Positions 1 to 52,456 of a stretch of 52,456 nt of DNA are shown here, piece by piece. The stretch is from positions 1 through 52,456 of IMG/VR virus record IMGVR_UViG_3300020411_002342; one strand, 5' to 3'. Position 1 is the first letter of the stretch; every line of letters starts with the position of its first letter. This DNA comes from a virus. Taxonomy: Duplodnaviria; Caudoviricetes. A model generated the notes under the pieces. That model was not told the DNA's origin and made no database searches. It saw only the letters and a program-made list of their open reading frames with translations. The translations under genes and the position numbers were made by a program.

Positions 1-37
1 CCCACTCTCTCACTTTTTTTATATATTATTGAATCAC

Positions 38-415
38 ATGTCAACACATTCACGAATTGGTTTAAAATTAAAAGATGATAGCGTTTTATCAGTCTATCAT
101 CATTATGATGGTTATCCTGAGTGGTTAGGTGTTACTCTTAATAAAAAGTTTAACACTTTTGACAAGGTTGCTGAATTACTTGATGGTGGAGACATTTCAT
201 CCTGTGATTCTGATACTAATTGGAAACGTGAAAAGGTTGACAATCATGTTTTATATTACAATGATAATGGAGAGAAGACTGAACCAAGACTAGATACTAA
301 TATTGAAGACTATCTTGATAATGGTGAGGAATTTGCTTATCTATTTGAAGATAATCAATGGGTATGTTATGATTTACATTATGATACACCTAAAAATGTT
401 CCAATACCTGTTTAA
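38..415 (+). CDS. Conserved phage hypothetical protein (YHHYDGYP motif)
   Basis: ORF track 29..415. ATG at 38 preferred over TTG at 29. Protein-like composition. Confidence 0.75.
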   Translation: MSTHSRIGLKLKDDSVLSVYHHYDGYPEWLGVTLNKKFNTFDKVAELLDGGDISSCDSDTNWKREKVDNHVLYYNDNGEKTEPRLDTNIEDYLDNGEEFAYLFEDNQWVCYDLHYDTPKNVPIPV

Positions 416-416
416 T

Positions 417-641
417 ATGTTTGAAAAAAAAGTTAAACTTAATGGTTATGAAATTGGAGTGTTGTTATCAGCACTCCGATCTCTTTCTACATCTGATAGA
501 TTATTAATATCAAATGAATATGGAAGTGTAAGAGCAATTTATGATAGATTAGAGGAGGTTTATAAAGAGTTAGATACTACTAAGATAGATAGAGAGATAC
601 TTGAATCTTATAATACGAAGTGTGAATCACCATCGTACTAA
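417..641 (+). CDS. Hypothetical protein (74 aa)
   Basis: Trimmed from track ORF 303..641 to the ATG at 417, 1 nt after the upstream stop. Confidence 0.65.
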   Translation: MFEKKVKLNGYEIGVLLSALRSLSTSDRLLISNEYGSVRAIYDRLEEVYKELDTTKIDREILESYNTKCESPSY

Positions 642-670
642 TTGCAGGTTTTTTAAACTTGTGATATGAT
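642..670 (+). promoter_or_regulatory. sigma70-like early promoter
   Basis: TTGCAG(642-647)-N17-TATGAT(665-670) with extended -10 TG. Confidence 0.6.
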
Positions 671-690
671 AACCTTAGTTACTAATTCCC

Positions 691-882
691 ATGACTGAAC
701 CTGATCGTAAACTTCAAACTCAAGAAAATTGTATTAGTAAATTAGAGTCATTTTATATTGATAGAATGACTAAACTTGTAGATCAAAATAAGATACCTGA
801 GTCTATGTCAATATTTGAGGAGTTTGTAGTTGACCATCAGGAACCAGAAGAGTGGTTATTTATTGGAGAGATTGAAGAATGA
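691..882 (+). CDS. Hypothetical acidic protein
   Basis: ORF track. ATGA overlap with the next gene. Confidence 0.7.
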   Translation: MTEPDRKLQTQENCISKLESFYIDRMTKLVDQNKIPESMSIFEEFVVDHQEPEEWLFIGEIEE

Positions 883-1898
883 CAACTGCCTTAATTACTG
901 GAGGTGCTGGGTTTATTGCTCATCATCTTATTGCCCGTATATTAACACAGACAGACTGGAATGTAGTTACACTTGATAGACTTGATTATAGTGGTAATCT
1001 CAACCGTCTCAATGATATTTTAGAGTATGAATGTACGCCAGAAGAAAGAAAGAGAGTTAAGGTAGTATTTCACGATCTAAAAGCAGAATTAAACCCACTT
1101 GTCCGAAGAGAAGTGGGTAAAGTTGATTACATTTTACATCTTGCTGCCAGTTCTCATGTAGATCGTAGTATAGATTATCCGATGGAATTTGTATTGGATA
1201 ATGTAGTCGGTACATGTAATATCTTGGAGTTTGCGAGATCTCTTGATGGACTTACGAGATTCTTATATTTTGGAACTGATGAAGTTTTCGGACCTGCCCC
1301 TGATGGGATTAAATATTCTGAATTAGATAGATATAATTCTACTAATCCTTATTCAGCAACTAAAGCAGGTGGTGAAGAATTAGCAGTTGCTTATGAGAAT
1401 ACATACGGATTGCCCGTTTATATTACTCATACAATGAATGTATTTGGTGAACGACAACATCCCGAAAAATACATTCCATTGTGTATTAAAAAAGTACGAG
1501 ATGGAGAACGAGTTACAATTCATAGCGATTCTTCCCGTACAATTCCTGGTTCCCGTCACTATATTCATGCTGAAGATGTAGCAAATGCTGTGTTATTTCT
1601 TTTAGAAAAAGATAACATTAGTGAGAAGAATTGGGGTGGTCAAAAATGCCCTAAATTCAATATTGTAGGTTCCGAAGAACTTAATAACTTGCAATTAGCG
1701 AAAATAATTGCTCAATCACAAGGAAAAGAATTGAATTTTGAGTTAGTAGATTTTCATTCTTCCCGACCTGGACATGATTTAAGATATGCCCTTGATGGTA
1801 GCAAATTAGAAGAAATTGGATGGAAACCTGCTAAATCAGTGAAGCAAAGAATCTCTGAAGTTACACAATGGACTTTAAATAATGACCGCTGGTTATGA
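879..1898 (+). CDS. rmlB: dTDP-glucose 4,6-dehydratase-like NAD-dependent epimerase/dehydratase (extended SDR)
   Basis: TGGAGFIA Rossmann motif, HLAASSHVDRSI, TDEVFG, catalytic YSATK, RPGHDLRYALD. GGAG upstream. Confidence 0.9.
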   Translation: MTTALITGGAGFIAHHLIARILTQTDWNVVTLDRLDYSGNLNRLNDILEYECTPEERKRVKVVFHDLKAELNPLVRREVGKVDYILHLAASSHVDRSIDYPMEFVLDNVVGTCNILEFARSLDGLTRFLYFGTDEVFGPAPDGIKYSELDRYNSTNPYSATKAGGEELAVAYENTYGLPVYITHTMNVFGERQHPEKYIPLCIKKVRDGERVTIHSDSSRTIPGSRHYIHAEDVANAVLFLLEKDNISEKNWGGQKCPKFNIVGSEELNNLQLAKIIAQSQGKELNFELVDFHSSRPGHDLRYALDGSKLEEIGWKPAKSVKQRISEVTQWTLNNDRWL

Positions 1899-2217
1899 TC
1901 CTCAAGTTGGAGATTACGTCATTTGGGAGCGCCCTAATGGCGATTTTGAGGAAGGTTGGGTATATTTTAAATGTGATAAAGAACCACATAAAAAAGGATT
2001 TAGAGAAAATCCAAGATACTTAACAATAGAAACTGGTGTTAAACCTAAACCCTATTGTGAGTATTCAAAAAATGACCCACACAAAATGATTCATACATTA
2101 TTATTATGTTATGAAACACATTGGCATGAATTAAAGTACATTAAGAACCGAAGAGATAATGATAACAATGTTAGTACATATAAATCTCAAGAACATAGAG
2201 ATTCAGATTTATACTAA
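1882..2217 (+). CDS. Hypothetical protein
   Basis: ORF track. Short overlap with the upstream stop. Confidence 0.7.
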   Translation: MTAGYDPQVGDYVIWERPNGDFEEGWVYFKCDKEPHKKGFRENPRYLTIETGVKPKPYCEYSKNDPHKMIHTLLLCYETHWHELKYIKNRRDNDNNVSTYKSQEHRDSDLY

Positions 2218-2260
2218 CATTTAAAATGGTATATTGAAAAAAACATCAAGTCAACAGATA

Positions 2261-2332
2261 GTGGACACTTTATAAAGTGTCTACTTTTTTCCCATTTTAC
2301 CTCAAAATCGTATATTATATAAGAGTAAACAA
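2261..2332 (+). promoter_or_regulatory. Early promoter module 1 (palindromic box + -10)
   Basis: GTGGACACTTT-AT-AAAGTGTCTAC (2261-2284), TATATT at 2311, GTAAACAA at 2325. Confidence 0.7.
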
Positions 2333-2346
2333 ATTTACATTAGTTT

Positions 2347-2745
2347 ATGACACAAACTCTTGAGCAAATCGCTTCAGAAAAAGAAGTAACAGTGGATCAA
2401 ATTCTACCTCTTGATGTTAGAATTCTCAACTGGACTCAAACCTTATGTATATGTTTACAAGACCAATATAGGTCAGTTTATCCTGATTCTTTCATGGACA
2501 AAAAATTTGTTATTGTAAAAGGTAACAGATATTATAAAATTGTCATGGAAGATTTGGATGATGAAGGTAACACATATTCATCAAGTGTTCATGCTTTTGT
2601 TGATAAAAAAACTGGTGAAGTTTATAAACCTGCCAGTTGGAAATCACCAGCAAAACATGTTAGATATGACATGAGAATTATAACAGAAAGAGAGTATATA
2701 TTTAATAACTGTGACTGGGCAGGTGGTTATCTCTATATGAGATAA
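2347..2745 (+). CDS. Conserved phage hypothetical protein (VHAFVDKKTGEVYKPASWKSPAKHVRY motif)
   Basis: ORF track. First gene after promoter module 1. Confidence 0.8.
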   Translation: MTQTLEQIASEKEVTVDQILPLDVRILNWTQTLCICLQDQYRSVYPDSFMDKKFVIVKGNRYYKIVMEDLDDEGNTYSSSVHAFVDKKTGEVYKPASWKSPAKHVRYDMRIITEREYIFNNCDWAGGYLYMR

Positions 2746-2780
2746 TCATCTTCTTTATTGTAACATAACGAGGATTAAAC

Positions 2781-2969
2781 ATGACAACTAAAACATTTAA
2801 TCAACTTGATTTGTTATCAGATTGTTTAGAAGATTTCTGTACTAAACATCATTTAGAGTTCATAAGTGCAGATGATTTATTATATGGAAGTTATGATAAA
2901 TTAACAAATTACCAGAAAGATTGGTTGAGAAACTATATCGAAGTCTGGGACATTATTGTAAACTATTAA
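2781..2969 (+). CDS. Hypothetical protein
   Basis: ORF track. GAGGA RBS upstream. Confidence 0.7.
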   Translation: MTTKTFNQLDLLSDCLEDFCTKHHLEFISADDLLYGSYDKLTNYQKDWLRNYIEVWDIIVNY

Positions 2970-2981
2970 GGAGAATTTATC

Positions 2982-3209
2982 ATGTATTCAAGTGAAACAT
3001 TTGGAAGATTATTCTGGGTTGATGATAACTTCGATTTGAAATCATGTCCACAATTTGATAATGGGACTGGTGATTTTGATAATGAAGATTATGTATCAGA
3101 CTGGAACGATTTCGAGGGAGTAAATATGGATTTACTTCTTAAAATACACAAAACATGTATATTTAATAAACAAGACCATTACAATTCATTATCACTTCAG
3201 GGAGTTTAA
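2982..3209 (+). CDS. Hypothetical acidic protein
   Basis: ORF track. AAGGAG RBS upstream. Confidence 0.7.
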   Translation: MYSSETFGRLFWVDDNFDLKSCPQFDNGTGDFDNEDYVSDWNDFEGVNMDLLLKIHKTCIFNKQDHYNSLSLQGV

Positions 3210-3213
3210 TCTT

Positions 3214-3471
3214 ATGAACAATTTAACAGAATTTATAGAATATGTCTGGTCATTTTATGCACCACATAGTGATCTTTATCCTATTAAAGGTTTAATTAAA
3301 CAAGACATTTATGATGCTTTTGTTGTATATCGTAAGAGAATACAAGCAGCAGAAAGTAATAACGGAAGATGGTTTAATGTATCATATAGTTGGGGTGGTG
3401 GTGATAGTTTAGATCGAGAAAGAGTAAGAGATATTATACTTGAGAAACCACAATTTACATTTGGAGGATAA
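3214..3471 (+). CDS. Hypothetical protein (WGGGDSLDRERVRD motif)
   Basis: ORF track. GGGAG RBS upstream. Confidence 0.75.
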   Translation: MNNLTEFIEYVWSFYAPHSDLYPIKGLIKQDIYDAFVVYRKRIQAAESNNGRWFNVSYSWGGGDSLDRERVRDIILEKPQFTFGG

Positions 3472-3472
3472 T

Positions 3473-3553
3473 ATGTTACAAATTATAACAATAATAACTA
3501 TAGTTGTAATTGCAACTACATTAATTATACTTAACGTCTACAATCCTCATTAA
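3473..3553 (+). CDS. 26-aa single-pass membrane microprotein
   Basis: Manual translation MLQIITIITIVVIATTLIILNVYNPH. GGAGG at 3463-3467. Fills the gap between neighbours. Not in track. Confidence 0.65.
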   Translation: MLQIITIITIVVIATTLIILNVYNPH

Positions 3554-3555
3554 TT

Positions 3556-3969
3556 ATGACAAAAAAACCCTTTATTTCCAACATTGAGGAAGATTTAAAT
3601 CGTCCTCACAAAGTAACATTAACTGAAGGTCAAATCTCTACAATTCTTTATGTTTTGGAGGGATATATTGAAGGAAATGATGATTATCAACTTGATGACG
3701 ATTTTAATAGGGATATTAATAGTATTTTTAGTGAATTAGAGGGAGTTATTGATACATTTTATGAAAAAAATGATATTCAATGTCAATCAAATAACAAAGA
3801 CAATGTAACATATAGTGAGGTAGATTATGTGGAACAATGTATAACTGAGGGTCACGATTATAGAGATTGTGTTGATACATTAGTGGATAGTATGAAAACA
3901 AATAATGAAATTGCCAGACTAAAAACACAAGAAGTGGTCGAAAATAGAGTCAAAAGTAACATTTTGTAA
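3556..3969 (+). CDS. Hypothetical acidic protein
   Basis: ORF track. Confidence 0.7.
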   Translation: MTKKPFISNIEEDLNRPHKVTLTEGQISTILYVLEGYIEGNDDYQLDDDFNRDINSIFSELEGVIDTFYEKNDIQCQSNNKDNVTYSEVDYVEQCITEGHDYRDCVDTLVDSMKTNNEIARLKTQEVVENRVKSNIL

Positions 3970-3995
3970 ATACAAATATACTAAATAAACATTAG

Positions 3996-4030
3996 CGACA
4001 CTTGACTAAAGTGTCGTTAGTGAGTATAAT
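3996..4030 (+). promoter_or_regulatory. sigma70 promoter with -35 inside a palindromic box (module 2)
   Basis: TTGACT(4002-4007)-N17-TATAAT(4025-4030). Inverted repeat CGACACTT-GACTA-AAGTGTCG (3996-4016). Confidence 0.8.
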
Positions 4031-4055
4031 TTAAGGTAACATCTTTCTTCTTCTT

Positions 4056-4229
4056 ATGTACCCCACTCACCTTCAAAAAACTAAATACAGAGTCACTCTT
4101 GATTTTGACGTTTTTGAGGATTTTGATCCTTATAATATTAACTTTAACAAGTTATTTGAGATAGAGGGAGAAGAGAAATTAGATGTTTATATTGAAAAAG
4201 AGGAGTACGAATTTAACGATATTTGGTAA
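4056..4229 (+). CDS. Hypothetical protein (57 aa)
   Basis: Manual translation MYPTHLQKTKYRVTLDFDVFEDFDPYNINFNKLFEIEGEEKLDVYIEKEEYEFNDIW. Directly downstream of a strong promoter. Not in track. Confidence 0.7.
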   Translation: MYPTHLQKTKYRVTLDFDVFEDFDPYNINFNKLFEIEGEEKLDVYIEKEEYEFNDIW

Positions 4230-4331
4230 CATTTAGAGAGGGTAAAAGGTCAAAATGTTATATATAACTCTGTAGGAGTTTAACGGGATAAAGTATAAAC
4301 AAGTCAAGAATAAAGAGAAACATCGGACGGA

Positions 4332-4423
4332 GTGACACTTTATAAACTGGACTTTTTTGTTTCAGTTTGTTACAAAACCCCCTTTTGGGGGTTTTTTTAT
4401 GTGTATAATATGGGAGTAAACAA
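4332..4423 (+). promoter_or_regulatory. Early promoter module 3 (box + GC hairpin/T-tract + -10)
   Basis: GTGACACTTTATAAACTGGAC (4332-4352), hairpin AAAACCCCC-TTTT-GGGGGTTTT (4374-4395), TATAAT at 4404, GTAAACAA at 4416. Confidence 0.75.
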
Positions 4424-4438
4424 ACGAACTTCGTTTTT

Positions 4439-4828
4439 ATGCCAGTTAAGTCTTCAACCTCTTCAAATACAACAACCCGTAAGAGAAGAACCCGTAAGAC
4501 CTCAACAACTCCAAGAAAGTCTGCATCTAAAGTTGCTACAACTGCAAAGAAAGTTGCAACCAAATCTGAACTAAAACCAGAGGAAGTTGCCTTCGGTTTG
4601 AGCGAAGTAGAACTAAAACAAGTTGAAAAACTTGTTAAGGAGTCACCCAAAACTACACAACCTAAAGTAACAAAAAAGGTTGTGAAAGTACAACCCAAAG
4701 TAACAAAAAAGGTTGTAAATGTGAGTCCTAAGAGAAGCATACTTGAATTAAATGCCTTTGAGTTGTTATTACTTCCAATTCTATATTTGGAAGAGTTCAC
4801 TAAACAGTTATTGAGTGACACTTTCTAA
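4439..4828 (+). CDS. Basic Lys/Thr/Ser-rich low-complexity protein with hydrophobic C-terminal helix
   Basis: ORF track. RKRRTRKTSTTPRKSASK N-terminus, QPKVTKKVV twice, FELLLLPILYL near the C-terminus. Confidence 0.7.
   Translation: MPVKSSTSSNTTTRKRRTRKTSTTPRKSASKVATTAKKVATKSELKPEEVAFGLSEVELKQVEKLVKESPKTTQPKVTKKVVKVQPKVTKKVVNVSPKRSILELNAFELLLLPILYLEEFTKQLLSDTF
4657..4722 (+). repeat. 33-bp in-frame tandem duplication (2 copies)
   Basis: ACAACCTAAAGTAACAAAAAAGGTTGTGAAAGT followed by ACAACCCAAAGTAACAAAAAAGGTTGTAAATGT. Confidence 0.9.
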
Positions 4829-4871
4829 ACTGAACACTAAAACCCCTAACGGGGTTTTTTTATGTTATATT
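4815..4871 (+). promoter_or_regulatory. Early promoter module 4 (box + hairpin/T-tract + -10)
   Basis: GTGACACTTTCTAAACTGAACAC (4815-4837), AAAACCCC-TAAC-GGGGTTTT (4839-4858), TATATT at 4866. Confidence 0.75.
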
Positions 4872-4902
4872 AAAAATATAACACCACTATTTCATTATTT
4901 CC

Positions 4903-5088
4903 ATGTCTTATTATCAGTATAAAGTTAATTGTCCATCTGCACCTTTTGAGAATACAATGTTTAGAACATTGGATGAATGTTGGACATTATGTTTAGAATT
5001 ATCCGAAGAATATGGATATTCAGAAGTGCTATTTTGTGCATTAAATGGTAATCAAGTGCCTATGGGTTCTTATACTAATGGTCAGTAA
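4903..5088 (+). CDS. Hypothetical protein
   Basis: ORF track. First gene after module 4. Confidence 0.7.
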   Translation: MSYYQYKVNCPSAPFENTMFRTLDECWTLCLELSEEYGYSEVLFCALNGNQVPMGSYTNGQ

Positions 5089-5090
5089 AT

Positions 5091-5309
5091 ATGGATCTTA
5101 AGTTATACACAACTGGTCGTATTATTGGTTCATTCTTAATAGTAACTGCTTATTATGTTGTTTTACATGTAAGTGCATATATTGGTTCATTAATGTATCT
5201 AACTGCTAATGCAATTAGTCTTCCATTCTTTATAAAAACTAAGGGTTATGATGTGGTGGTTATGTTAACCTTTTTAATGATAATATCTCTCAGTAAAATT
5301 ATTAATTAG
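5091..5309 (+). CDS. Small multi-pass membrane protein
   Basis: ORF track. About three hydrophobic segments. Confidence 0.7.
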   Translation: MDLKLYTTGRIIGSFLIVTAYYVVLHVSAYIGSLMYLTANAISLPFFIKTKGYDVVVMLTFLMIISLSKIIN

Positions 5310-5312
5310 TCT

Positions 5313-5370
5313 GTGACAGTCAACAAAGTGTCCACTCTGACCCCTAAATGGGGTTTTTTCGTGGTATATT
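5313..5370 (+). promoter_or_regulatory. Early promoter module 5 (box + hairpin/T-tract + extended -10)
   Basis: GTGACAGTCAACAAAGTGTCCAC (5313-5335), ACCCC-TAAAT-GGGGT then T-tract, TGGTATATT (5362-5370). Confidence 0.75.
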
Positions 5371-5424
5371 AAAAGAGTGGAAGAGGTTCCCACCTTACCA
5401 CACACTTTTTAAGTCATTTTGCTT

Positions 5425-5610
5425 ATGTTTCTTCAAATGGATTACAACTCAAAAGAGAAAGAATTGATCCGTAATTTCTTCTCTGATGATGAATGGAATG
5501 CCATTGATTCTGCTCTTGCTGATTATCAAGATTATGGTGACAAAGAGAGTGAGTTAATGTCAACTATTGGTCAAAAAATGTATGACTTGTTTAACACTCA
5601 AACCAGTTAA
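5425..5610 (+). CDS. Hypothetical protein
   Basis: Track ORF 5419..5610. ATG at 5425 or 5437; start uncertain. Confidence 0.65.
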   Translation: MFLQMDYNSKEKELIRNFFSDDEWNAIDSALADYQDYGDKESELMSTIGQKMYDLFNTQTS

Positions 5611-5672
5611 ATAAGTGTCACAACCTCACTTGTGTGGGGTTGTTTTATGTCTTATAATAACATTGTAAACAA
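5601..5672 (+). promoter_or_regulatory. Early promoter module 6 (box + hairpin + -10)
   Basis: AACCAGTTAAATAAGTGTCAC (5601-5621), hairpin ACAACCTCAC-TTGT-GTGGGGTTGT (5620-5643), TATAAT at 5653, GTAAACAA at 5665. Confidence 0.75.
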
Positions 5673-5698
5673 CCAAACTATTCAACGGAGTTTCTAAC

Positions 5699-6037
5699 AT
5701 GAGAAAAATTGAATCACAAATGAATAGAGCAGTTGTTAACAGAAACAACTGGTCTAATTCTAATACTCAAGTTGTATACAATGAGAGTACAAATTGCAGT
5801 CAAGTTTATCTACATGGACATAATATTGCCACTGTAGATCATAACACAAATGCAGTCAAATTGTCATCTTGTGGTTATCAAACTAACACCACAAAATCAC
5901 GTTTAAATGCTTTACTTAGTGAAGTAAAGTATGGGTGTAGAGTATTTCAAAAAAATTGGGATTGGTATCTACAACGTAACAATCAGACTGTTGATTTTAC
6001 CGATGGAATGATATTACTTGATGGAGGAATTGTATAA
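5699..6037 (+). CDS. Conserved phage hypothetical protein (MRKIE...VYLHGHNIA...TTKSRLNALL)
   Basis: ORF track. CGGAG RBS upstream. Confidence 0.8.
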   Translation: MRKIESQMNRAVVNRNNWSNSNTQVVYNESTNCSQVYLHGHNIATVDHNTNAVKLSSCGYQTNTTKSRLNALLSEVKYGCRVFQKNWDWYLQRNNQTVDFTDGMILLDGGIV

Positions 6038-6282
6038 TGGAACTAACAAGTAAGGACGGAAATATGGTTGTTGATTTCTATCCTGTAAAGGACTGGAATA
6101 ACAATCTTATTCACAATCGTATTCTCAAAGTATTATCTTTCAGAGGAGATCAACAGAAGAAAATGATAATTAGTAGAGACGAGTTTTATTATCAAGTAAG
6201 AGAATATATTAAGGATTGTAAGTATAATATAACTTCAGAATATATGCCAGCACAATTTGTAACTTTTGGAGGTTTAATTTGA
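6037..6282 (+). CDS. Hypothetical protein
   Basis: ORF track. TAATG coupling, GGAGG upstream. Confidence 0.75.
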   Translation: MELTSKDGNMVVDFYPVKDWNNNLIHNRILKVLSFRGDQQKKMIISRDEFYYQVREYIKDCKYNITSEYMPAQFVTFGGLI

Positions 6283-6425
6283 TGACTAAGTTAACAAAAA
6301 AGAAGAAACAATCTCTTGAAGATGAGATTTATTACTTACAAACTGAACGTCTTAATTGTTTAAAAGATGCAAGAGATATGGAAAGACAAATTAAAGAATT
6401 AAACTGTATACTACAGGGAGGTTAA
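6282..6425 (+). CDS. Small coiled-coil-like protein (47 aa)
   Basis: Manual translation MTKLTKKKKQSLEDEIYYLQTERLNCLKDARDMERQIKELNCILQGG. GGAGG RBS, TGATG coupling. Not in track. Confidence 0.65.
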   Translation: MTKLTKKKKQSLEDEIYYLQTERLNCLKDARDMERQIKELNCILQGG

Positions 6426-6430
6426 TAACA

Positions 6431-6583
6431 ATGAAAGTATCAAAATTAACATCAACAAAGTATCAACAACCGAACAATTCTGGTTATAGTTCACTTATAA
6501 AGATTAACCTTGTTAATGATATACAAGAAGAAAAAGAAGGACAATATTGTTATAAACCATATCGTACTATTCACAACTATTAA
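6431..6583 (+). CDS. Hypothetical protein (50 aa)
   Basis: Manual translation MKVSKLTSTKYQ...YKPYRTIHNY. GGAGG RBS. Not in track. Confidence 0.6.
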   Translation: MKVSKLTSTKYQQPNNSGYSSLIKINLVNDIQEEKEGQYCYKPYRTIHNY

Positions 6584-6598
6584 GGAGGTAATTTCATC

Positions 6599-6727
6599 AT
6601 GTCAGTATTACATCACGAATCACTACTTGAAACTTTATATGAAGAAGTTTGCGAGGAGTTTCCCTCATATAGTGAGGAACAATGCGAGACTATTGCTAAA
6701 CAAAGATTTGAGGATTTATGTCAATGA
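6599..6727 (+). CDS. Small acidic protein (42 aa)
   Basis: Manual translation MSVLHHESLLETLYEEVCEEFPSYSEEQCETIAKQRFEDLCQ. AAGGAGG RBS, ATGA overlap with the next gene. Not in track. Confidence 0.7.
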   Translation: MSVLHHESLLETLYEEVCEEFPSYSEEQCETIAKQRFEDLCQ

Positions 6728-6933
6728 GTAATAAAAGATCTGACATATTACGACAGTATTTGAGCAACATACACGAAGCATTTCCTGAGAGATGTGTAGC
6801 AAATGATGATCAATTACTGGATTTTAAAATTAAGTTAAGAGATCTAATTGAAGAACTTGATTATAATATAGACATTGCAGATTGTCTTTCTATGTTACAT
6901 GAATCCTTTGAAGATTTAGAGATGTATAATTGA
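6724..6933 (+). CDS. Hypothetical protein
   Basis: Track ORF 6718..6933. ATG at 6724 gives an ATGA overlap and fits the GAGGA RBS. Confidence 0.65.
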   Translation: MSNKRSDILRQYLSNIHEAFPERCVANDDQLLDFKIKLRDLIEELDYNIDIADCLSMLHESFEDLEMYN

Positions 6934-6936
6934 ACA

Positions 6937-6956
6937 ATTCGGAGATATTCGGAGAT
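6937..6956 (+). repeat. 10-bp direct repeat ATTCGGAGAT x2
   Basis: Perfect tandem in the intergenic gap. Confidence 0.8.
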
Positions 6957-6997
6957 TGCCCGCTTATTTTTAAACCCTCTATTTTCCCTTCTTAATT

Positions 6998-7165
6998 ATG
7001 AACAACTCAATCGAATCTGAAGCAATTAAAGTGCTCGAATGTCTGGAAGATTCAGTCGAGTATTTGTGTGATAGTGAACAATTATCTGGTGAGAAAGTGT
7101 GGACAATGATTTACGGATTAGCGGACTATAAGTTATCACAATTCCCTGTAACTTTGGAGGATTAA
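6998..7165 (+). CDS. Hypothetical protein (55 aa)
   Basis: Manual translation MNNSIESEAIKVLECLEDSVEYLCDSEQLSGEKVWTMIYGLADYKLSQFPVTLED. Not in track. Confidence 0.65.
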   Translation: MNNSIESEAIKVLECLEDSVEYLCDSEQLSGEKVWTMIYGLADYKLSQFPVTLED

Positions 7166-7330
7166 ATGACACAAACTGTATCCAAATTCACCAGAGCAGG
7201 TTATAACGGAAAAGAGATAATCTGTCCACAATGTTCACAAATTGCTACCGTATTTCACTTTAGTTGGAGCAACTTAGTGTGTAACAGTTGTAGAGAATCT
7301 GTGTGTAAATATGACTGGAGGTTAGTATAA
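7166..7330 (+). CDS. Zinc-ribbon-like microprotein (54 aa)
   Basis: Manual translation with CPQC-x15-CNSC. GGAGG RBS. Not in track. Confidence 0.7.
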   Translation: MTQTVSKFTRAGYNGKEIICPQCSQIATVFHFSWSNLVCNSCRESVCKYDWRLV

Positions 7331-7389
7331 ACAATGGTGTTAAATATTGTAGACATTATTGTTAATGAATATCCGAACAGATTATAACA

Positions 7390-7557
7390 ATGAAACAGTA
7401 CAGATTAACCTCTTCTAAAGTAACACATTACATTGCATTTATAGAAGCAGAAAGTGATATTGATGCTTACAATATTGCAACCAAAAATGATAACATTGAA
7501 TGGAAATTACTTGATGAAGATGATATCGACATATATGAAATTGATGCAGTAGATTAA
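7390..7557 (+). CDS. Small acidic protein (55 aa)
   Basis: Manual translation MKQYRLTSSKVTHYIAFIEAESDIDAY...EIDAVD. Not in track. Confidence 0.6.
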   Translation: MKQYRLTSSKVTHYIAFIEAESDIDAYNIATKNDNIEWKLLDEDDIDIYEIDAVD

Positions 7558-7582
7558 CACTTATTCCAATGCAATTACTACC

Positions 7583-7792
7583 ATGAAAACTAACAAGAAT
7601 GAAGAGATAAAATGCTATGTAGATGATACTGAAGTCAGTTGTATTACATGGGATAAAGTAACACATAAGATGAACGATTACCCACCCGAAATGTATAACG
7701 AAATACTCAAAGATTATGAGTGGAGATGGGGCAAATTCAACCCTAATATGTACCCAGTTGTTAATAAGAACTCAGACGAGATTGACGTTTGA
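7583..7792 (+). CDS. Hypothetical protein
   Basis: ORF track. Confidence 0.6.
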   Translation: MKTNKNEEIKCYVDDTEVSCITWDKVTHKMNDYPPEMYNEILKDYEWRWGKFNPNMYPVVNKNSDEIDV

Positions 7793-7959
7793 TTTATTGC
7801 TCAAATGGTATCAAATGTTACCGAATAAGTGTTATTTACTATTTTAAATGTATTTTTAAATATATTTAAGTGTTTTATATCGTTCTGGAAAGTATAATAA
7901 ATAGAGGGTTAATTGTGTCGAGTTCTTGTCATCTTAGGGGGAGAGATAACGACTCCGAT

Positions 7960-7988
7960 ATTATAAACTATCAACCCCGATTTGTCAA
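7960..7988 (-). promoter_or_regulatory. Consensus sigma70 promoter on the minus strand
   Basis: Reverse complement reads TTGACA(7988-7983)-N17-TATAAT(7965-7960). Confidence 0.75.
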
Positions 7989-8004
7989 CTCTGAGTATCA
8001 CAAA

Positions 8005-8033
8005 TTGACACAATATTACATGGGGTTTATAAC
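8005..8033 (+). promoter_or_regulatory. sigma70 promoter
   Basis: TTGACA(8005-8010)-N17-TATAAC(8028-8033). Confidence 0.7.
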
Positions 8034-8035
8034 AC

Positions 8036-8064
8036 TTGACAGTCTTATAATTACATCCTATAAT
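8036..8064 (+). promoter_or_regulatory. Consensus sigma70 promoter
   Basis: TTGACA(8036-8041)-N17-TATAAT(8059-8064). Confidence 0.8.
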
Positions 8065-8070
8065 ATAAGC

Positions 8071-8302
8071 AAATGGAACAGTACCTTATGAGCAGTTAAC
8101 CCACACAGATTGCCTCTGCATTTGAGCAGTTTATCTCTGCATATTATAAAGGTTTGCGAGATAAACAGTCACGAGATTACACCCCTATTTGAGCAGTTAA
8201 TTCGGTGGGGGTTGATGATGTGGGGTGGGGCGTATCGGGTTATAAAAACGCTTAAGTCCCTAACCTACAACGAACCAAAAACGAGCTCTTTATTTCACTC
8301 TC
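8071..8302 (+). ncRNA. Candidate non-coding RNA, long leader or primer RNA
   Basis: About 230 nt downstream of tandem strong promoters, with no convincing CDS, with repeats and G-tracts. Family not recognised. Confidence 0.35.
8089..8198 (+). repeat. Three TGAGCAGTT direct repeats
   Basis: Copies start at 8089, 8123 and 8190. Confidence 0.8.
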
Positions 8303-8500
8303 ATGAAAAAATTTTTCACGGCTGAAAATGCCGCCAAGGTCGCATTCGGAATAGGTGTTGCTTCTGCTTTTATGAAAGCTGCTACTGGAAAACCCTCTGC
8401 AACTGTCGGACGTTGTACTAACACCAAACCTCTATTTGTAGATAACTATAGAAGTGGTGATCGCAGGAAGTGGAGAAAAGATTTATATCCTAACGGTTAA
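8303..8500 (+). CDS. Hypothetical basic protein
   Basis: ORF track. No clear RBS; the start lies in the palindrome TGAAAAA-A-TTTTTCA. Confidence 0.5.
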   Translation: MKKFFTAENAAKVAFGIGVASAFMKAATGKPSATVGRCTNTKPLFVDNYRSGDRRKWRKDLYPNG

Positions 8501-8529
8501 TTGACAACGAATAAATATTGTAGTATGAT
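8501..8529 (+). promoter_or_regulatory. Composite promoter: sigma70 with nested late-type motif
   Basis: TTGACA(8501)-N17-TATGAT(8524) with AATAAATA (8510-8517) in the spacer. Confidence 0.7.
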
Positions 8530-8552
8530 ATAATTATTGGACACTGAACTTT

Positions 8553-9362
8553 ATGGCAAAAGCTAAAGGATTTAAAGTAATCCCCAAAGAAACAAAAGAA
8601 CAAAAAGAAGAATGGGATTACAATAGAATTAAGAATAGGTTTAGGGGAAAAAAGATAGTCTTCTGTTTACCAGGTAGAGGATGTTCTTATATCTTTTTAA
8701 AGAATTTTGTACAGTTATGTTTTGACTTAGTACAGAATGGTAATCAAATACAAATTTCTCAAGATTATTCTTCTATGGTTAACTTTGCACGATGCAAGGT
8801 CTTGGGAGCAAATGTATTAAGAGGACCAAAACAAATACCTTGGGATGGTAAATTAGAATACGACTATCAGTTATGGATAGACTCTGATATTGTATTTGAT
8901 ACTAATAAGTTTTGGCAATTAGTAGATCTTGCTACTAAGGATGCAGAGACAGAGGTAGATGGTAAACTTAGTATTGATGATAATAAGGTAAATGAGATTG
9001 CTGCTGGTTGGTATGCCACAGAAGATGGACATACTACATCTGTTGCACATTGGTTAGACGAGGAGAATTTTGCAAAGAATGGTGGTGTTATGAACCACGA
9101 AACTGTTGAATCTATCACTCGTAAAAGGAAACCGTTCACAGTCGATTATACTGGATTTGGTTGGGTACTAATTAAACATGGTGTATTTGAGAGACTTGAG
9201 TATCCTTGGTTTGCTCCGAAGATGCAGATCTTTGAGAGTGGTAATGTACAGGATATGTGTGGTGAGGATGTTTCATTCTGTCTTGATGCAAAGAAAGCAG
9301 GTATGGTGACATGGTGTGACCCACGTATCAGAGTAGGTCATGAGAAGACACGAATTATCTGA
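8553..9362 (+). CDS. GT-A fold (family 2-like) glycosyltransferase
   Basis: WIDSDIVF DxD motif, TGFGWVLIK, GEDVSFC, RVGHEK. Confidence 0.8.
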   Translation: MAKAKGFKVIPKETKEQKEEWDYNRIKNRFRGKKIVFCLPGRGCSYIFLKNFVQLCFDLVQNGNQIQISQDYSSMVNFARCKVLGANVLRGPKQIPWDGKLEYDYQLWIDSDIVFDTNKFWQLVDLATKDAETEVDGKLSIDDNKVNEIAAGWYATEDGHTTSVAHWLDEENFAKNGGVMNHETVESITRKRKPFTVDYTGFGWVLIKHGVFERLEYPWFAPKMQIFESGNVQDMCGEDVSFCLDAKKAGMVTWCDPRIRVGHEKTRII

Positions 9363-9434
9363 TACTTTATGGCGGCGTGTCTCTCCGAAATATCTCGGCG
9401 AGACTCCGAATAATCTGTACTAAGGAGGATACAA

Positions 9435-9620
9435 ATGCCAAAAAAACTTGAATTTAAATACAACCTTTTTCATGAAGGTAAACAATTGAATAAGAACCCT
9501 TTAAGCGAAGCAGGTAAATTTGATGCATTTCAAATACTGATTCGTTTATTTGATGAGGGTAAACCTGATGCTATCGATCCTGATGAGGTCGAAGTTGTTG
9601 ACATTACTGAAACAAAATGA
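9435..9620 (+). CDS. Hypothetical protein
   Basis: ORF track. AAGGAGG RBS. Confidence 0.75.
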   Translation: MPKKLEFKYNLFHEGKQLNKNPLSEAGKFDAFQILIRLFDEGKPDAIDPDEVEVVDITETK

Positions 9621-9805
9621 CCGTTGAAAAAATCATTGAGATTGTGAAAGCAAAATGGCAGGTCTTTGGTGTTGCTGCACTAACGATCTTCATTTTACAA
9701 CTCTTATCATCTAAAATACTATTAGCTGTTTTTCTTGGATTAATCGTTACTGCATTAATACCAACTGAAACAGTTAAAAAAGTCACAAAAAAAGTTACTA
9801 AGTAA
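9617..9805 (+). CDS. Small membrane protein (two hydrophobic segments, basic tail)
   Basis: ORF track. ATGA overlap. Confidence 0.7.
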   Translation: MTVEKIIEIVKAKWQVFGVAALTIFILQLLSSKILLAVFLGLIVTALIPTETVKKVTKKVTK

Positions 9806-9812
9806 ATTAATT

Positions 9813-9956
9813 ATGGCAAAAAAAGGTTTAATGGGTACTCTTGTTGTAGGAGAAACACTCCCGAAAAAAACTCGGCAGGGTAGATCAGCTCATACTAAAT
9901 TATCTGCAACAAGTAGAAATCATAAAAAGAAACCATATAGGGGTCAAGGTCGATGA
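9813..9956 (+). CDS. 47-aa highly basic protein ending YRGQGR
   Basis: Manual translation MAKKGLMGTLVVGETLPKKTRQGRSAHTKLSATSRNHKKKPYRGQGR. Not in track. Confidence 0.75.
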   Translation: MAKKGLMGTLVVGETLPKKTRQGRSAHTKLSATSRNHKKKPYRGQGR

Positions 9957-10105
9957 TCGCACCCCTTCATTCATATTGGAATAAAGGAATTGATTTAATT
10001 CATATTGATTTAAGAACTTTAGAAGAAAAGATAGATAGTATACACCGTCAAATCAAATTTAAAAGAAGAGGAGGTCAAAATGGACGTAACTTCCGATACG
10101 AATGA
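9953..10105 (+). CDS. Hypothetical protein (50 aa)
   Basis: Manual translation MIAPLHSYWNKG...NFRYE. ATGA overlap with the upstream stop. Not in track. Confidence 0.5.
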   Translation: MIAPLHSYWNKGIDLIHIDLRTLEEKIDSIHRQIKFKRRGGQNGRNFRYE

Positions 10106-10235
10106 GCTAATTCAAGAGGTTTATAACGACGATATGTTGAAAAAGACCAAAAAATCACGTATGAATAAGGAATTACACGAAAAAAACAGTGAATTTGATG
10201 ATTTTGAGGTCACAAACAAGAGAGTTGTATTATAA
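10080..10235 (+). CDS. Hypothetical protein (51 aa)
   Basis: Manual translation MDVTSDTNELIQEVY...KRVVL. GAGGAGG RBS. Not in track. Confidence 0.65.
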   Translation: MDVTSDTNELIQEVYNDDMLKKTKKSRMNKELHEKNSEFDDFEVTNKRVVL

Positions 10236-10251
10236 TTGTTATAATTTAGCT

Positions 10252-10259
10252 ACTAAATA
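10252..10259 (+). promoter_or_regulatory. T4-type late promoter
   Basis: ACTAAATA upstream of gp25 (T4 consensus TATAAATA). Confidence 0.6.
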
Positions 10260-10286
10260 TAAAGAGGTAGATTAATTTTATAAATT

Positions 10287-10685
10287 GTGTCATCTTCAAG
10301 GTCATTCAAAGATATAAATTTGTCGTTTAAGCGTCATCCAGTGACTAATGACCTTGTTACGGTCAAAAATGAGGATGCAATTAAACAATCTGTTAAAAAT
10401 ATCATTTTTACTATTGTTGGTGAGAAACCATTTAACTCTAACTTCGGAACACATATTAATGCGTTACTGTTTGAGTTAAATACTTCATATGGTGGTGAGT
10501 CAGCCATTCAATCACAAATTGAAAGTTCCTTGTCTCTTCAAGAGCCAAGAATTGATAATATTAGTGTTAATGTGAGTGTGGAACCTGATAGTAATGCAGT
10601 TTTCGCATCAGTTGAATATGATATTATTGGTCTTCCTGTTCCTGCTCAAACAGTAGATGTTCTTCTCCAACCAGCTAGAGTATAA
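10287..10685 (+). CDS. gp25: Baseplate wedge subunit gp25
   Basis: FKDINLSFKRHPVTND, AIKQSVKNII, GEKPF..NFG, EPRI motifs. Synteny with gp6. Confidence 0.92.
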   Translation: MSSSRSFKDINLSFKRHPVTNDLVTVKNEDAIKQSVKNIIFTIVGEKPFNSNFGTHINALLFELNTSYGGESAIQSQIESSLSLQEPRIDNISVNVSVEPDSNAVFASVEYDIIGLPVPAQTVDVLLQPARV

Positions 10686-12679
10686 TGGCATTCGGTCAAT
10701 ACGTTAATTTAGATTTCGATGAAATAAAAACGTCTATCAAAGACTATTTGAAGGCGAATAGTGATTTTACAGATTATGATTTTGAAGGTTCGAACCTTTC
10801 AATCATAATTGATGCACTTGCATACAATACATATACTACCGCATATAACACAAATATGGCGGCAAATGAAAGTTTTCTTGATTCCGCTACATTAAGAGAA
10901 AACGTTGTCGCCTTAGCACGTAATATTGGGTATGTTCCTCGTTCAAGACGTGCTGCCAGAGCAAAAATATCGTTTAATATCACTGGAATTACTGATTCTG
11001 TCACTGTTACACTTAAAGCTGGTTTAATTTGTAACGGTGCTGCAGGAAATACCAGTTATATTTTCTCAATTCCTCAAGATATTACTGTAAATGTCGTTCA
11101 GGGAGTCGCACAATTCAATGAAATTGAAATATTTGAAGGATTATTCATTAAACAAAACTTTAAAGTTAATACATCACAGTATAATCAGCGATTTATTCTT
11201 CCAAATTCGTTTATTGACACATCTACACTCAATGTAAAGGTAAGATCAACAGAAAATGCTACAAGTTCTGTTGAATATAAACAAATTAACAATATTATTG
11301 GTATAACTTCGACATCTTCTTCCTATTTGTTGCAAGAAATTGAGGATGAAAGGTATGAAATCATGTTTGGTGATGGTGTAATTGGTAAAAAACTTGCAAA
11401 TAACAACTATATTACAGTAAGTTACATTACAACTGCTGGAAAAGGTGGAAATGGAGCTGCAGAATTCAGCTTTATTGGTCAATTAGTTGATCAAGACGGT
11501 GGAGCTGTGAATCCAGCTAACGTTTCTCTTGTTACAACCAATGAAACTTCAAGAGATGGTGATGAAATTGAGTCAATTTCCTCCATAAAGTACTATTCAC
11601 CAAGAATTTACTCATCTCAATACCGTGCCGTGACATCTTCCGACTATGAATCGGTCTTGTCATACGTTTATCCTAATGTTGAATCAGTTACAGCGTATGG
11701 AGGGGAGGAATTAAACCCTCCAAGATACGGAAAAGTGTATATTTCTGTAAAACCAAGGAATGGTGACTACCTTTCTGACTTTACAAAGCGTGATTTAGTG
11801 CAAAAATTGAAGAGTTATGCGGTTGCTGGTATTGTTCCAGAGTTTGTTGACCTAAAATACCTTTATGTTGAGTTAGATGCTTATGCATATTACAATACAA
11901 ATTACATTAGTGACCCAGAAAACTTAAAATCTTTGGTTACTAACTCATTAAATCAGTATTCTAAGTCAATTGATGTTAATAGATTTGGTGGTAGGTTTAA
12001 ATATAGTAAGACTTTAGGATTAATTGATGGTGTAGACACCGCAATTGTGTCAAATATCACCAGAGTTATTATTAGAAGGAATTTGATATGTGAAATTAAT
12101 AAATTTGCTCAATATGAATTATGTTATGGAAATGCATTCCACGTTGCACAATCTTCATATAACATCACATCCACTGGATTCACCGTCCAGGGAGTGCCTG
12201 GCACTGTTTATCTTGCAGATGAGGTAATAAATGATACAAGAGGTAGAATATTCTTCTTTACATATACAGAAGGTGGAAAACCATCTATTATTAAGAAGAA
12301 TGCAGGTACAGTCAAATATGACATCGGTGAAATCCTTATAGATACTGTTAGCATAACCTCTACAGTCATTGAGAATAATATTGTGGAAGTTCAAGCTATT
12401 CCTTCTTCGAATGATGTTATTGGATTAAACGATTTGTATGTAAAACTTGATATGTCTAATACACACATCACTATGGTACAGGATATTATTGCTTCTGGAG
12501 AAAATACATCTGGTTCGAGTTTCATAAGAGGGTCAAGTTATGATATTCCAACATATACAAGATCTTCAAACTCTACCGTTTCTACAAAGAAAGCAATAAG
12601 TTCTACAGTTTCATCAACTACTAGTACAACTAGCAGTACATTTAATACAACATCGTCAACAACTGGATATACAACTTAA
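10685..12679 (+). CDS. gp6: Baseplate wedge subunit gp6
   Basis: LDFDEIK, DYDFEGSNLS, ESFLDSATLRENVV, QYRAVTSSDY motifs. Confidence 0.95.
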   Translation: MAFGQYVNLDFDEIKTSIKDYLKANSDFTDYDFEGSNLSIIIDALAYNTYTTAYNTNMAANESFLDSATLRENVVALARNIGYVPRSRRAARAKISFNITGITDSVTVTLKAGLICNGAAGNTSYIFSIPQDITVNVVQGVAQFNEIEIFEGLFIKQNFKVNTSQYNQRFILPNSFIDTSTLNVKVRSTENATSSVEYKQINNIIGITSTSSSYLLQEIEDERYEIMFGDGVIGKKLANNNYITVSYITTAGKGGNGAAEFSFIGQLVDQDGGAVNPANVSLVTTNETSRDGDEIESISSIKYYSPRIYSSQYRAVTSSDYESVLSYVYPNVESVTAYGGEELNPPRYGKVYISVKPRNGDYLSDFTKRDLVQKLKSYAVAGIVPEFVDLKYLYVELDAYAYYNTNYISDPENLKSLVTNSLNQYSKSIDVNRFGGRFKYSKTLGLIDGVDTAIVSNITRVIIRRNLICEINKFAQYELCYGNAFHVAQSSYNITSTGFTVQGVPGTVYLADEVINDTRGRIFFFTYTEGGKPSIIKKNAGTVKYDIGEILIDTVSITSTVIENNIVEVQAIPSSNDVIGLNDLYVKLDMSNTHITMVQDIIASGENTSGSSFIRGSSYDIPTYTRSSNSTVSTKKAISSTVSSTTSTTSSTFNTTSSTTGYTT

Positions 12680-15600
12680 TGATCGATACTTCAGTACAAA
12701 GGGTTAAAGTAAGTCAGGTAATTGAGAACCAATTACCTGAATTTGTGCAGGCAGAAAATCCACTTTTTGTGGATTTTATGAAACAATACTATATTTCACA
12801 AGAATTTCAAGGTGGAACTATAGATATTGCGGAAAATTTAGATCGTTATACAAAATTACAAACTTTTGTTGGTACAGCTCTGACAGAGTACACTGGATTA
12901 TCTACGGATACCCAAAATTACTCAAAAACGATATATGTTGACACAACAGATGGATATCCAGCTAAATATGGACTCTTAAAAATAGATGATGAGATAATAA
13001 CTTACACTGGAGTCGGTACTACTTCATTTACAGGTTGTATTCGTGGATTTAGTGGTGTTGATTCAATGGATCAACCTAATAGACCTGATCTTTTATCATT
13101 TAAAACAAGTGTTGGCGCTGCTCACACTGGTGGAACTAAGGTTTACAACCTTTCCAACCTCTTTATTCGTGAATTTTTCAGTAAATTAAAGACAACCTTC
13201 GCAAGTGGGTTTGAAAATAGGAAATTAGATAGTGATTTAGACCAAGTTAAGTTTATTCGACAAGTTAAGGACTTTTATAAGACAAAAGGAACAGATGAAG
13301 CGTATAAAATCCTTTTTAGAGCTTTATATGGAGAAGAAGTTAAGGTTATTAAACCATCTGAGTTTTTATTAAGACCTTCTGATGCAGATTACCAACTTAC
13401 ACAAGATTTTATTGTAAAATCGATTACAGGAGACCCAAGAGCATTAAAAAGTTCTACATTAGTACAAGATAAAGATGATAATGACGAAAATATCCTTGGT
13501 GCTAGTGGTGCTATATCAGATGTTAAGGATTTTATGTATGGTGGGGAACATTATTATCAAATAAGTGTTTCTAAAGACTCAATTAATGGTAATTTTGATA
13601 TTCCTGGTAGAACAAGACTTACTAATGCAGTTTCTATTGGTGGAACAGTTCTTACAGTAGATACTACTGTTGGATTTCCCACTAGTGGATCTGTAAGTAT
13701 TGCTAATGGCGATCCTTCTGGTATTGTAACTTATACTAATAAGACTCTTAACCAATTTACTGGTTTAAGTACAATGAGATCAGCCTTTAAGGTTGGTGAT
13801 GATGTAAGATATGGAAATGTTGCTTATGGATACTCTGTTGGTAATCTTTCAAAGAAAATTGAGGTTCTAATTACTGGTGTTCTTGGTGAATTTGATATTC
13901 CAGAGACAACTTTCTATTTTGATAAGAAAGATAAGATACGAGTTGGATCATTTGGTGTAAATAAGAGTATTCAAGATCAACATTTCAATTCTTGGATACA
14001 TAACGTTTCAGTAAGACATGCACCCAAATCTGTTACAGAGATTTCTTTAGGTACTTTTAATATTGAAACTACTTCTTCTAATGATTTCCTTGAAGAAGAT
14101 TTTGTTGAGATTTTAGATGGTGACGATAAAATATATGGAGTTGGTAGAGTAACATCTGTTATTAGTAATAATGTTTTTGTTCTAAGTGATATACCTGGAG
14201 TCGATATTGCAGAAATACAATATGTAAGACGAAGAATTAATAGAGGAAATAGTATTGTTCATGATAATATTACCAAATATACCACAGATGTTCAAAATAC
14301 TTATGAACATGCAGAATCCTCTTGTGTGTATGTTGCATCCCCTTCTATACCAAGTTTAGGTAATGAACCCATAACAGCATCAGATCGTTCTGTAGAGTGG
14401 TCTGGCACTACTGATGGCACTGAAGTACAAGTAACTACTGGTGCAGATGATCATGGATTCTATTCTGGTGAGGTTGTTAAATTTTCTATTGTTTCTGGTC
14501 ATAATAATCTGACTGATGGTAAGAATTATTATATTAAACGAGTTAGTTCAAATAATGTACAATTTGCAAATTCTTTACCAGATCTTGTACAAAATACTTT
14601 TGTAGATTCTACAGGAACTGGAACATTTAAGATTTCTGTTCCTGATATTGCTAATAAGAAATTAGAACATCAAAAATTATTAAAGAAAATTCCTATTAAT
14701 CCAGATTTTGATGGTAGTCAATATGAAACTACTGCTGCTACATCAACTGGAATATTAATTAATGGAACTGAAATTTATAATTACAAATCTGGAGATGTTA
14801 TCTTCTATGGTGGTGTTAAATCAATAGATGTTCTTGAAGGTGGTTCTGGGTATGATTTAATAACACCTCCAACTGTTACTATTGAAAGTACTTCTGGTTC
14901 TGGTGTAACTGCTACTGCTAATATTAAAGGTCAATTTGAAAGAATTGATATTGTTGATCCTGGTTTTGACTATATTGATGAACCAGTAGTAGAAATATCT
15001 GGTGGTAATGGTTCAAATGCTGTTGCTAGATCAAGATTAAGATTAATTGATCATTTTATTGATTTTGATGCATCTTCTACAGGAGATAGAATTAATATTG
15101 CAAATGATACTATTGGATTTACAACTTTCCATAAATTTAGGGATGGAGAACCTGTAATTTACCAAACTTTTAATACTGGTGCAATTGGTATTGCAAGTGC
15201 TGGTATTACAACAGATCAAATTCAAACAACACCAGATCAAAGACTTGTTGATAATGAAATCTATTATATTGCTAAAGTTGATGCTAGTACAATTAAACTT
15301 GCTAATACTAGAGAAGAGGCTTTAAGTAAATCCAATCTTCTTAACCTAACTGGTTATGCAGATGGTACTCAGAGATTCCAAAGTTTAGAAAGAAAGAAGG
15401 TATTGGGTGATATTATTATTGATAATCCAGGTGAAGGGTTTGAGAATAAGAGAAGACTTGTAAAACCTGCAGGAATTAATACTTATTCTGATTATATTGA
15501 ATATACTGGACATGGTTTTAAAGATGGTGAAATAGTTCAATATTCTTTTGATGGTACTGGAATTGGTGGTATCGATACTGAACAACAATATTATGTTTTA

Positions 15601-18600
15601 AAAGTAAATGATGATAGATTCCGTTTAGCTTCTGCTGGAATAGGAACAACTTTATCTGATGCAAATTATCTTGCAAAACAATTTGTTGGATTTACTTCTG
15701 TAGGAACTGGAGATCATATTTTCAATTATCCACCAATCTCTGTTAATGTAAAAGGAACTATAGGTGTTAATACAACTACTGCAGAGAATTATCATGCAGT
15801 TGTAAATCCAATTGTAAGAGGATCTATAACTTCTATTAATGTAGAGAAACCTGGTACTGGTTATGGATCACCAACTATATTTAATTTTAGTATTCCACCA
15901 ACTATTAGAGTTTCTTCTGGATCATCTTCAGAATATAAAGCTATTGTTTCTGATGGAAAGATTCAAGATATAATTATTACTCGTTCTGGTGGTGAATATA
16001 CATCCACTCCAGATTTGACAATTTTAGGAGATGGTATTGGTGCTAAAGTAGTTTCTTCTATAGACAGTAATGGAAATGTAAGTAAAGTTACTGTTAAAAA
16101 TGGTGGTGTTGGTTATTCAACTGCTACGGTTTCAGTACAAGAGAATATTCCTGGAACTGGTGCTGTTTTCTTATCAAAAATAGATAGTTGGAATATTGAT
16201 AATGTAAAACGATATGAGGATATTTTTGATAATGATGATGGATTCTTAGTAAGGGGTGATAATGATGAAGGTATTAAATTTACTTCTATGTACGCTCCAA
16301 GAGCGCTTAGAAAGGTCATAAAACAAAAAAATAGTGATAATACCTTAGATTACGCACAAAACGATTTAAGTCTCGTAAACAACGCCGAAGAGGTCTCTGG
16401 CAAGCATTCTCCTATCATTGGTTGGGCATATGATGGTAATCCAATTTATGGACCTTATGGATATGATAGAAAAGATGGTGGTATCGCTCGTCTGATTCGT
16501 TCCAGTTATTCTCTCAAAACTTCCAGAGAGAATGGACCTTCAGTTGCTGATTATCCACTTGGTTTCTTTATTGAGGATTATGAATATCTTGGAAATGGTG
16601 ATCTTGATAGAAATAATGGACGTTTTTGTGTTACTCCTGATTATCCTAGAGGAACTTATGCTTATTTTGCAACCATTAATACAACTGAAAATGAAACTAG
16701 TGGAACTTTTAAAAATTATCGTTCTCCAGTATTCCCCTATCTAATTGGTGAAAAATTTGCAGCCAAACCAAACGATTGGAACTTTACTGAAACAAATAAT
16801 CAATCAAAAGATATTAATACATCAGCTTTTAGGAGAAATACTTATCCATATAAACTTGATTCACCTGGTGCAAGATATTCTGGAATATATGACAGTAGAA
16901 AAATTGCAACTCAAGAAACTGAAGTTAATTATTCATCTCCTGGTGGAATTAATCAATATGAAATTGTAAGTTCTGGTGATAATTATCAAGTTAATGAAAA
17001 ATTAAATATTAGTGATCTTGATAATGGAGATGGTTTCTCTGCTAGAATTTCAAAAGTTGTAGGAAAAGATATTGTTTCTATTGCATCAACTGTTGTCAAA
17101 ATTGATAACGTTGTTTTCACGTATGATAATCAAACTGGAGGTGTTGTAGGACTATCATCTCAGCCACATGGTTTAACTGTAGGAGATAGGATAACAGTTT
17201 CTGGATTATCTACAGATTCTCTTAGACAAATTGATGGTAGACATACAGTTGGATTTAATACTTCATTATTTACTCTTGATAGTGCTGGAATAGGAACAAC
17301 AGGTGCAACAGGAATAGTAACAAGTATTAAAGTATCTGGTGATTTATCACCTAAGAATATTCTCCCTAATGACATTATAGGTATAGGATTAACTGAAAGA
17401 ATGTTAGTTCTAAATGTTGATCCAGTAAATTCAGAATTTAGAGTTCAGAGAGAATATAATGGAACTGTTGGAGCTTCTCATAGTGGAAGTGTTACTGTTA
17501 CTTCTCTAAACAGAGCTATAAACTTTAATCTTGGTATTTCTACAGATATAATCACAAATGTAAATGTTCCATATTATTTTAACCCAATTGAAACTCTGTC
17601 ATTAGGATCTACTGCTGGAGTTGGTGTTGGTTCTACATTATCATATTCATATAGAGTTATTGGTGCTACTACTGCTAATAAATTTGTTTTAAGTCAACAA
17701 GCTTATTTGCCTGATCATAGTTTTGTAGATGGTCAAAAATTAATATATGAAAATGGTGGTGGAACTTCAATACAAGTTTATAATGGTATATCTACTTTCA
17801 CTCTTGCAAATAATACGCCAGTATTTGCTATTAGAGATTCAAAAGATTTATTGGGAATATCAACTAATCCTTTAGGAATTGGTTCTGATGGTTCTGTGGC
17901 TGGTATTGGTTCAACTGCATATAGATTATTCTTTACTGGAAATGGTTCAGGCCAAATGCATAGTTTTAAACCACAAAAGACAGAAATTACTGGTTTTGTT
18001 GAAAAGGTGGTAGGAACCGTTGTATGTAAGGAAGATCATAATTTATTACAGAATGATACTGTTTCTATATCATTGACACCAGGTATCAGTACTACTCATT
18101 ATGTTGAATATGATGATGGTTCTAAGAGAACTATAATAGATGCAAAAACCTTTGGTGCTTCATCTGTTAATACATCAGAAAATACAATAACCATTAATAA
18201 TCATGGTTATAAAACAGGAGATAAAATTCTTTATAGATCATCTGGAACTGTAATTGCTCCATTGATTAATCATGAAATTTATTTTATTGTTAGAATAGAT
18301 GATAATAAATTTAAATTATCTAAAACTTATCACAGTTCTACTCTTCTTGTTCCTGAAATTATTGGATTAACAAGTACTGGATCTGGACATAAAATTGGAT
18401 TGATTAATCCATCATTATCTCTTACTCGTGGTTATAAAGTTGGTTTTGCTGTATCAGATACTTCATTAAGTCAAACTATTTCTGGAAACAAGAGACACAT
18501 CTTTAATTTTGATCTTTTTAATGACAAAAACTTTACTAATCCATATTATACCAATCAAAAAGATACTGGTTTCCAAGTTGTAGGTGTTGGTACTGTAGGT

Positions 18601-21600
18601 GTAACATCAACTGCATCAGTTGATTTACAATTAACAGATAATAGTCCTTCGGAATTATTTTATAGGTTAACACCAGTTAATTTGGGTATTGATGCTGACG
18701 CTAAACGTGATCCTGTTGTAGATACTGATGTTATTAATTATTCATCATTAAAAATTAACGATAGTACTTATAATGGAACTTATACTATTACTGGAATAGG
18801 TAGTACAACATTTACTTTTAATATTCCATATTTACCAGAAAGAGATTCTTATAAAGATAATGAAGCTGTTATTTTAAAATATTCAACTTCATCAACAAGA
18901 GCTTCTGGTCCAATTGACAAACTTAATATTGTTTCAAAAGGTAGAGGATATAAAACTGTACCAGTTGTAACTTCTATTGGGTCTACTCAAGGCACTGGTG
19001 GTCTTATTAGGTTAAACAGTACAGATGTTGGTGTATTAAGAAGATATACAACTAAAAATATTGGTTTTGATTATTCTGCCGATAAAACTATTCAACCATC
19101 TGTGCAATTACCACAAATTCTTCGATTAGATAGACTTTCTACTATTGATAATATTGGTATAACATCTGCTGGTAAAAATTATGTAGAAGCACCAAATCTT
19201 GTTGTTATTGATAGAGTAACTAATGAAGTTAATGAAGATGTAGTTACTGAATTGGAACTTCAAGGAACATCTATTTCAAAGGTCAATTTACTTAGAAACA
19301 CAAATAATCTTTATGATACTAATCCAAAAATTGTAACAACTAATAATTCAAATGGTGTTAAAGTAATAGGACTTTCATATACAAGTGGAACAAATCTTGT
19401 AACTTTGACTCTTGATGGAACATATACAACTTCCACATATCCATTTACAATAGGTAAGGAAATATATGTAGAAAATATTGGTATTGGTTCAACTGGAAGT
19501 GGATATAATTCATCTAATTACAATTATAAACCATTTACTGTTACTGGAGTTAATACAAATCCAGGTGGAGGAAATGCTACTGTTTCTTATAATTTAGATT
19601 CTTCGGTAACAAGTCCAGGTATCTTTAGTGGACCTTCATCATCTGGTACAGTTATACGATATGAAGATATGCCCATCTTCAATGTTACTGTAAAACCAAA
19701 TAAATTCTCCGATGGTGAAATTATTAGTACTGGTGATAAATCTGGTATAGTTGTTTCATGGAATGAAGATAATAAGTATATCAAAGTTTTATCCAATGAT
19801 ACCTTTGATAAAGGTGAAAAAATTAATGGACAATCATCAAAATCAGTTGCTGTTATAGAGCAAACTAATAAATTTGATTCTGTATTTAATATAACTTCAA
19901 ATGCACAAGTTATATCTGGATGGCAAAGAGAAACTGGTTTCTTGAATGATGAACTTCAAAGGTTACAAGATAATCAGTATTATAATACTTTTGCTTATTC
20001 ATTAGGAAGTGTAATAGATTATGATACTTGGAGAGATCCTGTTAATAGTTTAGGTCATGTTGTTGGATTTAAGAATTTTGCAGATGTTAATGTAGTTTCT
20101 ATTGCTGGTACTGATGCTAAAAATCGTTCAAATGCAAACGTCACAGTTGGTGATGCTGTTGCTGTAACGATTACCGATCTTATTAGTGAAAAAGAATCTA
20201 TTCATAATACATATGATTTTGATTTAGTAAGAGAAAATTCAAAGAGAATTGATGATAAAACAATAGCTTCTGATGAGATATTTTTTGATAATAAAATTAT
20301 CACAGATTATATTGAGGCAAGAAGTAATCGTGCTCTTTCCATTGATAGTGTAAGTTCTGAATTTAATGATCTTCCAAGAGCAACCGCATATTCTAATATT
20401 GGTGATTTTAACACTGACGAGGTAAGAAGTGCCAAGTATTATGTTCTTTTATTTGATAGAAGATATCCTGGTGAAAAAGAAATTATCCAAGTTAATGTTC
20501 TTCATGATGATAATCTTGGATACATTATGCCTTTTGGTAGAGTAGAAACTGAGATTGATCTTGGAACATTTGACTTTGATGTCACTGGTAAAGTTGGTAC
20601 TTTAAGATTTTTACCATCAAAATATAAAGTTAATAACTATGCTTTAAGATTATTTGCGATACAAGAATTTAATGAAACAGATTCAACTGGAATTGGTTCC
20701 ACAACATTTGGAACTGGATATCATATTGAGTCTAAAGCTGTTGGTGTTGGAACTAATGGTGATACACCTTTCCAAGTTGTTGGTTTAGGAACTGCAGGAG
20801 GAACAACTACTACAAAATTACTTGTATTAACAAATGAGACTAGTGGAAATCAAAGGAGTCAACTTAATGAATTAGTTGTAATGCAACATGGTTCTGAAGT
20901 TTATATGATTGATTATGCTCAAATGATCAATGAAAATATATCAGAAACTAACTCACCTAGCGTAGGTTTAGGTACTTTTGGTGCTGATGTAAGATCTGGT
21001 ATTGCAACTGTTTACTTTACACCTGTAACTGGTGTTGGTGTAACAATGAGAGTTCATCAAACTTCAATAGATTCTAATGCATCTGGTATAGGAAGTGATT
21101 TATATTCTCTAACTCAAGTATTAACTACAACAACAGATATTGCTGCTACCAGTTCTCCACAACCAACACGTATTAGTGGTTTTGGTTCTAATAGTTATCA
21201 AGCTGCAGATTGTTTAATTGAGATTACAGATACTACTAATGATAGAAGAGCTGTTACTCAAGTAACAATGATACATGATGGAACAACACCTTATTTCTCT
21301 GAATGGGGATATTTTGATACTTTCAATGGAACTGGTATTGGAACAATTGGTGTTGGTTATTCATCTACATCTGGTGGTGATTTAGAACTTAGACTTACAC
21401 CTCCAGCAAGTACAGCAGTTAAGACAAAAGTACTTCAATACAATATGACAGAAACTGGTGGTTCAGCTGCTGGAATTGTAACATTCACTAATAGTAGAAT
21501 CGAGGCTACAGATTCTTTATATACTGGAACAGAAAATGATGTTAAATTCTCGTTTGATTTAAAACATGCAGGATCTCCAGTATTCCATAAAGTATTTGAT

Positions 21601-24600
21601 TCTTCTGACCCAGCAGTAGTTGATGTAACTAATGATACTTTTATAGTAGATAACCATTTCTTCACTACTGGTGAAAAAATTACATATACTCCAACTGGTA
21701 CTGGTACAACAATGAGTATCGGTATTGCTTCTACAACTGTTGTAGGGTTTGGAACTACTGATAAACTTCCATCAACATCTTATGTTGTTAAAATAGCTGA
21801 AAATAAATTTAAACTTTGTGGTACTGCTACTGAAGCATTAAAAGCAGCTCCTACAGTATTTAATCTTAGCGCTGTTGGTGTTGGAACTACACATGCATTT
21901 ACTTCAGGAGATCTAAATTCCAAGATGATTGTGACTCTTGATAATAATATTCAAAGTCCTGTTATTCAATCTCCAATTAATACTAAGTTAAGTTTTGATG
22001 CTCCAACAACAACTGACTTTATAACTTTGGTTGGTATATCATCATTCTATTCTGGTGATGTTATTAAAGTTGGCGATGAATTTATGAAAGTTGATACTGT
22101 TGGTATTGGATCTACAAATCAAATACTTGTGAAGAGAGGTCAACTTAACTCAGATATTGTTGCTCATAGTGCAAATGATACTGTTACTAAGTATTTGGGT
22201 AATTATCAAATAGTTAAGGATTCTATTAACTTTACTGATGCACCAAAAGGTGCAAAAGGCCCTGCAGGTTTAACAACTACATCAACATTTACTGGTAGAG
22301 CATTTATAAGAAGTGGTACTTCTTTAGGAGATATTGATACTTATGCAAATAACCATGTATTTGATACTGTTGAAGATCAATTTACTGGAATAGCAACAAA
22401 CTTTATTCTTAAATCTGGTGGACAGAATATAACAGGTTTTGCAACTAATTCTGCAGTTCTTCTCTTGAATGAAATATTCCAGAATCCTGCCAATGATTAT
22501 AATGTTGTAGAGACTGCTGGTATTACATCAGTTAGTTTTACTGGTGCAGGAGTATCTGTATCTTATGATGTTAATGTTTCTTCTATTCCTAGAGGTGGTG
22601 TTATTGTTTCTGTTGCTGAAACTTCAAACTTTGGATATCAACCATTAGTTGCTGCAGGTGGTACTGCAATTGTATCTGCTGCTGGAACAGTAGAATCTGT
22701 ATCTATAGGAAATAGTGGTTCTGGTTATAGAGTAGGACTTCAAACGAATATTCTTGTTACAACCCTTACAAGTTCTGGTATTGTTACTATTGGTACTGCA
22801 AATGTTGATGCAGGTATAGTAACTTCAGTTACTATTACTAATGGTGGTGGTTCTGGATTTAGTTCTGCAAGTCCACCAAAACTTGATATCGAACCACCTC
22901 TTAACTATGAAAATATCAAGTTAGTTGGAAGTTCTACTGGTATTGGTGCATCTATCTCTGTTCGTGTTGGTGCTGCAACAAGTGTTATTGATTGGACTAT
23001 CACAAATTATGGTTATAACTATAAGGTTGATGATGTTCTTTATCTTGAAGAGAATGGTCAAGCTGGTATACCAACAGATGCATCTGCTGGTGTTGCATTT
23101 ACATCATTCAGATTAACTGTTGATAAAGTATTTAATGATAGTTTCACTGGTTGGACATTTGGTGAACTCGAAAAGTTGAATACATTTGAAGATTTATTTG
23201 ATGGTGTTAGAACTTCATTCCCATTGAAGAAAACAATTGGTGCAGTTGCAACTCCAATTACTTTAAGAGCTGGAAAAGGTTCTCCTATTAAGGTAGAAGA
23301 TAATACTTTGATATTCTTGAATGATGTTCTTCAGATTCCTTTTGAGAGTTATAGTTTTAAAGGAGGATCACAAGTTACATTCTCTGAAGCTCCTAAAAAA
23401 GGAGATAAGGTAAGAATATACTTCTTCAGAGGATCTGATAGTGATGTAATTGATGTTGATATATTAGAAACTGTTAAACCTGGCGATAAATTAACTATCA
23501 ATACATATCCAGAAACTGGTCTTAGTTATGAATTCCAACAAGAATCCAGAACAATTACAGGTATCAGTACTGCTGATGCTGTTACAACTAATACCTACAT
23601 AGATATTGGTATTACTACAAATAGAACCCTTTTAAGACCTGCAACTTGGAAGAAACAAACACAAGATGTAATAATTGGTAATATTGGAATTGGAAAAGAT
23701 AGATCAGAATTAGAAGCTGGTATTAGACCAACTGCATATATCATTAATAATGTTGCAGCAGGATCAACCGAAGTATTCACAGATACCGCTTATCCTTTGT
23801 TTAATCAAGTTGATGATATAGTAGAAGGTAAGCAAAGTGTTGTTATTCTTGATAAAACAACAAAAACAGGTGCTGCAGCAACAGCTATTGTTTCCGCTGC
23901 TGGTACTATATCAAGTGTAGTTATTTCTGATGGTGGATCTGGATATACTTCTGCACCTATGGTTTCTATAGGTGTTACTGCTGGTATAGGTACTGTACAT
24001 GCTGGTATAGGTACTACAGAATCAACTAATGCATATGCTTATGCTACTGTTTCTGGTCTTGGTACAATATCTGCTGTTACTATTGAAGCTCCTGGTGCTG
24101 GTTATACCAATACAAGTCCTCCAAAGGTTCTTGTTGCTCCAGAGGCTCAAACAGATGATAAATTATCAAGTGTCAAATATGATGGTGATTTTGGTATTAT
24201 AACTGGTATTGGTACTACTTCTGTTGTAGGTATTGCAACTACAGGATTGACATTTGATTTACATATTCCAAAAGGATCTGTTCTTAGAGATACATCTGTT
24301 GTTTCTTCTGCTTCCACTGTAAGTGGTATTCAAACTGGATATTACTTTATTGCATATAATACTAATGTTGGAGGTGGATTAACCTCATATTCGGATGCAA
24401 CAGGAACAACATCTGTTGGTATTGGTACATCCTTTATAGATAATATATACAGAGTACAAAGTGTTGAAACTGTACTTGCATCAGCACATGGAATTGGTCA
24501 TACAGCTCTGAGAAGAGTAACTGTGAGTGTAAGTTCAACAGAAGGTGTTGGTATTGGTTCAAGTTCTTACTTTGGTGAATATTCATGGGGTAGATTATAC

Positions 24601-24714
24601 GATTTCGTTAAATCGGATACAAAATCCTTTAATGCAATTAATGATGATGGTGTAACTGGTATAATAACAGGTCCAGTTATCGTCAGAACAAGAGATTTAA
24701 AAGAATCTTATTAA
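12679..24714 (+). CDS. gp7: Giant baseplate wedge initiator, gp7-like (4011 aa)
   Basis: Lies between gp6 and gp8. QLPEFV..ENPLFVDFMKQYY, FYKTKGT..AYKILFRALYGE, LQDNQYY..FAYSL motifs. Many beta-rich repeats. Confidence 0.85.
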   Translation: MIDTSVQRVKVSQVIENQLPEFVQAENPLFVDFMKQYYISQEFQGGTIDIAENLDRYTKLQTFVGTALTEYTGLSTDTQNYSKTIYVDTTDGYPAKYGLLKIDDEIITYTGVGTTSFTGCIRGFSGVDSMDQPNRPDLLSFKTSVGAAHTGGTKVYNLSNLFIREFFSKLKTTFASGFENRKLDSDLDQVKFIRQVKDFYKTKGTDEAYKILFRALYGEEVKVIKPSEFLLRPSDADYQLTQDFIVKSITGDPRALKSSTLVQDKDDNDENILGASGAISDVKDFMYGGEHYYQISVSKDSINGNFDIPGRTRLTNAVSIGGTVLTVDTTVGFPTSGSVSIANGDPSGIVTYTNKTLNQFTGLSTMRSAFKVGDDVRYGNVAYGYSVGNLSKKIEVLITGVLGEFDIPETTFYFDKKDKIRVGSFGVNKSIQDQHFNSWIHNVSVRHAPKSVTEISLGTFNIETTSSNDFLEEDFVEILDGDDKIYGVGRVTSVISNNVFVLSDIPGVDIAEIQYVRRRINRGNSIVHDNITKYTTDVQNTYEHAESSCVYVASPSIPSLGNEPITASDRSVEWSGTTDGTEVQVTTGADDHGFYSGEVVKFSIVSGHNNLTDGKNYYIKRVSSNNVQFANSLPDLVQNTFVDSTGTGTFKISVPDIANKKLEHQKLLKKIPINPDFDGSQYETTAATSTGILINGTEIYNYKSGDVIFYGGVKSIDVLEGGSGYDLITPPTVTIESTSGSGVTATANIKGQFERIDIVDPGFDYIDEPVVEISGGNGSNAVARSRLRLIDHFIDFDASSTGDRINIANDTIGFTTFHKFRDGEPVIYQTFNTGAIGIASAGITTDQIQTTPDQRLVDNEIYYIAKVDASTIKLANTREEALSKSNLLNLTGYADGTQRFQSLERKKVLGDIIIDNPGEGFENKRRLVKPAGINTYSDYIEYTGHGFKDGEIVQYSFDGTGIGGIDTEQQYYVLKVNDDRFRLASAGIGTTLSDANYLAKQFVGFTSVGTGDHIFNYPPISVNVKGTIGVNTTTAENYHAVVNPIVRGSITSINVEKPGTGYGSPTIFNFSIPPTIRVSSGSSSEYKAIVSDGKIQDIIITRSGGEYTSTPDLTILGDGIGAKVVSSIDSNGNVSKVTVKNGGVGYSTATVSVQENIPGTGAVFLSKIDSWNIDNVKRYEDIFDNDDGFLVRGDNDEGIKFTSMYAPRALRKVIKQKNSDNTLDYAQNDLSLVNNAEEVSGKHSPIIGWAYDGNPIYGPYGYDRKDGGIARLIRSSYSLKTSRENGPSVADYPLGFFIEDYEYLGNGDLDRNNGRFCVTPDYPRGTYAYFATINTTENETSGTFKNYRSPVFPYLIGEKFAAKPNDWNFTETNNQSKDINTSAFRRNTYPYKLDSPGARYSGIYDSRKIATQETEVNYSSPGGINQYEIVSSGDNYQVNEKLNISDLDNGDGFSARISKVVGKDIVSIASTVVKIDNVVFTYDNQTGGVVGLSSQPHGLTVGDRITVSGLSTDSLRQIDGRHTVGFNTSLFTLDSAGIGTTGATGIVTSIKVSGDLSPKNILPNDIIGIGLTERMLVLNVDPVNSEFRVQREYNGTVGASHSGSVTVTSLNRAINFNLGISTDIITNVNVPYYFNPIETLSLGSTAGVGVGSTLSYSYRVIGATTANKFVLSQQAYLPDHSFVDGQKLIYENGGGTSIQVYNGISTFTLANNTPVFAIRDSKDLLGISTNPLGIGSDGSVAGIGSTAYRLFFTGNGSGQMHSFKPQKTEITGFVEKVVGTVVCKEDHNLLQNDTVSISLTPGISTTHYVEYDDGSKRTIIDAKTFGASSVNTSENTITINNHGYKTGDKILYRSSGTVIAPLINHEIYFIVRIDDNKFKLSKTYHSSTLLVPEIIGLTSTGSGHKIGLINPSLSLTRGYKVGFAVSDTSLSQTISGNKRHIFNFDLFNDKNFTNPYYTNQKDTGFQVVGVGTVGVTSTASVDLQLTDNSPSELFYRLTPVNLGIDADAKRDPVVDTDVINYSSLKINDSTYNGTYTITGIGSTTFTFNIPYLPERDSYKDNEAVILKYSTSSTRASGPIDKLNIVSKGRGYKTVPVVTSIGSTQGTGGLIRLNSTDVGVLRRYTTKNIGFDYSADKTIQPSVQLPQILRLDRLSTIDNIGITSAGKNYVEAPNLVVIDRVTNEVNEDVVTELELQGTSISKVNLLRNTNNLYDTNPKIVTTNNSNGVKVIGLSYTSGTNLVTLTLDGTYTTSTYPFTIGKEIYVENIGIGSTGSGYNSSNYNYKPFTVTGVNTNPGGGNATVSYNLDSSVTSPGIFSGPSSSGTVIRYEDMPIFNVTVKPNKFSDGEIISTGDKSGIVVSWNEDNKYIKVLSNDTFDKGEKINGQSSKSVAVIEQTNKFDSVFNITSNAQVISGWQRETGFLNDELQRLQDNQYYNTFAYSLGSVIDYDTWRDPVNSLGHVVGFKNFADVNVVSIAGTDAKNRSNANVTVGDAVAVTITDLISEKESIHNTYDFDLVRENSKRIDDKTIASDEIFFDNKIITDYIEARSNRALSIDSVSSEFNDLPRATAYSNIGDFNTDEVRSAKYYVLLFDRRYPGEKEIIQVNVLHDDNLGYIMPFGRVETEIDLGTFDFDVTGKVGTLRFLPSKYKVNNYALRLFAIQEFNETDSTGIGSTTFGTGYHIESKAVGVGTNGDTPFQVVGLGTAGGTTTTKLLVLTNETSGNQRSQLNELVVMQHGSEVYMIDYAQMINENISETNSPSVGLGTFGADVRSGIATVYFTPVTGVGVTMRVHQTSIDSNASGIGSDLYSLTQVLTTTTDIAATSSPQPTRISGFGSNSYQAADCLIEITDTTNDRRAVTQVTMIHDGTTPYFSEWGYFDTFNGTGIGTIGVGYSSTSGGDLELRLTPPASTAVKTKVLQYNMTETGGSAAGIVTFTNSRIEATDSLYTGTENDVKFSFDLKHAGSPVFHKVFDSSDPAVVDVTNDTFIVDNHFFTTGEKITYTPTGTGTTMSIGIASTTVVGFGTTDKLPSTSYVVKIAENKFKLCGTATEALKAAPTVFNLSAVGVGTTHAFTSGDLNSKMIVTLDNNIQSPVIQSPINTKLSFDAPTTTDFITLVGISSFYSGDVIKVGDEFMKVDTVGIGSTNQILVKRGQLNSDIVAHSANDTVTKYLGNYQIVKDSINFTDAPKGAKGPAGLTTTSTFTGRAFIRSGTSLGDIDTYANNHVFDTVEDQFTGIATNFILKSGGQNITGFATNSAVLLLNEIFQNPANDYNVVETAGITSVSFTGAGVSVSYDVNVSSIPRGGVIVSVAETSNFGYQPLVAAGGTAIVSAAGTVESVSIGNSGSGYRVGLQTNILVTTLTSSGIVTIGTANVDAGIVTSVTITNGGGSGFSSASPPKLDIEPPLNYENIKLVGSSTGIGASISVRVGAATSVIDWTITNYGYNYKVDDVLYLEENGQAGIPTDASAGVAFTSFRLTVDKVFNDSFTGWTFGELEKLNTFEDLFDGVRTSFPLKKTIGAVATPITLRAGKGSPIKVEDNTLIFLNDVLQIPFESYSFKGGSQVTFSEAPKKGDKVRIYFFRGSDSDVIDVDILETVKPGDKLTINTYPETGLSYEFQQESRTITGISTADAVTTNTYIDIGITTNRTLLRPATWKKQTQDVIIGNIGIGKDRSELEAGIRPTAYIINNVAAGSTEVFTDTAYPLFNQVDDIVEGKQSVVILDKTTKTGAAATAIVSAAGTISSVVISDGGSGYTSAPMVSIGVTAGIGTVHAGIGTTESTNAYAYATVSGLGTISAVTIEAPGAGYTNTSPPKVLVAPEAQTDDKLSSVKYDGDFGIITGIGTTSVVGIATTGLTFDLHIPKGSVLRDTSVVSSASTVSGIQTGYYFIAYNTNVGGGLTSYSDATGTTSVGIGTSFIDNIYRVQSVETVLASAHGIGHTALRRVTVSVSSTEGVGIGSSSYFGEYSWGRLYDFVKSDTKSFNAINDDGVTGIITGPVIVRTRDLKESY

Positions 24715-24719
24715 TTAAA

Positions 24720-24727
24720 CATAAATA
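24720..24727 (+). promoter_or_regulatory. T4-type late promoter
   Basis: CATAAATA upstream of gp8. Confidence 0.65.
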
Positions 24728-24747
24728 AAACTAAAAGTTAATTTACA

Positions 24748-26307
24748 ATGTCGGCAATTATAACTGATCAGCTTCGTATATTAAACTGTGAAAATTTTGT
24801 CGCAGGAGTAGCTTCTACTAGTAATAGTTATTATTCCTGGATAGGTCTTCCTAATGCTGCTGAATTTCAATCTGATTGGGATTCAAATCCTCCTGCACCA
24901 AAAGATGCATTTAGTGAGGAGAATGATGCATGGGATACAATGATTGCATTGAAGAAGATAAACGCAGCTGATATTTCTAGAGTAGTTAGAAAAATTACTT
25001 GGACATCTGGTACAACATATGAGATGTATCGTGATGATTATTCACGTTCAAATTTATCTCCTCAAACAAGTTCGACGAATTTATATGATACGAATTATTA
25101 TGTAATGAATCAAGATTATAGAGTCTATATTTGTTTGCAGAATGGAACTAATCCAGAAAACAGTAATGGTAGACCTTCTCTTGATGAACCTTTATTTACA
25201 GATTTAGAACCAAGATCTGCTGGTGGTTCTGGAGATGGATATATTTGGAAATATCTTTTTACTATTAATCCAAATAATCTTATAAAATTTGATTCAACAA
25301 GTTTTATTCCTTTACCTTCTGATTGGTCATCAAGTACTTCTGTTGCTGCGGTAAGAGATAATGCTTCTACTAGTGGACAACTTAAAATCGTAACTATTAC
25401 AAATCGTGGTGTTGGTTATGGTACTGCTGCAACTTATAACAATGTTCCTATTGAAGGAGACGGTAGTGGTGCTAAATGTTCTGTTGTTGTAAATGCTGCT
25501 GGTAAAATAGATTCTGTTGAGGTTACTAATGGTGGTTCTGATTATACATTTGGAAGTGTTAATTTAGAACAAGTTGGTCTTACCAATCCATCAGGTTCTA
25601 CTGATGCTGGATTTAATGTTATTATTCCACCTCAAGATGGTCATGGTGCTGATATATATCGAGAATTGGGTGCAAATCGTGTTTTGATATATTCTCGTCT
25701 TGAGAATGATACATCAAATCCAGATTTTATTACAGGTAACCAATTCGCTAGAGTTGGTCTTGTTAAAGATCCATATGCATATGGATCAACAAATAAATTA
25801 ACAACTTCAAAAGCTAGTGCTGTTTACGCTCTAAAATTAACAGGTGCTGGTGCAACTACTACTACATTTACAACAGATTCTGAAATAACTCAAAGAATTG
25901 GAGTTGGTTCTACTGCTGTTGGTAGGGTTATTAATTGGGATTCTACAACTGGAGTTCTTAAATATTGGCAAGACAGAAGACTTGCTATTTCTACTGACGG
26001 AAATGCACCAACTTACGGATATAATCTATTTGGATTTAATGCAGATCCTACAACTGGTGCTGGAACTACTATTTTTGGTGGATCTAGTAACTTAAATATA
26101 GATACTAACTTTGGTACTGCTCTATCACCAGGTCTTTCTACATCAATAAATAGTAGAACATACAACTTAGGTATGAGTTTTGTTAAGGGAATTGCTAATC
26201 CCGAAGTTGAAAAACACAGTGGTGATATTATCTACGTAGACAATAGGGCATCTGTTACACGTAGTTCACAACAAAAAGAAGACATAAAAATTGTATTGGA
26301 ATTCTAA
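24748..26307 (+). CDS. gp8: Baseplate wedge subunit gp8
   Basis: MSAIITDQLRILN, YRVYICLQNG, DGYIWKYLFTI, QKEDIKIVLEF. Confidence 0.93.
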   Translation: MSAIITDQLRILNCENFVAGVASTSNSYYSWIGLPNAAEFQSDWDSNPPAPKDAFSEENDAWDTMIALKKINAADISRVVRKITWTSGTTYEMYRDDYSRSNLSPQTSSTNLYDTNYYVMNQDYRVYICLQNGTNPENSNGRPSLDEPLFTDLEPRSAGGSGDGYIWKYLFTINPNNLIKFDSTSFIPLPSDWSSSTSVAAVRDNASTSGQLKIVTITNRGVGYGTAATYNNVPIEGDGSGAKCSVVVNAAGKIDSVEVTNGGSDYTFGSVNLEQVGLTNPSGSTDAGFNVIIPPQDGHGADIYRELGANRVLIYSRLENDTSNPDFITGNQFARVGLVKDPYAYGSTNKLTTSKASAVYALKLTGAGATTTTFTTDSEITQRIGVGSTAVGRVINWDSTTGVLKYWQDRRLAISTDGNAPTYGYNLFGFNADPTTGAGTTIFGGSSNLNIDTNFGTALSPGLSTSINSRTYNLGMSFVKGIANPEVEKHSGDIIYVDNRASVTRSSQQKEDIKIVLEF

Positions 26308-26313
26308 AGAACT

Positions 26314-29300
26314 ATGCCACAGGAAACCAACTTAAACGTCAATCCATATTTTGACGATTTTAATAAAGATAAAAATTATTATAAAGTTCTTTTTAAACCT
26401 GGAACTCCAGTACAGGCAAGAGAATTAAGTACTCTTCAATCTATTTTACAAAATCAGATTGAACAATTTGGTACGCATTTCTTTAAAGAAGGATCAAAGG
26501 TTATTCCTGGTAATGTTACGTATGATAATAATTTTACATGTGTTCAAATAGAGAGTGATTTTTTAGGAATTCCAGTTGAAACATATGTAGATCAACTTGT
26601 AGGAACAAGAATTACTGGATCTTCATCTGGTGTTACTGCAAGTGTTAGAAAGATTCTTACTGCTGAAGATTCAGAGAGAGGAAATTTAACTTTATACATT
26701 AAATATGAGAAATCTGGTGAAGATTTTGAACAAACAGAGTTTTCTGATGGAGAGAGTTTATTAACTTCAACAGATATTACTTATGGTAATGCCGTTATTG
26801 CAACAAATGAACCTTTTGCAAATTGTTTAATTGCTGGTTCTTCAGCTAAGGGATCTGCTTTTTCTGTTGGTGATGGAGTTTATTTTATTCGTGGAACTTT
26901 TGCACAAGTTCAACAAGAAACGATTGTATTAGAACAATATAGTGCTAGTCCATCATATCGTGTTGGATTTGATGTAGAGGAAGATTTCATAACAGCTGAT
27001 GAAGATCCTGATTTGAATGATAATGCTTCAGGATTTACAAACTATGCTGCTCCAGGTGCTGATAGATTTAAAATTAAAATAAGTCTAAAGAAAAAAGATT
27101 TAGATGATTATAATGACCAAAATTTTGTTGAAATTGCAAGAATAGAACAAGGAAATTTACAAACTTTTGTCAAAGAAACTCAATATAATTTACTTGCTGA
27201 TACTTTAGCTAAAAGAACTTATGATGAATCAGGTAATTATTATGTTAAACCTTTTGGAGTCTATGTTAAAGAGTCTCTGAATGACCAAATAGGTAGTAAA
27301 GGTATATACACATCTGAACAAAAAACTGCACAGGGTAATACTCCTTCTGAGGATTTGATGACAATTCAAATTTCTCCAGGAAAAGCTTATGTGAAAGGAT
27401 ATTCTTTGGAGAAAATAGCACCTACTTTTATTGATGCACCAAAACCAAGAACAACAAGAGAAGTTAAAGAATATGCTGTTAGTTATTCTACAGGAGATCC
27501 TTTATTTTTAAATAATGTTTTTGGTTCTCCAAGTTTAGGAATTGGAACAACTGCGGTTGTTAGTTTGATGTCAAGAAGAAAGAGTGATAATAGTGCTGGT
27601 ACTGAAATTGGTCAAGCTAGATTATATGATTTTAAATCACAATCATCCAGTTATGAGGATGCAACTACTGAATATGAAATAAGATTATTTGATATAAAAA
27701 CTCTTACAGATGTTCAGGTTTCTAGTGCAATTACATCACTATCATCTTCAGATTATATACAGGGTAAAAGAAGTGGTGCTACTGGATATGTTTATTCTGG
27801 AAATGGAACAAATGTAACTAGTTTTAAGATGATTGATGTAAGTGGAACTTTCTTAAAAGATGAAAAACTTATAATCAATGGTATTGAAGATGGTAGAATT
27901 TTTAAGAAAGTAAGTACTTATACATTTAATGATGTTAAATCTTTAAAGAGTGCTGTTGGTGTTTCTACTTTTAGTGCTGATGTAGTTTTAGATGATGGAG
28001 ATAAACTTACTAATGTAGCATCAAGTAATCTTAAATTAACTTATACTGGTGGAAATACAGGAAAAATTACAGGATCTGGAGATAATTTTGTTGGACTTAT
28101 AACTGCAAATAATATTATTAGTTACTCAATTCCTGGTGAAACTACTCCTCGATTTAATAGAATTGATAAAATAAATGTTACAGGAAATGAAATTGATATT
28201 GTTGGAATACCAACTGTTAGTGGTGTTTGTATTGGTGGTATTGGAACAAATACATCAATTCCCGTAAATGATCTTCTTATTCGTAAAACAAGTTTTGATA
28301 TAGGAGATAACAGTTTATTAACTCCTGTAGCTCATTCTGGTATTGAAAGTTTAGATGTAACTAATACGACTATTAATATTAGAAAACAATATTCTGATAT
28401 TTCTATCGCAAATAGTCAATTTACAACTCCTACAGCAGGAAAGGATCTTTATTTCCAACCATTTGATGAAGAAAGATACTTCCTTTCTTATGATGATGGA
28501 TCTATTGAACCATTAACATCAGATCAAGTAACAATTTCTGATGACAAAAAGACTGTTACTTTTGTAGCTTTAAGTAAGGCCACTGGTAAAGCAAATTTAT
28601 TTGCAACAGTTCTTAAATCAAAAATTGTAAATAAACAGAAAAAATTAAATGAAGCAAATGTTTTAATTGTTAGTCGTTCTAAAGATGTATCATCTGGAGT
28701 TGGAACAAATACATTAGATGATGGTTTAACTTATAGTAGAGTATATGGAACAAGAGTACAAGATAATCAAATTTCTCTTAATATTCCTGATGCATGTTCA
28801 TTATTAGGTGTTTTTGAGTCAGAGAATACTAGTGATCCAAATTTACCATCTCTTGTAATGACTGGATTCTCTGGTCCAAGTGGAGATAATTCTGATTTAA
28901 TAGTTGGTGAAAAATTAACAGGTAAAACAAGTAATTCTGTAGCTTTAGTAGTAGAAATATCTGGTACTGATAGTGTAGGACTAATTTATTTGAATGAAAA
29001 TCTTTTTGAGATGGGTGAAACAGTAGTTTCAGAGAAATCTGGAATCTCAGCTGTTGCAGCTGCATTTAATGCTGGTGATAGAGATATTACAGATCAATTC
29101 TCTTTAAATATTAATCAAAAACCAAATTATTATGATTTTTCAACTATAATCAGAGAAAAACAATATCCAGATCCAGAGAGAAAATTAAAAATTGTATTTA
29201 AGAATTTTTATGTTGATGCTGATGATACTGGAGATTTCTATAATGCATCAAGTTACCCATCTGGATCTAGAAAGTTAATAAATGTTGATCGCAATTATCA

Positions 29301-32300
29301 ATTATTTGTTAGTGACTTAATTGATATAAGACCAAGGGTTGCTGCTTATGACATGACATCTGGAATATCTCCTTTTGATGCCAGATCTAGAATATTCTCA
29401 ACTCAAGGTGATGGATCATTAAATCCATTAGTTCCTGATGAGACTTTGATAGTTACTTATGATTATTATCTTGGAAGGAAAGATAGAATATTTATTGATA
29501 AAAACGGAGATTTCATATATCTTCAAGGTATTCCTTCGGAAGATCCACAGGAACCACAAGCAATTGGTGATGCAATGGAAGTTGCAAAATTGGAATTTCC
29601 AGCATATTTGAATGATGTTAGCGAATCAAATATGATTCGAACAAAACATAAACGTTTTACTATGGCTGACATAGGAAGACTTGAAAAGAGAATTGAAAAT
29701 GTTGAATATTATTCAAGGTTATCTTTACTTGAACTTGATACCAGTACATTACAAGTAACAGATGCTAATGGTTTAAATCGTTTTAAATGTGGATTCTTTG
29801 TTGATAACTTTAAGAGACATGAAAATCATCAGATCGCTCATCCAGATTGGAGTGCATCTACAGATCTTAAATCAGGTATTTTAAGACCAGGACATTATAC
29901 CATTGCAATGGATTTGATTATTGCATGTAAGAAATACTTTGGTTTAGGAGTTCCTAAGAAAAGAGTTAGTCTTAAGAAATGTAATGATGTAGATGGTTAT
30001 AATATTAAAAAAGTTAATAGGACAGTATTACTTGATTTCAGTGAAACTGAAATGGTAAAACAGATTTATGCATCAAGAATTGAAAATGTAAACCCATTTT
30101 TGATTGCATATTTTGCTGGTGATATGAAACTGATTCCAGATTCTGATACTTGGGTTGATACTAAAACGATAGATGCAAATGTTATATGGGATACAGATGA
30201 ATATGATGCAGCTATTAAAAAATATGGTATCGATGAAGAGACTGGTTTAAGTGAAGTGGAATGGGGTTCTTGGAAGACTGATTGGGTAGGAGAAAAAGTA
30301 CTTGATACTTATACTGAAACAAAAGATAAAACCTTTAAAGGTGGAAAGATAAAACCTAATCAAATTCCAAAAGGAGTAAAGAATAAGATCAAATCTATTC
30401 CAAATTATAGGAAAGTTATTGAATTAAATGGAAAATGGATTGCAGCGGGTAAAGGTGTTATTATAAATGCTAAACTAAGAACAAAACAAAAGTATCAAGA
30501 TATCAAGGTAACAACCAAAAAATCTAAAAAAGGTATTCAGTATAACATAACTCCTACAGTCACCAATGAAGTTATTGGTGAAAAGGTTGTTAGTCAAGAT
30601 AAAATCTCTTATATGAGAAGAAGAGAGATTGAATTTGTTGCTGAAAGAATGAAACCAAGAACAAGATTCTATCCTTATTTTGATGGAGTTTATGTTCATG
30701 GATGGTGTACTCCTAAACTTCTTGAAATTAAGATGAAAAGTGGTGTATTCAAGGTTGGTGAAACCGTTGAAGGTAAAATGAATTTCAAGAAATATAATGC
30801 ATCTAAGTTTAAAGGTGGTAGTAAAGATGAAATTGTTTTTAGAGTGTGTCAACCAAATCATAAGACAGGTGCATATGATAATCCAGATAAAGTTTTAACT
30901 TTAAATCCATATAAACCTGGCGCTACTATGCCTGCATCATACTCTTCATCATCTAATCTTTTAAATGTTGATGTTGAAGGTCTTGCTGATCATGTTGATG
31001 ATGATTATTTTGGATGTGTTAGACCAGGTATGACACTTGTTGGAGAAACAAGTGGTGCAATAGCAAAGGTAGTAAGAAAGAGACTTATTACCGATTCTCT
31101 TGGATATTTGAATGGTTGTTTCCAAATTCCAAATCCCAAATTTAAATCTAATCCAAAATTTGAAACTGGGGTAAAAACTTTTAGATTAACAACTAGTAAG
31201 ACTAATGATACAACTGCAGGAGTAGTTAAAGGTCACGCTGAAGCTAATTTCTATGCTGAAGGAACTTTAAATACAGTTCAAGAAACTGTATTGAGTACTA
31301 AAATTCCTCAAATTCAGAAACTTACTCTAAAAGATCAAAAAGTATTAAACAAAAGAATATCTAGAAAAATAGGTCCAGCTGAAAAAGAAATTAGAGGTAT
31401 TCAATATTATGATCCTCTTGCACAAACTTTCAGAGTAGATGATACATCTGGTGTATTCATTACTTCAGTTGATGTCTATATGAGAGATAAGGATACTGAA
31501 ATTCCTTTAACAATGCAAGTTAGGACTGTTGATACTGGTTCACCAACTTCTGAGATTTTACCTTATAGTGTTGTTTCTGTTGATCCAGATGATGTAAAAG
31601 TTTCTGAAGATGCTTCTGTTGCAACTAATTTTAAATTTGATGCACCTGTTTATTTGGAAGGAGAACAAGAATATGCTTTAGTTCTTGTTACACCTTCTGA
31701 AAACTATACTGCTTGGATTTCAAGAATGGGTGAAGTTGATATTTCTACAGCTAATTTACCCGATAATGAACAAGTATTAATCAGTCAACAACCATATTTG
31801 GGAACTTTATTTAAGTCTCAGAATGGTACGACCTGGGATCCAAGTCAGTTGGAAGATATGAAGTTTACAATTTATAAAGCTAAATTTAATACCGCTCCAG
31901 GTATGGTTAGATTTTTCAACTCAAATATTAGTGTTGCAAATGATCTCATTCAATCTTTACCAAATAACTCAATTGAACTCATATCAAGAAGAGCTATAGT
32001 TGGTATAGGAACAACGTTACCACTTACAAGTGAAACTGATTTTTCAACAGGTTTGAAACCAGGTGTAAGAATTAAACAGGCTGGTAATAATGAGGCTCGA
32101 GCAAATATACTGGCAATTGCTGGTATTGCAACCATTAATGGATCAAATGATCTTGACATTATTAATCCTGGTCTTGGTTATACCCCTGCATCTGGTACTC
32201 TTACATATTCAAGTGTTCCAATGGTTACCAAATCAGGAAATGGTAGTGGTGCTGTTGGTGATGTTACTGTTGTTGACGGTAAGATTGGTGTTGTTACCTT

Positions 32301-33972
32301 TACCAATGGTGGAACCAATTATGTAGTTGGTGATACTGTAGGAGTAAGTACTTTAGGTCTTGGAAATGGTAGTGGTGATGTTATTTCTGTTGGTCTTATT
32401 ACAGCCACTAATTCATTACTTATAGATCAAGTTCAAGGAACATTTAACATTGGTGTTGGTACAATTACGTATAATAATGGTGAAAGTTTTGTTGCTTTAG
32501 GTGGAACAAATATAGGAAGTGCATGTACTATTACATCATTTACTGTTGATCCTTTCTATGATGGTCAACACTTTAAGGTTAATCATAGAGTTCATGCAAT
32601 GCACGCTTCCAATAACTATCTTTCAATTAAAGGTGTTTTACCAGATTCACCAGTTGTAGAAATTACAGCAGATGTATCGAAGACTGGTCTTGGCGATATT
32701 CAGGTTTCTGATTCATCAAGCTTTAGAAATTTTGAAGGAGTTGGTGTTGGTACTACCAATTATGGATATGCAATGATTAATGGACTTGAAATTGTTGCTT
32801 ATACAGGTGTAGCTGATGGTCGCATAACTGGAATTACAACCAGAGGAATTGGACCTCGTTCTCATATGATTGGTGGTGGAAATGGACAAAGAACTCCAAA
32901 AAGTTCTTATGAAGCAGGAGATACAATTCAGAAATATTCACTAGGTGGTATTAATTTAAGAAGAATTAACTGTTTCCATGATATGTCTGATGTAGATACA
33001 ACAAAATATCCTAAAGATTTGGATTCTTATTATCTTAAGATGGATAATAGTGAGGACAGAGGTTTAAATGACGTAAGTCCAGGTAGTGATAGAAGTGGTA
33101 GTGGTAGTTTCCCAGCACGATACTTTAATCGAACAAAAATGACTGGTGGACCTCGAATTCGTATTCAACGAAATATTCAATTTGAAAGTATTACACCAAA
33201 TATTCAAACCATGACTCCTCCTGGAACTTCTGTTGGAGGTAAAATAAGAACTATTTCCGCTACCAGTATTAATGGTTCAGAAGAGTCATTTGTTGATCAA
33301 GGTTATGAATCGATTGTAGTTAATGATGAGAATACTCTTGATAGTCCAAGAATGATTGCTCATAGACTTAACGAAGCTAAAAAATTGAATGATGTGATGC
33401 CTGCAGGGAAATCAATGGTTGTTGATATTGAATTAGCATCAGATAATGAAAATGTTTCTCCAATGATAGATCTTGATAGAGTTAGTATGATCCTTACTAC
33501 TAATAGACTTAGTGGTGGTGATTTTGATGATGATGGATTTATGCAAAAGACCAAAGTAACTGGTCAAGATCCAAGTACTGCAACTTATATTTCTAATATG
33601 GTTATTTTGAATAATCCAGCTACTGAAATAGTATTAGAATTTTCAGGATATAGGACAGAAGGTTCTGAAATTAGAGCTTTCTATAAGACTATGACTGAAG
33701 GATCAGTTGAAGATTCATTTGATCGTGATTTTGAACCATTCCCTGGATTTGGAAATACTGATCAATTCGGAAAAGTTAAAGATCCATCAAAGAATAGTGG
33801 TCAACCAGATACTCTTGTTCCTCCTAGTATTGGTGATGAGATGAAAGAGTATATTTTCTCCACAAGAGAAATAGCACCATTCACTCAATTCCAAATTAAA
33901 GTTGTTTTAGTTGGTAATGATCAATCTAAACCACCTAAGATTTCAGAACTTAGAGGAATAGCGTTCGCATAA
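26314..33972 (+). CDS. VrlC-like (DUF4815-type) large virion structural protein, 2552 aa
   Basis: NLNVNPYFDDF...VLFKPGTPVQARELSTLQSILQNQIE, APGADRFKI, GFFVDNF, DPLAQTF, LFKSQNGTTW. Confidence 0.85.
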   Translation: MPQETNLNVNPYFDDFNKDKNYYKVLFKPGTPVQARELSTLQSILQNQIEQFGTHFFKEGSKVIPGNVTYDNNFTCVQIESDFLGIPVETYVDQLVGTRITGSSSGVTASVRKILTAEDSERGNLTLYIKYEKSGEDFEQTEFSDGESLLTSTDITYGNAVIATNEPFANCLIAGSSAKGSAFSVGDGVYFIRGTFAQVQQETIVLEQYSASPSYRVGFDVEEDFITADEDPDLNDNASGFTNYAAPGADRFKIKISLKKKDLDDYNDQNFVEIARIEQGNLQTFVKETQYNLLADTLAKRTYDESGNYYVKPFGVYVKESLNDQIGSKGIYTSEQKTAQGNTPSEDLMTIQISPGKAYVKGYSLEKIAPTFIDAPKPRTTREVKEYAVSYSTGDPLFLNNVFGSPSLGIGTTAVVSLMSRRKSDNSAGTEIGQARLYDFKSQSSSYEDATTEYEIRLFDIKTLTDVQVSSAITSLSSSDYIQGKRSGATGYVYSGNGTNVTSFKMIDVSGTFLKDEKLIINGIEDGRIFKKVSTYTFNDVKSLKSAVGVSTFSADVVLDDGDKLTNVASSNLKLTYTGGNTGKITGSGDNFVGLITANNIISYSIPGETTPRFNRIDKINVTGNEIDIVGIPTVSGVCIGGIGTNTSIPVNDLLIRKTSFDIGDNSLLTPVAHSGIESLDVTNTTINIRKQYSDISIANSQFTTPTAGKDLYFQPFDEERYFLSYDDGSIEPLTSDQVTISDDKKTVTFVALSKATGKANLFATVLKSKIVNKQKKLNEANVLIVSRSKDVSSGVGTNTLDDGLTYSRVYGTRVQDNQISLNIPDACSLLGVFESENTSDPNLPSLVMTGFSGPSGDNSDLIVGEKLTGKTSNSVALVVEISGTDSVGLIYLNENLFEMGETVVSEKSGISAVAAAFNAGDRDITDQFSLNINQKPNYYDFSTIIREKQYPDPERKLKIVFKNFYVDADDTGDFYNASSYPSGSRKLINVDRNYQLFVSDLIDIRPRVAAYDMTSGISPFDARSRIFSTQGDGSLNPLVPDETLIVTYDYYLGRKDRIFIDKNGDFIYLQGIPSEDPQEPQAIGDAMEVAKLEFPAYLNDVSESNMIRTKHKRFTMADIGRLEKRIENVEYYSRLSLLELDTSTLQVTDANGLNRFKCGFFVDNFKRHENHQIAHPDWSASTDLKSGILRPGHYTIAMDLIIACKKYFGLGVPKKRVSLKKCNDVDGYNIKKVNRTVLLDFSETEMVKQIYASRIENVNPFLIAYFAGDMKLIPDSDTWVDTKTIDANVIWDTDEYDAAIKKYGIDEETGLSEVEWGSWKTDWVGEKVLDTYTETKDKTFKGGKIKPNQIPKGVKNKIKSIPNYRKVIELNGKWIAAGKGVIINAKLRTKQKYQDIKVTTKKSKKGIQYNITPTVTNEVIGEKVVSQDKISYMRRREIEFVAERMKPRTRFYPYFDGVYVHGWCTPKLLEIKMKSGVFKVGETVEGKMNFKKYNASKFKGGSKDEIVFRVCQPNHKTGAYDNPDKVLTLNPYKPGATMPASYSSSSNLLNVDVEGLADHVDDDYFGCVRPGMTLVGETSGAIAKVVRKRLITDSLGYLNGCFQIPNPKFKSNPKFETGVKTFRLTTSKTNDTTAGVVKGHAEANFYAEGTLNTVQETVLSTKIPQIQKLTLKDQKVLNKRISRKIGPAEKEIRGIQYYDPLAQTFRVDDTSGVFITSVDVYMRDKDTEIPLTMQVRTVDTGSPTSEILPYSVVSVDPDDVKVSEDASVATNFKFDAPVYLEGEQEYALVLVTPSENYTAWISRMGEVDISTANLPDNEQVLISQQPYLGTLFKSQNGTTWDPSQLEDMKFTIYKAKFNTAPGMVRFFNSNISVANDLIQSLPNNSIELISRRAIVGIGTTLPLTSETDFSTGLKPGVRIKQAGNNEARANILAIAGIATINGSNDLDIINPGLGYTPASGTLTYSSVPMVTKSGNGSGAVGDVTVVDGKIGVVTFTNGGTNYVVGDTVGVSTLGLGNGSGDVISVGLITATNSLLIDQVQGTFNIGVGTITYNNGESFVALGGTNIGSACTITSFTVDPFYDGQHFKVNHRVHAMHASNNYLSIKGVLPDSPVVEITADVSKTGLGDIQVSDSSSFRNFEGVGVGTTNYGYAMINGLEIVAYTGVADGRITGITTRGIGPRSHMIGGGNGQRTPKSSYEAGDTIQKYSLGGINLRRINCFHDMSDVDTTKYPKDLDSYYLKMDNSEDRGLNDVSPGSDRSGSGSFPARYFNRTKMTGGPRIRIQRNIQFESITPNIQTMTPPGTSVGGKIRTISATSINGSEESFVDQGYESIVVNDENTLDSPRMIAHRLNEAKKLNDVMPAGKSMVVDIELASDNENVSPMIDLDRVSMILTTNRLSGGDFDDDGFMQKTKVTGQDPSTATYISNMVILNNPATEIVLEFSGYRTEGSEIRAFYKTMTEGSVEDSFDRDFEPFPGFGNTDQFGKVKDPSKNSGQPDTLVPPSIGDEMKEYIFSTREIAPFTQFQIKVVLVGNDQSKPPKISELRGIAFA

Positions 33973-34205
33973 TGACAAATCACGTACCAGTTGAAGGGCA
34001 ATCTGGTCTTTATAGAGATACTGACACACAAGCTATTATCAATAAAGATCAGAATGCATATAATTCTTACATAGCTAGAAGAAAAGCTATGAATGAGAAA
34101 AATGAAGAACTAAACAGAATGAAAGAAGATCTTGACGACATGAAAAATGAGATGGGTGATATAAAGTCTTTATTACTCTCATTAAATCAAAAACTAAATA
34201 ATTAA
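33972..34205 (+). CDS. Small coiled-coil protein
   Basis: ORF track. TAATG coupling, C-terminal heptads. Confidence 0.8.
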   Translation: MTNHVPVEGQSGLYRDTDTQAIINKDQNAYNSYIARRKAMNEKNEELNRMKEDLDDMKNEMGDIKSLLLSLNQKLNN

Positions 34206-34209
34206 AAAA

Positions 34210-34572
34210 ATGGCACAACAGGTTATCACATTTGATCCAGAAGTTGCCGTTCCCTATGGTGTTAATTTAACCATATATTCTGGCGCTGATTTTAGTAATG
34301 AGTTTACAGTAAAAACTTCTGCTGGTTCCAGTATTAATTTTACAAATTATACTGGCAAAAGTAATATGAAGAAATCTGTAATTGGAACTGCTAATACTTT
34401 TGGGGTAACTCTTGGAACAACTAACGGAAAAGTTACTATTTCTATGGGTTCAACAGTTACAAGAAGTCTATCGGAAGGTAGATATCTATATGATGTAAAT
34501 GTGAGTTCTGGTTCAACATTTTTTAAAATTGTTGAAGGAACAATTCTTGTTAAAACAGGTATTTCGACTTAA
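34210..34572 (+). CDS. Virion structural protein (beta-rich, GRYLYDV motif)
   Basis: ORF track. Late motif CTAAATA at 34194-34200. Confidence 0.75.
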   Translation: MAQQVITFDPEVAVPYGVNLTIYSGADFSNEFTVKTSAGSSINFTNYTGKSNMKKSVIGTANTFGVTLGTTNGKVTISMGSTVTRSLSEGRYLYDVNVSSGSTFFKIVEGTILVKTGIST

Positions 34573-34582
34573 GAGGTAAATA

Positions 34583-35422
34583 ATGGCTCAACCAAGTTCC
34601 AGACAAGGTTTAATAGATTACGCTAAGAGACAACTTGGTTATCCTGTTTTGGAGATCAATGTTGCAGATGAACAGTTCAATGATCTGTTAGATGATGCTG
34701 TACAAATATATCAAGAAAGACATTATGATGGAATTGCTAGAATGTATCTTAAATATAAGATTACACAAGAAGATATAGATAGAGGTCGTGCAAGAGGTGC
34801 TAGTAAGAATGCAGGTATAACTACAACAACTGGTACTTCTACAGTAGGTTTATCAACATCATTTGATTTTGAAGAAAATCAAAATTATTTACAAATACCA
34901 CCAGCAGTTATTGGTATTAATCAAATATTTAAAATAAGATCTGATACTGTATATGATGGTTTATTTAATATTAGATATCAGTTATTTTTAAATGACTTAT
35001 ATCAGTTTGGTTCTATTGACCTTCTTCAGTATTCTATGGTTCAGACATATTTGGAAGATATTACATTCTTATTGAACCCAGATATGAGATATCGTTTTAA
35101 TATTCGTCAAGATAGACTTTATATTGATACGGATTGGTCTACAGTTACAGTTGGTGATTATTTTGTTATTGATTGTTTTAGAATATTAGATCCAGATGAT
35201 TTTACAAGAGTTTATAATGATCCATTTTTAAAGAGGTATTTTACTGCTTTAGCTAAAAAACAATGGGGTCAAAATTTAATCAAATATCAGGGTGTTCAAC
35301 TTCCTGGCGGTGTTCAACTTAATGGTAGAGAAATTTATGAAGATGGTCAAAAAGAATTAGATGAAATTAGGGAGAAAATGGCTAGTGATTATGAAATGCC
35401 CCCACTCGACATGATAGGATAA
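34583..35422 (+). CDS. gp13: Neck protein gp13
   Basis: RQLGYPVLEINV, KKQWGQNLIKY, LPGGVQLNG. Confidence 0.93.
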   Translation: MAQPSSRQGLIDYAKRQLGYPVLEINVADEQFNDLLDDAVQIYQERHYDGIARMYLKYKITQEDIDRGRARGASKNAGITTTTGTSTVGLSTSFDFEENQNYLQIPPAVIGINQIFKIRSDTVYDGLFNIRYQLFLNDLYQFGSIDLLQYSMVQTYLEDITFLLNPDMRYRFNIRQDRLYIDTDWSTVTVGDYFVIDCFRILDPDDFTRVYNDPFLKRYFTALAKKQWGQNLIKYQGVQLPGGVQLNGREIYEDGQKELDEIREKMASDYEMPPLDMIG

Positions 35423-35428
35423 TGAAAT

Positions 35429-36820
35429 ATGGCATTAAATCCATTCTTCCTACAAGGTTCTAAAAGTGAACAAGGTCTTGTTCAAGATCTAATCAATGAA
35501 CAATTATCAATATATGGCGTTGAATGTCATTATATTCCTAGAAAACTTGTAACATCAAAATCAATATTTAAAGAGGTTATTGAATCAAGATTTGATCAAG
35601 CCTTTCCTTTAGAAGCATATTTAATGAACACTGATGGACTTGGTGGTCAAGGTGATATGTTGACTAAATTTGGAATTCGGTCAACAGATGAAGCAACTTT
35701 TGTTATTTCAAGAGAAAGATTTGAAGAATCTATTTCACCTTTTTTAAAAGAACAAAAGGATGATTATGAATTATATAAAAGACCCAAAGAAGGTGATTTG
35801 ATTTTCTTTCCTCTTGGAAAGAGGATGTTTGAAATTAAATTTGTAGAACATGAAAAACCATTTTATCAATTAAGAAATTTATATACATATCAACTTCAAT
35901 GTGAACTCTTTGAATATGAAGATGAAGTCATCGATACTAATGTTGAAGCCATTGATGAAGTGGTTCAGACAGAAGGTTATATGGCAAGACTTGTTCTTTC
36001 TGAGGTTGGAACTAGAGCTACTGGAATAACAACTCTTGTTTATAATGCAGTTCATAAGATATATCTTCAGAATGATGGATATGGATATGCTGCTGCTCCT
36101 ACTGTTTCTATTAGTACTTCACCTGGAACAGATGCAACAGCTGTTGCAATTATGACGGAAAGAACTGGTATTCAGACTGGAAAATCAATTGATCGAATAT
36201 TAATTATTAATCCAGGTAATCAATATACTGGTATTCCAACTGTGACCATTCCAGGCCCTGGCATTGCAACTGCAGGAATTACCACTTTGGGTTCTATTGG
36301 TATTGTTACAATTACCAGTGGTGGATCAGGTTATACAACCACTCCTAATGTTTCTATTGGTACTGCACCATCAGGAGGACAAGATGCAACTGCTGAAGCG
36401 GTAATGGTTGGTGGTACTGTTCGTTATATAAGACTTACTAATGCAGGTTATGGTTATACTCAGACTCCAACTATTACTGTTGGTGCTGCAAGTAGTGTTG
36501 GAACAGGTAATTTCGTCTTTAATGAAATTGTTAATGTTGGTACTTCATCAACTGTGACTGCAAGAGTTAAAGTTTGGGATGCAAGTTCTAAGACTCTTGA
36601 TGTTAGTATGGTTTCTGCAATGACAATGGGAGCTGGTCAGAAGATAACAGGTCTTGAATCTGGTGCTGAATATATTGTTAAATCAGTGAACTATAATCAA
36701 CCGAATGACTTTAATAATTCAGAATATTCAGCGGATCAATATAATGATAATGAAGAGTTTGAAACTCTTGCTGATGATTTATTGGATTTCACAGAAGGAA
36801 ATCCTTTCGGTACTTTCTAA
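35429..36820 (+). CDS. gp14: Neck/head-closure protein gp14 with inserted beta-repeats
   Basis: EQGLVQDLINEQL, RPKEGDLIFFP, FVEHEKPFYQL, DFTEGNPFG. Confidence 0.92.
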   Translation: MALNPFFLQGSKSEQGLVQDLINEQLSIYGVECHYIPRKLVTSKSIFKEVIESRFDQAFPLEAYLMNTDGLGGQGDMLTKFGIRSTDEATFVISRERFEESISPFLKEQKDDYELYKRPKEGDLIFFPLGKRMFEIKFVEHEKPFYQLRNLYTYQLQCELFEYEDEVIDTNVEAIDEVVQTEGYMARLVLSEVGTRATGITTLVYNAVHKIYLQNDGYGYAAAPTVSISTSPGTDATAVAIMTERTGIQTGKSIDRILIINPGNQYTGIPTVTIPGPGIATAGITTLGSIGIVTITSGGSGYTTTPNVSIGTAPSGGQDATAEAVMVGGTVRYIRLTNAGYGYTQTPTITVGAASSVGTGNFVFNEIVNVGTSSTVTARVKVWDASSKTLDVSMVSAMTMGAGQKITGLESGAEYIVKSVNYNQPNDFNNSEYSADQYNDNEEFETLADDLLDFTEGNPFGTF

Positions 36821-36823
36821 ATA
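36816..36823 (+). promoter_or_regulatory. T4-type late promoter
   Basis: TCTAAATA overlapping the gp14 stop, upstream of gp15. Confidence 0.6.
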
Positions 36824-36839
36824 GTTAAAAAATATTGAC

Positions 36840-37889
36840 ATGTTAGGCACTTATTATTACCACGAAATCATAAGAAAGACAGTTATCGGTTTCGGTACTC
36901 TTTTTAATAATATTAATATTCGCCATAAAGATGGAGATGGTAAGAGTTATAGTACTATGAAAGTGCCTCTTGCTTATGGACCAATGCAGAAGTTTCTGGC
37001 AAGAATTCAACAACAACCAAATTTAGAACGAGAAACTGCAATAACTGTACCTCGTATTTCTTTTGAAATGACGGGTCTTCAGTATGATGCAACAAGAAAG
37101 GCAAGTGTTACTCAAACTTTTATGGCTAAGTCTGGAACGGCAGCTAAAAAAGTTTATATGCCTGTCCCATATAATATTCAATTTGAATTAAGTGTTTTAT
37201 CAAAATTACAAGATGATTCTCTTCAAATTATTGAACAGATACTTCCATATTTTCAACCATCATTTAATATAACAATTAATCTTCTTAGTTCTATTGGTGA
37301 GAAAAAAGATGTACCTATCGTTTTAGAAGGTATTACACAAACTGATGATTATGAAGGTAGTTATGAAAGTAGAAGAATAATTATTCACACATTCTCATTT
37401 ACAGCTAAGACATATCTATTCGGTGCTATTGCAGATAGTACAGCTGGACTTATCAAGAAAGTTGATGTTGATTACTTCGCAGATACTGAAGTTAAGAGAG
37501 CTGTAAGAGTTCAGAGATATAGTGCTGCTCCGAAGGCACTTAAAGATTATGATAATGATGAAACAACCGTTGTGGATGGTGCAATATCTACTGCTGTTAC
37601 TAAGATTAAATTGAGTGCTACATCAGATATTAGTACTGGTGATAGAATTATTATTGATCAAGAAATTATGTATGTTAGGACTAATGATACAGCTGCTGCA
37701 ACTTTAACTGTTTACAGAGGTTATGATAACACTTCCAGAGCAAAACATGAACATAATGCTACTGTAAATATTCTCAGCAGTGCAGATGATTTACTTATCG
37801 AAACTGGTGATGATTTTGGATTTGATGAAATGACTTCCTTCTTCCAAGATGGAAAAGTTGCTGCACCTTCACAAGGTATAGATGTATGA
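36840..37889 (+). CDS. gp15: Tail sheath stabiliser/terminator gp15
   Basis: YHEIIRKTVIGFGTLFNNI, VPLAYGP, QIIEQILPYFQP. Confidence 0.93.
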   Translation: MLGTYYYHEIIRKTVIGFGTLFNNINIRHKDGDGKSYSTMKVPLAYGPMQKFLARIQQQPNLERETAITVPRISFEMTGLQYDATRKASVTQTFMAKSGTAAKKVYMPVPYNIQFELSVLSKLQDDSLQIIEQILPYFQPSFNITINLLSSIGEKKDVPIVLEGITQTDDYEGSYESRRIIIHTFSFTAKTYLFGAIADSTAGLIKKVDVDYFADTEVKRAVRVQRYSAAPKALKDYDNDETTVVDGAISTAVTKIKLSATSDISTGDRIIIDQEIMYVRTNDTAAATLTVYRGYDNTSRAKHEHNATVNILSSADDLLIETGDDFGFDEMTSFFQDGKVAAPSQGIDV

Positions 37890-38320
37890 GTGAATTTGGT
37901 TCCATAGAAAAGGCTTTAGATATAAAAGCCAAGAAGACTGAAGTTATTACAACTCCAGAAAATGGTTGTACTATTCGTTCAGAAAATCTTCTTAAAGTTA
38001 ATCCTGAAGAAGAAATTAAAAAAGATTATAATTATACAAGAGGAAATCTTTATTCACTTATTGAAAAGGGACAAGAAGCACTTAATGGTGTTTTAGAACT
38101 TGCTCAAGAAAGTGATAGTGCAAGAGCTTATGAAGTTACTGGACAGATAATTAAAAGTGTGGCTGATACAACTGATAAATTAATTGACCTTCAACAAAAA
38201 ATGAAAGATCTTGATGAAGAACCAAATAAAGGACCATCTACTGTGAATAATGCATTATTTGTAGGATCAACTGCTGAATTGGCTAAACTTATAAAGAATC
38301 AGAATAAAGATGATAAATGA
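37886..38320 (+). CDS. gp16: Terminase small subunit gp16
   Basis: DYNYTRGNLY, SDSARAYEV, NNALFVGSTAEL. Confidence 0.93.
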   Translation: MSEFGSIEKALDIKAKKTEVITTPENGCTIRSENLLKVNPEEEIKKDYNYTRGNLYSLIEKGQEALNGVLELAQESDSARAYEVTGQIIKSVADTTDKLIDLQQKMKDLDEEPNKGPSTVNNALFVGSTAELAKLIKNQNKDDK

Positions 38321-39984
38321 AATCACCAGAATTAACTGAATTTTTTAGTTTAATTGGACAAGCTAAAAAAGAAAAAGAAGAAGAATTTGACAATCTATTA
38401 AAAGAAGCTAATGTAGATTTGGATTCATTAGCTTCATCAGTTTTTAATGGAATTGAAAAAGCGAAGATTGAAGTCAAGGAACAAAAGGAAAAAGAAGAAA
38501 AACTAATAGAACAATTGGATGATGTTCTTGATATTCTTGATAAACCAAAAGTTACTGTTGGTGTGCCTGAAGATTTTGATATATCTTCTCTTGAAGAAGA
38601 TGTAGATGAGAATGATCAAATAGAAGAGGAAAAGGAAGAAGAAGAGATAAGTGATACCATATCAAAAGCGATCAAGTTTATTAAAGATACTCAGGTTAAA
38701 GAAGAATTACAGGATATTGAACCTAATGATCCAACTGTAAATAGTATTAAAACAGAAGTTAAAGAGTTACGAAATATTCTTTATAAAGTTCTTGCACATG
38801 GGCCAGGTTCTGGTGAAACTAAACTTGAATTTTTAGATGATGTAGATAGAGATTCTGCAAAAGTTAATAATAAGTATCTAAGATATGATTCCACTAGTGG
38901 TAAATGGAAAGGTGCTGATGCCAGTGGTGGAAGTGGTGGTAGTACTGCTGGTATCGATACTACAGGAACATCAGTATTTAAAAATGTAAGTATCAGTGGT
39001 GTAACTACTGTTACTGGTGGAGTTATTGGTGATTTAACTGGTGATGTAACTGGTAATGCAGATACAGCAACTGCCCTTGAAACAGCAAGAACAATTGGTG
39101 GAGTATCATTTGATGGTTCCGCTAATATAAATCTGCCTGGCGTCAATCAAAGTGGTAATCAGAATACTTCAGGAACTGCTGCTGGTTTAAGTGGGACACC
39201 TAATATTACAGTAGGTTCAGTCACTGCTTCTACTGGTTCATTTAGTGGCAATGTAACTGTTGGCGGAACATTAACTTATGAAGATGTAACTAATATTGAT
39301 TCAGTCGGACTTATAACTGCAAGAAGTGGAGTAAGTGTAACTGGTGGTGATATTAAAGTTGGAAGTGCAGTAACAATCAGTCAAGATAATATATTTACTA
39401 CTGGTATTGTTACAGCAACAACTTTTGTAGGTAATGTAACTGGCAATGCTTCTGGTTCTGCTGCAACATTGGCTACTGCTAGAACAATTGGTGGTGTATC
39501 TTTCGATGGTTCTGCTAACATTAACCTCCCAGGTGTAAATGCTGCTGGTAACCAAAATACTACAGGTAATGCTGCTACTGCTACACTTGCTACCAATGCA
39601 TCAGGATTGACGGGATATCCAAGTATTACTGTTGGAACAGTAACAGCCGCTAGTGTTATTTTAAATGATGGAGCAGTTCTTAGTGGTGTTTCAACTACAT
39701 CATCTACATCACAGACTGCCATTAATACTTTTGCCGCTGCAACTTATCGTTCTGCCAAATATAATATACAAGTTGTAAGAGGTAGTTCTTATCAAACATC
39801 AGAAGTATTGGTTATTCATGATGGAAGTAATTCCTATGGAACAGAATATGCAGTTATAAAAACTGGTAATTCTTTGGCAACTTTTGATACTGATATTAAT
39901 TCTGGTAATGTGAGATTACTTGCAACACCATCTTCAGGTGACTCTACTACATTTAAGTTAGTGACAACATTAACTAAAGTATAA
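38317..39984 (+). CDS. Fibre-like virion protein (acidic N-terminus, G/T-rich shaft, YRSAKY C-terminal domain)
   Basis: LDDVD, YEDVTNIDSVGLITARSG, and two ARTIGGVSFDGSANINLPGVN repeats. Confidence 0.7.
   Translation: MKSPELTEFFSLIGQAKKEKEEEFDNLLKEANVDLDSLASSVFNGIEKAKIEVKEQKEKEEKLIEQLDDVLDILDKPKVTVGVPEDFDISSLEEDVDENDQIEEEKEEEEISDTISKAIKFIKDTQVKEELQDIEPNDPTVNSIKTEVKELRNILYKVLAHGPGSGETKLEFLDDVDRDSAKVNNKYLRYDSTSGKWKGADASGGSGGSTAGIDTTGTSVFKNVSISGVTTVTGGVIGDLTGDVTGNADTATALETARTIGGVSFDGSANINLPGVNQSGNQNTSGTAAGLSGTPNITVGSVTASTGSFSGNVTVGGTLTYEDVTNIDSVGLITARSGVSVTGGDIKVGSAVTISQDNIFTTGIVTATTFVGNVTGNASGSAATLATARTIGGVSFDGSANINLPGVNAAGNQNTTGNAATATLATNASGLTGYPSITVGTVTAASVILNDGAVLSGVSTTSSTSQTAINTFAAATYRSAKYNIQVVRGSSYQTSEVLVIHDGSNSYGTEYAVIKTGNSLATFDTDINSGNVRLLATPSSGDSTTFKLVTTLTKV
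39085..39560 (+). repeat. Two copies of an ~28-codon fibre repeat
   Basis: ARTIGGVSFDGSANINLPGVN..GNQNT at about 39085-39168 and 39478-39560. Differences are mostly synonymous. Confidence 0.85.
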
Positions 39985-39987
39985 ATA
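39980..39987 (+). promoter_or_regulatory. T4-type late promoter
   Basis: Exact TATAAATA. Confidence 0.75.
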
Positions 39988-40008
39988 TTAATACCACATT
40001 TGTGTCTG

Positions 40009-40770
40009 ATGAAATCTAAGAATTGTCCACCAGGAAAATATTATTGCTTCGATGATAAGAAGTGTAAGAAAATTCCTACTGGTTATCATATAGGTGCTAA
40101 AGGTTATCTTTATCCAGATAAAGATAATGAGAATGGAGATGTTGAAAATGTTAATGGAAATGGGAATGGTGGAAATGGAAATGGAAATGGTGGTGGTAAT
40201 GGTGGAGGAGTAAGTGAAGATAATCGTGTACGTTTTCAAAAGTATGGACGTACTTATGCAATAATGTTAATATGGAGAGGTAAGACATATAATACACAAA
40301 TATTTGTTCCTAATTTGAGACAACCATCAAGGGCAGAATTGGAAAAAGAAATTCAAAAAATTTATCCTGGTGGTAAAATAACTTATTATGCAAAAAGAGA
40401 TTATGATCCAACAGATGCAGCAATATTGGTCCCAGAAGAAACTAAAACCAAAAAGAAAATTAGCTTTAGCATCTTTAGAACCAAATCTAAAGATAAAGAA
40501 AGAAAACCTGAAAAGGCTATGGATGCTGGCGCCAGAGCTAAGAGATTATTGCAAAGAAAAGAGTATGCTTCAAAGGTATCGGGTAGCACTGAAAACGTGC
40601 CAGATGACATTAGGGATAGTTTTGAAATAGATCCTAAAGCACATAAGTCAGCACAGAAGAAAGCAAAACTTCGTAATCTTGCAAAGGGTAATGCCAATCC
40701 TAATGAGAAAGCTGCTGCAGAAAAGAAAGCAGGTGGTCCTAAACTTTATGGTGAATCAATGAAAAAATAA
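40009..40770 (+). CDS. Hypothetical late protein (Cys motif, Asn-Gly linker, basic C-terminal half)
   Basis: Track ORF 40000..40770, ATG at 40009. CPPGKYYCFDDKKCKKIP motif. Confidence 0.75.
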   Translation: MKSKNCPPGKYYCFDDKKCKKIPTGYHIGAKGYLYPDKDNENGDVENVNGNGNGGNGNGNGGGNGGGVSEDNRVRFQKYGRTYAIMLIWRGKTYNTQIFVPNLRQPSRAELEKEIQKIYPGGKITYYAKRDYDPTDAAILVPEETKTKKKISFSIFRTKSKDKERKPEKAMDAGARAKRLLQRKEYASKVSGSTENVPDDIRDSFEIDPKAHKSAQKKAKLRNLAKGNANPNEKAAAEKKAGGPKLYGESMKK

Positions 40771-40785
40771 TTTGATTTTATTATT

Positions 40786-42432
40786 ATGCCTGATACAATC
40801 TACCTTGGTAACCCCAATTTAAAAAAAGCAAATGTAACGGTTGAATTTACTCAAGAACAAGTTGAGGAATTCATCAAGTGTAAAGAAGATCCTGTTTACT
40901 TTGCTAAAAATTATATTAAAATTGTTTCTCTGGATGAAGGTTTAGTTCCTTTCGAAATGTATCCTTTTCAGGAGAAGTTAATTAATAATTTTCATGAATC
41001 AAGATTTAATATCTGTAAGATGCCTCGTCAGACAGGTAAATCAACAACTGTAGTTTCTTATCTTTTACATTATGCGGTTTTTAATGATAATGTCAACATT
41101 GCGATTTTGGCTAACAAGGCATCCACGGCTAGAGATTTACTTGGCAGATTACAACTTGCATATGAAAATTTACCTAATTGGATGCAACAAGGTATAATAT
41201 CATGGAACAAAGGGAGTTTAGAACTTGAAAACGGATCAAAGATTTTGGCAGCTTCTACATCTGCAAGTGCTGTCCGAGGCGGTTCCTATAATGTCATATT
41301 CCTTGACGAGTTCGCATTTATTCCGAACCATATTGCAGACCAATTCTTTGCATCTGTTTATCCTACTATTTCTTCTGGTCAAAAAACAAAAGTAATTATA
41401 GTTTCAACTCCACATGGTATGAATCATTTCTACCGAATGTGGCACGATGCTGAAAGAAATAAAAATGAATATGTCCCAACAGAAGTTCATTGGTCAGAAG
41501 TACCTGGTAGAGACGCAGTTTGGAAAGAACAAACAATTGCAAACACATCAGAGTCTCAATTTAAAGTTGAGTTTGAATGTGAATTCTTAGGATCTGTTGA
41601 TACTCTTATTTCTACTTCTAAATTAAGAACATTCGTCTATGAAGATCCACTTCAAAGTAATAAAGGAATAGATGTATATGAAAAACCAATAGAGGATCAT
41701 GATTATATTATTACTGTTGACGTTGCTCGTGGAGTAGGTATTGATTATTCTGCTTTTATAGTTGTAGATATAACAACTTTTCCACATAAGGTTGTTGCAA
41801 AGTATAAGAATAATGAAATAAAACCAATGTTATTCCCATCTATTATTCATGATTGGGCAAAAGGATATAATAATGCATTTATTTTATGTGAGGTAAATGA
41901 TATTGGTGATCAAGTTGCAAGTATTATTCATTATGATCTTGAATATTCTAATCTTTTAATGTCTTCTATGAGAGGTCGTGCAGGACAAATAGTTGGACAA
42001 GGATTTTCTGGTAAGAAGACTCAACTTGGAGTTAAAATGTCCAAGACTGTTAAAAAGGTTGGGTGTTCTAATTTAAAAACTTTAATTGAAGATGATAAAG
42101 TCATATTTAATGATTATGATATAATATCAGAGTTAACTACATTCATTCAAAAACATAATTCATTTGAGGCAGAAGAAGGATGTAATGATGACCTTGCAAT
42201 GTGTCTTGTAATTTATGCTTGGTTAGTTGCACAGGATTATTTTAAAGAACTTACTGATCAGGATGTTAGAAAACGTATCTATGAGGATCAAAGAGATCAG
42301 ATCGAACAAGATATGTCACCTTTTGGTTTCATTGTAGATGGAAGTGAGGAATCTTCTTTTGTAGACGCTGAAGGTGATAGATGGCATACTGATGAATATG
42401 GTGATCGTTCTTATATGTGGGATTATCAATGA
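40786..42432 (+). CDS. gp17: Terminase large subunit gp17
   Basis: Walker A PRQTGKST, Walker B IFLDEFAF, coupling motif VSTP, nuclease VDVARG and NDDLAM. No intein visible. Confidence 0.97.
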   Translation: MPDTIYLGNPNLKKANVTVEFTQEQVEEFIKCKEDPVYFAKNYIKIVSLDEGLVPFEMYPFQEKLINNFHESRFNICKMPRQTGKSTTVVSYLLHYAVFNDNVNIAILANKASTARDLLGRLQLAYENLPNWMQQGIISWNKGSLELENGSKILAASTSASAVRGGSYNVIFLDEFAFIPNHIADQFFASVYPTISSGQKTKVIIVSTPHGMNHFYRMWHDAERNKNEYVPTEVHWSEVPGRDAVWKEQTIANTSESQFKVEFECEFLGSVDTLISTSKLRTFVYEDPLQSNKGIDVYEKPIEDHDYIITVDVARGVGIDYSAFIVVDITTFPHKVVAKYKNNEIKPMLFPSIIHDWAKGYNNAFILCEVNDIGDQVASIIHYDLEYSNLLMSSMRGRAGQIVGQGFSGKKTQLGVKMSKTVKKVGCSNLKTLIEDDKVIFNDYDIISELTTFIQKHNSFEAEEGCNDDLAMCLVIYAWLVAQDYFKELTDQDVRKRIYEDQRDQIEQDMSPFGFIVDGSEESSFVDAEGDRWHTDEYGDRSYMWDYQ

Positions 42433-42593
42433 AAGATACTAATTGGTCAGCACAAATTTTATTACCTTCAAATAGATTAGTTAAAGTTAATTTTACTGTC
42501 TGCAAATCTAATTTAAGAGAAGATGCTTTACATCGATGCAAAGCTCTTTATGGTGTTTCTGATGTTAGACAGTTAAAAAGAGAATGGACTTAG
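42429..42593 (+). CDS. Hypothetical protein (54 aa)
   Basis: Manual translation MKDTNWSAQILLPSNRLVKVNF...LKREWT. ATGA overlap with the gp17 stop. Not in track. Confidence 0.6.
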   Translation: MKDTNWSAQILLPSNRLVKVNFTVCKSNLREDALHRCKALYGVSDVRQLKREWT

Positions 42594-42811
42594 AACAGGA
42601 ATTTGATTTACAACATTTATTATTTAAAGAAAGAACCTGTAAGGTATGTGGTCAGACAAAAGATTTAATAGATGGTTTTTATTTAACACGTAAAGATAGA
42701 GGCGCTAAACCATCTGCATATTCTTATGAATGTAAGATATGTACTATAAAAAGAGTTGTTAAAAAGAGAAAAGAAAAACCATTTACAGATTGGTCATACC
42801 CTGATTGGTAA
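42584..42811 (+). CDS. Small C4 zinc-finger protein
   Basis: CKVC ... SAYSYECKIC. Confidence 0.75.
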   Translation: MDLEQEFDLQHLLFKERTCKVCGQTKDLIDGFYLTRKDRGAKPSAYSYECKICTIKRVVKKRKEKPFTDWSYPDW

Positions 42812-42823
42812 GGTGTTCATAGC

Positions 42824-42900
42824 AGGTTTCCCCATTTTAAGGAGCGCAAAATCATAAATAATTTCAAGTAAAAAAATTGAGAAATCTTAAGGGGAAACTT
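42824..42900 (+). promoter_or_regulatory. Late promoter inside an RBS-sequestering stem upstream of gp18
   Basis: CATAAATA at 42853-42860. Arms AGGTTTCCCC-ATT-TTAAG and CTTAA-GGGGAAACTT. Confidence 0.65.
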
Positions 42901-42902
42901 AC

Positions 42903-45140
42903 ATGGCTAACATAGGTTTAGTATCTCCAGGCGTTAAGGTTAGGGAAGTTGACCTGACGGTTGGAAGAATTGACTCAATAAACAATGTAACAGGTGGTAT
43001 TGTGGGACCATTCTCACAAGGACCAGTTGGTGAAGCAATAGAAATTGAAAACGAACAGGAATTATTAGATTTCTACGGAAAACCAATTTCTTCAGATAGA
43101 CAGTATGAGTATTGGTACACAGCTGCCAACTATCTTAACTACGGTGGTATTCTAAGAGTTATTCGTTCAGACGGAGCAAATCTTAGAAACGCAAACGTTG
43201 GTGGTAAACCTTCTACACACCCAACAGGTATTGGTTCTACTGATAGTCTTAAGATCAAGTCTTATGATGATTATAAGAATAATTATGAAACAACTTCTTC
43301 CTATAGGTTAGCCGCAAGAAACCCAGGTAATTGGGCAGAAGGACTTAAAGTTGCTTATATCGATGGTGCTGCTGATCAAACAATTAATATAGGTGTTCAT
43401 GCCGCAAACAATATATCTGTTGGTGCTGCTGTAACTCAGACATTAAGTGGTCTTATTGTTGGTGTTGGTACAACTTCAGCAGCTGATGGATATCTTCAAG
43501 GTGTCGTTGTTGGTACTGCAACAAGTTCAATCGATGTTAAAGTTGTAAATAGAGTTTCTGCTGCAGGTAGTGTATTCCCAGTTACTTATGCTGAGAGTGG
43601 ATTGTATGCCTTCAGAGCAGGTACTGCAACAAGTGAAGGTGTTGCTGCTCACGCTATTACAGGTGCTAATGGTCTTAGTGTTCTTAACACTTCTTCAACC
43701 ATTGCTAATCCTAAGGCTGGACTTACAACTGTATTCTCTGCAACTTCTGTATCAGACTGGTACGATGGACAATCTATTCAATTAAAGAATGGTGCAGTTC
43801 AATGGAAGTCTATTGCTGAAAAACCAGGAACAAGTAATTATGCAGCTGCAAGAAATGCTTCTAACGATGAACTTCATATTGTAGTTATTGACGATAAAGG
43901 AACTATTACTGGTAATCAGGGAACTATTCTTGAGAAACACACTTATCTATCTAAGGCATTAGATGCTAAAGATACATTTGGTGGACCTATTTACTATAAG
44001 GATTACATCGCTGATAATTCCGAGTATATCTACGTTGGTTTAGCCACTGGTGATGGTACAATCTCTTCTGGTATTTCAACAGTCTTTACTAAGTCTTCAG
44101 TTGATGCAGGTACTTGGGCTCAGGATGCACAAGATACTATATTCAACGTTGTTGATAACACACTTTATGAATTACAACATGGTAAGGATTATTCACAAGG
44201 ATCTGATCAATCTACTCCTGTTGGTGGATATAGTGTAAGTCTTGGTGAGTTAATGAATGGATACGAACTCTTCGAGAACGAAGCTGAGTATCAAGTTGAC
44301 TTCCTACTTAATGCTGGTGGTATACCAGGAGATAAAGAACAATCTCAAGCAAAAGCTAATAAGTTAATTGAAATCGCTGAAGTCAGAAAGGATTGTATGG
44401 CAGTTATTTCTCCATACAGAGAAGCAGTTGTTAATGTAGCAGATTCTAAGACTCAAACTACTAATGTTGTTGAGTTCTTCGATGCTATTACTTCAACTTC
44501 TTATGCAGTATTTGATTCAGGTTACAAGTATCAGTATGATCGTTTTAACAACACATTCAGATACATGCCTTTGAATGGTGATATTGCTGGATTAATCGCA
44601 AGAACAGCAACTGAACAATATCCTTGGTTCTCACCTGCTGGTTCTCAAAGAGGTAATATTCTCAACACTGTTAAACTTGCTTACAATCCAAGTAAGGCAC
44701 AGAGAGATACATTATACACAAGAAGAGTTAACCCAGTTGTATTCCAACAAGGTGGTGGATTCTTACTCTTCGGTGATAAGACTGCTCTATCTTATGCATC
44801 TGCCTTCGATAGAATCAACGTTCGTCGTTTGTTCTTAACTTTAGAATCAACTATTGAAGTCGCTGCTAGAACTCAATTATTCGAGTTTAACGACGATATT
44901 ACAAGAGCAAACTTTAGAAATATCGTTGAACCTTATCTTCGTGATGTTCAAGCGAAGAGAGGTATTTCCGACTTTGTTGTTATTTGTGACGATACTAATA
45001 ACACTCCTGATGTTATTGATGCCAATGAATTCAAAGCGGACATTTTCATTAAACCAGCTCGTTCTATCAACTTCATCGGTCTAACCTTTGTTGCTACAAG
45101 AACTGGAGTCAGCTTCTCTGAAGTTATTGGTCGAGTTTAA
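42903..45140 (+). CDS. gp18: Tail sheath protein gp18
   Basis: LVSPGVKVREVDLT, PWFSPAG, FDRINVRRLF, IKPARSINFI. Confidence 0.97.
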   Translation: MANIGLVSPGVKVREVDLTVGRIDSINNVTGGIVGPFSQGPVGEAIEIENEQELLDFYGKPISSDRQYEYWYTAANYLNYGGILRVIRSDGANLRNANVGGKPSTHPTGIGSTDSLKIKSYDDYKNNYETTSSYRLAARNPGNWAEGLKVAYIDGAADQTINIGVHAANNISVGAAVTQTLSGLIVGVGTTSAADGYLQGVVVGTATSSIDVKVVNRVSAAGSVFPVTYAESGLYAFRAGTATSEGVAAHAITGANGLSVLNTSSTIANPKAGLTTVFSATSVSDWYDGQSIQLKNGAVQWKSIAEKPGTSNYAAARNASNDELHIVVIDDKGTITGNQGTILEKHTYLSKALDAKDTFGGPIYYKDYIADNSEYIYVGLATGDGTISSGISTVFTKSSVDAGTWAQDAQDTIFNVVDNTLYELQHGKDYSQGSDQSTPVGGYSVSLGELMNGYELFENEAEYQVDFLLNAGGIPGDKEQSQAKANKLIEIAEVRKDCMAVISPYREAVVNVADSKTQTTNVVEFFDAITSTSYAVFDSGYKYQYDRFNNTFRYMPLNGDIAGLIARTATEQYPWFSPAGSQRGNILNTVKLAYNPSKAQRDTLYTRRVNPVVFQQGGGFLLFGDKTALSYASAFDRINVRRLFLTLESTIEVAARTQLFEFNDDITRANFRNIVEPYLRDVQAKRGISDFVVICDDTNNTPDVIDANEFKADIFIKPARSINFIGLTFVATRTGVSFSEVIGRV

Positions 45141-45150
45141 TGATTTTTAT

Positions 45151-45158
45151 TCTAAATA
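45151..45158 (+). promoter_or_regulatory. T4-type late promoter
   Basis: TCTAAATA upstream of gp19. Confidence 0.6.
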
Positions 45159-45183
45159 ACTAACATAAGGAGAACTTAAACAA

Positions 45184-45810
45184 ATGGCTGTCAATTTTAG
45201 AGATAGGACTATAGCCGACTTTAAAAGTCGGCTAACTGGGGGCGGTGCAAGACCGAATTTATTTGAAGTTGCAATGTCTTTTCCCAGGATTGCAACAGGT
45301 GGAGATGTAGAAGGTGGAAGTGATGCTACACCTGAAACTGAAATGAGATATATGGTGAAAGCGGCTGAATTACCTGCTTCAAACATTGGTGATATACCAC
45401 TTAATTTTAGAGGTCGTATTCTTCATGTTGCTGGAGATAGAACTTTTGATCCTTGGACAATTACTATTATTAACAATACTGATTGGGCTCTTAGGGAAAA
45501 GTTTGAAAATTGGTCTCAAGCGATCAATGATCGTACATTTGATAGTGGTATAACTTCACCAACCCTTTACCAGACTAATGCTACTGTATTCCAGTTAGCA
45601 AGATCCAGTAAAGCAGGAAATGAGCAACGAACTAGTACTAAAATTCCAGTATTAGCTTCTTATAAATTCTTTGGTCTTTATCCTACTACCATTTCTTCTA
45701 TTCCTCTTGATTATGGTTCAACTGATACTATTGAAGAATTCCAAGTTACTTTCCAAGTTGAAAGATGGGAACCTTCATATGAAGATAAGTGGGAAAATAC
45801 CGCAAAGTAG
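45184..45810 (+). CDS. gp19: Tail tube protein gp19
   Basis: GGARPNLFEV, AGDRTFDPWTITI, IEEFQVTF. Confidence 0.95.
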   Translation: MAVNFRDRTIADFKSRLTGGGARPNLFEVAMSFPRIATGGDVEGGSDATPETEMRYMVKAAELPASNIGDIPLNFRGRILHVAGDRTFDPWTITIINNTDWALREKFENWSQAINDRTFDSGITSPTLYQTNATVFQLARSSKAGNEQRTSTKIPVLASYKFFGLYPTTISSIPLDYGSTDTIEEFQVTFQVERWEPSYEDKWENTAK

Positions 45811-45823
45811 TCCTGGCAGATAA

Positions 45824-45831
45824 CATAAATA
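45824..45831 (+). promoter_or_regulatory. T4-type late promoter
   Basis: CATAAATA upstream of gp20. Confidence 0.6.
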
Positions 45832-45857
45832 CCTTTATATAAGGTAAACTCTATAAC

Positions 45858-47534
45858 ATGGCTAATCTTTTTGGCTTCTCGATTGACGATTCGTATAAGA
45901 AACCCTCGAAGACGGTAGTTTCTCCCATTCCCAAGAATAATGAGGATGGTGCAGATTATTACCTTGCTTCGGGGTTTTATGGGCAATATCTAGATGTAGA
46001 AGGAGTATTTAAAACAGAATACGATTTAATTCGTAGATATCGTGAGATGTCACTTCATCCTGAAGTAGATTCTGCGATAGAGGATATTATCTGTGAAGCT
46101 ATTGTTGCTGATCAGAACGATTCACCTATAGAAATAGATTTAGATAACTTACAAGTTAGTGATAAGGTAAAAGATATTATTCGTGAAGAGTTCCAGTATA
46201 TTAAAGAAATGCTGGACTTTGATAAAAAAGCACATGAGATATTCCGCAATTGGTATGTTGATGGAAGAATTTATTATCACAAAGTCATAGATTTAGAAAA
46301 ACCAGAAGAAGGTATTAAAGAGTTAAGATATATTGATGCATTGAAATTAAAATTTGTAAGGGAACAGAAGAAAGTTAAGAATGGTGATATTAATTATAGT
46401 AATAATATGAAACCAGGTGTAGATAGAGATCCTACAACCTCAGAATTTCCTGGTTTAAATGAATATTATATTTACAGTGCAAATTCATATCAAAAGAATC
46501 AGTATGGATCTGTTGCTGTTTCTGGTCAACAAAAAGATGCAATTAAAATTGCAAAAGATGCTATTGCATCAACCACATCTGGTTTAGTTGATCGCAATAA
46601 ACATACAGTTCTTTCTTATCTACAGAAAGCAATTAAGGCACTTAATCAACTTCGTATGATTGAGGATAGTCTTGTAATTTATAGATTATCAAGAGCTCCA
46701 GAAAGAAGAATATTTTACATTGATGTAGGTAATCTACCTAAAGTTAAGGCAGAACAATACCTTCGTGAAGTAATGAGTCGTTATAGGAATAAATTAACCT
46801 ATGATGCTTCTACTGGTGAAGTTAGAGATGATAAGAAATATATGTCCATGATGGAAGATTTCTGGTTACCACGTAGAGAAGGTGGTAGAGGAACAGAAAT
46901 TTCTACATTACCTGGTGGACAAAACTTAGGAGAACTTACAGACGTAGAGTATTTCCAAAAGAAACTTTATCGTTCTTTGAATGTTCCTGAGTCAAGAATG
47001 AATCTTGATAATGGATTTAGTTTAGGTCGTTCATCAGAAATATTAAGAGACGAACTTAAATTTACGAAGTTCGTTGGTAGAATGAGAAAGAGATTTAGTA
47101 ATCTTTTCCATGATATTCTTAGAACTCAATTAATCCTTAAAAACATAGTAACACCAGAGGATTGGGAAGGAATGAGTGATCATATTCAATATGATTATTT
47201 GTACGATAATCACTTCTCAGAACTCAAAGAATCTGAATTAATGCAAGAAAGAATGGGTCTTTTAGCAACTGCTGATCCTTACATTGGAAAATACTATTCT
47301 GTGGATTATGTACGTCGTAAGATTTTACGTCAAACTGACTTAGAAATTTATGAACAAGATTTGAGAATGAAACAAGAAAAAGAAGCTGGTATTATTCCAC
47401 CAACTGAAGAAGAGATTATGATGGCTGCAGCTACAGAAAAGGCTACTGGTGGAATGGGAAATATTCCGCAAGATATGGAAGTAGATACACAATCAACACA
47501 AGCACCAAAAAATCCTAAAGGAGGAGAAATCTAA
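45858..47534 (+). CDS. gp20: Portal protein gp20
   Basis: YRLSRAPERRIFYIDVGNLP, EDFWLPRREGGRGTEISTLPGG. Confidence 0.98.
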   Translation: MANLFGFSIDDSYKKPSKTVVSPIPKNNEDGADYYLASGFYGQYLDVEGVFKTEYDLIRRYREMSLHPEVDSAIEDIICEAIVADQNDSPIEIDLDNLQVSDKVKDIIREEFQYIKEMLDFDKKAHEIFRNWYVDGRIYYHKVIDLEKPEEGIKELRYIDALKLKFVREQKKVKNGDINYSNNMKPGVDRDPTTSEFPGLNEYYIYSANSYQKNQYGSVAVSGQQKDAIKIAKDAIASTTSGLVDRNKHTVLSYLQKAIKALNQLRMIEDSLVIYRLSRAPERRIFYIDVGNLPKVKAEQYLREVMSRYRNKLTYDASTGEVRDDKKYMSMMEDFWLPRREGGRGTEISTLPGGQNLGELTDVEYFQKKLYRSLNVPESRMNLDNGFSLGRSSEILRDELKFTKFVGRMRKRFSNLFHDILRTQLILKNIVTPEDWEGMSDHIQYDYLYDNHFSELKESELMQERMGLLATADPYIGKYYSVDYVRRKILRQTDLEIYEQDLRMKQEKEAGIIPPTEEEIMMAAATEKATGGMGNIPQDMEVDTQSTQAPKNPKGGEI

Positions 47535-47813
47535 ATGCCACTACCTGAAATTCCATATGATGAATGGTTTCATGATAAAAAGGATAACCCATTAGATTCT
47601 ATGCCAATAGCCACCAATAAAGGTGGATTTGATTGGGAAGATACTGCTCCTTGTGAGTATGAACCACCTCATGAAGAAGAAAAAACCATACATCAAAAGA
47701 TGTATGAGATTGCAACTTCACGTTATAATCCGTTTTCTGTAGGTGGATCAGAGAATTGTCAATCTGACATTGACTGTTCTATTGGTGGTTCTGAAAGACT
47801 ATCAAAATCTTAA
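47535..47813 (+). CDS. Hypothetical acidic protein
   Basis: ORF track. GGAGGAG RBS, abuts the gp20 stop. Confidence 0.7.
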   Translation: MPLPEIPYDEWFHDKKDNPLDSMPIATNKGGFDWEDTAPCEYEPPHEEEKTIHQKMYEIATSRYNPFSVGGSENCQSDIDCSIGGSERLSKS

Positions 47814-47815
47814 GA

Positions 47816-47823
47816 TATAAATA
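47816..47823 (+). promoter_or_regulatory. T4-type late promoter
   Basis: Exact TATAAATA. Confidence 0.75.
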
Positions 47824-47852
47824 TAAACATATAGTTATTAATTTTTTATCTC

Positions 47853-48068
47853 ATGGAAGAATTAATGGATTTGATTATTGCGGATGAATCACCATCTGCC
47901 ATTAGTGACAACATTAAAGACGTTCTGTTTAATAAATCTGCAGGAAAAATCGATGCACTTAAACCAGTAGTTGCTAATACACTATTTGGTTCTGAGGAAG
48001 AAGTTCCAGAGATTGAATCAGAAGCTGGTGAAATTGACAATGAAATAGAAACCGAAGAGGAAGAGTAA
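47853..48068 (+). CDS. Small acidic prohead core protein (gp67-like by position)
   Basis: Between portal and protease genes. Glu-rich tail. Confidence 0.65.
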   Translation: MEELMDLIIADESPSAISDNIKDVLFNKSAGKIDALKPVVANTLFGSEEEVPEIESEAGEIDNEIETEEEE

Positions 48069-48626
48069 ATGGCACATCAACCCGTAGGTACTGGATTTAG
48101 TTTTGCGACAAGTGCTACGAGTGCATCGCAAACTTTTACAGTTCAGTCGGATAGTTTAAGAGTTGTAGCTAAAGGCGCTGGTCAACATGTAGCAATTGGT
48201 ACTACTGGACCTGCAACTACAGGTGATTATTATGTAGCTGCAGGAACCGCTGAGGTTTTAAATATAGGTAGAGTTAGTTCTATAGGTCTTGCTGGGATAA
48301 CAAAAGGAGCTTCAACAACAATCGATCTTCCAGAAGGAACAGGATGTCCTTTTGAGGTTGATGATGTTATTGTTACATCTGGAATAACTGGTGTTACTGG
48401 ATTCAATACAACTGCAAAAGTGGTTTCTATTGATGCTAGTGCCAATAGTTATGGTTATCATTCAGAAAGAATAACTACAGATCATGATAGTCGGTCTCTT
48501 AATTCTGACAATGCAGTTGTAACTGCTGGTGAGGCAAGAAGACAATTAACAGTTTCTGCTGTTACCGATCATACAACAGGTGGTCAGTTGTTTGCTCAAC
48601 AAGTTCAAGTATCAGGGGATTCATAA
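48069..48626 (+). CDS. Virion structural protein
   Basis: ORF track. G/T/A-rich beta composition, inside the head operon. Confidence 0.7.
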   Translation: MAHQPVGTGFSFATSATSASQTFTVQSDSLRVVAKGAGQHVAIGTTGPATTGDYYVAAGTAEVLNIGRVSSIGLAGITKGASTTIDLPEGTGCPFEVDDVIVTSGITGVTGFNTTAKVVSIDASANSYGYHSERITTDHDSRSLNSDNAVVTAGEARRQLTVSAVTDHTTGGQLFAQQVQVSGDS

Positions 48627-49277
48627 ATGAAACTCATTACAGAAGAAATTGATCAGGTTGAAGTTATCGTTGAGGAAAGAAACGGTAAGAAGAATCTTTT
48701 TATTGAAGGCATTTTCCTTCAAGGAGAGATTAAAAATCGTAATGGAAGATTGTATCCAATAGAGACTCTTGGTCGTGAGGTACAAAGATACAACGAAAAT
48801 TTTGTTGTTAAAGGTCGTGCTCTTGGTGAACTTGGTCATCCTGATGGACCAACTGTTAATCTTGACAGAGTTTCACATAAGATCACAAGTCTTCGCCAAG
48901 AAGGTACTAACTTTATTGGTAAGGCACAAATACTTTCCACACCAATGGGAAGCATTGCCAAGAATCTTCTTGATGAAGGTGTTAAACTTGGTGTTTCCTC
49001 AAGAGGCGTTGGTTCACTAAATAAAACCAATGAGGGCTATAGTGTAGTAGGAGAAGATTTTACTCTTGCGACTGCTGCTGATATAGTTGCCGATCCTTCA
49101 GCTCCAGATGCTTTTGTAGATGGAATTATGGAAGGAAAAGAATGGGTTTGGGATGGAGGAGTTCTTCGTGAACGTCTTGCATCAAGGACTTATAAGAGAA
49201 TTAATACTCTCGTTGATCAAAAACGTCTTGACGAACAAAAGTTAAACGTATTTGAAGATTTCTTAGCAAATCTCTAA
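48627..49277 (+). CDS. gp21: Prohead core protease gp21
   Basis: MKLITE, GELGHP, GVSSRG, DIVADPSAPDA. Confidence 0.97.
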   Translation: MKLITEEIDQVEVIVEERNGKKNLFIEGIFLQGEIKNRNGRLYPIETLGREVQRYNENFVVKGRALGELGHPDGPTVNLDRVSHKITSLRQEGTNFIGKAQILSTPMGSIAKNLLDEGVKLGVSSRGVGSLNKTNEGYSVVGEDFTLATAADIVADPSAPDAFVDGIMEGKEWVWDGGVLRERLASRTYKRINTLVDQKRLDEQKLNVFEDFLANL

Positions 49278-49279
49278 TT

Positions 49280-49287
49280 TATAAATA
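49280..49287 (+). promoter_or_regulatory. T4-type late promoter
   Basis: Exact TATAAATA upstream of gp22/gp23. Confidence 0.8.
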
Positions 49288-49324
49288 AATATAGATTAAA
49301 TAAAGGTATTCGGAGAAAAGTTCA

Positions 49325-50461
49325 ATGTCTCGTGGTACGAAATTACAAGAAATGGAAGTAGGTACTAAACAGTCAGTAACCGCTGTGAATAAAGACGCTG
49401 CCCCTGGTGACAAAGCAATGAAAACTATGGCAGGTGTCACTTATCAGGATTTAGGCGGTCCTACTCCAGATAATTCTAAACCAGATGATGACTCTAACAA
49501 GTTATCAGTTGGTTCTGGTGTTGCTGATGGCGCCCATGCTAAAAACCTCAAGTCTGTAAAAGGATTCATGAAAAAGTTCGAACCAAATAAAGTAACTGGT
49601 GAAGAAGTCGAAGCAAAAGAAGAGGAAGTAATTGCTGAAGACGAAACAGTTAATAAGGAAGAAACTGTAGTTTCTCAAGAAGAGACTGTTGAAGAAGAAA
49701 AGGTAGAGGAAAAAGTTATCCCCGAACTCAACGATGATGTTGATATTGAGGATGATGTAAATGCTCTTCTTGGCGGACAAGAACTTTCTGAGGAATTCCG
49801 TGAGAAAGCAAAAACTATTTTCGAAGCTGCTCTCAAGTCAAAAGTTATTGAGATGAGAGAAGCTCTCGAAGCACAACATGAAGCTAAACTTGTAGAAGAA
49901 GTTGAAGCTATGAAAGGTGAACTTGTCGAACGTGTTGACTCCTATTTGGAGTACGTGGCCGATGAGTGGGTTCAAGAGAACACCCTTTCAATCGAACATG
50001 GTCTTAAGACCGAAATGACAGAATCATTCCTTGAAGGAATGAAAGGTCTTTTTGAAGAACATTATGTATCAATCCCTGACGAAAAATATGATGTCGTTGA
50101 GAATATGGTAGGAAAACTAGATGACATGGAGTCAAAACTCAACGAGCAAATCGAGAAGAATATAGCAATCAACAAGCGTCTCGCAGAGGCAACTGCTGAT
50201 GGTATCCTTTCCGACGTTTCTGAAGGACTAGCGTCCACTCAGAAGGAAAAGCTCGCTTCCCTAGCCGAAGGTATTGAGTTTGAAAGTGAAGAATCTTATA
50301 AGGAAAAGCTTGAAACTCTAAAAGAGTCATATTTCAAGACTGCTCCAAAGAGAAGTGAATCCGAAGACCTGAACGAATCAGCTGAAACTCCAGTTGAAGT
50401 ACCAGCTGGAAGAATGTCAGCATACTTGCAGGCACTTCAAAACACTGCTCAAAGCAATTGA
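49325..50461 (+). CDS. gp22: Prohead core scaffold protein gp22
   Basis: ELSEEFREKAKTIFEAA, VDSYLEYVADEW, KLETLKESYF. Confidence 0.95.
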   Translation: MSRGTKLQEMEVGTKQSVTAVNKDAAPGDKAMKTMAGVTYQDLGGPTPDNSKPDDDSNKLSVGSGVADGAHAKNLKSVKGFMKKFEPNKVTGEEVEAKEEEVIAEDETVNKEETVVSQEETVEEEKVEEKVIPELNDDVDIEDDVNALLGGQELSEEFREKAKTIFEAALKSKVIEMREALEAQHEAKLVEEVEAMKGELVERVDSYLEYVADEWVQENTLSIEHGLKTEMTESFLEGMKGLFEEHYVSIPDEKYDVVENMVGKLDDMESKLNEQIEKNIAINKRLAEATADGILSDVSEGLASTQKEKLASLAEGIEFESEESYKEKLETLKESYFKTAPKRSESEDLNESAETPVEVPAGRMSAYLQALQNTAQSN

Positions 50462-50506
50462 TCTCAACTTTGTAAACTGTTCAAACTAAATTTAAGGTAA
50501 ACGCAA

Positions 50507-51904
50507 ATGTTCAATGCCGAACATCTGCAGGAGAAGTGGAAGCCCCTTTTAGAAGCGGAAGGTCTTGATAGTATCAAAGACAATCACAGAAAAGCGGTAA
50601 CTGCTGTCCTGTTAGAGAACCAAGAAAGATTTTTAAGTGAGGAATCACAATTCCTCTCAGAAGGCCCAACAATGTCAGTTGGTAACGGTGGATACACTGG
50701 TTCTGCCACTGCTACTGGCCCTGTTGCTGGTTTCGACCCTGTTCTGATCTCGCTGATCAGACGTTCTATGCCAAACTTGGTCGCATATGACCTTGCTGGT
50801 GTACAACCAATGAACGCACCGACTGGTCTTATCTTTGCGATGAGAAGTCGTTACGTTGATGGAACTAATGCTGACCGTAGACTTGGAACTGAAGCTCTAT
50901 TCAACGAGCCAGATTCTGCATTCTCTGGACAGTCTTCTTCCTTCAGTAACACTAACGGATTTGTTAGTGCTTCTACTGGTTTAGGTACAACTGCTCAGTC
51001 AGGTACTAACCCAGGCGCCCTTAACCCATCTACTAACGCAACTCAGGTTAGTTATGATGTAGGTCAAGGAATGAGAACTGATGACGCTGAGAACTTAGGT
51101 TCTACTGCAGCTGAACAGTTCAACGAAATGGCTTTCAGTATCGAGAAAGTAACCGTTACTGCGAAGTCAAGAGCTCTAAAAGCTGAGTACAGTTTAGAAC
51201 TTGCTCAAGACCTTAAGGCAATCCATGGCTTGAATGCTGAGGCTGAATTAGCAAATATCCTTTCTACAGAGATTCTTGCTGAAATCAACCGTGAAGTTAT
51301 TCGTACCATTTACAAGACTGCTGAAACAGGTGCTCAAGTAAACGTTGCTTCTGCTGGTACTTTCAACCTTGACGTTGACAGTAATGGTCGTTGGAGCGTT
51401 GAGAAGTTTAAGGGACTTCTGTTCCAGATTGAAAGAGATGCCAACGCAATCGCACAAAGAACTCGTCGTGGAAAGGGTAACATCATCCTTTGCTCTGCTG
51501 ACGTTGCTTCTGCATTGACAATGGCTGGTGTACTTGATTACACTCCTGCTCTTAATGCTAACCTTAACGTAGACGACACAGGTAATACATTTGCTGGTGT
51601 TATCAACGGTAAGTACAGAGTGTACATCGACCCATTCTCTGCTAACAGTGCTGCTACTCAGTACTACGTTATCGGATACAAAGGTACTTCTCCATACGAC
51701 GCTGGACTGTTCTACTGCCCATACGTTCCACTACAGATGGTTCGTGCAGTTGGTCAGGACACCTTCCAACCAAAAATTGGATTTAAGACTCGTTACGGAA
51801 TGGTTGAGAACCCATTCTCACAGGGAACTACTCAAGGTTCAGGAACACTTACTGTTAACGCTAACCGTTACTACAGACGTGTTGCTGTTTCCAACCTCAT
51901 GTAA
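50507..51904 (+). CDS. gp23: Major capsid protein gp23
   Basis: AGFDPVLISLIRRSMPNL, KSRALKAEYSLELAQDLKAIHG, FQPKIGFKTRYG. Confidence 0.99.
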   Translation: MFNAEHLQEKWKPLLEAEGLDSIKDNHRKAVTAVLLENQERFLSEESQFLSEGPTMSVGNGGYTGSATATGPVAGFDPVLISLIRRSMPNLVAYDLAGVQPMNAPTGLIFAMRSRYVDGTNADRRLGTEALFNEPDSAFSGQSSSFSNTNGFVSASTGLGTTAQSGTNPGALNPSTNATQVSYDVGQGMRTDDAENLGSTAAEQFNEMAFSIEKVTVTAKSRALKAEYSLELAQDLKAIHGLNAEAELANILSTEILAEINREVIRTIYKTAETGAQVNVASAGTFNLDVDSNGRWSVEKFKGLLFQIERDANAIAQRTRRGKGNIILCSADVASALTMAGVLDYTPALNANLNVDDTGNTFAGVINGKYRVYIDPFSANSAATQYYVIGYKGTSPYDAGLFYCPYVPLQMVRAVGQDTFQPKIGFKTRYGMVENPFSQGTTQGSGTLTVNANRYYRRVAVSNLM

Positions 51905-51931
51905 TAGAGAAGTTAATATCTCTAATTCCTC

Positions 51932-51961
51932 AAAGACCTCCACATGTGGGGGTCTTTTTTT
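51932..51961 (+). terminator. Rho-independent terminator after gp23
   Basis: AAAGACCTCCAC-AT-GTGGGGGTCTTT followed by a T-run. Confidence 0.85.
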
Positions 51962-51962
51962 G

Positions 51963-51970
51963 TCTAAATA
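51963..51970 (+). promoter_or_regulatory. T4-type late promoter
   Basis: TCTAAATA immediately after the terminator. Confidence 0.6.
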
Positions 51971-51990
51971 TATCAGTTTGTCTAAAGATA

Positions 51991-52456
51991 ATGACTGCAC
52001 TGATTGACCCAAAAAAGTATAGTGAGACAGTTGACCTATTGAGGTCATTTTTTTTGTCTAAAAACTTTTTAGAAGTTCACACACAAAATCGTTTAAGTAT
52101 CCTTGCTGCTTGTGAAGATCCAGAAACAGTAGCAACATATGAATACAATGGTCAAGTATGGCCACTACCACAGACAGGTCAAATGTGGTTAGAATATGAA
52201 TTACTATCCAACCCTTCTGCGGAAGGGTTTTTCTGTGTCTCCACTTCATATAGAGCAGAACCAAACCCTGTAGAAGGAAGACATGAAACGATCTTCCCTA
52301 TGTTTGAATTTGAAATGAAGGGAGGAGTAGAGGAACTTGAAGATCTGGAAAAGGAATTATGTGAATGGATAGGATTACCATTAGATAGTGGTAGTATTAG
52401 AACCTATCAAGAATGGTCTGATGTTTATGATACAAAAGAACTTGACCATGAACATG
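51991..52456 (+). CDS. Class IIb aminoacyl-tRNA synthetase-like catalytic domain (AsnRS2/archaeal-type asparagine synthetase A-like), 3' end outside the window
   Basis: Manual translation, open to the edge. LRSFFLSKNFLEVHTQ (motif 1-like), LPQTGQMWLE, SYRAEPNPVEGRHETIFPMFEFE (motif 2-like). Not in track. Confidence 0.8.
   Translation, partial: MTALIDPKKYSETVDLLRSFFLSKNFLEVHTQNRLSILAACEDPETVATYEYNGQVWPLPQTGQMWLEYELLSNPSAEGFFCVSTSYRAEPNPVEGRHETIFPMFEFEMKGGVEELEDLEKELCEWIGLPLDSGSIRTYQEWSDVYDTKELDHEH

Follow-up and report, generated by a model that had tools for sequence, protein, structure and literature searches.

Positions 7,793–8,302 of the window, by which we mean the whole 52,456-nucleotide stretch of viral DNA analysed, are a non-coding, two-module control region of T4-like cyanophages (Kyanoviridae) that is conserved and present in a single copy, and hundreds of related viruses keep this two-part control region. 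The left module combines an AT-rich block with back-to-back host-type promoters and is the phage's copy of a family-wide cassette, and the right module is a non-coding, unfolded leader predicted to be transcribed from those promoters. The ORF-poor control locus that a first-pass annotation had placed at an early/late boundary is real and conserved, and lies where a block of small ORFs meets the structural genes. T4-like cyanophages are among the most abundant marine viruses and, to our knowledge, neither their replication origins nor their switch to virion-gene expression has been mapped; the locus is a good candidate for the start of DNA copying or for the switch to particle production.

We found no previous description of the single-copy 12-letter signal that the region carries ahead of the tail-baseplate genes. 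As first proposed, the locus matches no described family: Rfam gave no match over the whole window at the gathering score, and the papers listed for the motif strings are all unrelated. Start-site maps for Syn9 and P-TIM40 were reportedly published by Doron et al. in 2016, and such maps may show transcripts here. In the main texts covered, the element is undescribed: among the papers listed for cyanophage transcription starts and non-coding RNA there is nothing on the locus, and those listed for cyanophages with a DnaA box or origin include no cyanophage paper. The locus is likewise not mentioned in the available portions of Sullivan 2010 (PMC3037559) and Puxty 2018 (PMC5931967).

Layout and coding potential of the region

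The features, in window coordinates, are the following.

7792..7806, minus strand: inverted 8/9 copy of the TTTGAGCAG repeat (of the TGAGCAGTT array), directly after the stop of an upstream 69-aa ORF
7793–8064: module 1, the left part
7825..7884, no strand: AT-rich block, 86.7% AT, counterpart by homology of the AT-rich core in the family cassette (DnaA-box-bearing in relatives)
7842–7865: tandem 12-mers TTTTAAATGTAT / TTTTAAATATAT, inside the AT-rich block
7960..7988, minus strand: perfect 12/12 sigma70-type promoter (TTGACA-17-TATAAT; promoter scan), pointing leftwards into the AT-rich block
8005..8033, plus strand: 11/12 promoter-like site, TTGACA (8005–8010)-17-TATAAC (8028–8033), read from the sequence
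8036..8064, plus strand: perfect 12/12 sigma70-type promoter (promoter scan), pointing rightwards, predicted start near 8071
8087 to about 8316: module 2, the right part (end approximate)
8089..8198, plus strand: three TGAGCAGTT copies, at 8089, 8123 and 8190
8129–8137 / 8158–8166, plus strand: 9-bp hairpin within the repeat stretch
8207–8211, 8222–8225, 8227–8230 and 8237–8239, plus strand: four G-tracts, taking the place here of the family's G/T-rich then GC-rich segment ahead of the A-tract
8241..8248, plus strand: A-tract box TATAAAAA
8257..8276, plus strand: core TCCCTAACCTACAACGAACC (20-mer)
8258–8269, plus strand: invariant 12-mer CCCTAACCTACA, common to the whole family
8270–8276, plus strand: ACGAACC, the 'type A' allele of the variable segment
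8277..8316, plus strand: AAAAACGAG, AT-rich box and A6T5 (8306–8316), the conserved downstream motifs of the element
8303..8500, plus strand: 65-aa ORF, a possible small gene whose start overlaps the A6T5 motif
8501..8529, plus strand: 11/12 sigma70-type promoter of the next gene
8553–9362, plus strand: glycosyltransferase-like gene

Module 2 keeps a fixed order, running from CAGT repeats through a G/T-rich and then GC-rich segment to the A-tract, CCCTAACCTACA, an allele-like segment of 8–12 nt and AT-rich boxes. The two modules do not form one unit; in relatives they stand 0.5–1 kb apart with small genes between them.

That no credible coding sequence lies here, as the first-pass annotation had it, agrees with the comparison of relatives: of the frames spanning −60..+72 relative to the core, even the best is open in no more than 24 of 223 non-redundant relatives, and the window ORFs 7870..8091, 8110..8325 and 7909..8013 (minus strand) overlap conserved non-coding motifs. 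The window ORF 8110..8325 and an annotated S-SCSM2R coding sequence run through the core in different frames; the small ORFs annotated in S-SCSM2R over the element or cassette, and likewise Syn9 gp85–gp88 (compared by coordinates only), are probably spurious. The right edge of the non-coding stretch is less certain, and the 65-aa ORF may be real. It has no tblastn match among the loci compared and no Pfam or PHROG family, and one relative (L176) carries a syntenic 55-aa ORF with a similar N-terminus.

Distribution and alleles of the core

The core is present in more than 350 viral contigs, at least 119 of which hold the exact 20-mer and at least 240 more the A-tract with the 12-mer. It occurs once per complete genome in eight named cyanomyoviruses, with one exact copy each in S-SSM7, S-SCSM2R, Bellamy, P-TIM40 and DSL-LC02 (5/5) and in Syn9, P-SSM2 and P-SSM4, the latter being three of five genomes picked irrespective of the element. 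Among loci found through gp25 alone, with at least 3.5 kb of upstream sequence, six of eight carry the exact core. The control region lies 0.9–7.6 kb upstream of the baseplate genes gp25/gp6, and 179 of 181 loci have a same-strand gp25 homologue downstream, at a median distance of 2.57 kb. The earlier reading had staked itself on conservation in relatives, and the element is indeed kept, single-copy and syntenic ahead of gp25. S-PM2 retains the flanking motifs and has lost the core, and P-HM2 gave no match to it; the core is thus dispensable in some lineages.

Immediately after the 12-mer, the variable segment falls into discrete alleles, which across 320 unique sequences number 104 for type B, 96 for type A, 43 for D, 37 for C, 15 for H, 9 for F and 7 each for E and G, with two unclassified. 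The allele differs despite an upstream flank at least 90% identical in 3 of 167 pairs (L155 and L163, for example). Among 72 type-A relatives, 70 have 6–9 nt between the end of the A-tract and the core. The same block stands out in environmental data: in each of four metagenome runs (4/4), far more contigs match 8216–8317 than match the flanks, contigs start or stop at the core, and the alternative continuations past it are those of other family members. Metagenome assemblies, in other words, break at the core.

The 12-mer at 8258–8269 is the most conserved part of the locus and had been absent from the first-pass annotation; the core includes a −10-like TAACCT. Likeness of the core to a Pho box, NtcA, IHF, boxA or 16S rRNA was judged by eye and set aside, since the family does not conserve the letters involved. 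The ideas that the core came from a host, or that it has an exact antisense target, were also rejected: exact matching of its 18-mer against 185,579 prokaryote genomes, on both strands, returned three chance matches only.

Promoters, AT-rich DNA and a candidate origin

Three near-perfect sigma70 promoters, one on the minus and two on the plus strand, had been described from the sequence; all are present, two of them matching at 12/12 and the third at 11/12, and the last (8005..8033) is absent from the promoter-scan list because the usual final T is missing. Over 6500–9500 the promoter-like sites total 18 against 13.1 (s.d. 3.8) in shuffles, which is near shuffle level, and what stands out is the pair of perfect promoters side by side rather than the total. 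The minus-strand promoter is kept in relatives L380 and L383, a counterpart of the rightward one is present in L380–L383 and Syn9, and sequence comparison finds 7820–8064 homologous to the AT-rich/promoter cassette of relatives. The AT-rich block, previously placed at about 7830–7880, is borne out by measurement, ranking second in AT content among the 60-mers of the 52-kb window, in a genome averaging 66% AT. It begins about 70 nt past the predicted leftward start (spanning about 70–130 nt). After the rightward start, the first 100 nt, judged by eye, are not AT-rich, and AT-rich boxes follow 170–250 nt downstream.

The locus has an origin-like anatomy, with strong promoters pointing apart, AT-rich DNA, repeats and occurrence in one copy, and a transcription-activated origin is the reading that fits it best; it is unproven, and we hold it tentatively, at somewhat short of an even chance. 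The steps that we infer would be these. Host RNA polymerase would start at the perfect promoters and transcribe into easily melted DNA, leftward transcription entering the AT-rich block and rightward transcription passing a GC-rich clamp into the AT-rich element. Transcription would open the duplex and/or leave an RNA that primes first-round phage DNA synthesis, as at T4 oriF and oriG, and the invariant core may serve as a docking site, read as DNA or as nascent-RNA sequence, for a conserved host or phage factor.

The T4 origins oriF (ori uvsY) and oriG (ori 34), each a promoter with a downstream unwinding element primed from an R-loop, are the closest model: they too belong to a T4-type phage and follow a non-iteron logic in which a strong host-polymerase promoter faces meltable DNA. 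By sequence match, the two 12/12 sites would provide the host-polymerase promoter, used before late transcription, that an R-loop origin of this type has. The T4 record gives the oriF primer RNA as the uvsY transcript and places oriF next to gene 25. The differences are nevertheless several. T4 oriF comes after gene 25, whereas the cyanophage locus comes before gp25; T4 origins use MotA-dependent middle promoters, whereas those here are plain sigma70-type, and we know of no MotA in cyanophages; T4 origins have no 12-nt invariant core; and the stretch after the rightward promoter, by eye, is not visibly AT-rich as a T4-type unwinding element is. The first-pass annotation had offered an inflection of cumulative GC skew near 8 kb as support for an origin, and there is none in the window, nor around the element in Syn9 or S-SSM7, both complete genomes, skew being positive throughout all three; the test is a weak one, because skew follows the one-strand gene layout of T4-like genomes. 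Also counting against an origin are the lineages that lack the core (S-PM2, P-HM2), the poor conservation of the G-tracts, the spacing of the two modules in relatives and the generic character of the CAGT/GT-rich part.

In part of the family, the cassette has a further origin-like trait. At −1300..−400, 54 of 155 relatives' loci (about a third) carry at least two DnaA boxes and 39 of 155 at least three, against 2/155 in a downstream control region and 0/155 for the reversed motif. Such a cassette holds anywhere from two to five or more TTTTCCACA / TGTGGAAAA copies, frequently paired in inverted orientation on either side of the AT-rich block; TTTTCCACA is given as the cyanobacterial DnaA box in PMC4674748. 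In Syn9, three DnaA-like boxes sit at about 52,553–52,597 of DQ149023. The box-bearing cassettes resemble cyanobacterial oriC arrays and the plasmid and phage origins in which DnaA boxes accompany AT-rich DNA, but no dnaA or dnaN context accompanies the phage locus, two thirds of relatives have no boxes at that position, and the window has none: 7793–8302 contains no DnaA box at up to one mismatch, and the pattern of a DnaA-dependent origin is not found here. Across the whole window one-mismatch matches number 15 against 28.8 expected, and no boxes lie near the element in S-SSM7, P-SSM2, P-SSM4, P-TIM40 or Bellamy. The boxes therefore look like an optional add-on. If DnaA docking in the relatives is real, these T4-type phages would be making use of the host's initiator, which the T4 paradigm does not include.

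Going beyond the origin itself, we suggest, as a rather doubtful proposal, that the A-tract with CCCTAACCTACA may be a new class of cis signal in marine T4-like cyanophages, at which a sequence-specific factor would dock and fix a single start, either of first-round replication priming or of processive entry into the structural block. The adjacent 8–12 nt would act as a specificity allele by which co-infecting phages distinguish self from rival. The single-copy 12-letter target, and the neighbouring promoter/AT-rich cassette with its optional host DnaA boxes, can each be deleted, swapped or used as bait, and phages such as Syn9, P-SSM2 and P-TIM40 have already been engineered and profiled.

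Rival readings of the core and its flanks

The main rival, a possible but somewhat unlikely one, takes module 2 as a pure gene-expression leader with no replication role: a long 5′ untranslated region, or a signal close to the promoter, serving the genes that open the structural block. Transcription (pausing, processivity or late-type initiation at TATA-like boxes), mRNA stability or translation would then be governed by the core and the A/T boxes, for example through a RegA-type operator at A6T5. Much of the layout is consistent with it. The element has a fixed orientation that agrees with its flanking genes, gp25 lies downstream almost without exception, and ORFs cover the plus strand downstream of the element in 145 of 202 loci, the first of at least 50 aa starting at a median of +103 from the core. 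In 49 of 134 loci the 200 nt upstream of the core contain the end of a plus-strand promoter scoring 11/12 or better, with none at 0..+100, and TATA-like boxes across the family peak at −20, +30..+49 and +60..+69. The core is also unstructured (family-wide mean fold z = −0.28), as an entry site for a factor or ribosome could be. Against the leader reading, the canonical late motif of this phage, CTAAATA / TATAAATA, coincides with the A-tract in only 6 of 223 relatives and with the +30 box in only 33, and the A-tract as a canonical T4-type late promoter was rejected on these counts. The genes downstream of the element also vary between phages, the next annotated gene in DSL-LC02 lying on the opposite strand, and the plus strand from 8064 to 9500 has no terminator-like site, hence no intrinsic terminator for a read-through signal to overcome. 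A phage NusG-like factor as reader of the core was set aside as well: a PF02357 (NusG-like) search of phage genes found nothing in the window or in the four complete element-bearing genomes Syn9, S-SSM7, P-SSM2 and P-TIM40, and the control succeeded in 10 of 14 genomes.

Two kinds of bacterial leader signal are instructive here. The ops (JUMPStart) element is the recruitment site for RfaH in the leaders of long bacterial operons, and the cyanophage signal resembles it as a 12-nt invariant, strand-specific and unfolded signal in a leader before a very long co-directional gene block; types B and C even allow a 4–5 bp hairpin in the non-template strand, as ops does, whereas type A, the window's, has none. 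There is no sequence likeness to ops, however, and no phage NusG/RfaH-like gene, the structural genes here have their own late promoters, and we know of no Rho in cyanobacteria. The lambdoid leader signals are nut, and qut with its promoter-proximal pause; these too are cis signals early in the transcript at the entry to late genes, and the core shares a −10-like motif with them. They differ in that here we find no boxB-type hairpin, no downstream terminator and no N/Q-like gene, and in that the distance from the sigma70 promoters varies: in most loci 82 to 237 nt separate the end of the −10 box from the core, and in three that end lies at −40.

It is improbable that the core is a DNA site of some other kind, serving nicking or clamp loading (a late-transcription enhancer), packaging, recombination, or cleavage or immunity between co-infecting phages, with the variable segment as specificity allele. 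The non-palindromic block of about 20 bp, one half shared and the other allele-like, would suit such a site, as would the discrete alleles with their few switches between near-identical upstream flanks, the position between two hypervariable gene regions and the many co-occurring field genotypes that share the element. Those switches are rare between close relatives, however, and no cognate enzyme gene was identified next to the element. We know of no need for a fixed packaging site in T4-type phages, which counts against packaging in particular.

The features peculiar to the window (TGAGCAGTT array, G-tracts, inverted pair and abutting promoters) might instead be functionless by-products of the loss of one or more small genes between the modules, which we consider distinctly improbable. 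In favour of such a loss, the genes driven by the rightward promoter in L380–L383, L002 and Syn9 are small ones, with the element a further 0.5–1 kb away. The three TGAGCAGTT repeats and the four G-tracts reported earlier are both confirmed, but neither is conserved in relatives as an array; before the A-tract, a run of at least 7 C occurs in 24 of 223 relatives and a run of at least 7 G in 6 of 223. The 9-bp inverted pair also noted earlier (7970–7978 / 8208–8216) exists at both places and has no special standing: it is probably chance, being among 19 such pairs in 1 kb, with arms 229 nt apart and one of them in the spacer of the minus-strand promoter. Speaking against by-products, TGAGCAGTT is over-represented, with four copies in the window against 0.47 expected (0 of 100 shuffles reach four), and 199 of 223 relatives have one CAGT-type motif at −90..−10.

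Very improbable is a small trans-acting RNA for which the A-tract would be the promoter and the core the single-stranded 5′ seed, pairing with a host or phage target. Given the fixed spacing of 6–9 nt between A-tract and core, which favours it, such an RNA would start about 4–5 nt before the core; the core is moreover C/A-rich, unstructured, single-copy and strand-specific, and its variable segment comes in discrete alleles, as seeds can. Many A-tract variants (TTTAAAAAA, TATCAAAAAA) are nevertheless poor −10 boxes, no terminator follows on the plus strand up to 9500, downstream of the core the family consensus is AT-rich and forms no hairpin, there is no conserved fold and no Rfam match, and the exact 18-mer search on either strand offered no target beyond chance.

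A gene for a folded RNA, the structured-RNA locus of the first-pass annotation, is not supported: the locus has fold z-scores of −0.97 and −1.00 on its two strands, RNAalifold found no structure in 61 type-A sequences, the covariation check gave an invariant 4–5 bp hairpin only in types B and C with no compensatory pairs (alignment folding), Rfam at E up to 10 over 7500–8700 gave two chance-level matches only (E 2.9 and 6.1), and a tRNA scan found no tRNAs. A helix CGNN...NNCG around the core, noticed by eye, is not kept across types and was not recovered by RNAalifold.

The CAGT and GT-rich part of the element belongs to a generic early cassette with four further occurrences in the window. 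T4-type coliphages reportedly carry PeSL (promoter-early stem-loop) cassettes, described by Arbiol et al. in 2010, and the upstream part of the element resembles four cassettes of stem-loop, T-run and −10-like box in the early region here (4365–4415, 4805–4875, 5310–5374 and 5605–5665). PeSLs are multi-copy and flank mobile ORFs, whereas the A-tract and core are single-copy and stand outside such cassettes.

A conserved core upstream of gp25

The ORF-poor stretch at 7793-8302 of this T4-like cyanomyovirus contig (52,456 bp; estimated completeness 27%) is a real, conserved and composite control region. Its most conserved part, which the first-pass annotation had missed, is a 12-mer core, CCCTAACCTACA (8258-8269), preceded by an A-tract in the right half of the locus. 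All 100 phage records matching the window belong to phages of Synechococcus or Prochlorococcus or to viruses from the sea, the plus strand carries almost every long ORF, and the following genes serve as landmarks.

Annotated ORFs around the locus
5699-6037: Kyanoviridae Gp96 family member
8553-9362: phage glycosyltransferase-like protein, phrog_1574
10287-10685: gp25
10685-12679: gp6

Within the structural block, gp6 is followed directly by two giant plus-strand ORFs, at 12679-24714 (4011 aa) and 26314-33972 (2552 aa).

By BLAST, 8187-8320 is common to S-SCSM2R and a single-cell virus contig. The 20-mer TCCCTAACCTACAACGAACC (8257-8276) is found exactly in at least 119 viral contigs, and two scans for an A-tract, 6-13 nt and CCCTAACCTACA followed by other letters added at least 240 further contigs; these searches demanded the core, so that its invariance there is by construction. 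Among five classic genomes picked regardless of it, three contain the exact 12-mer (Syn9 at 53,504, P-SSM2 at 69,104 and P-SSM4 at 51,844), and it was not found in S-PM2 or P-HM2. Retrieval through gp25 alone yielded 80 loci, 72 of which were set aside for insufficient flank; six of the eight usable loci, with at least 3.5 kb upstream, carry the exact 12-mer. Each of the eight named genomes having the core has a single exact copy, which is oriented with the genes and falls in a gap between annotations. Of 181 loci offering 5 kb or more of downstream sequence, 179 have a gp25 homolog there in the orientation of the core, at a median distance of 2.57 kb (range 0.9-7.6 kb; 2.03 kb in the window). 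The syntenic gap of S-PM2 (25,040-25,240; 1440-1640 of locus L388) has lost the A-tract and core and kept a CAGT hairpin-terminator, GAGCAGTTATTT, the GC-rich segment, GTGATAAATATT and CTATATAAAAAAATTCGCCC.

In contigs of four metagenome runs from four studies, 8216-8317 is matched by far more contigs than its flanks in every run, contigs with the window genotype begin or end at 8251-8267, and loose contig ends continue like other family members. This pattern indicates that the element is common to many co-occurring genotypes. Segments 7655-7705 and 7808-7909 likewise draw many more contigs than their flanks and are shared among co-occurring genotypes. The A-tract and CCCTAACCTACA element appears to be undescribed so far; its motif strings turn up in unrelated papers only, a search for cyanophage DnaA boxes or origins had no cyanophage paper among the results listed, and the locus is unmentioned in the accessible portions of Sullivan 2010 (PMC3037559) and Puxty 2018 (PMC5931967).

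Anatomy of the element and its variable segment

The layout below derives from 223 sequences less than 80% alike, with offsets in nucleotides relative to the core.

Parts of the element, 5' to 3'
-90 to -10: one or more CAGT motifs, in 199 of 223 sequences
-60 to -40: G/T-rich segment, 15% A
-40 to -20: GC-rich segment, folding better than shuffles in ~30% of sequences
Ending 6-9 nt ahead of the core: A-tract
After the A-tract: 12-mer core CCCTAACCTACA
After the core: variable segment, 8-12 nt
After the variable segment: AAANCGAG
+30 to +49: TATA-like box
About +46 to +57: A5-7T3-5
After A5-7T3-5: second TATAAAAAA, frequent
3' end: ribosome site, then gene

The CAGT motif is strand-specific (123 hits in the -70 bin versus 7 for its reverse complement), and the median start of the first plus-strand ORF (50 aa or longer) is +103. 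Four cassettes with CAGT upstream stand in the early, small-ORF region of the window (4365-4415, 4805-4875, 5310-5374 and 5605-5665), in the order CAGT, (AA)GTGTC/GTGACA, CCCC-loop-GGGG hairpin, T-run and TATGT..TATAAT/TATATT. They have the look of a terminator joined to a promoter, and might represent the cyanophage early regulatory element; the CAGT and GT-rich part of the conserved element is generic and looks like one more cassette of this kind. The A-tract and core have no second copy in the window. The segment just before the A-tract is a simple-repeat hotspot; in four related loci (L049, L118, L249 and L293) it holds GGTATAAA-type 8-mers in tandem, or a homopolymer of 7-11 C or of 7-11 G.

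The variable segment is allele-like. About eight discrete alleles occupy +12 to +24 (8270-8276 in the window), and they recur in different flank backgrounds. Among 320 unique sequences, type B (GAGGTGAC) accounts for 104, type A (ACGAACC, as in the window) for 96, D for 43 and C for 37, followed by H (15), F (9), E (7), G (7) and two unclassified. The allele differs in 3 of 167 pairs with upstream flanks at least 90% identical, for example L155 and L163, and the nearest syntenic relative of the window (L176) bears another allele.

Promoters, AT-rich block and DnaA boxes

Of the three sigma70 promoters proposed earlier, those at 7988..7960 (minus strand) and 8036..8064 (plus strand) score 12/12 in a promoter scan; the third, TTGACA-17-TATAAC at 8005-8033, can be read from the sequence but lacks the final T (11/12). 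The AT-rich block is equally real, 7825-7884 being 86.7% AT and ranking second among the window's 60-mers. The TGAGCAGTT repeats were recovered at 8089, 8123 and 8190; the whole window has four copies against 0.47 expected, a count reached in 0 of 100 shuffles, and an inverted copy (8/9 match) lies at 7792-7806. The four reported G-tracts do fall within 8207-8239, and show no conservation among relatives (223 sequences). The 9-bp inverted pair exists but is read as chance, because it is one of 19 such pairs in 1 kb.

Window 7820-8064 is homologous to an AT-rich block and divergent-promoter cassette in relatives found via an upstream 69-aa ORF, and Syn9 also has it. In those relatives the cassette bears TTTTCCACA / TGTGGAAAA boxes, given as the cyanobacterial DnaA box in PMC4674748. 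Across 155 unique loci, covering 1.3 kb either side of the core, the interval -1300 to -400 contains at least two boxes in 54 loci and at least three in 39, whereas at least two occur downstream in 2/155 and with the reversed motif in 0/155. The clusters lie 0.4-1.3 kb 5' of the core, often as inverted pairs around the AT-rich block, and TGTGGATAA also occurs; examples are L379, L380, L381, L382, L383 and Syn9 (L375; about 52,553-52,597 of DQ149023). The window locus has no DnaA box, one-mismatch matches in the whole window are fewer than in shuffles (15 versus 28.8), and none lies near the element in S-SSM7, P-SSM2, P-SSM4, P-TIM40 or Bellamy. Relatives have a rightward promoter ahead of one to three small genes, with the core 0.5-1 kb beyond; in the window these genes are absent and the promoters adjoin the element.

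Origin, expression leader or transcript

The first-pass annotation had proposed an R-loop origin or a structured RNA. Judged from sequence features, a replication origin would fit best among the readings, and we favour it tentatively, at somewhat short of even odds. Single copy, synteny, non-coding character, strong promoters, the AT block and the DnaA boxes of relatives count for it, as does the T4 record, in which oriF, beside gene 25, is annotated with the uvsY transcript as its primer. Against it count the window's lack of DnaA boxes, the core's loss in S-PM2 and absence in P-HM2, the unconserved G-tracts and the separability of the two modules. Also against it, the GC-skew inflection anticipated for an origin is absent from the window, Syn9 and S-SSM7, although skew in them tracks gene orientation. 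In Syn9 and P-TIM40, middle genes are reportedly transcribed from host-like promoters; were that the case, the promoters of the locus would share a temporal class with T4 origin promoters.

The main rival to an origin, a purely gene-expression leader, is given somewhat lower odds. In 49 of 134 loci, the 200 nt upstream of the core contain the end of a plus-strand promoter scoring 11/12 or better, and 16 of 134 have a minus-strand promoter no more than 1 kb away. The canonical late motifs CTAAATA / TATAAATA precede structural genes in the window, yet such a motif coincides with the A-tract in just 6/223 sequences and with the +30 box in 33/223. Four complete genomes contain no NusG-like phage gene, and the annotated gene that follows the element in DSL-LC02 is convergent.

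The element is neither coding, folded nor host-derived. A structured RNA was rejected: Rfam has no match at the locus, the predicted transcripts fold no better than shuffles (z = -0.97 for 8071-8302, plus strand; -1.00 for 7953-7793, minus strand), and no covariation supports a consensus structure, RNAalifold giving none among type A sequences and, for types B and C, an invariant 4-5 bp hairpin alone, without compensatory changes. Family-wide the core region is unstructured (mean z -0.28), a tRNA scan found none, and an 18-mer search of 185,579 prokaryote genomes returned three matches, all context-free. No frame is open across -60 to +72 in more than 24 of 223 sequences, and the core is read in different frames by the annotated S-SCSM2R CDS and window ORF 8110..8325. 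That CDS, SSCSM2R_94 (2513-2731 of L001), is annotated on top of the conserved non-coding element, and Syn9 gp85-gp88 (782-1507 of L378), judged from coordinates, overlie the DnaA-box and AT-rich cassette; these are probably spurious CDS calls.
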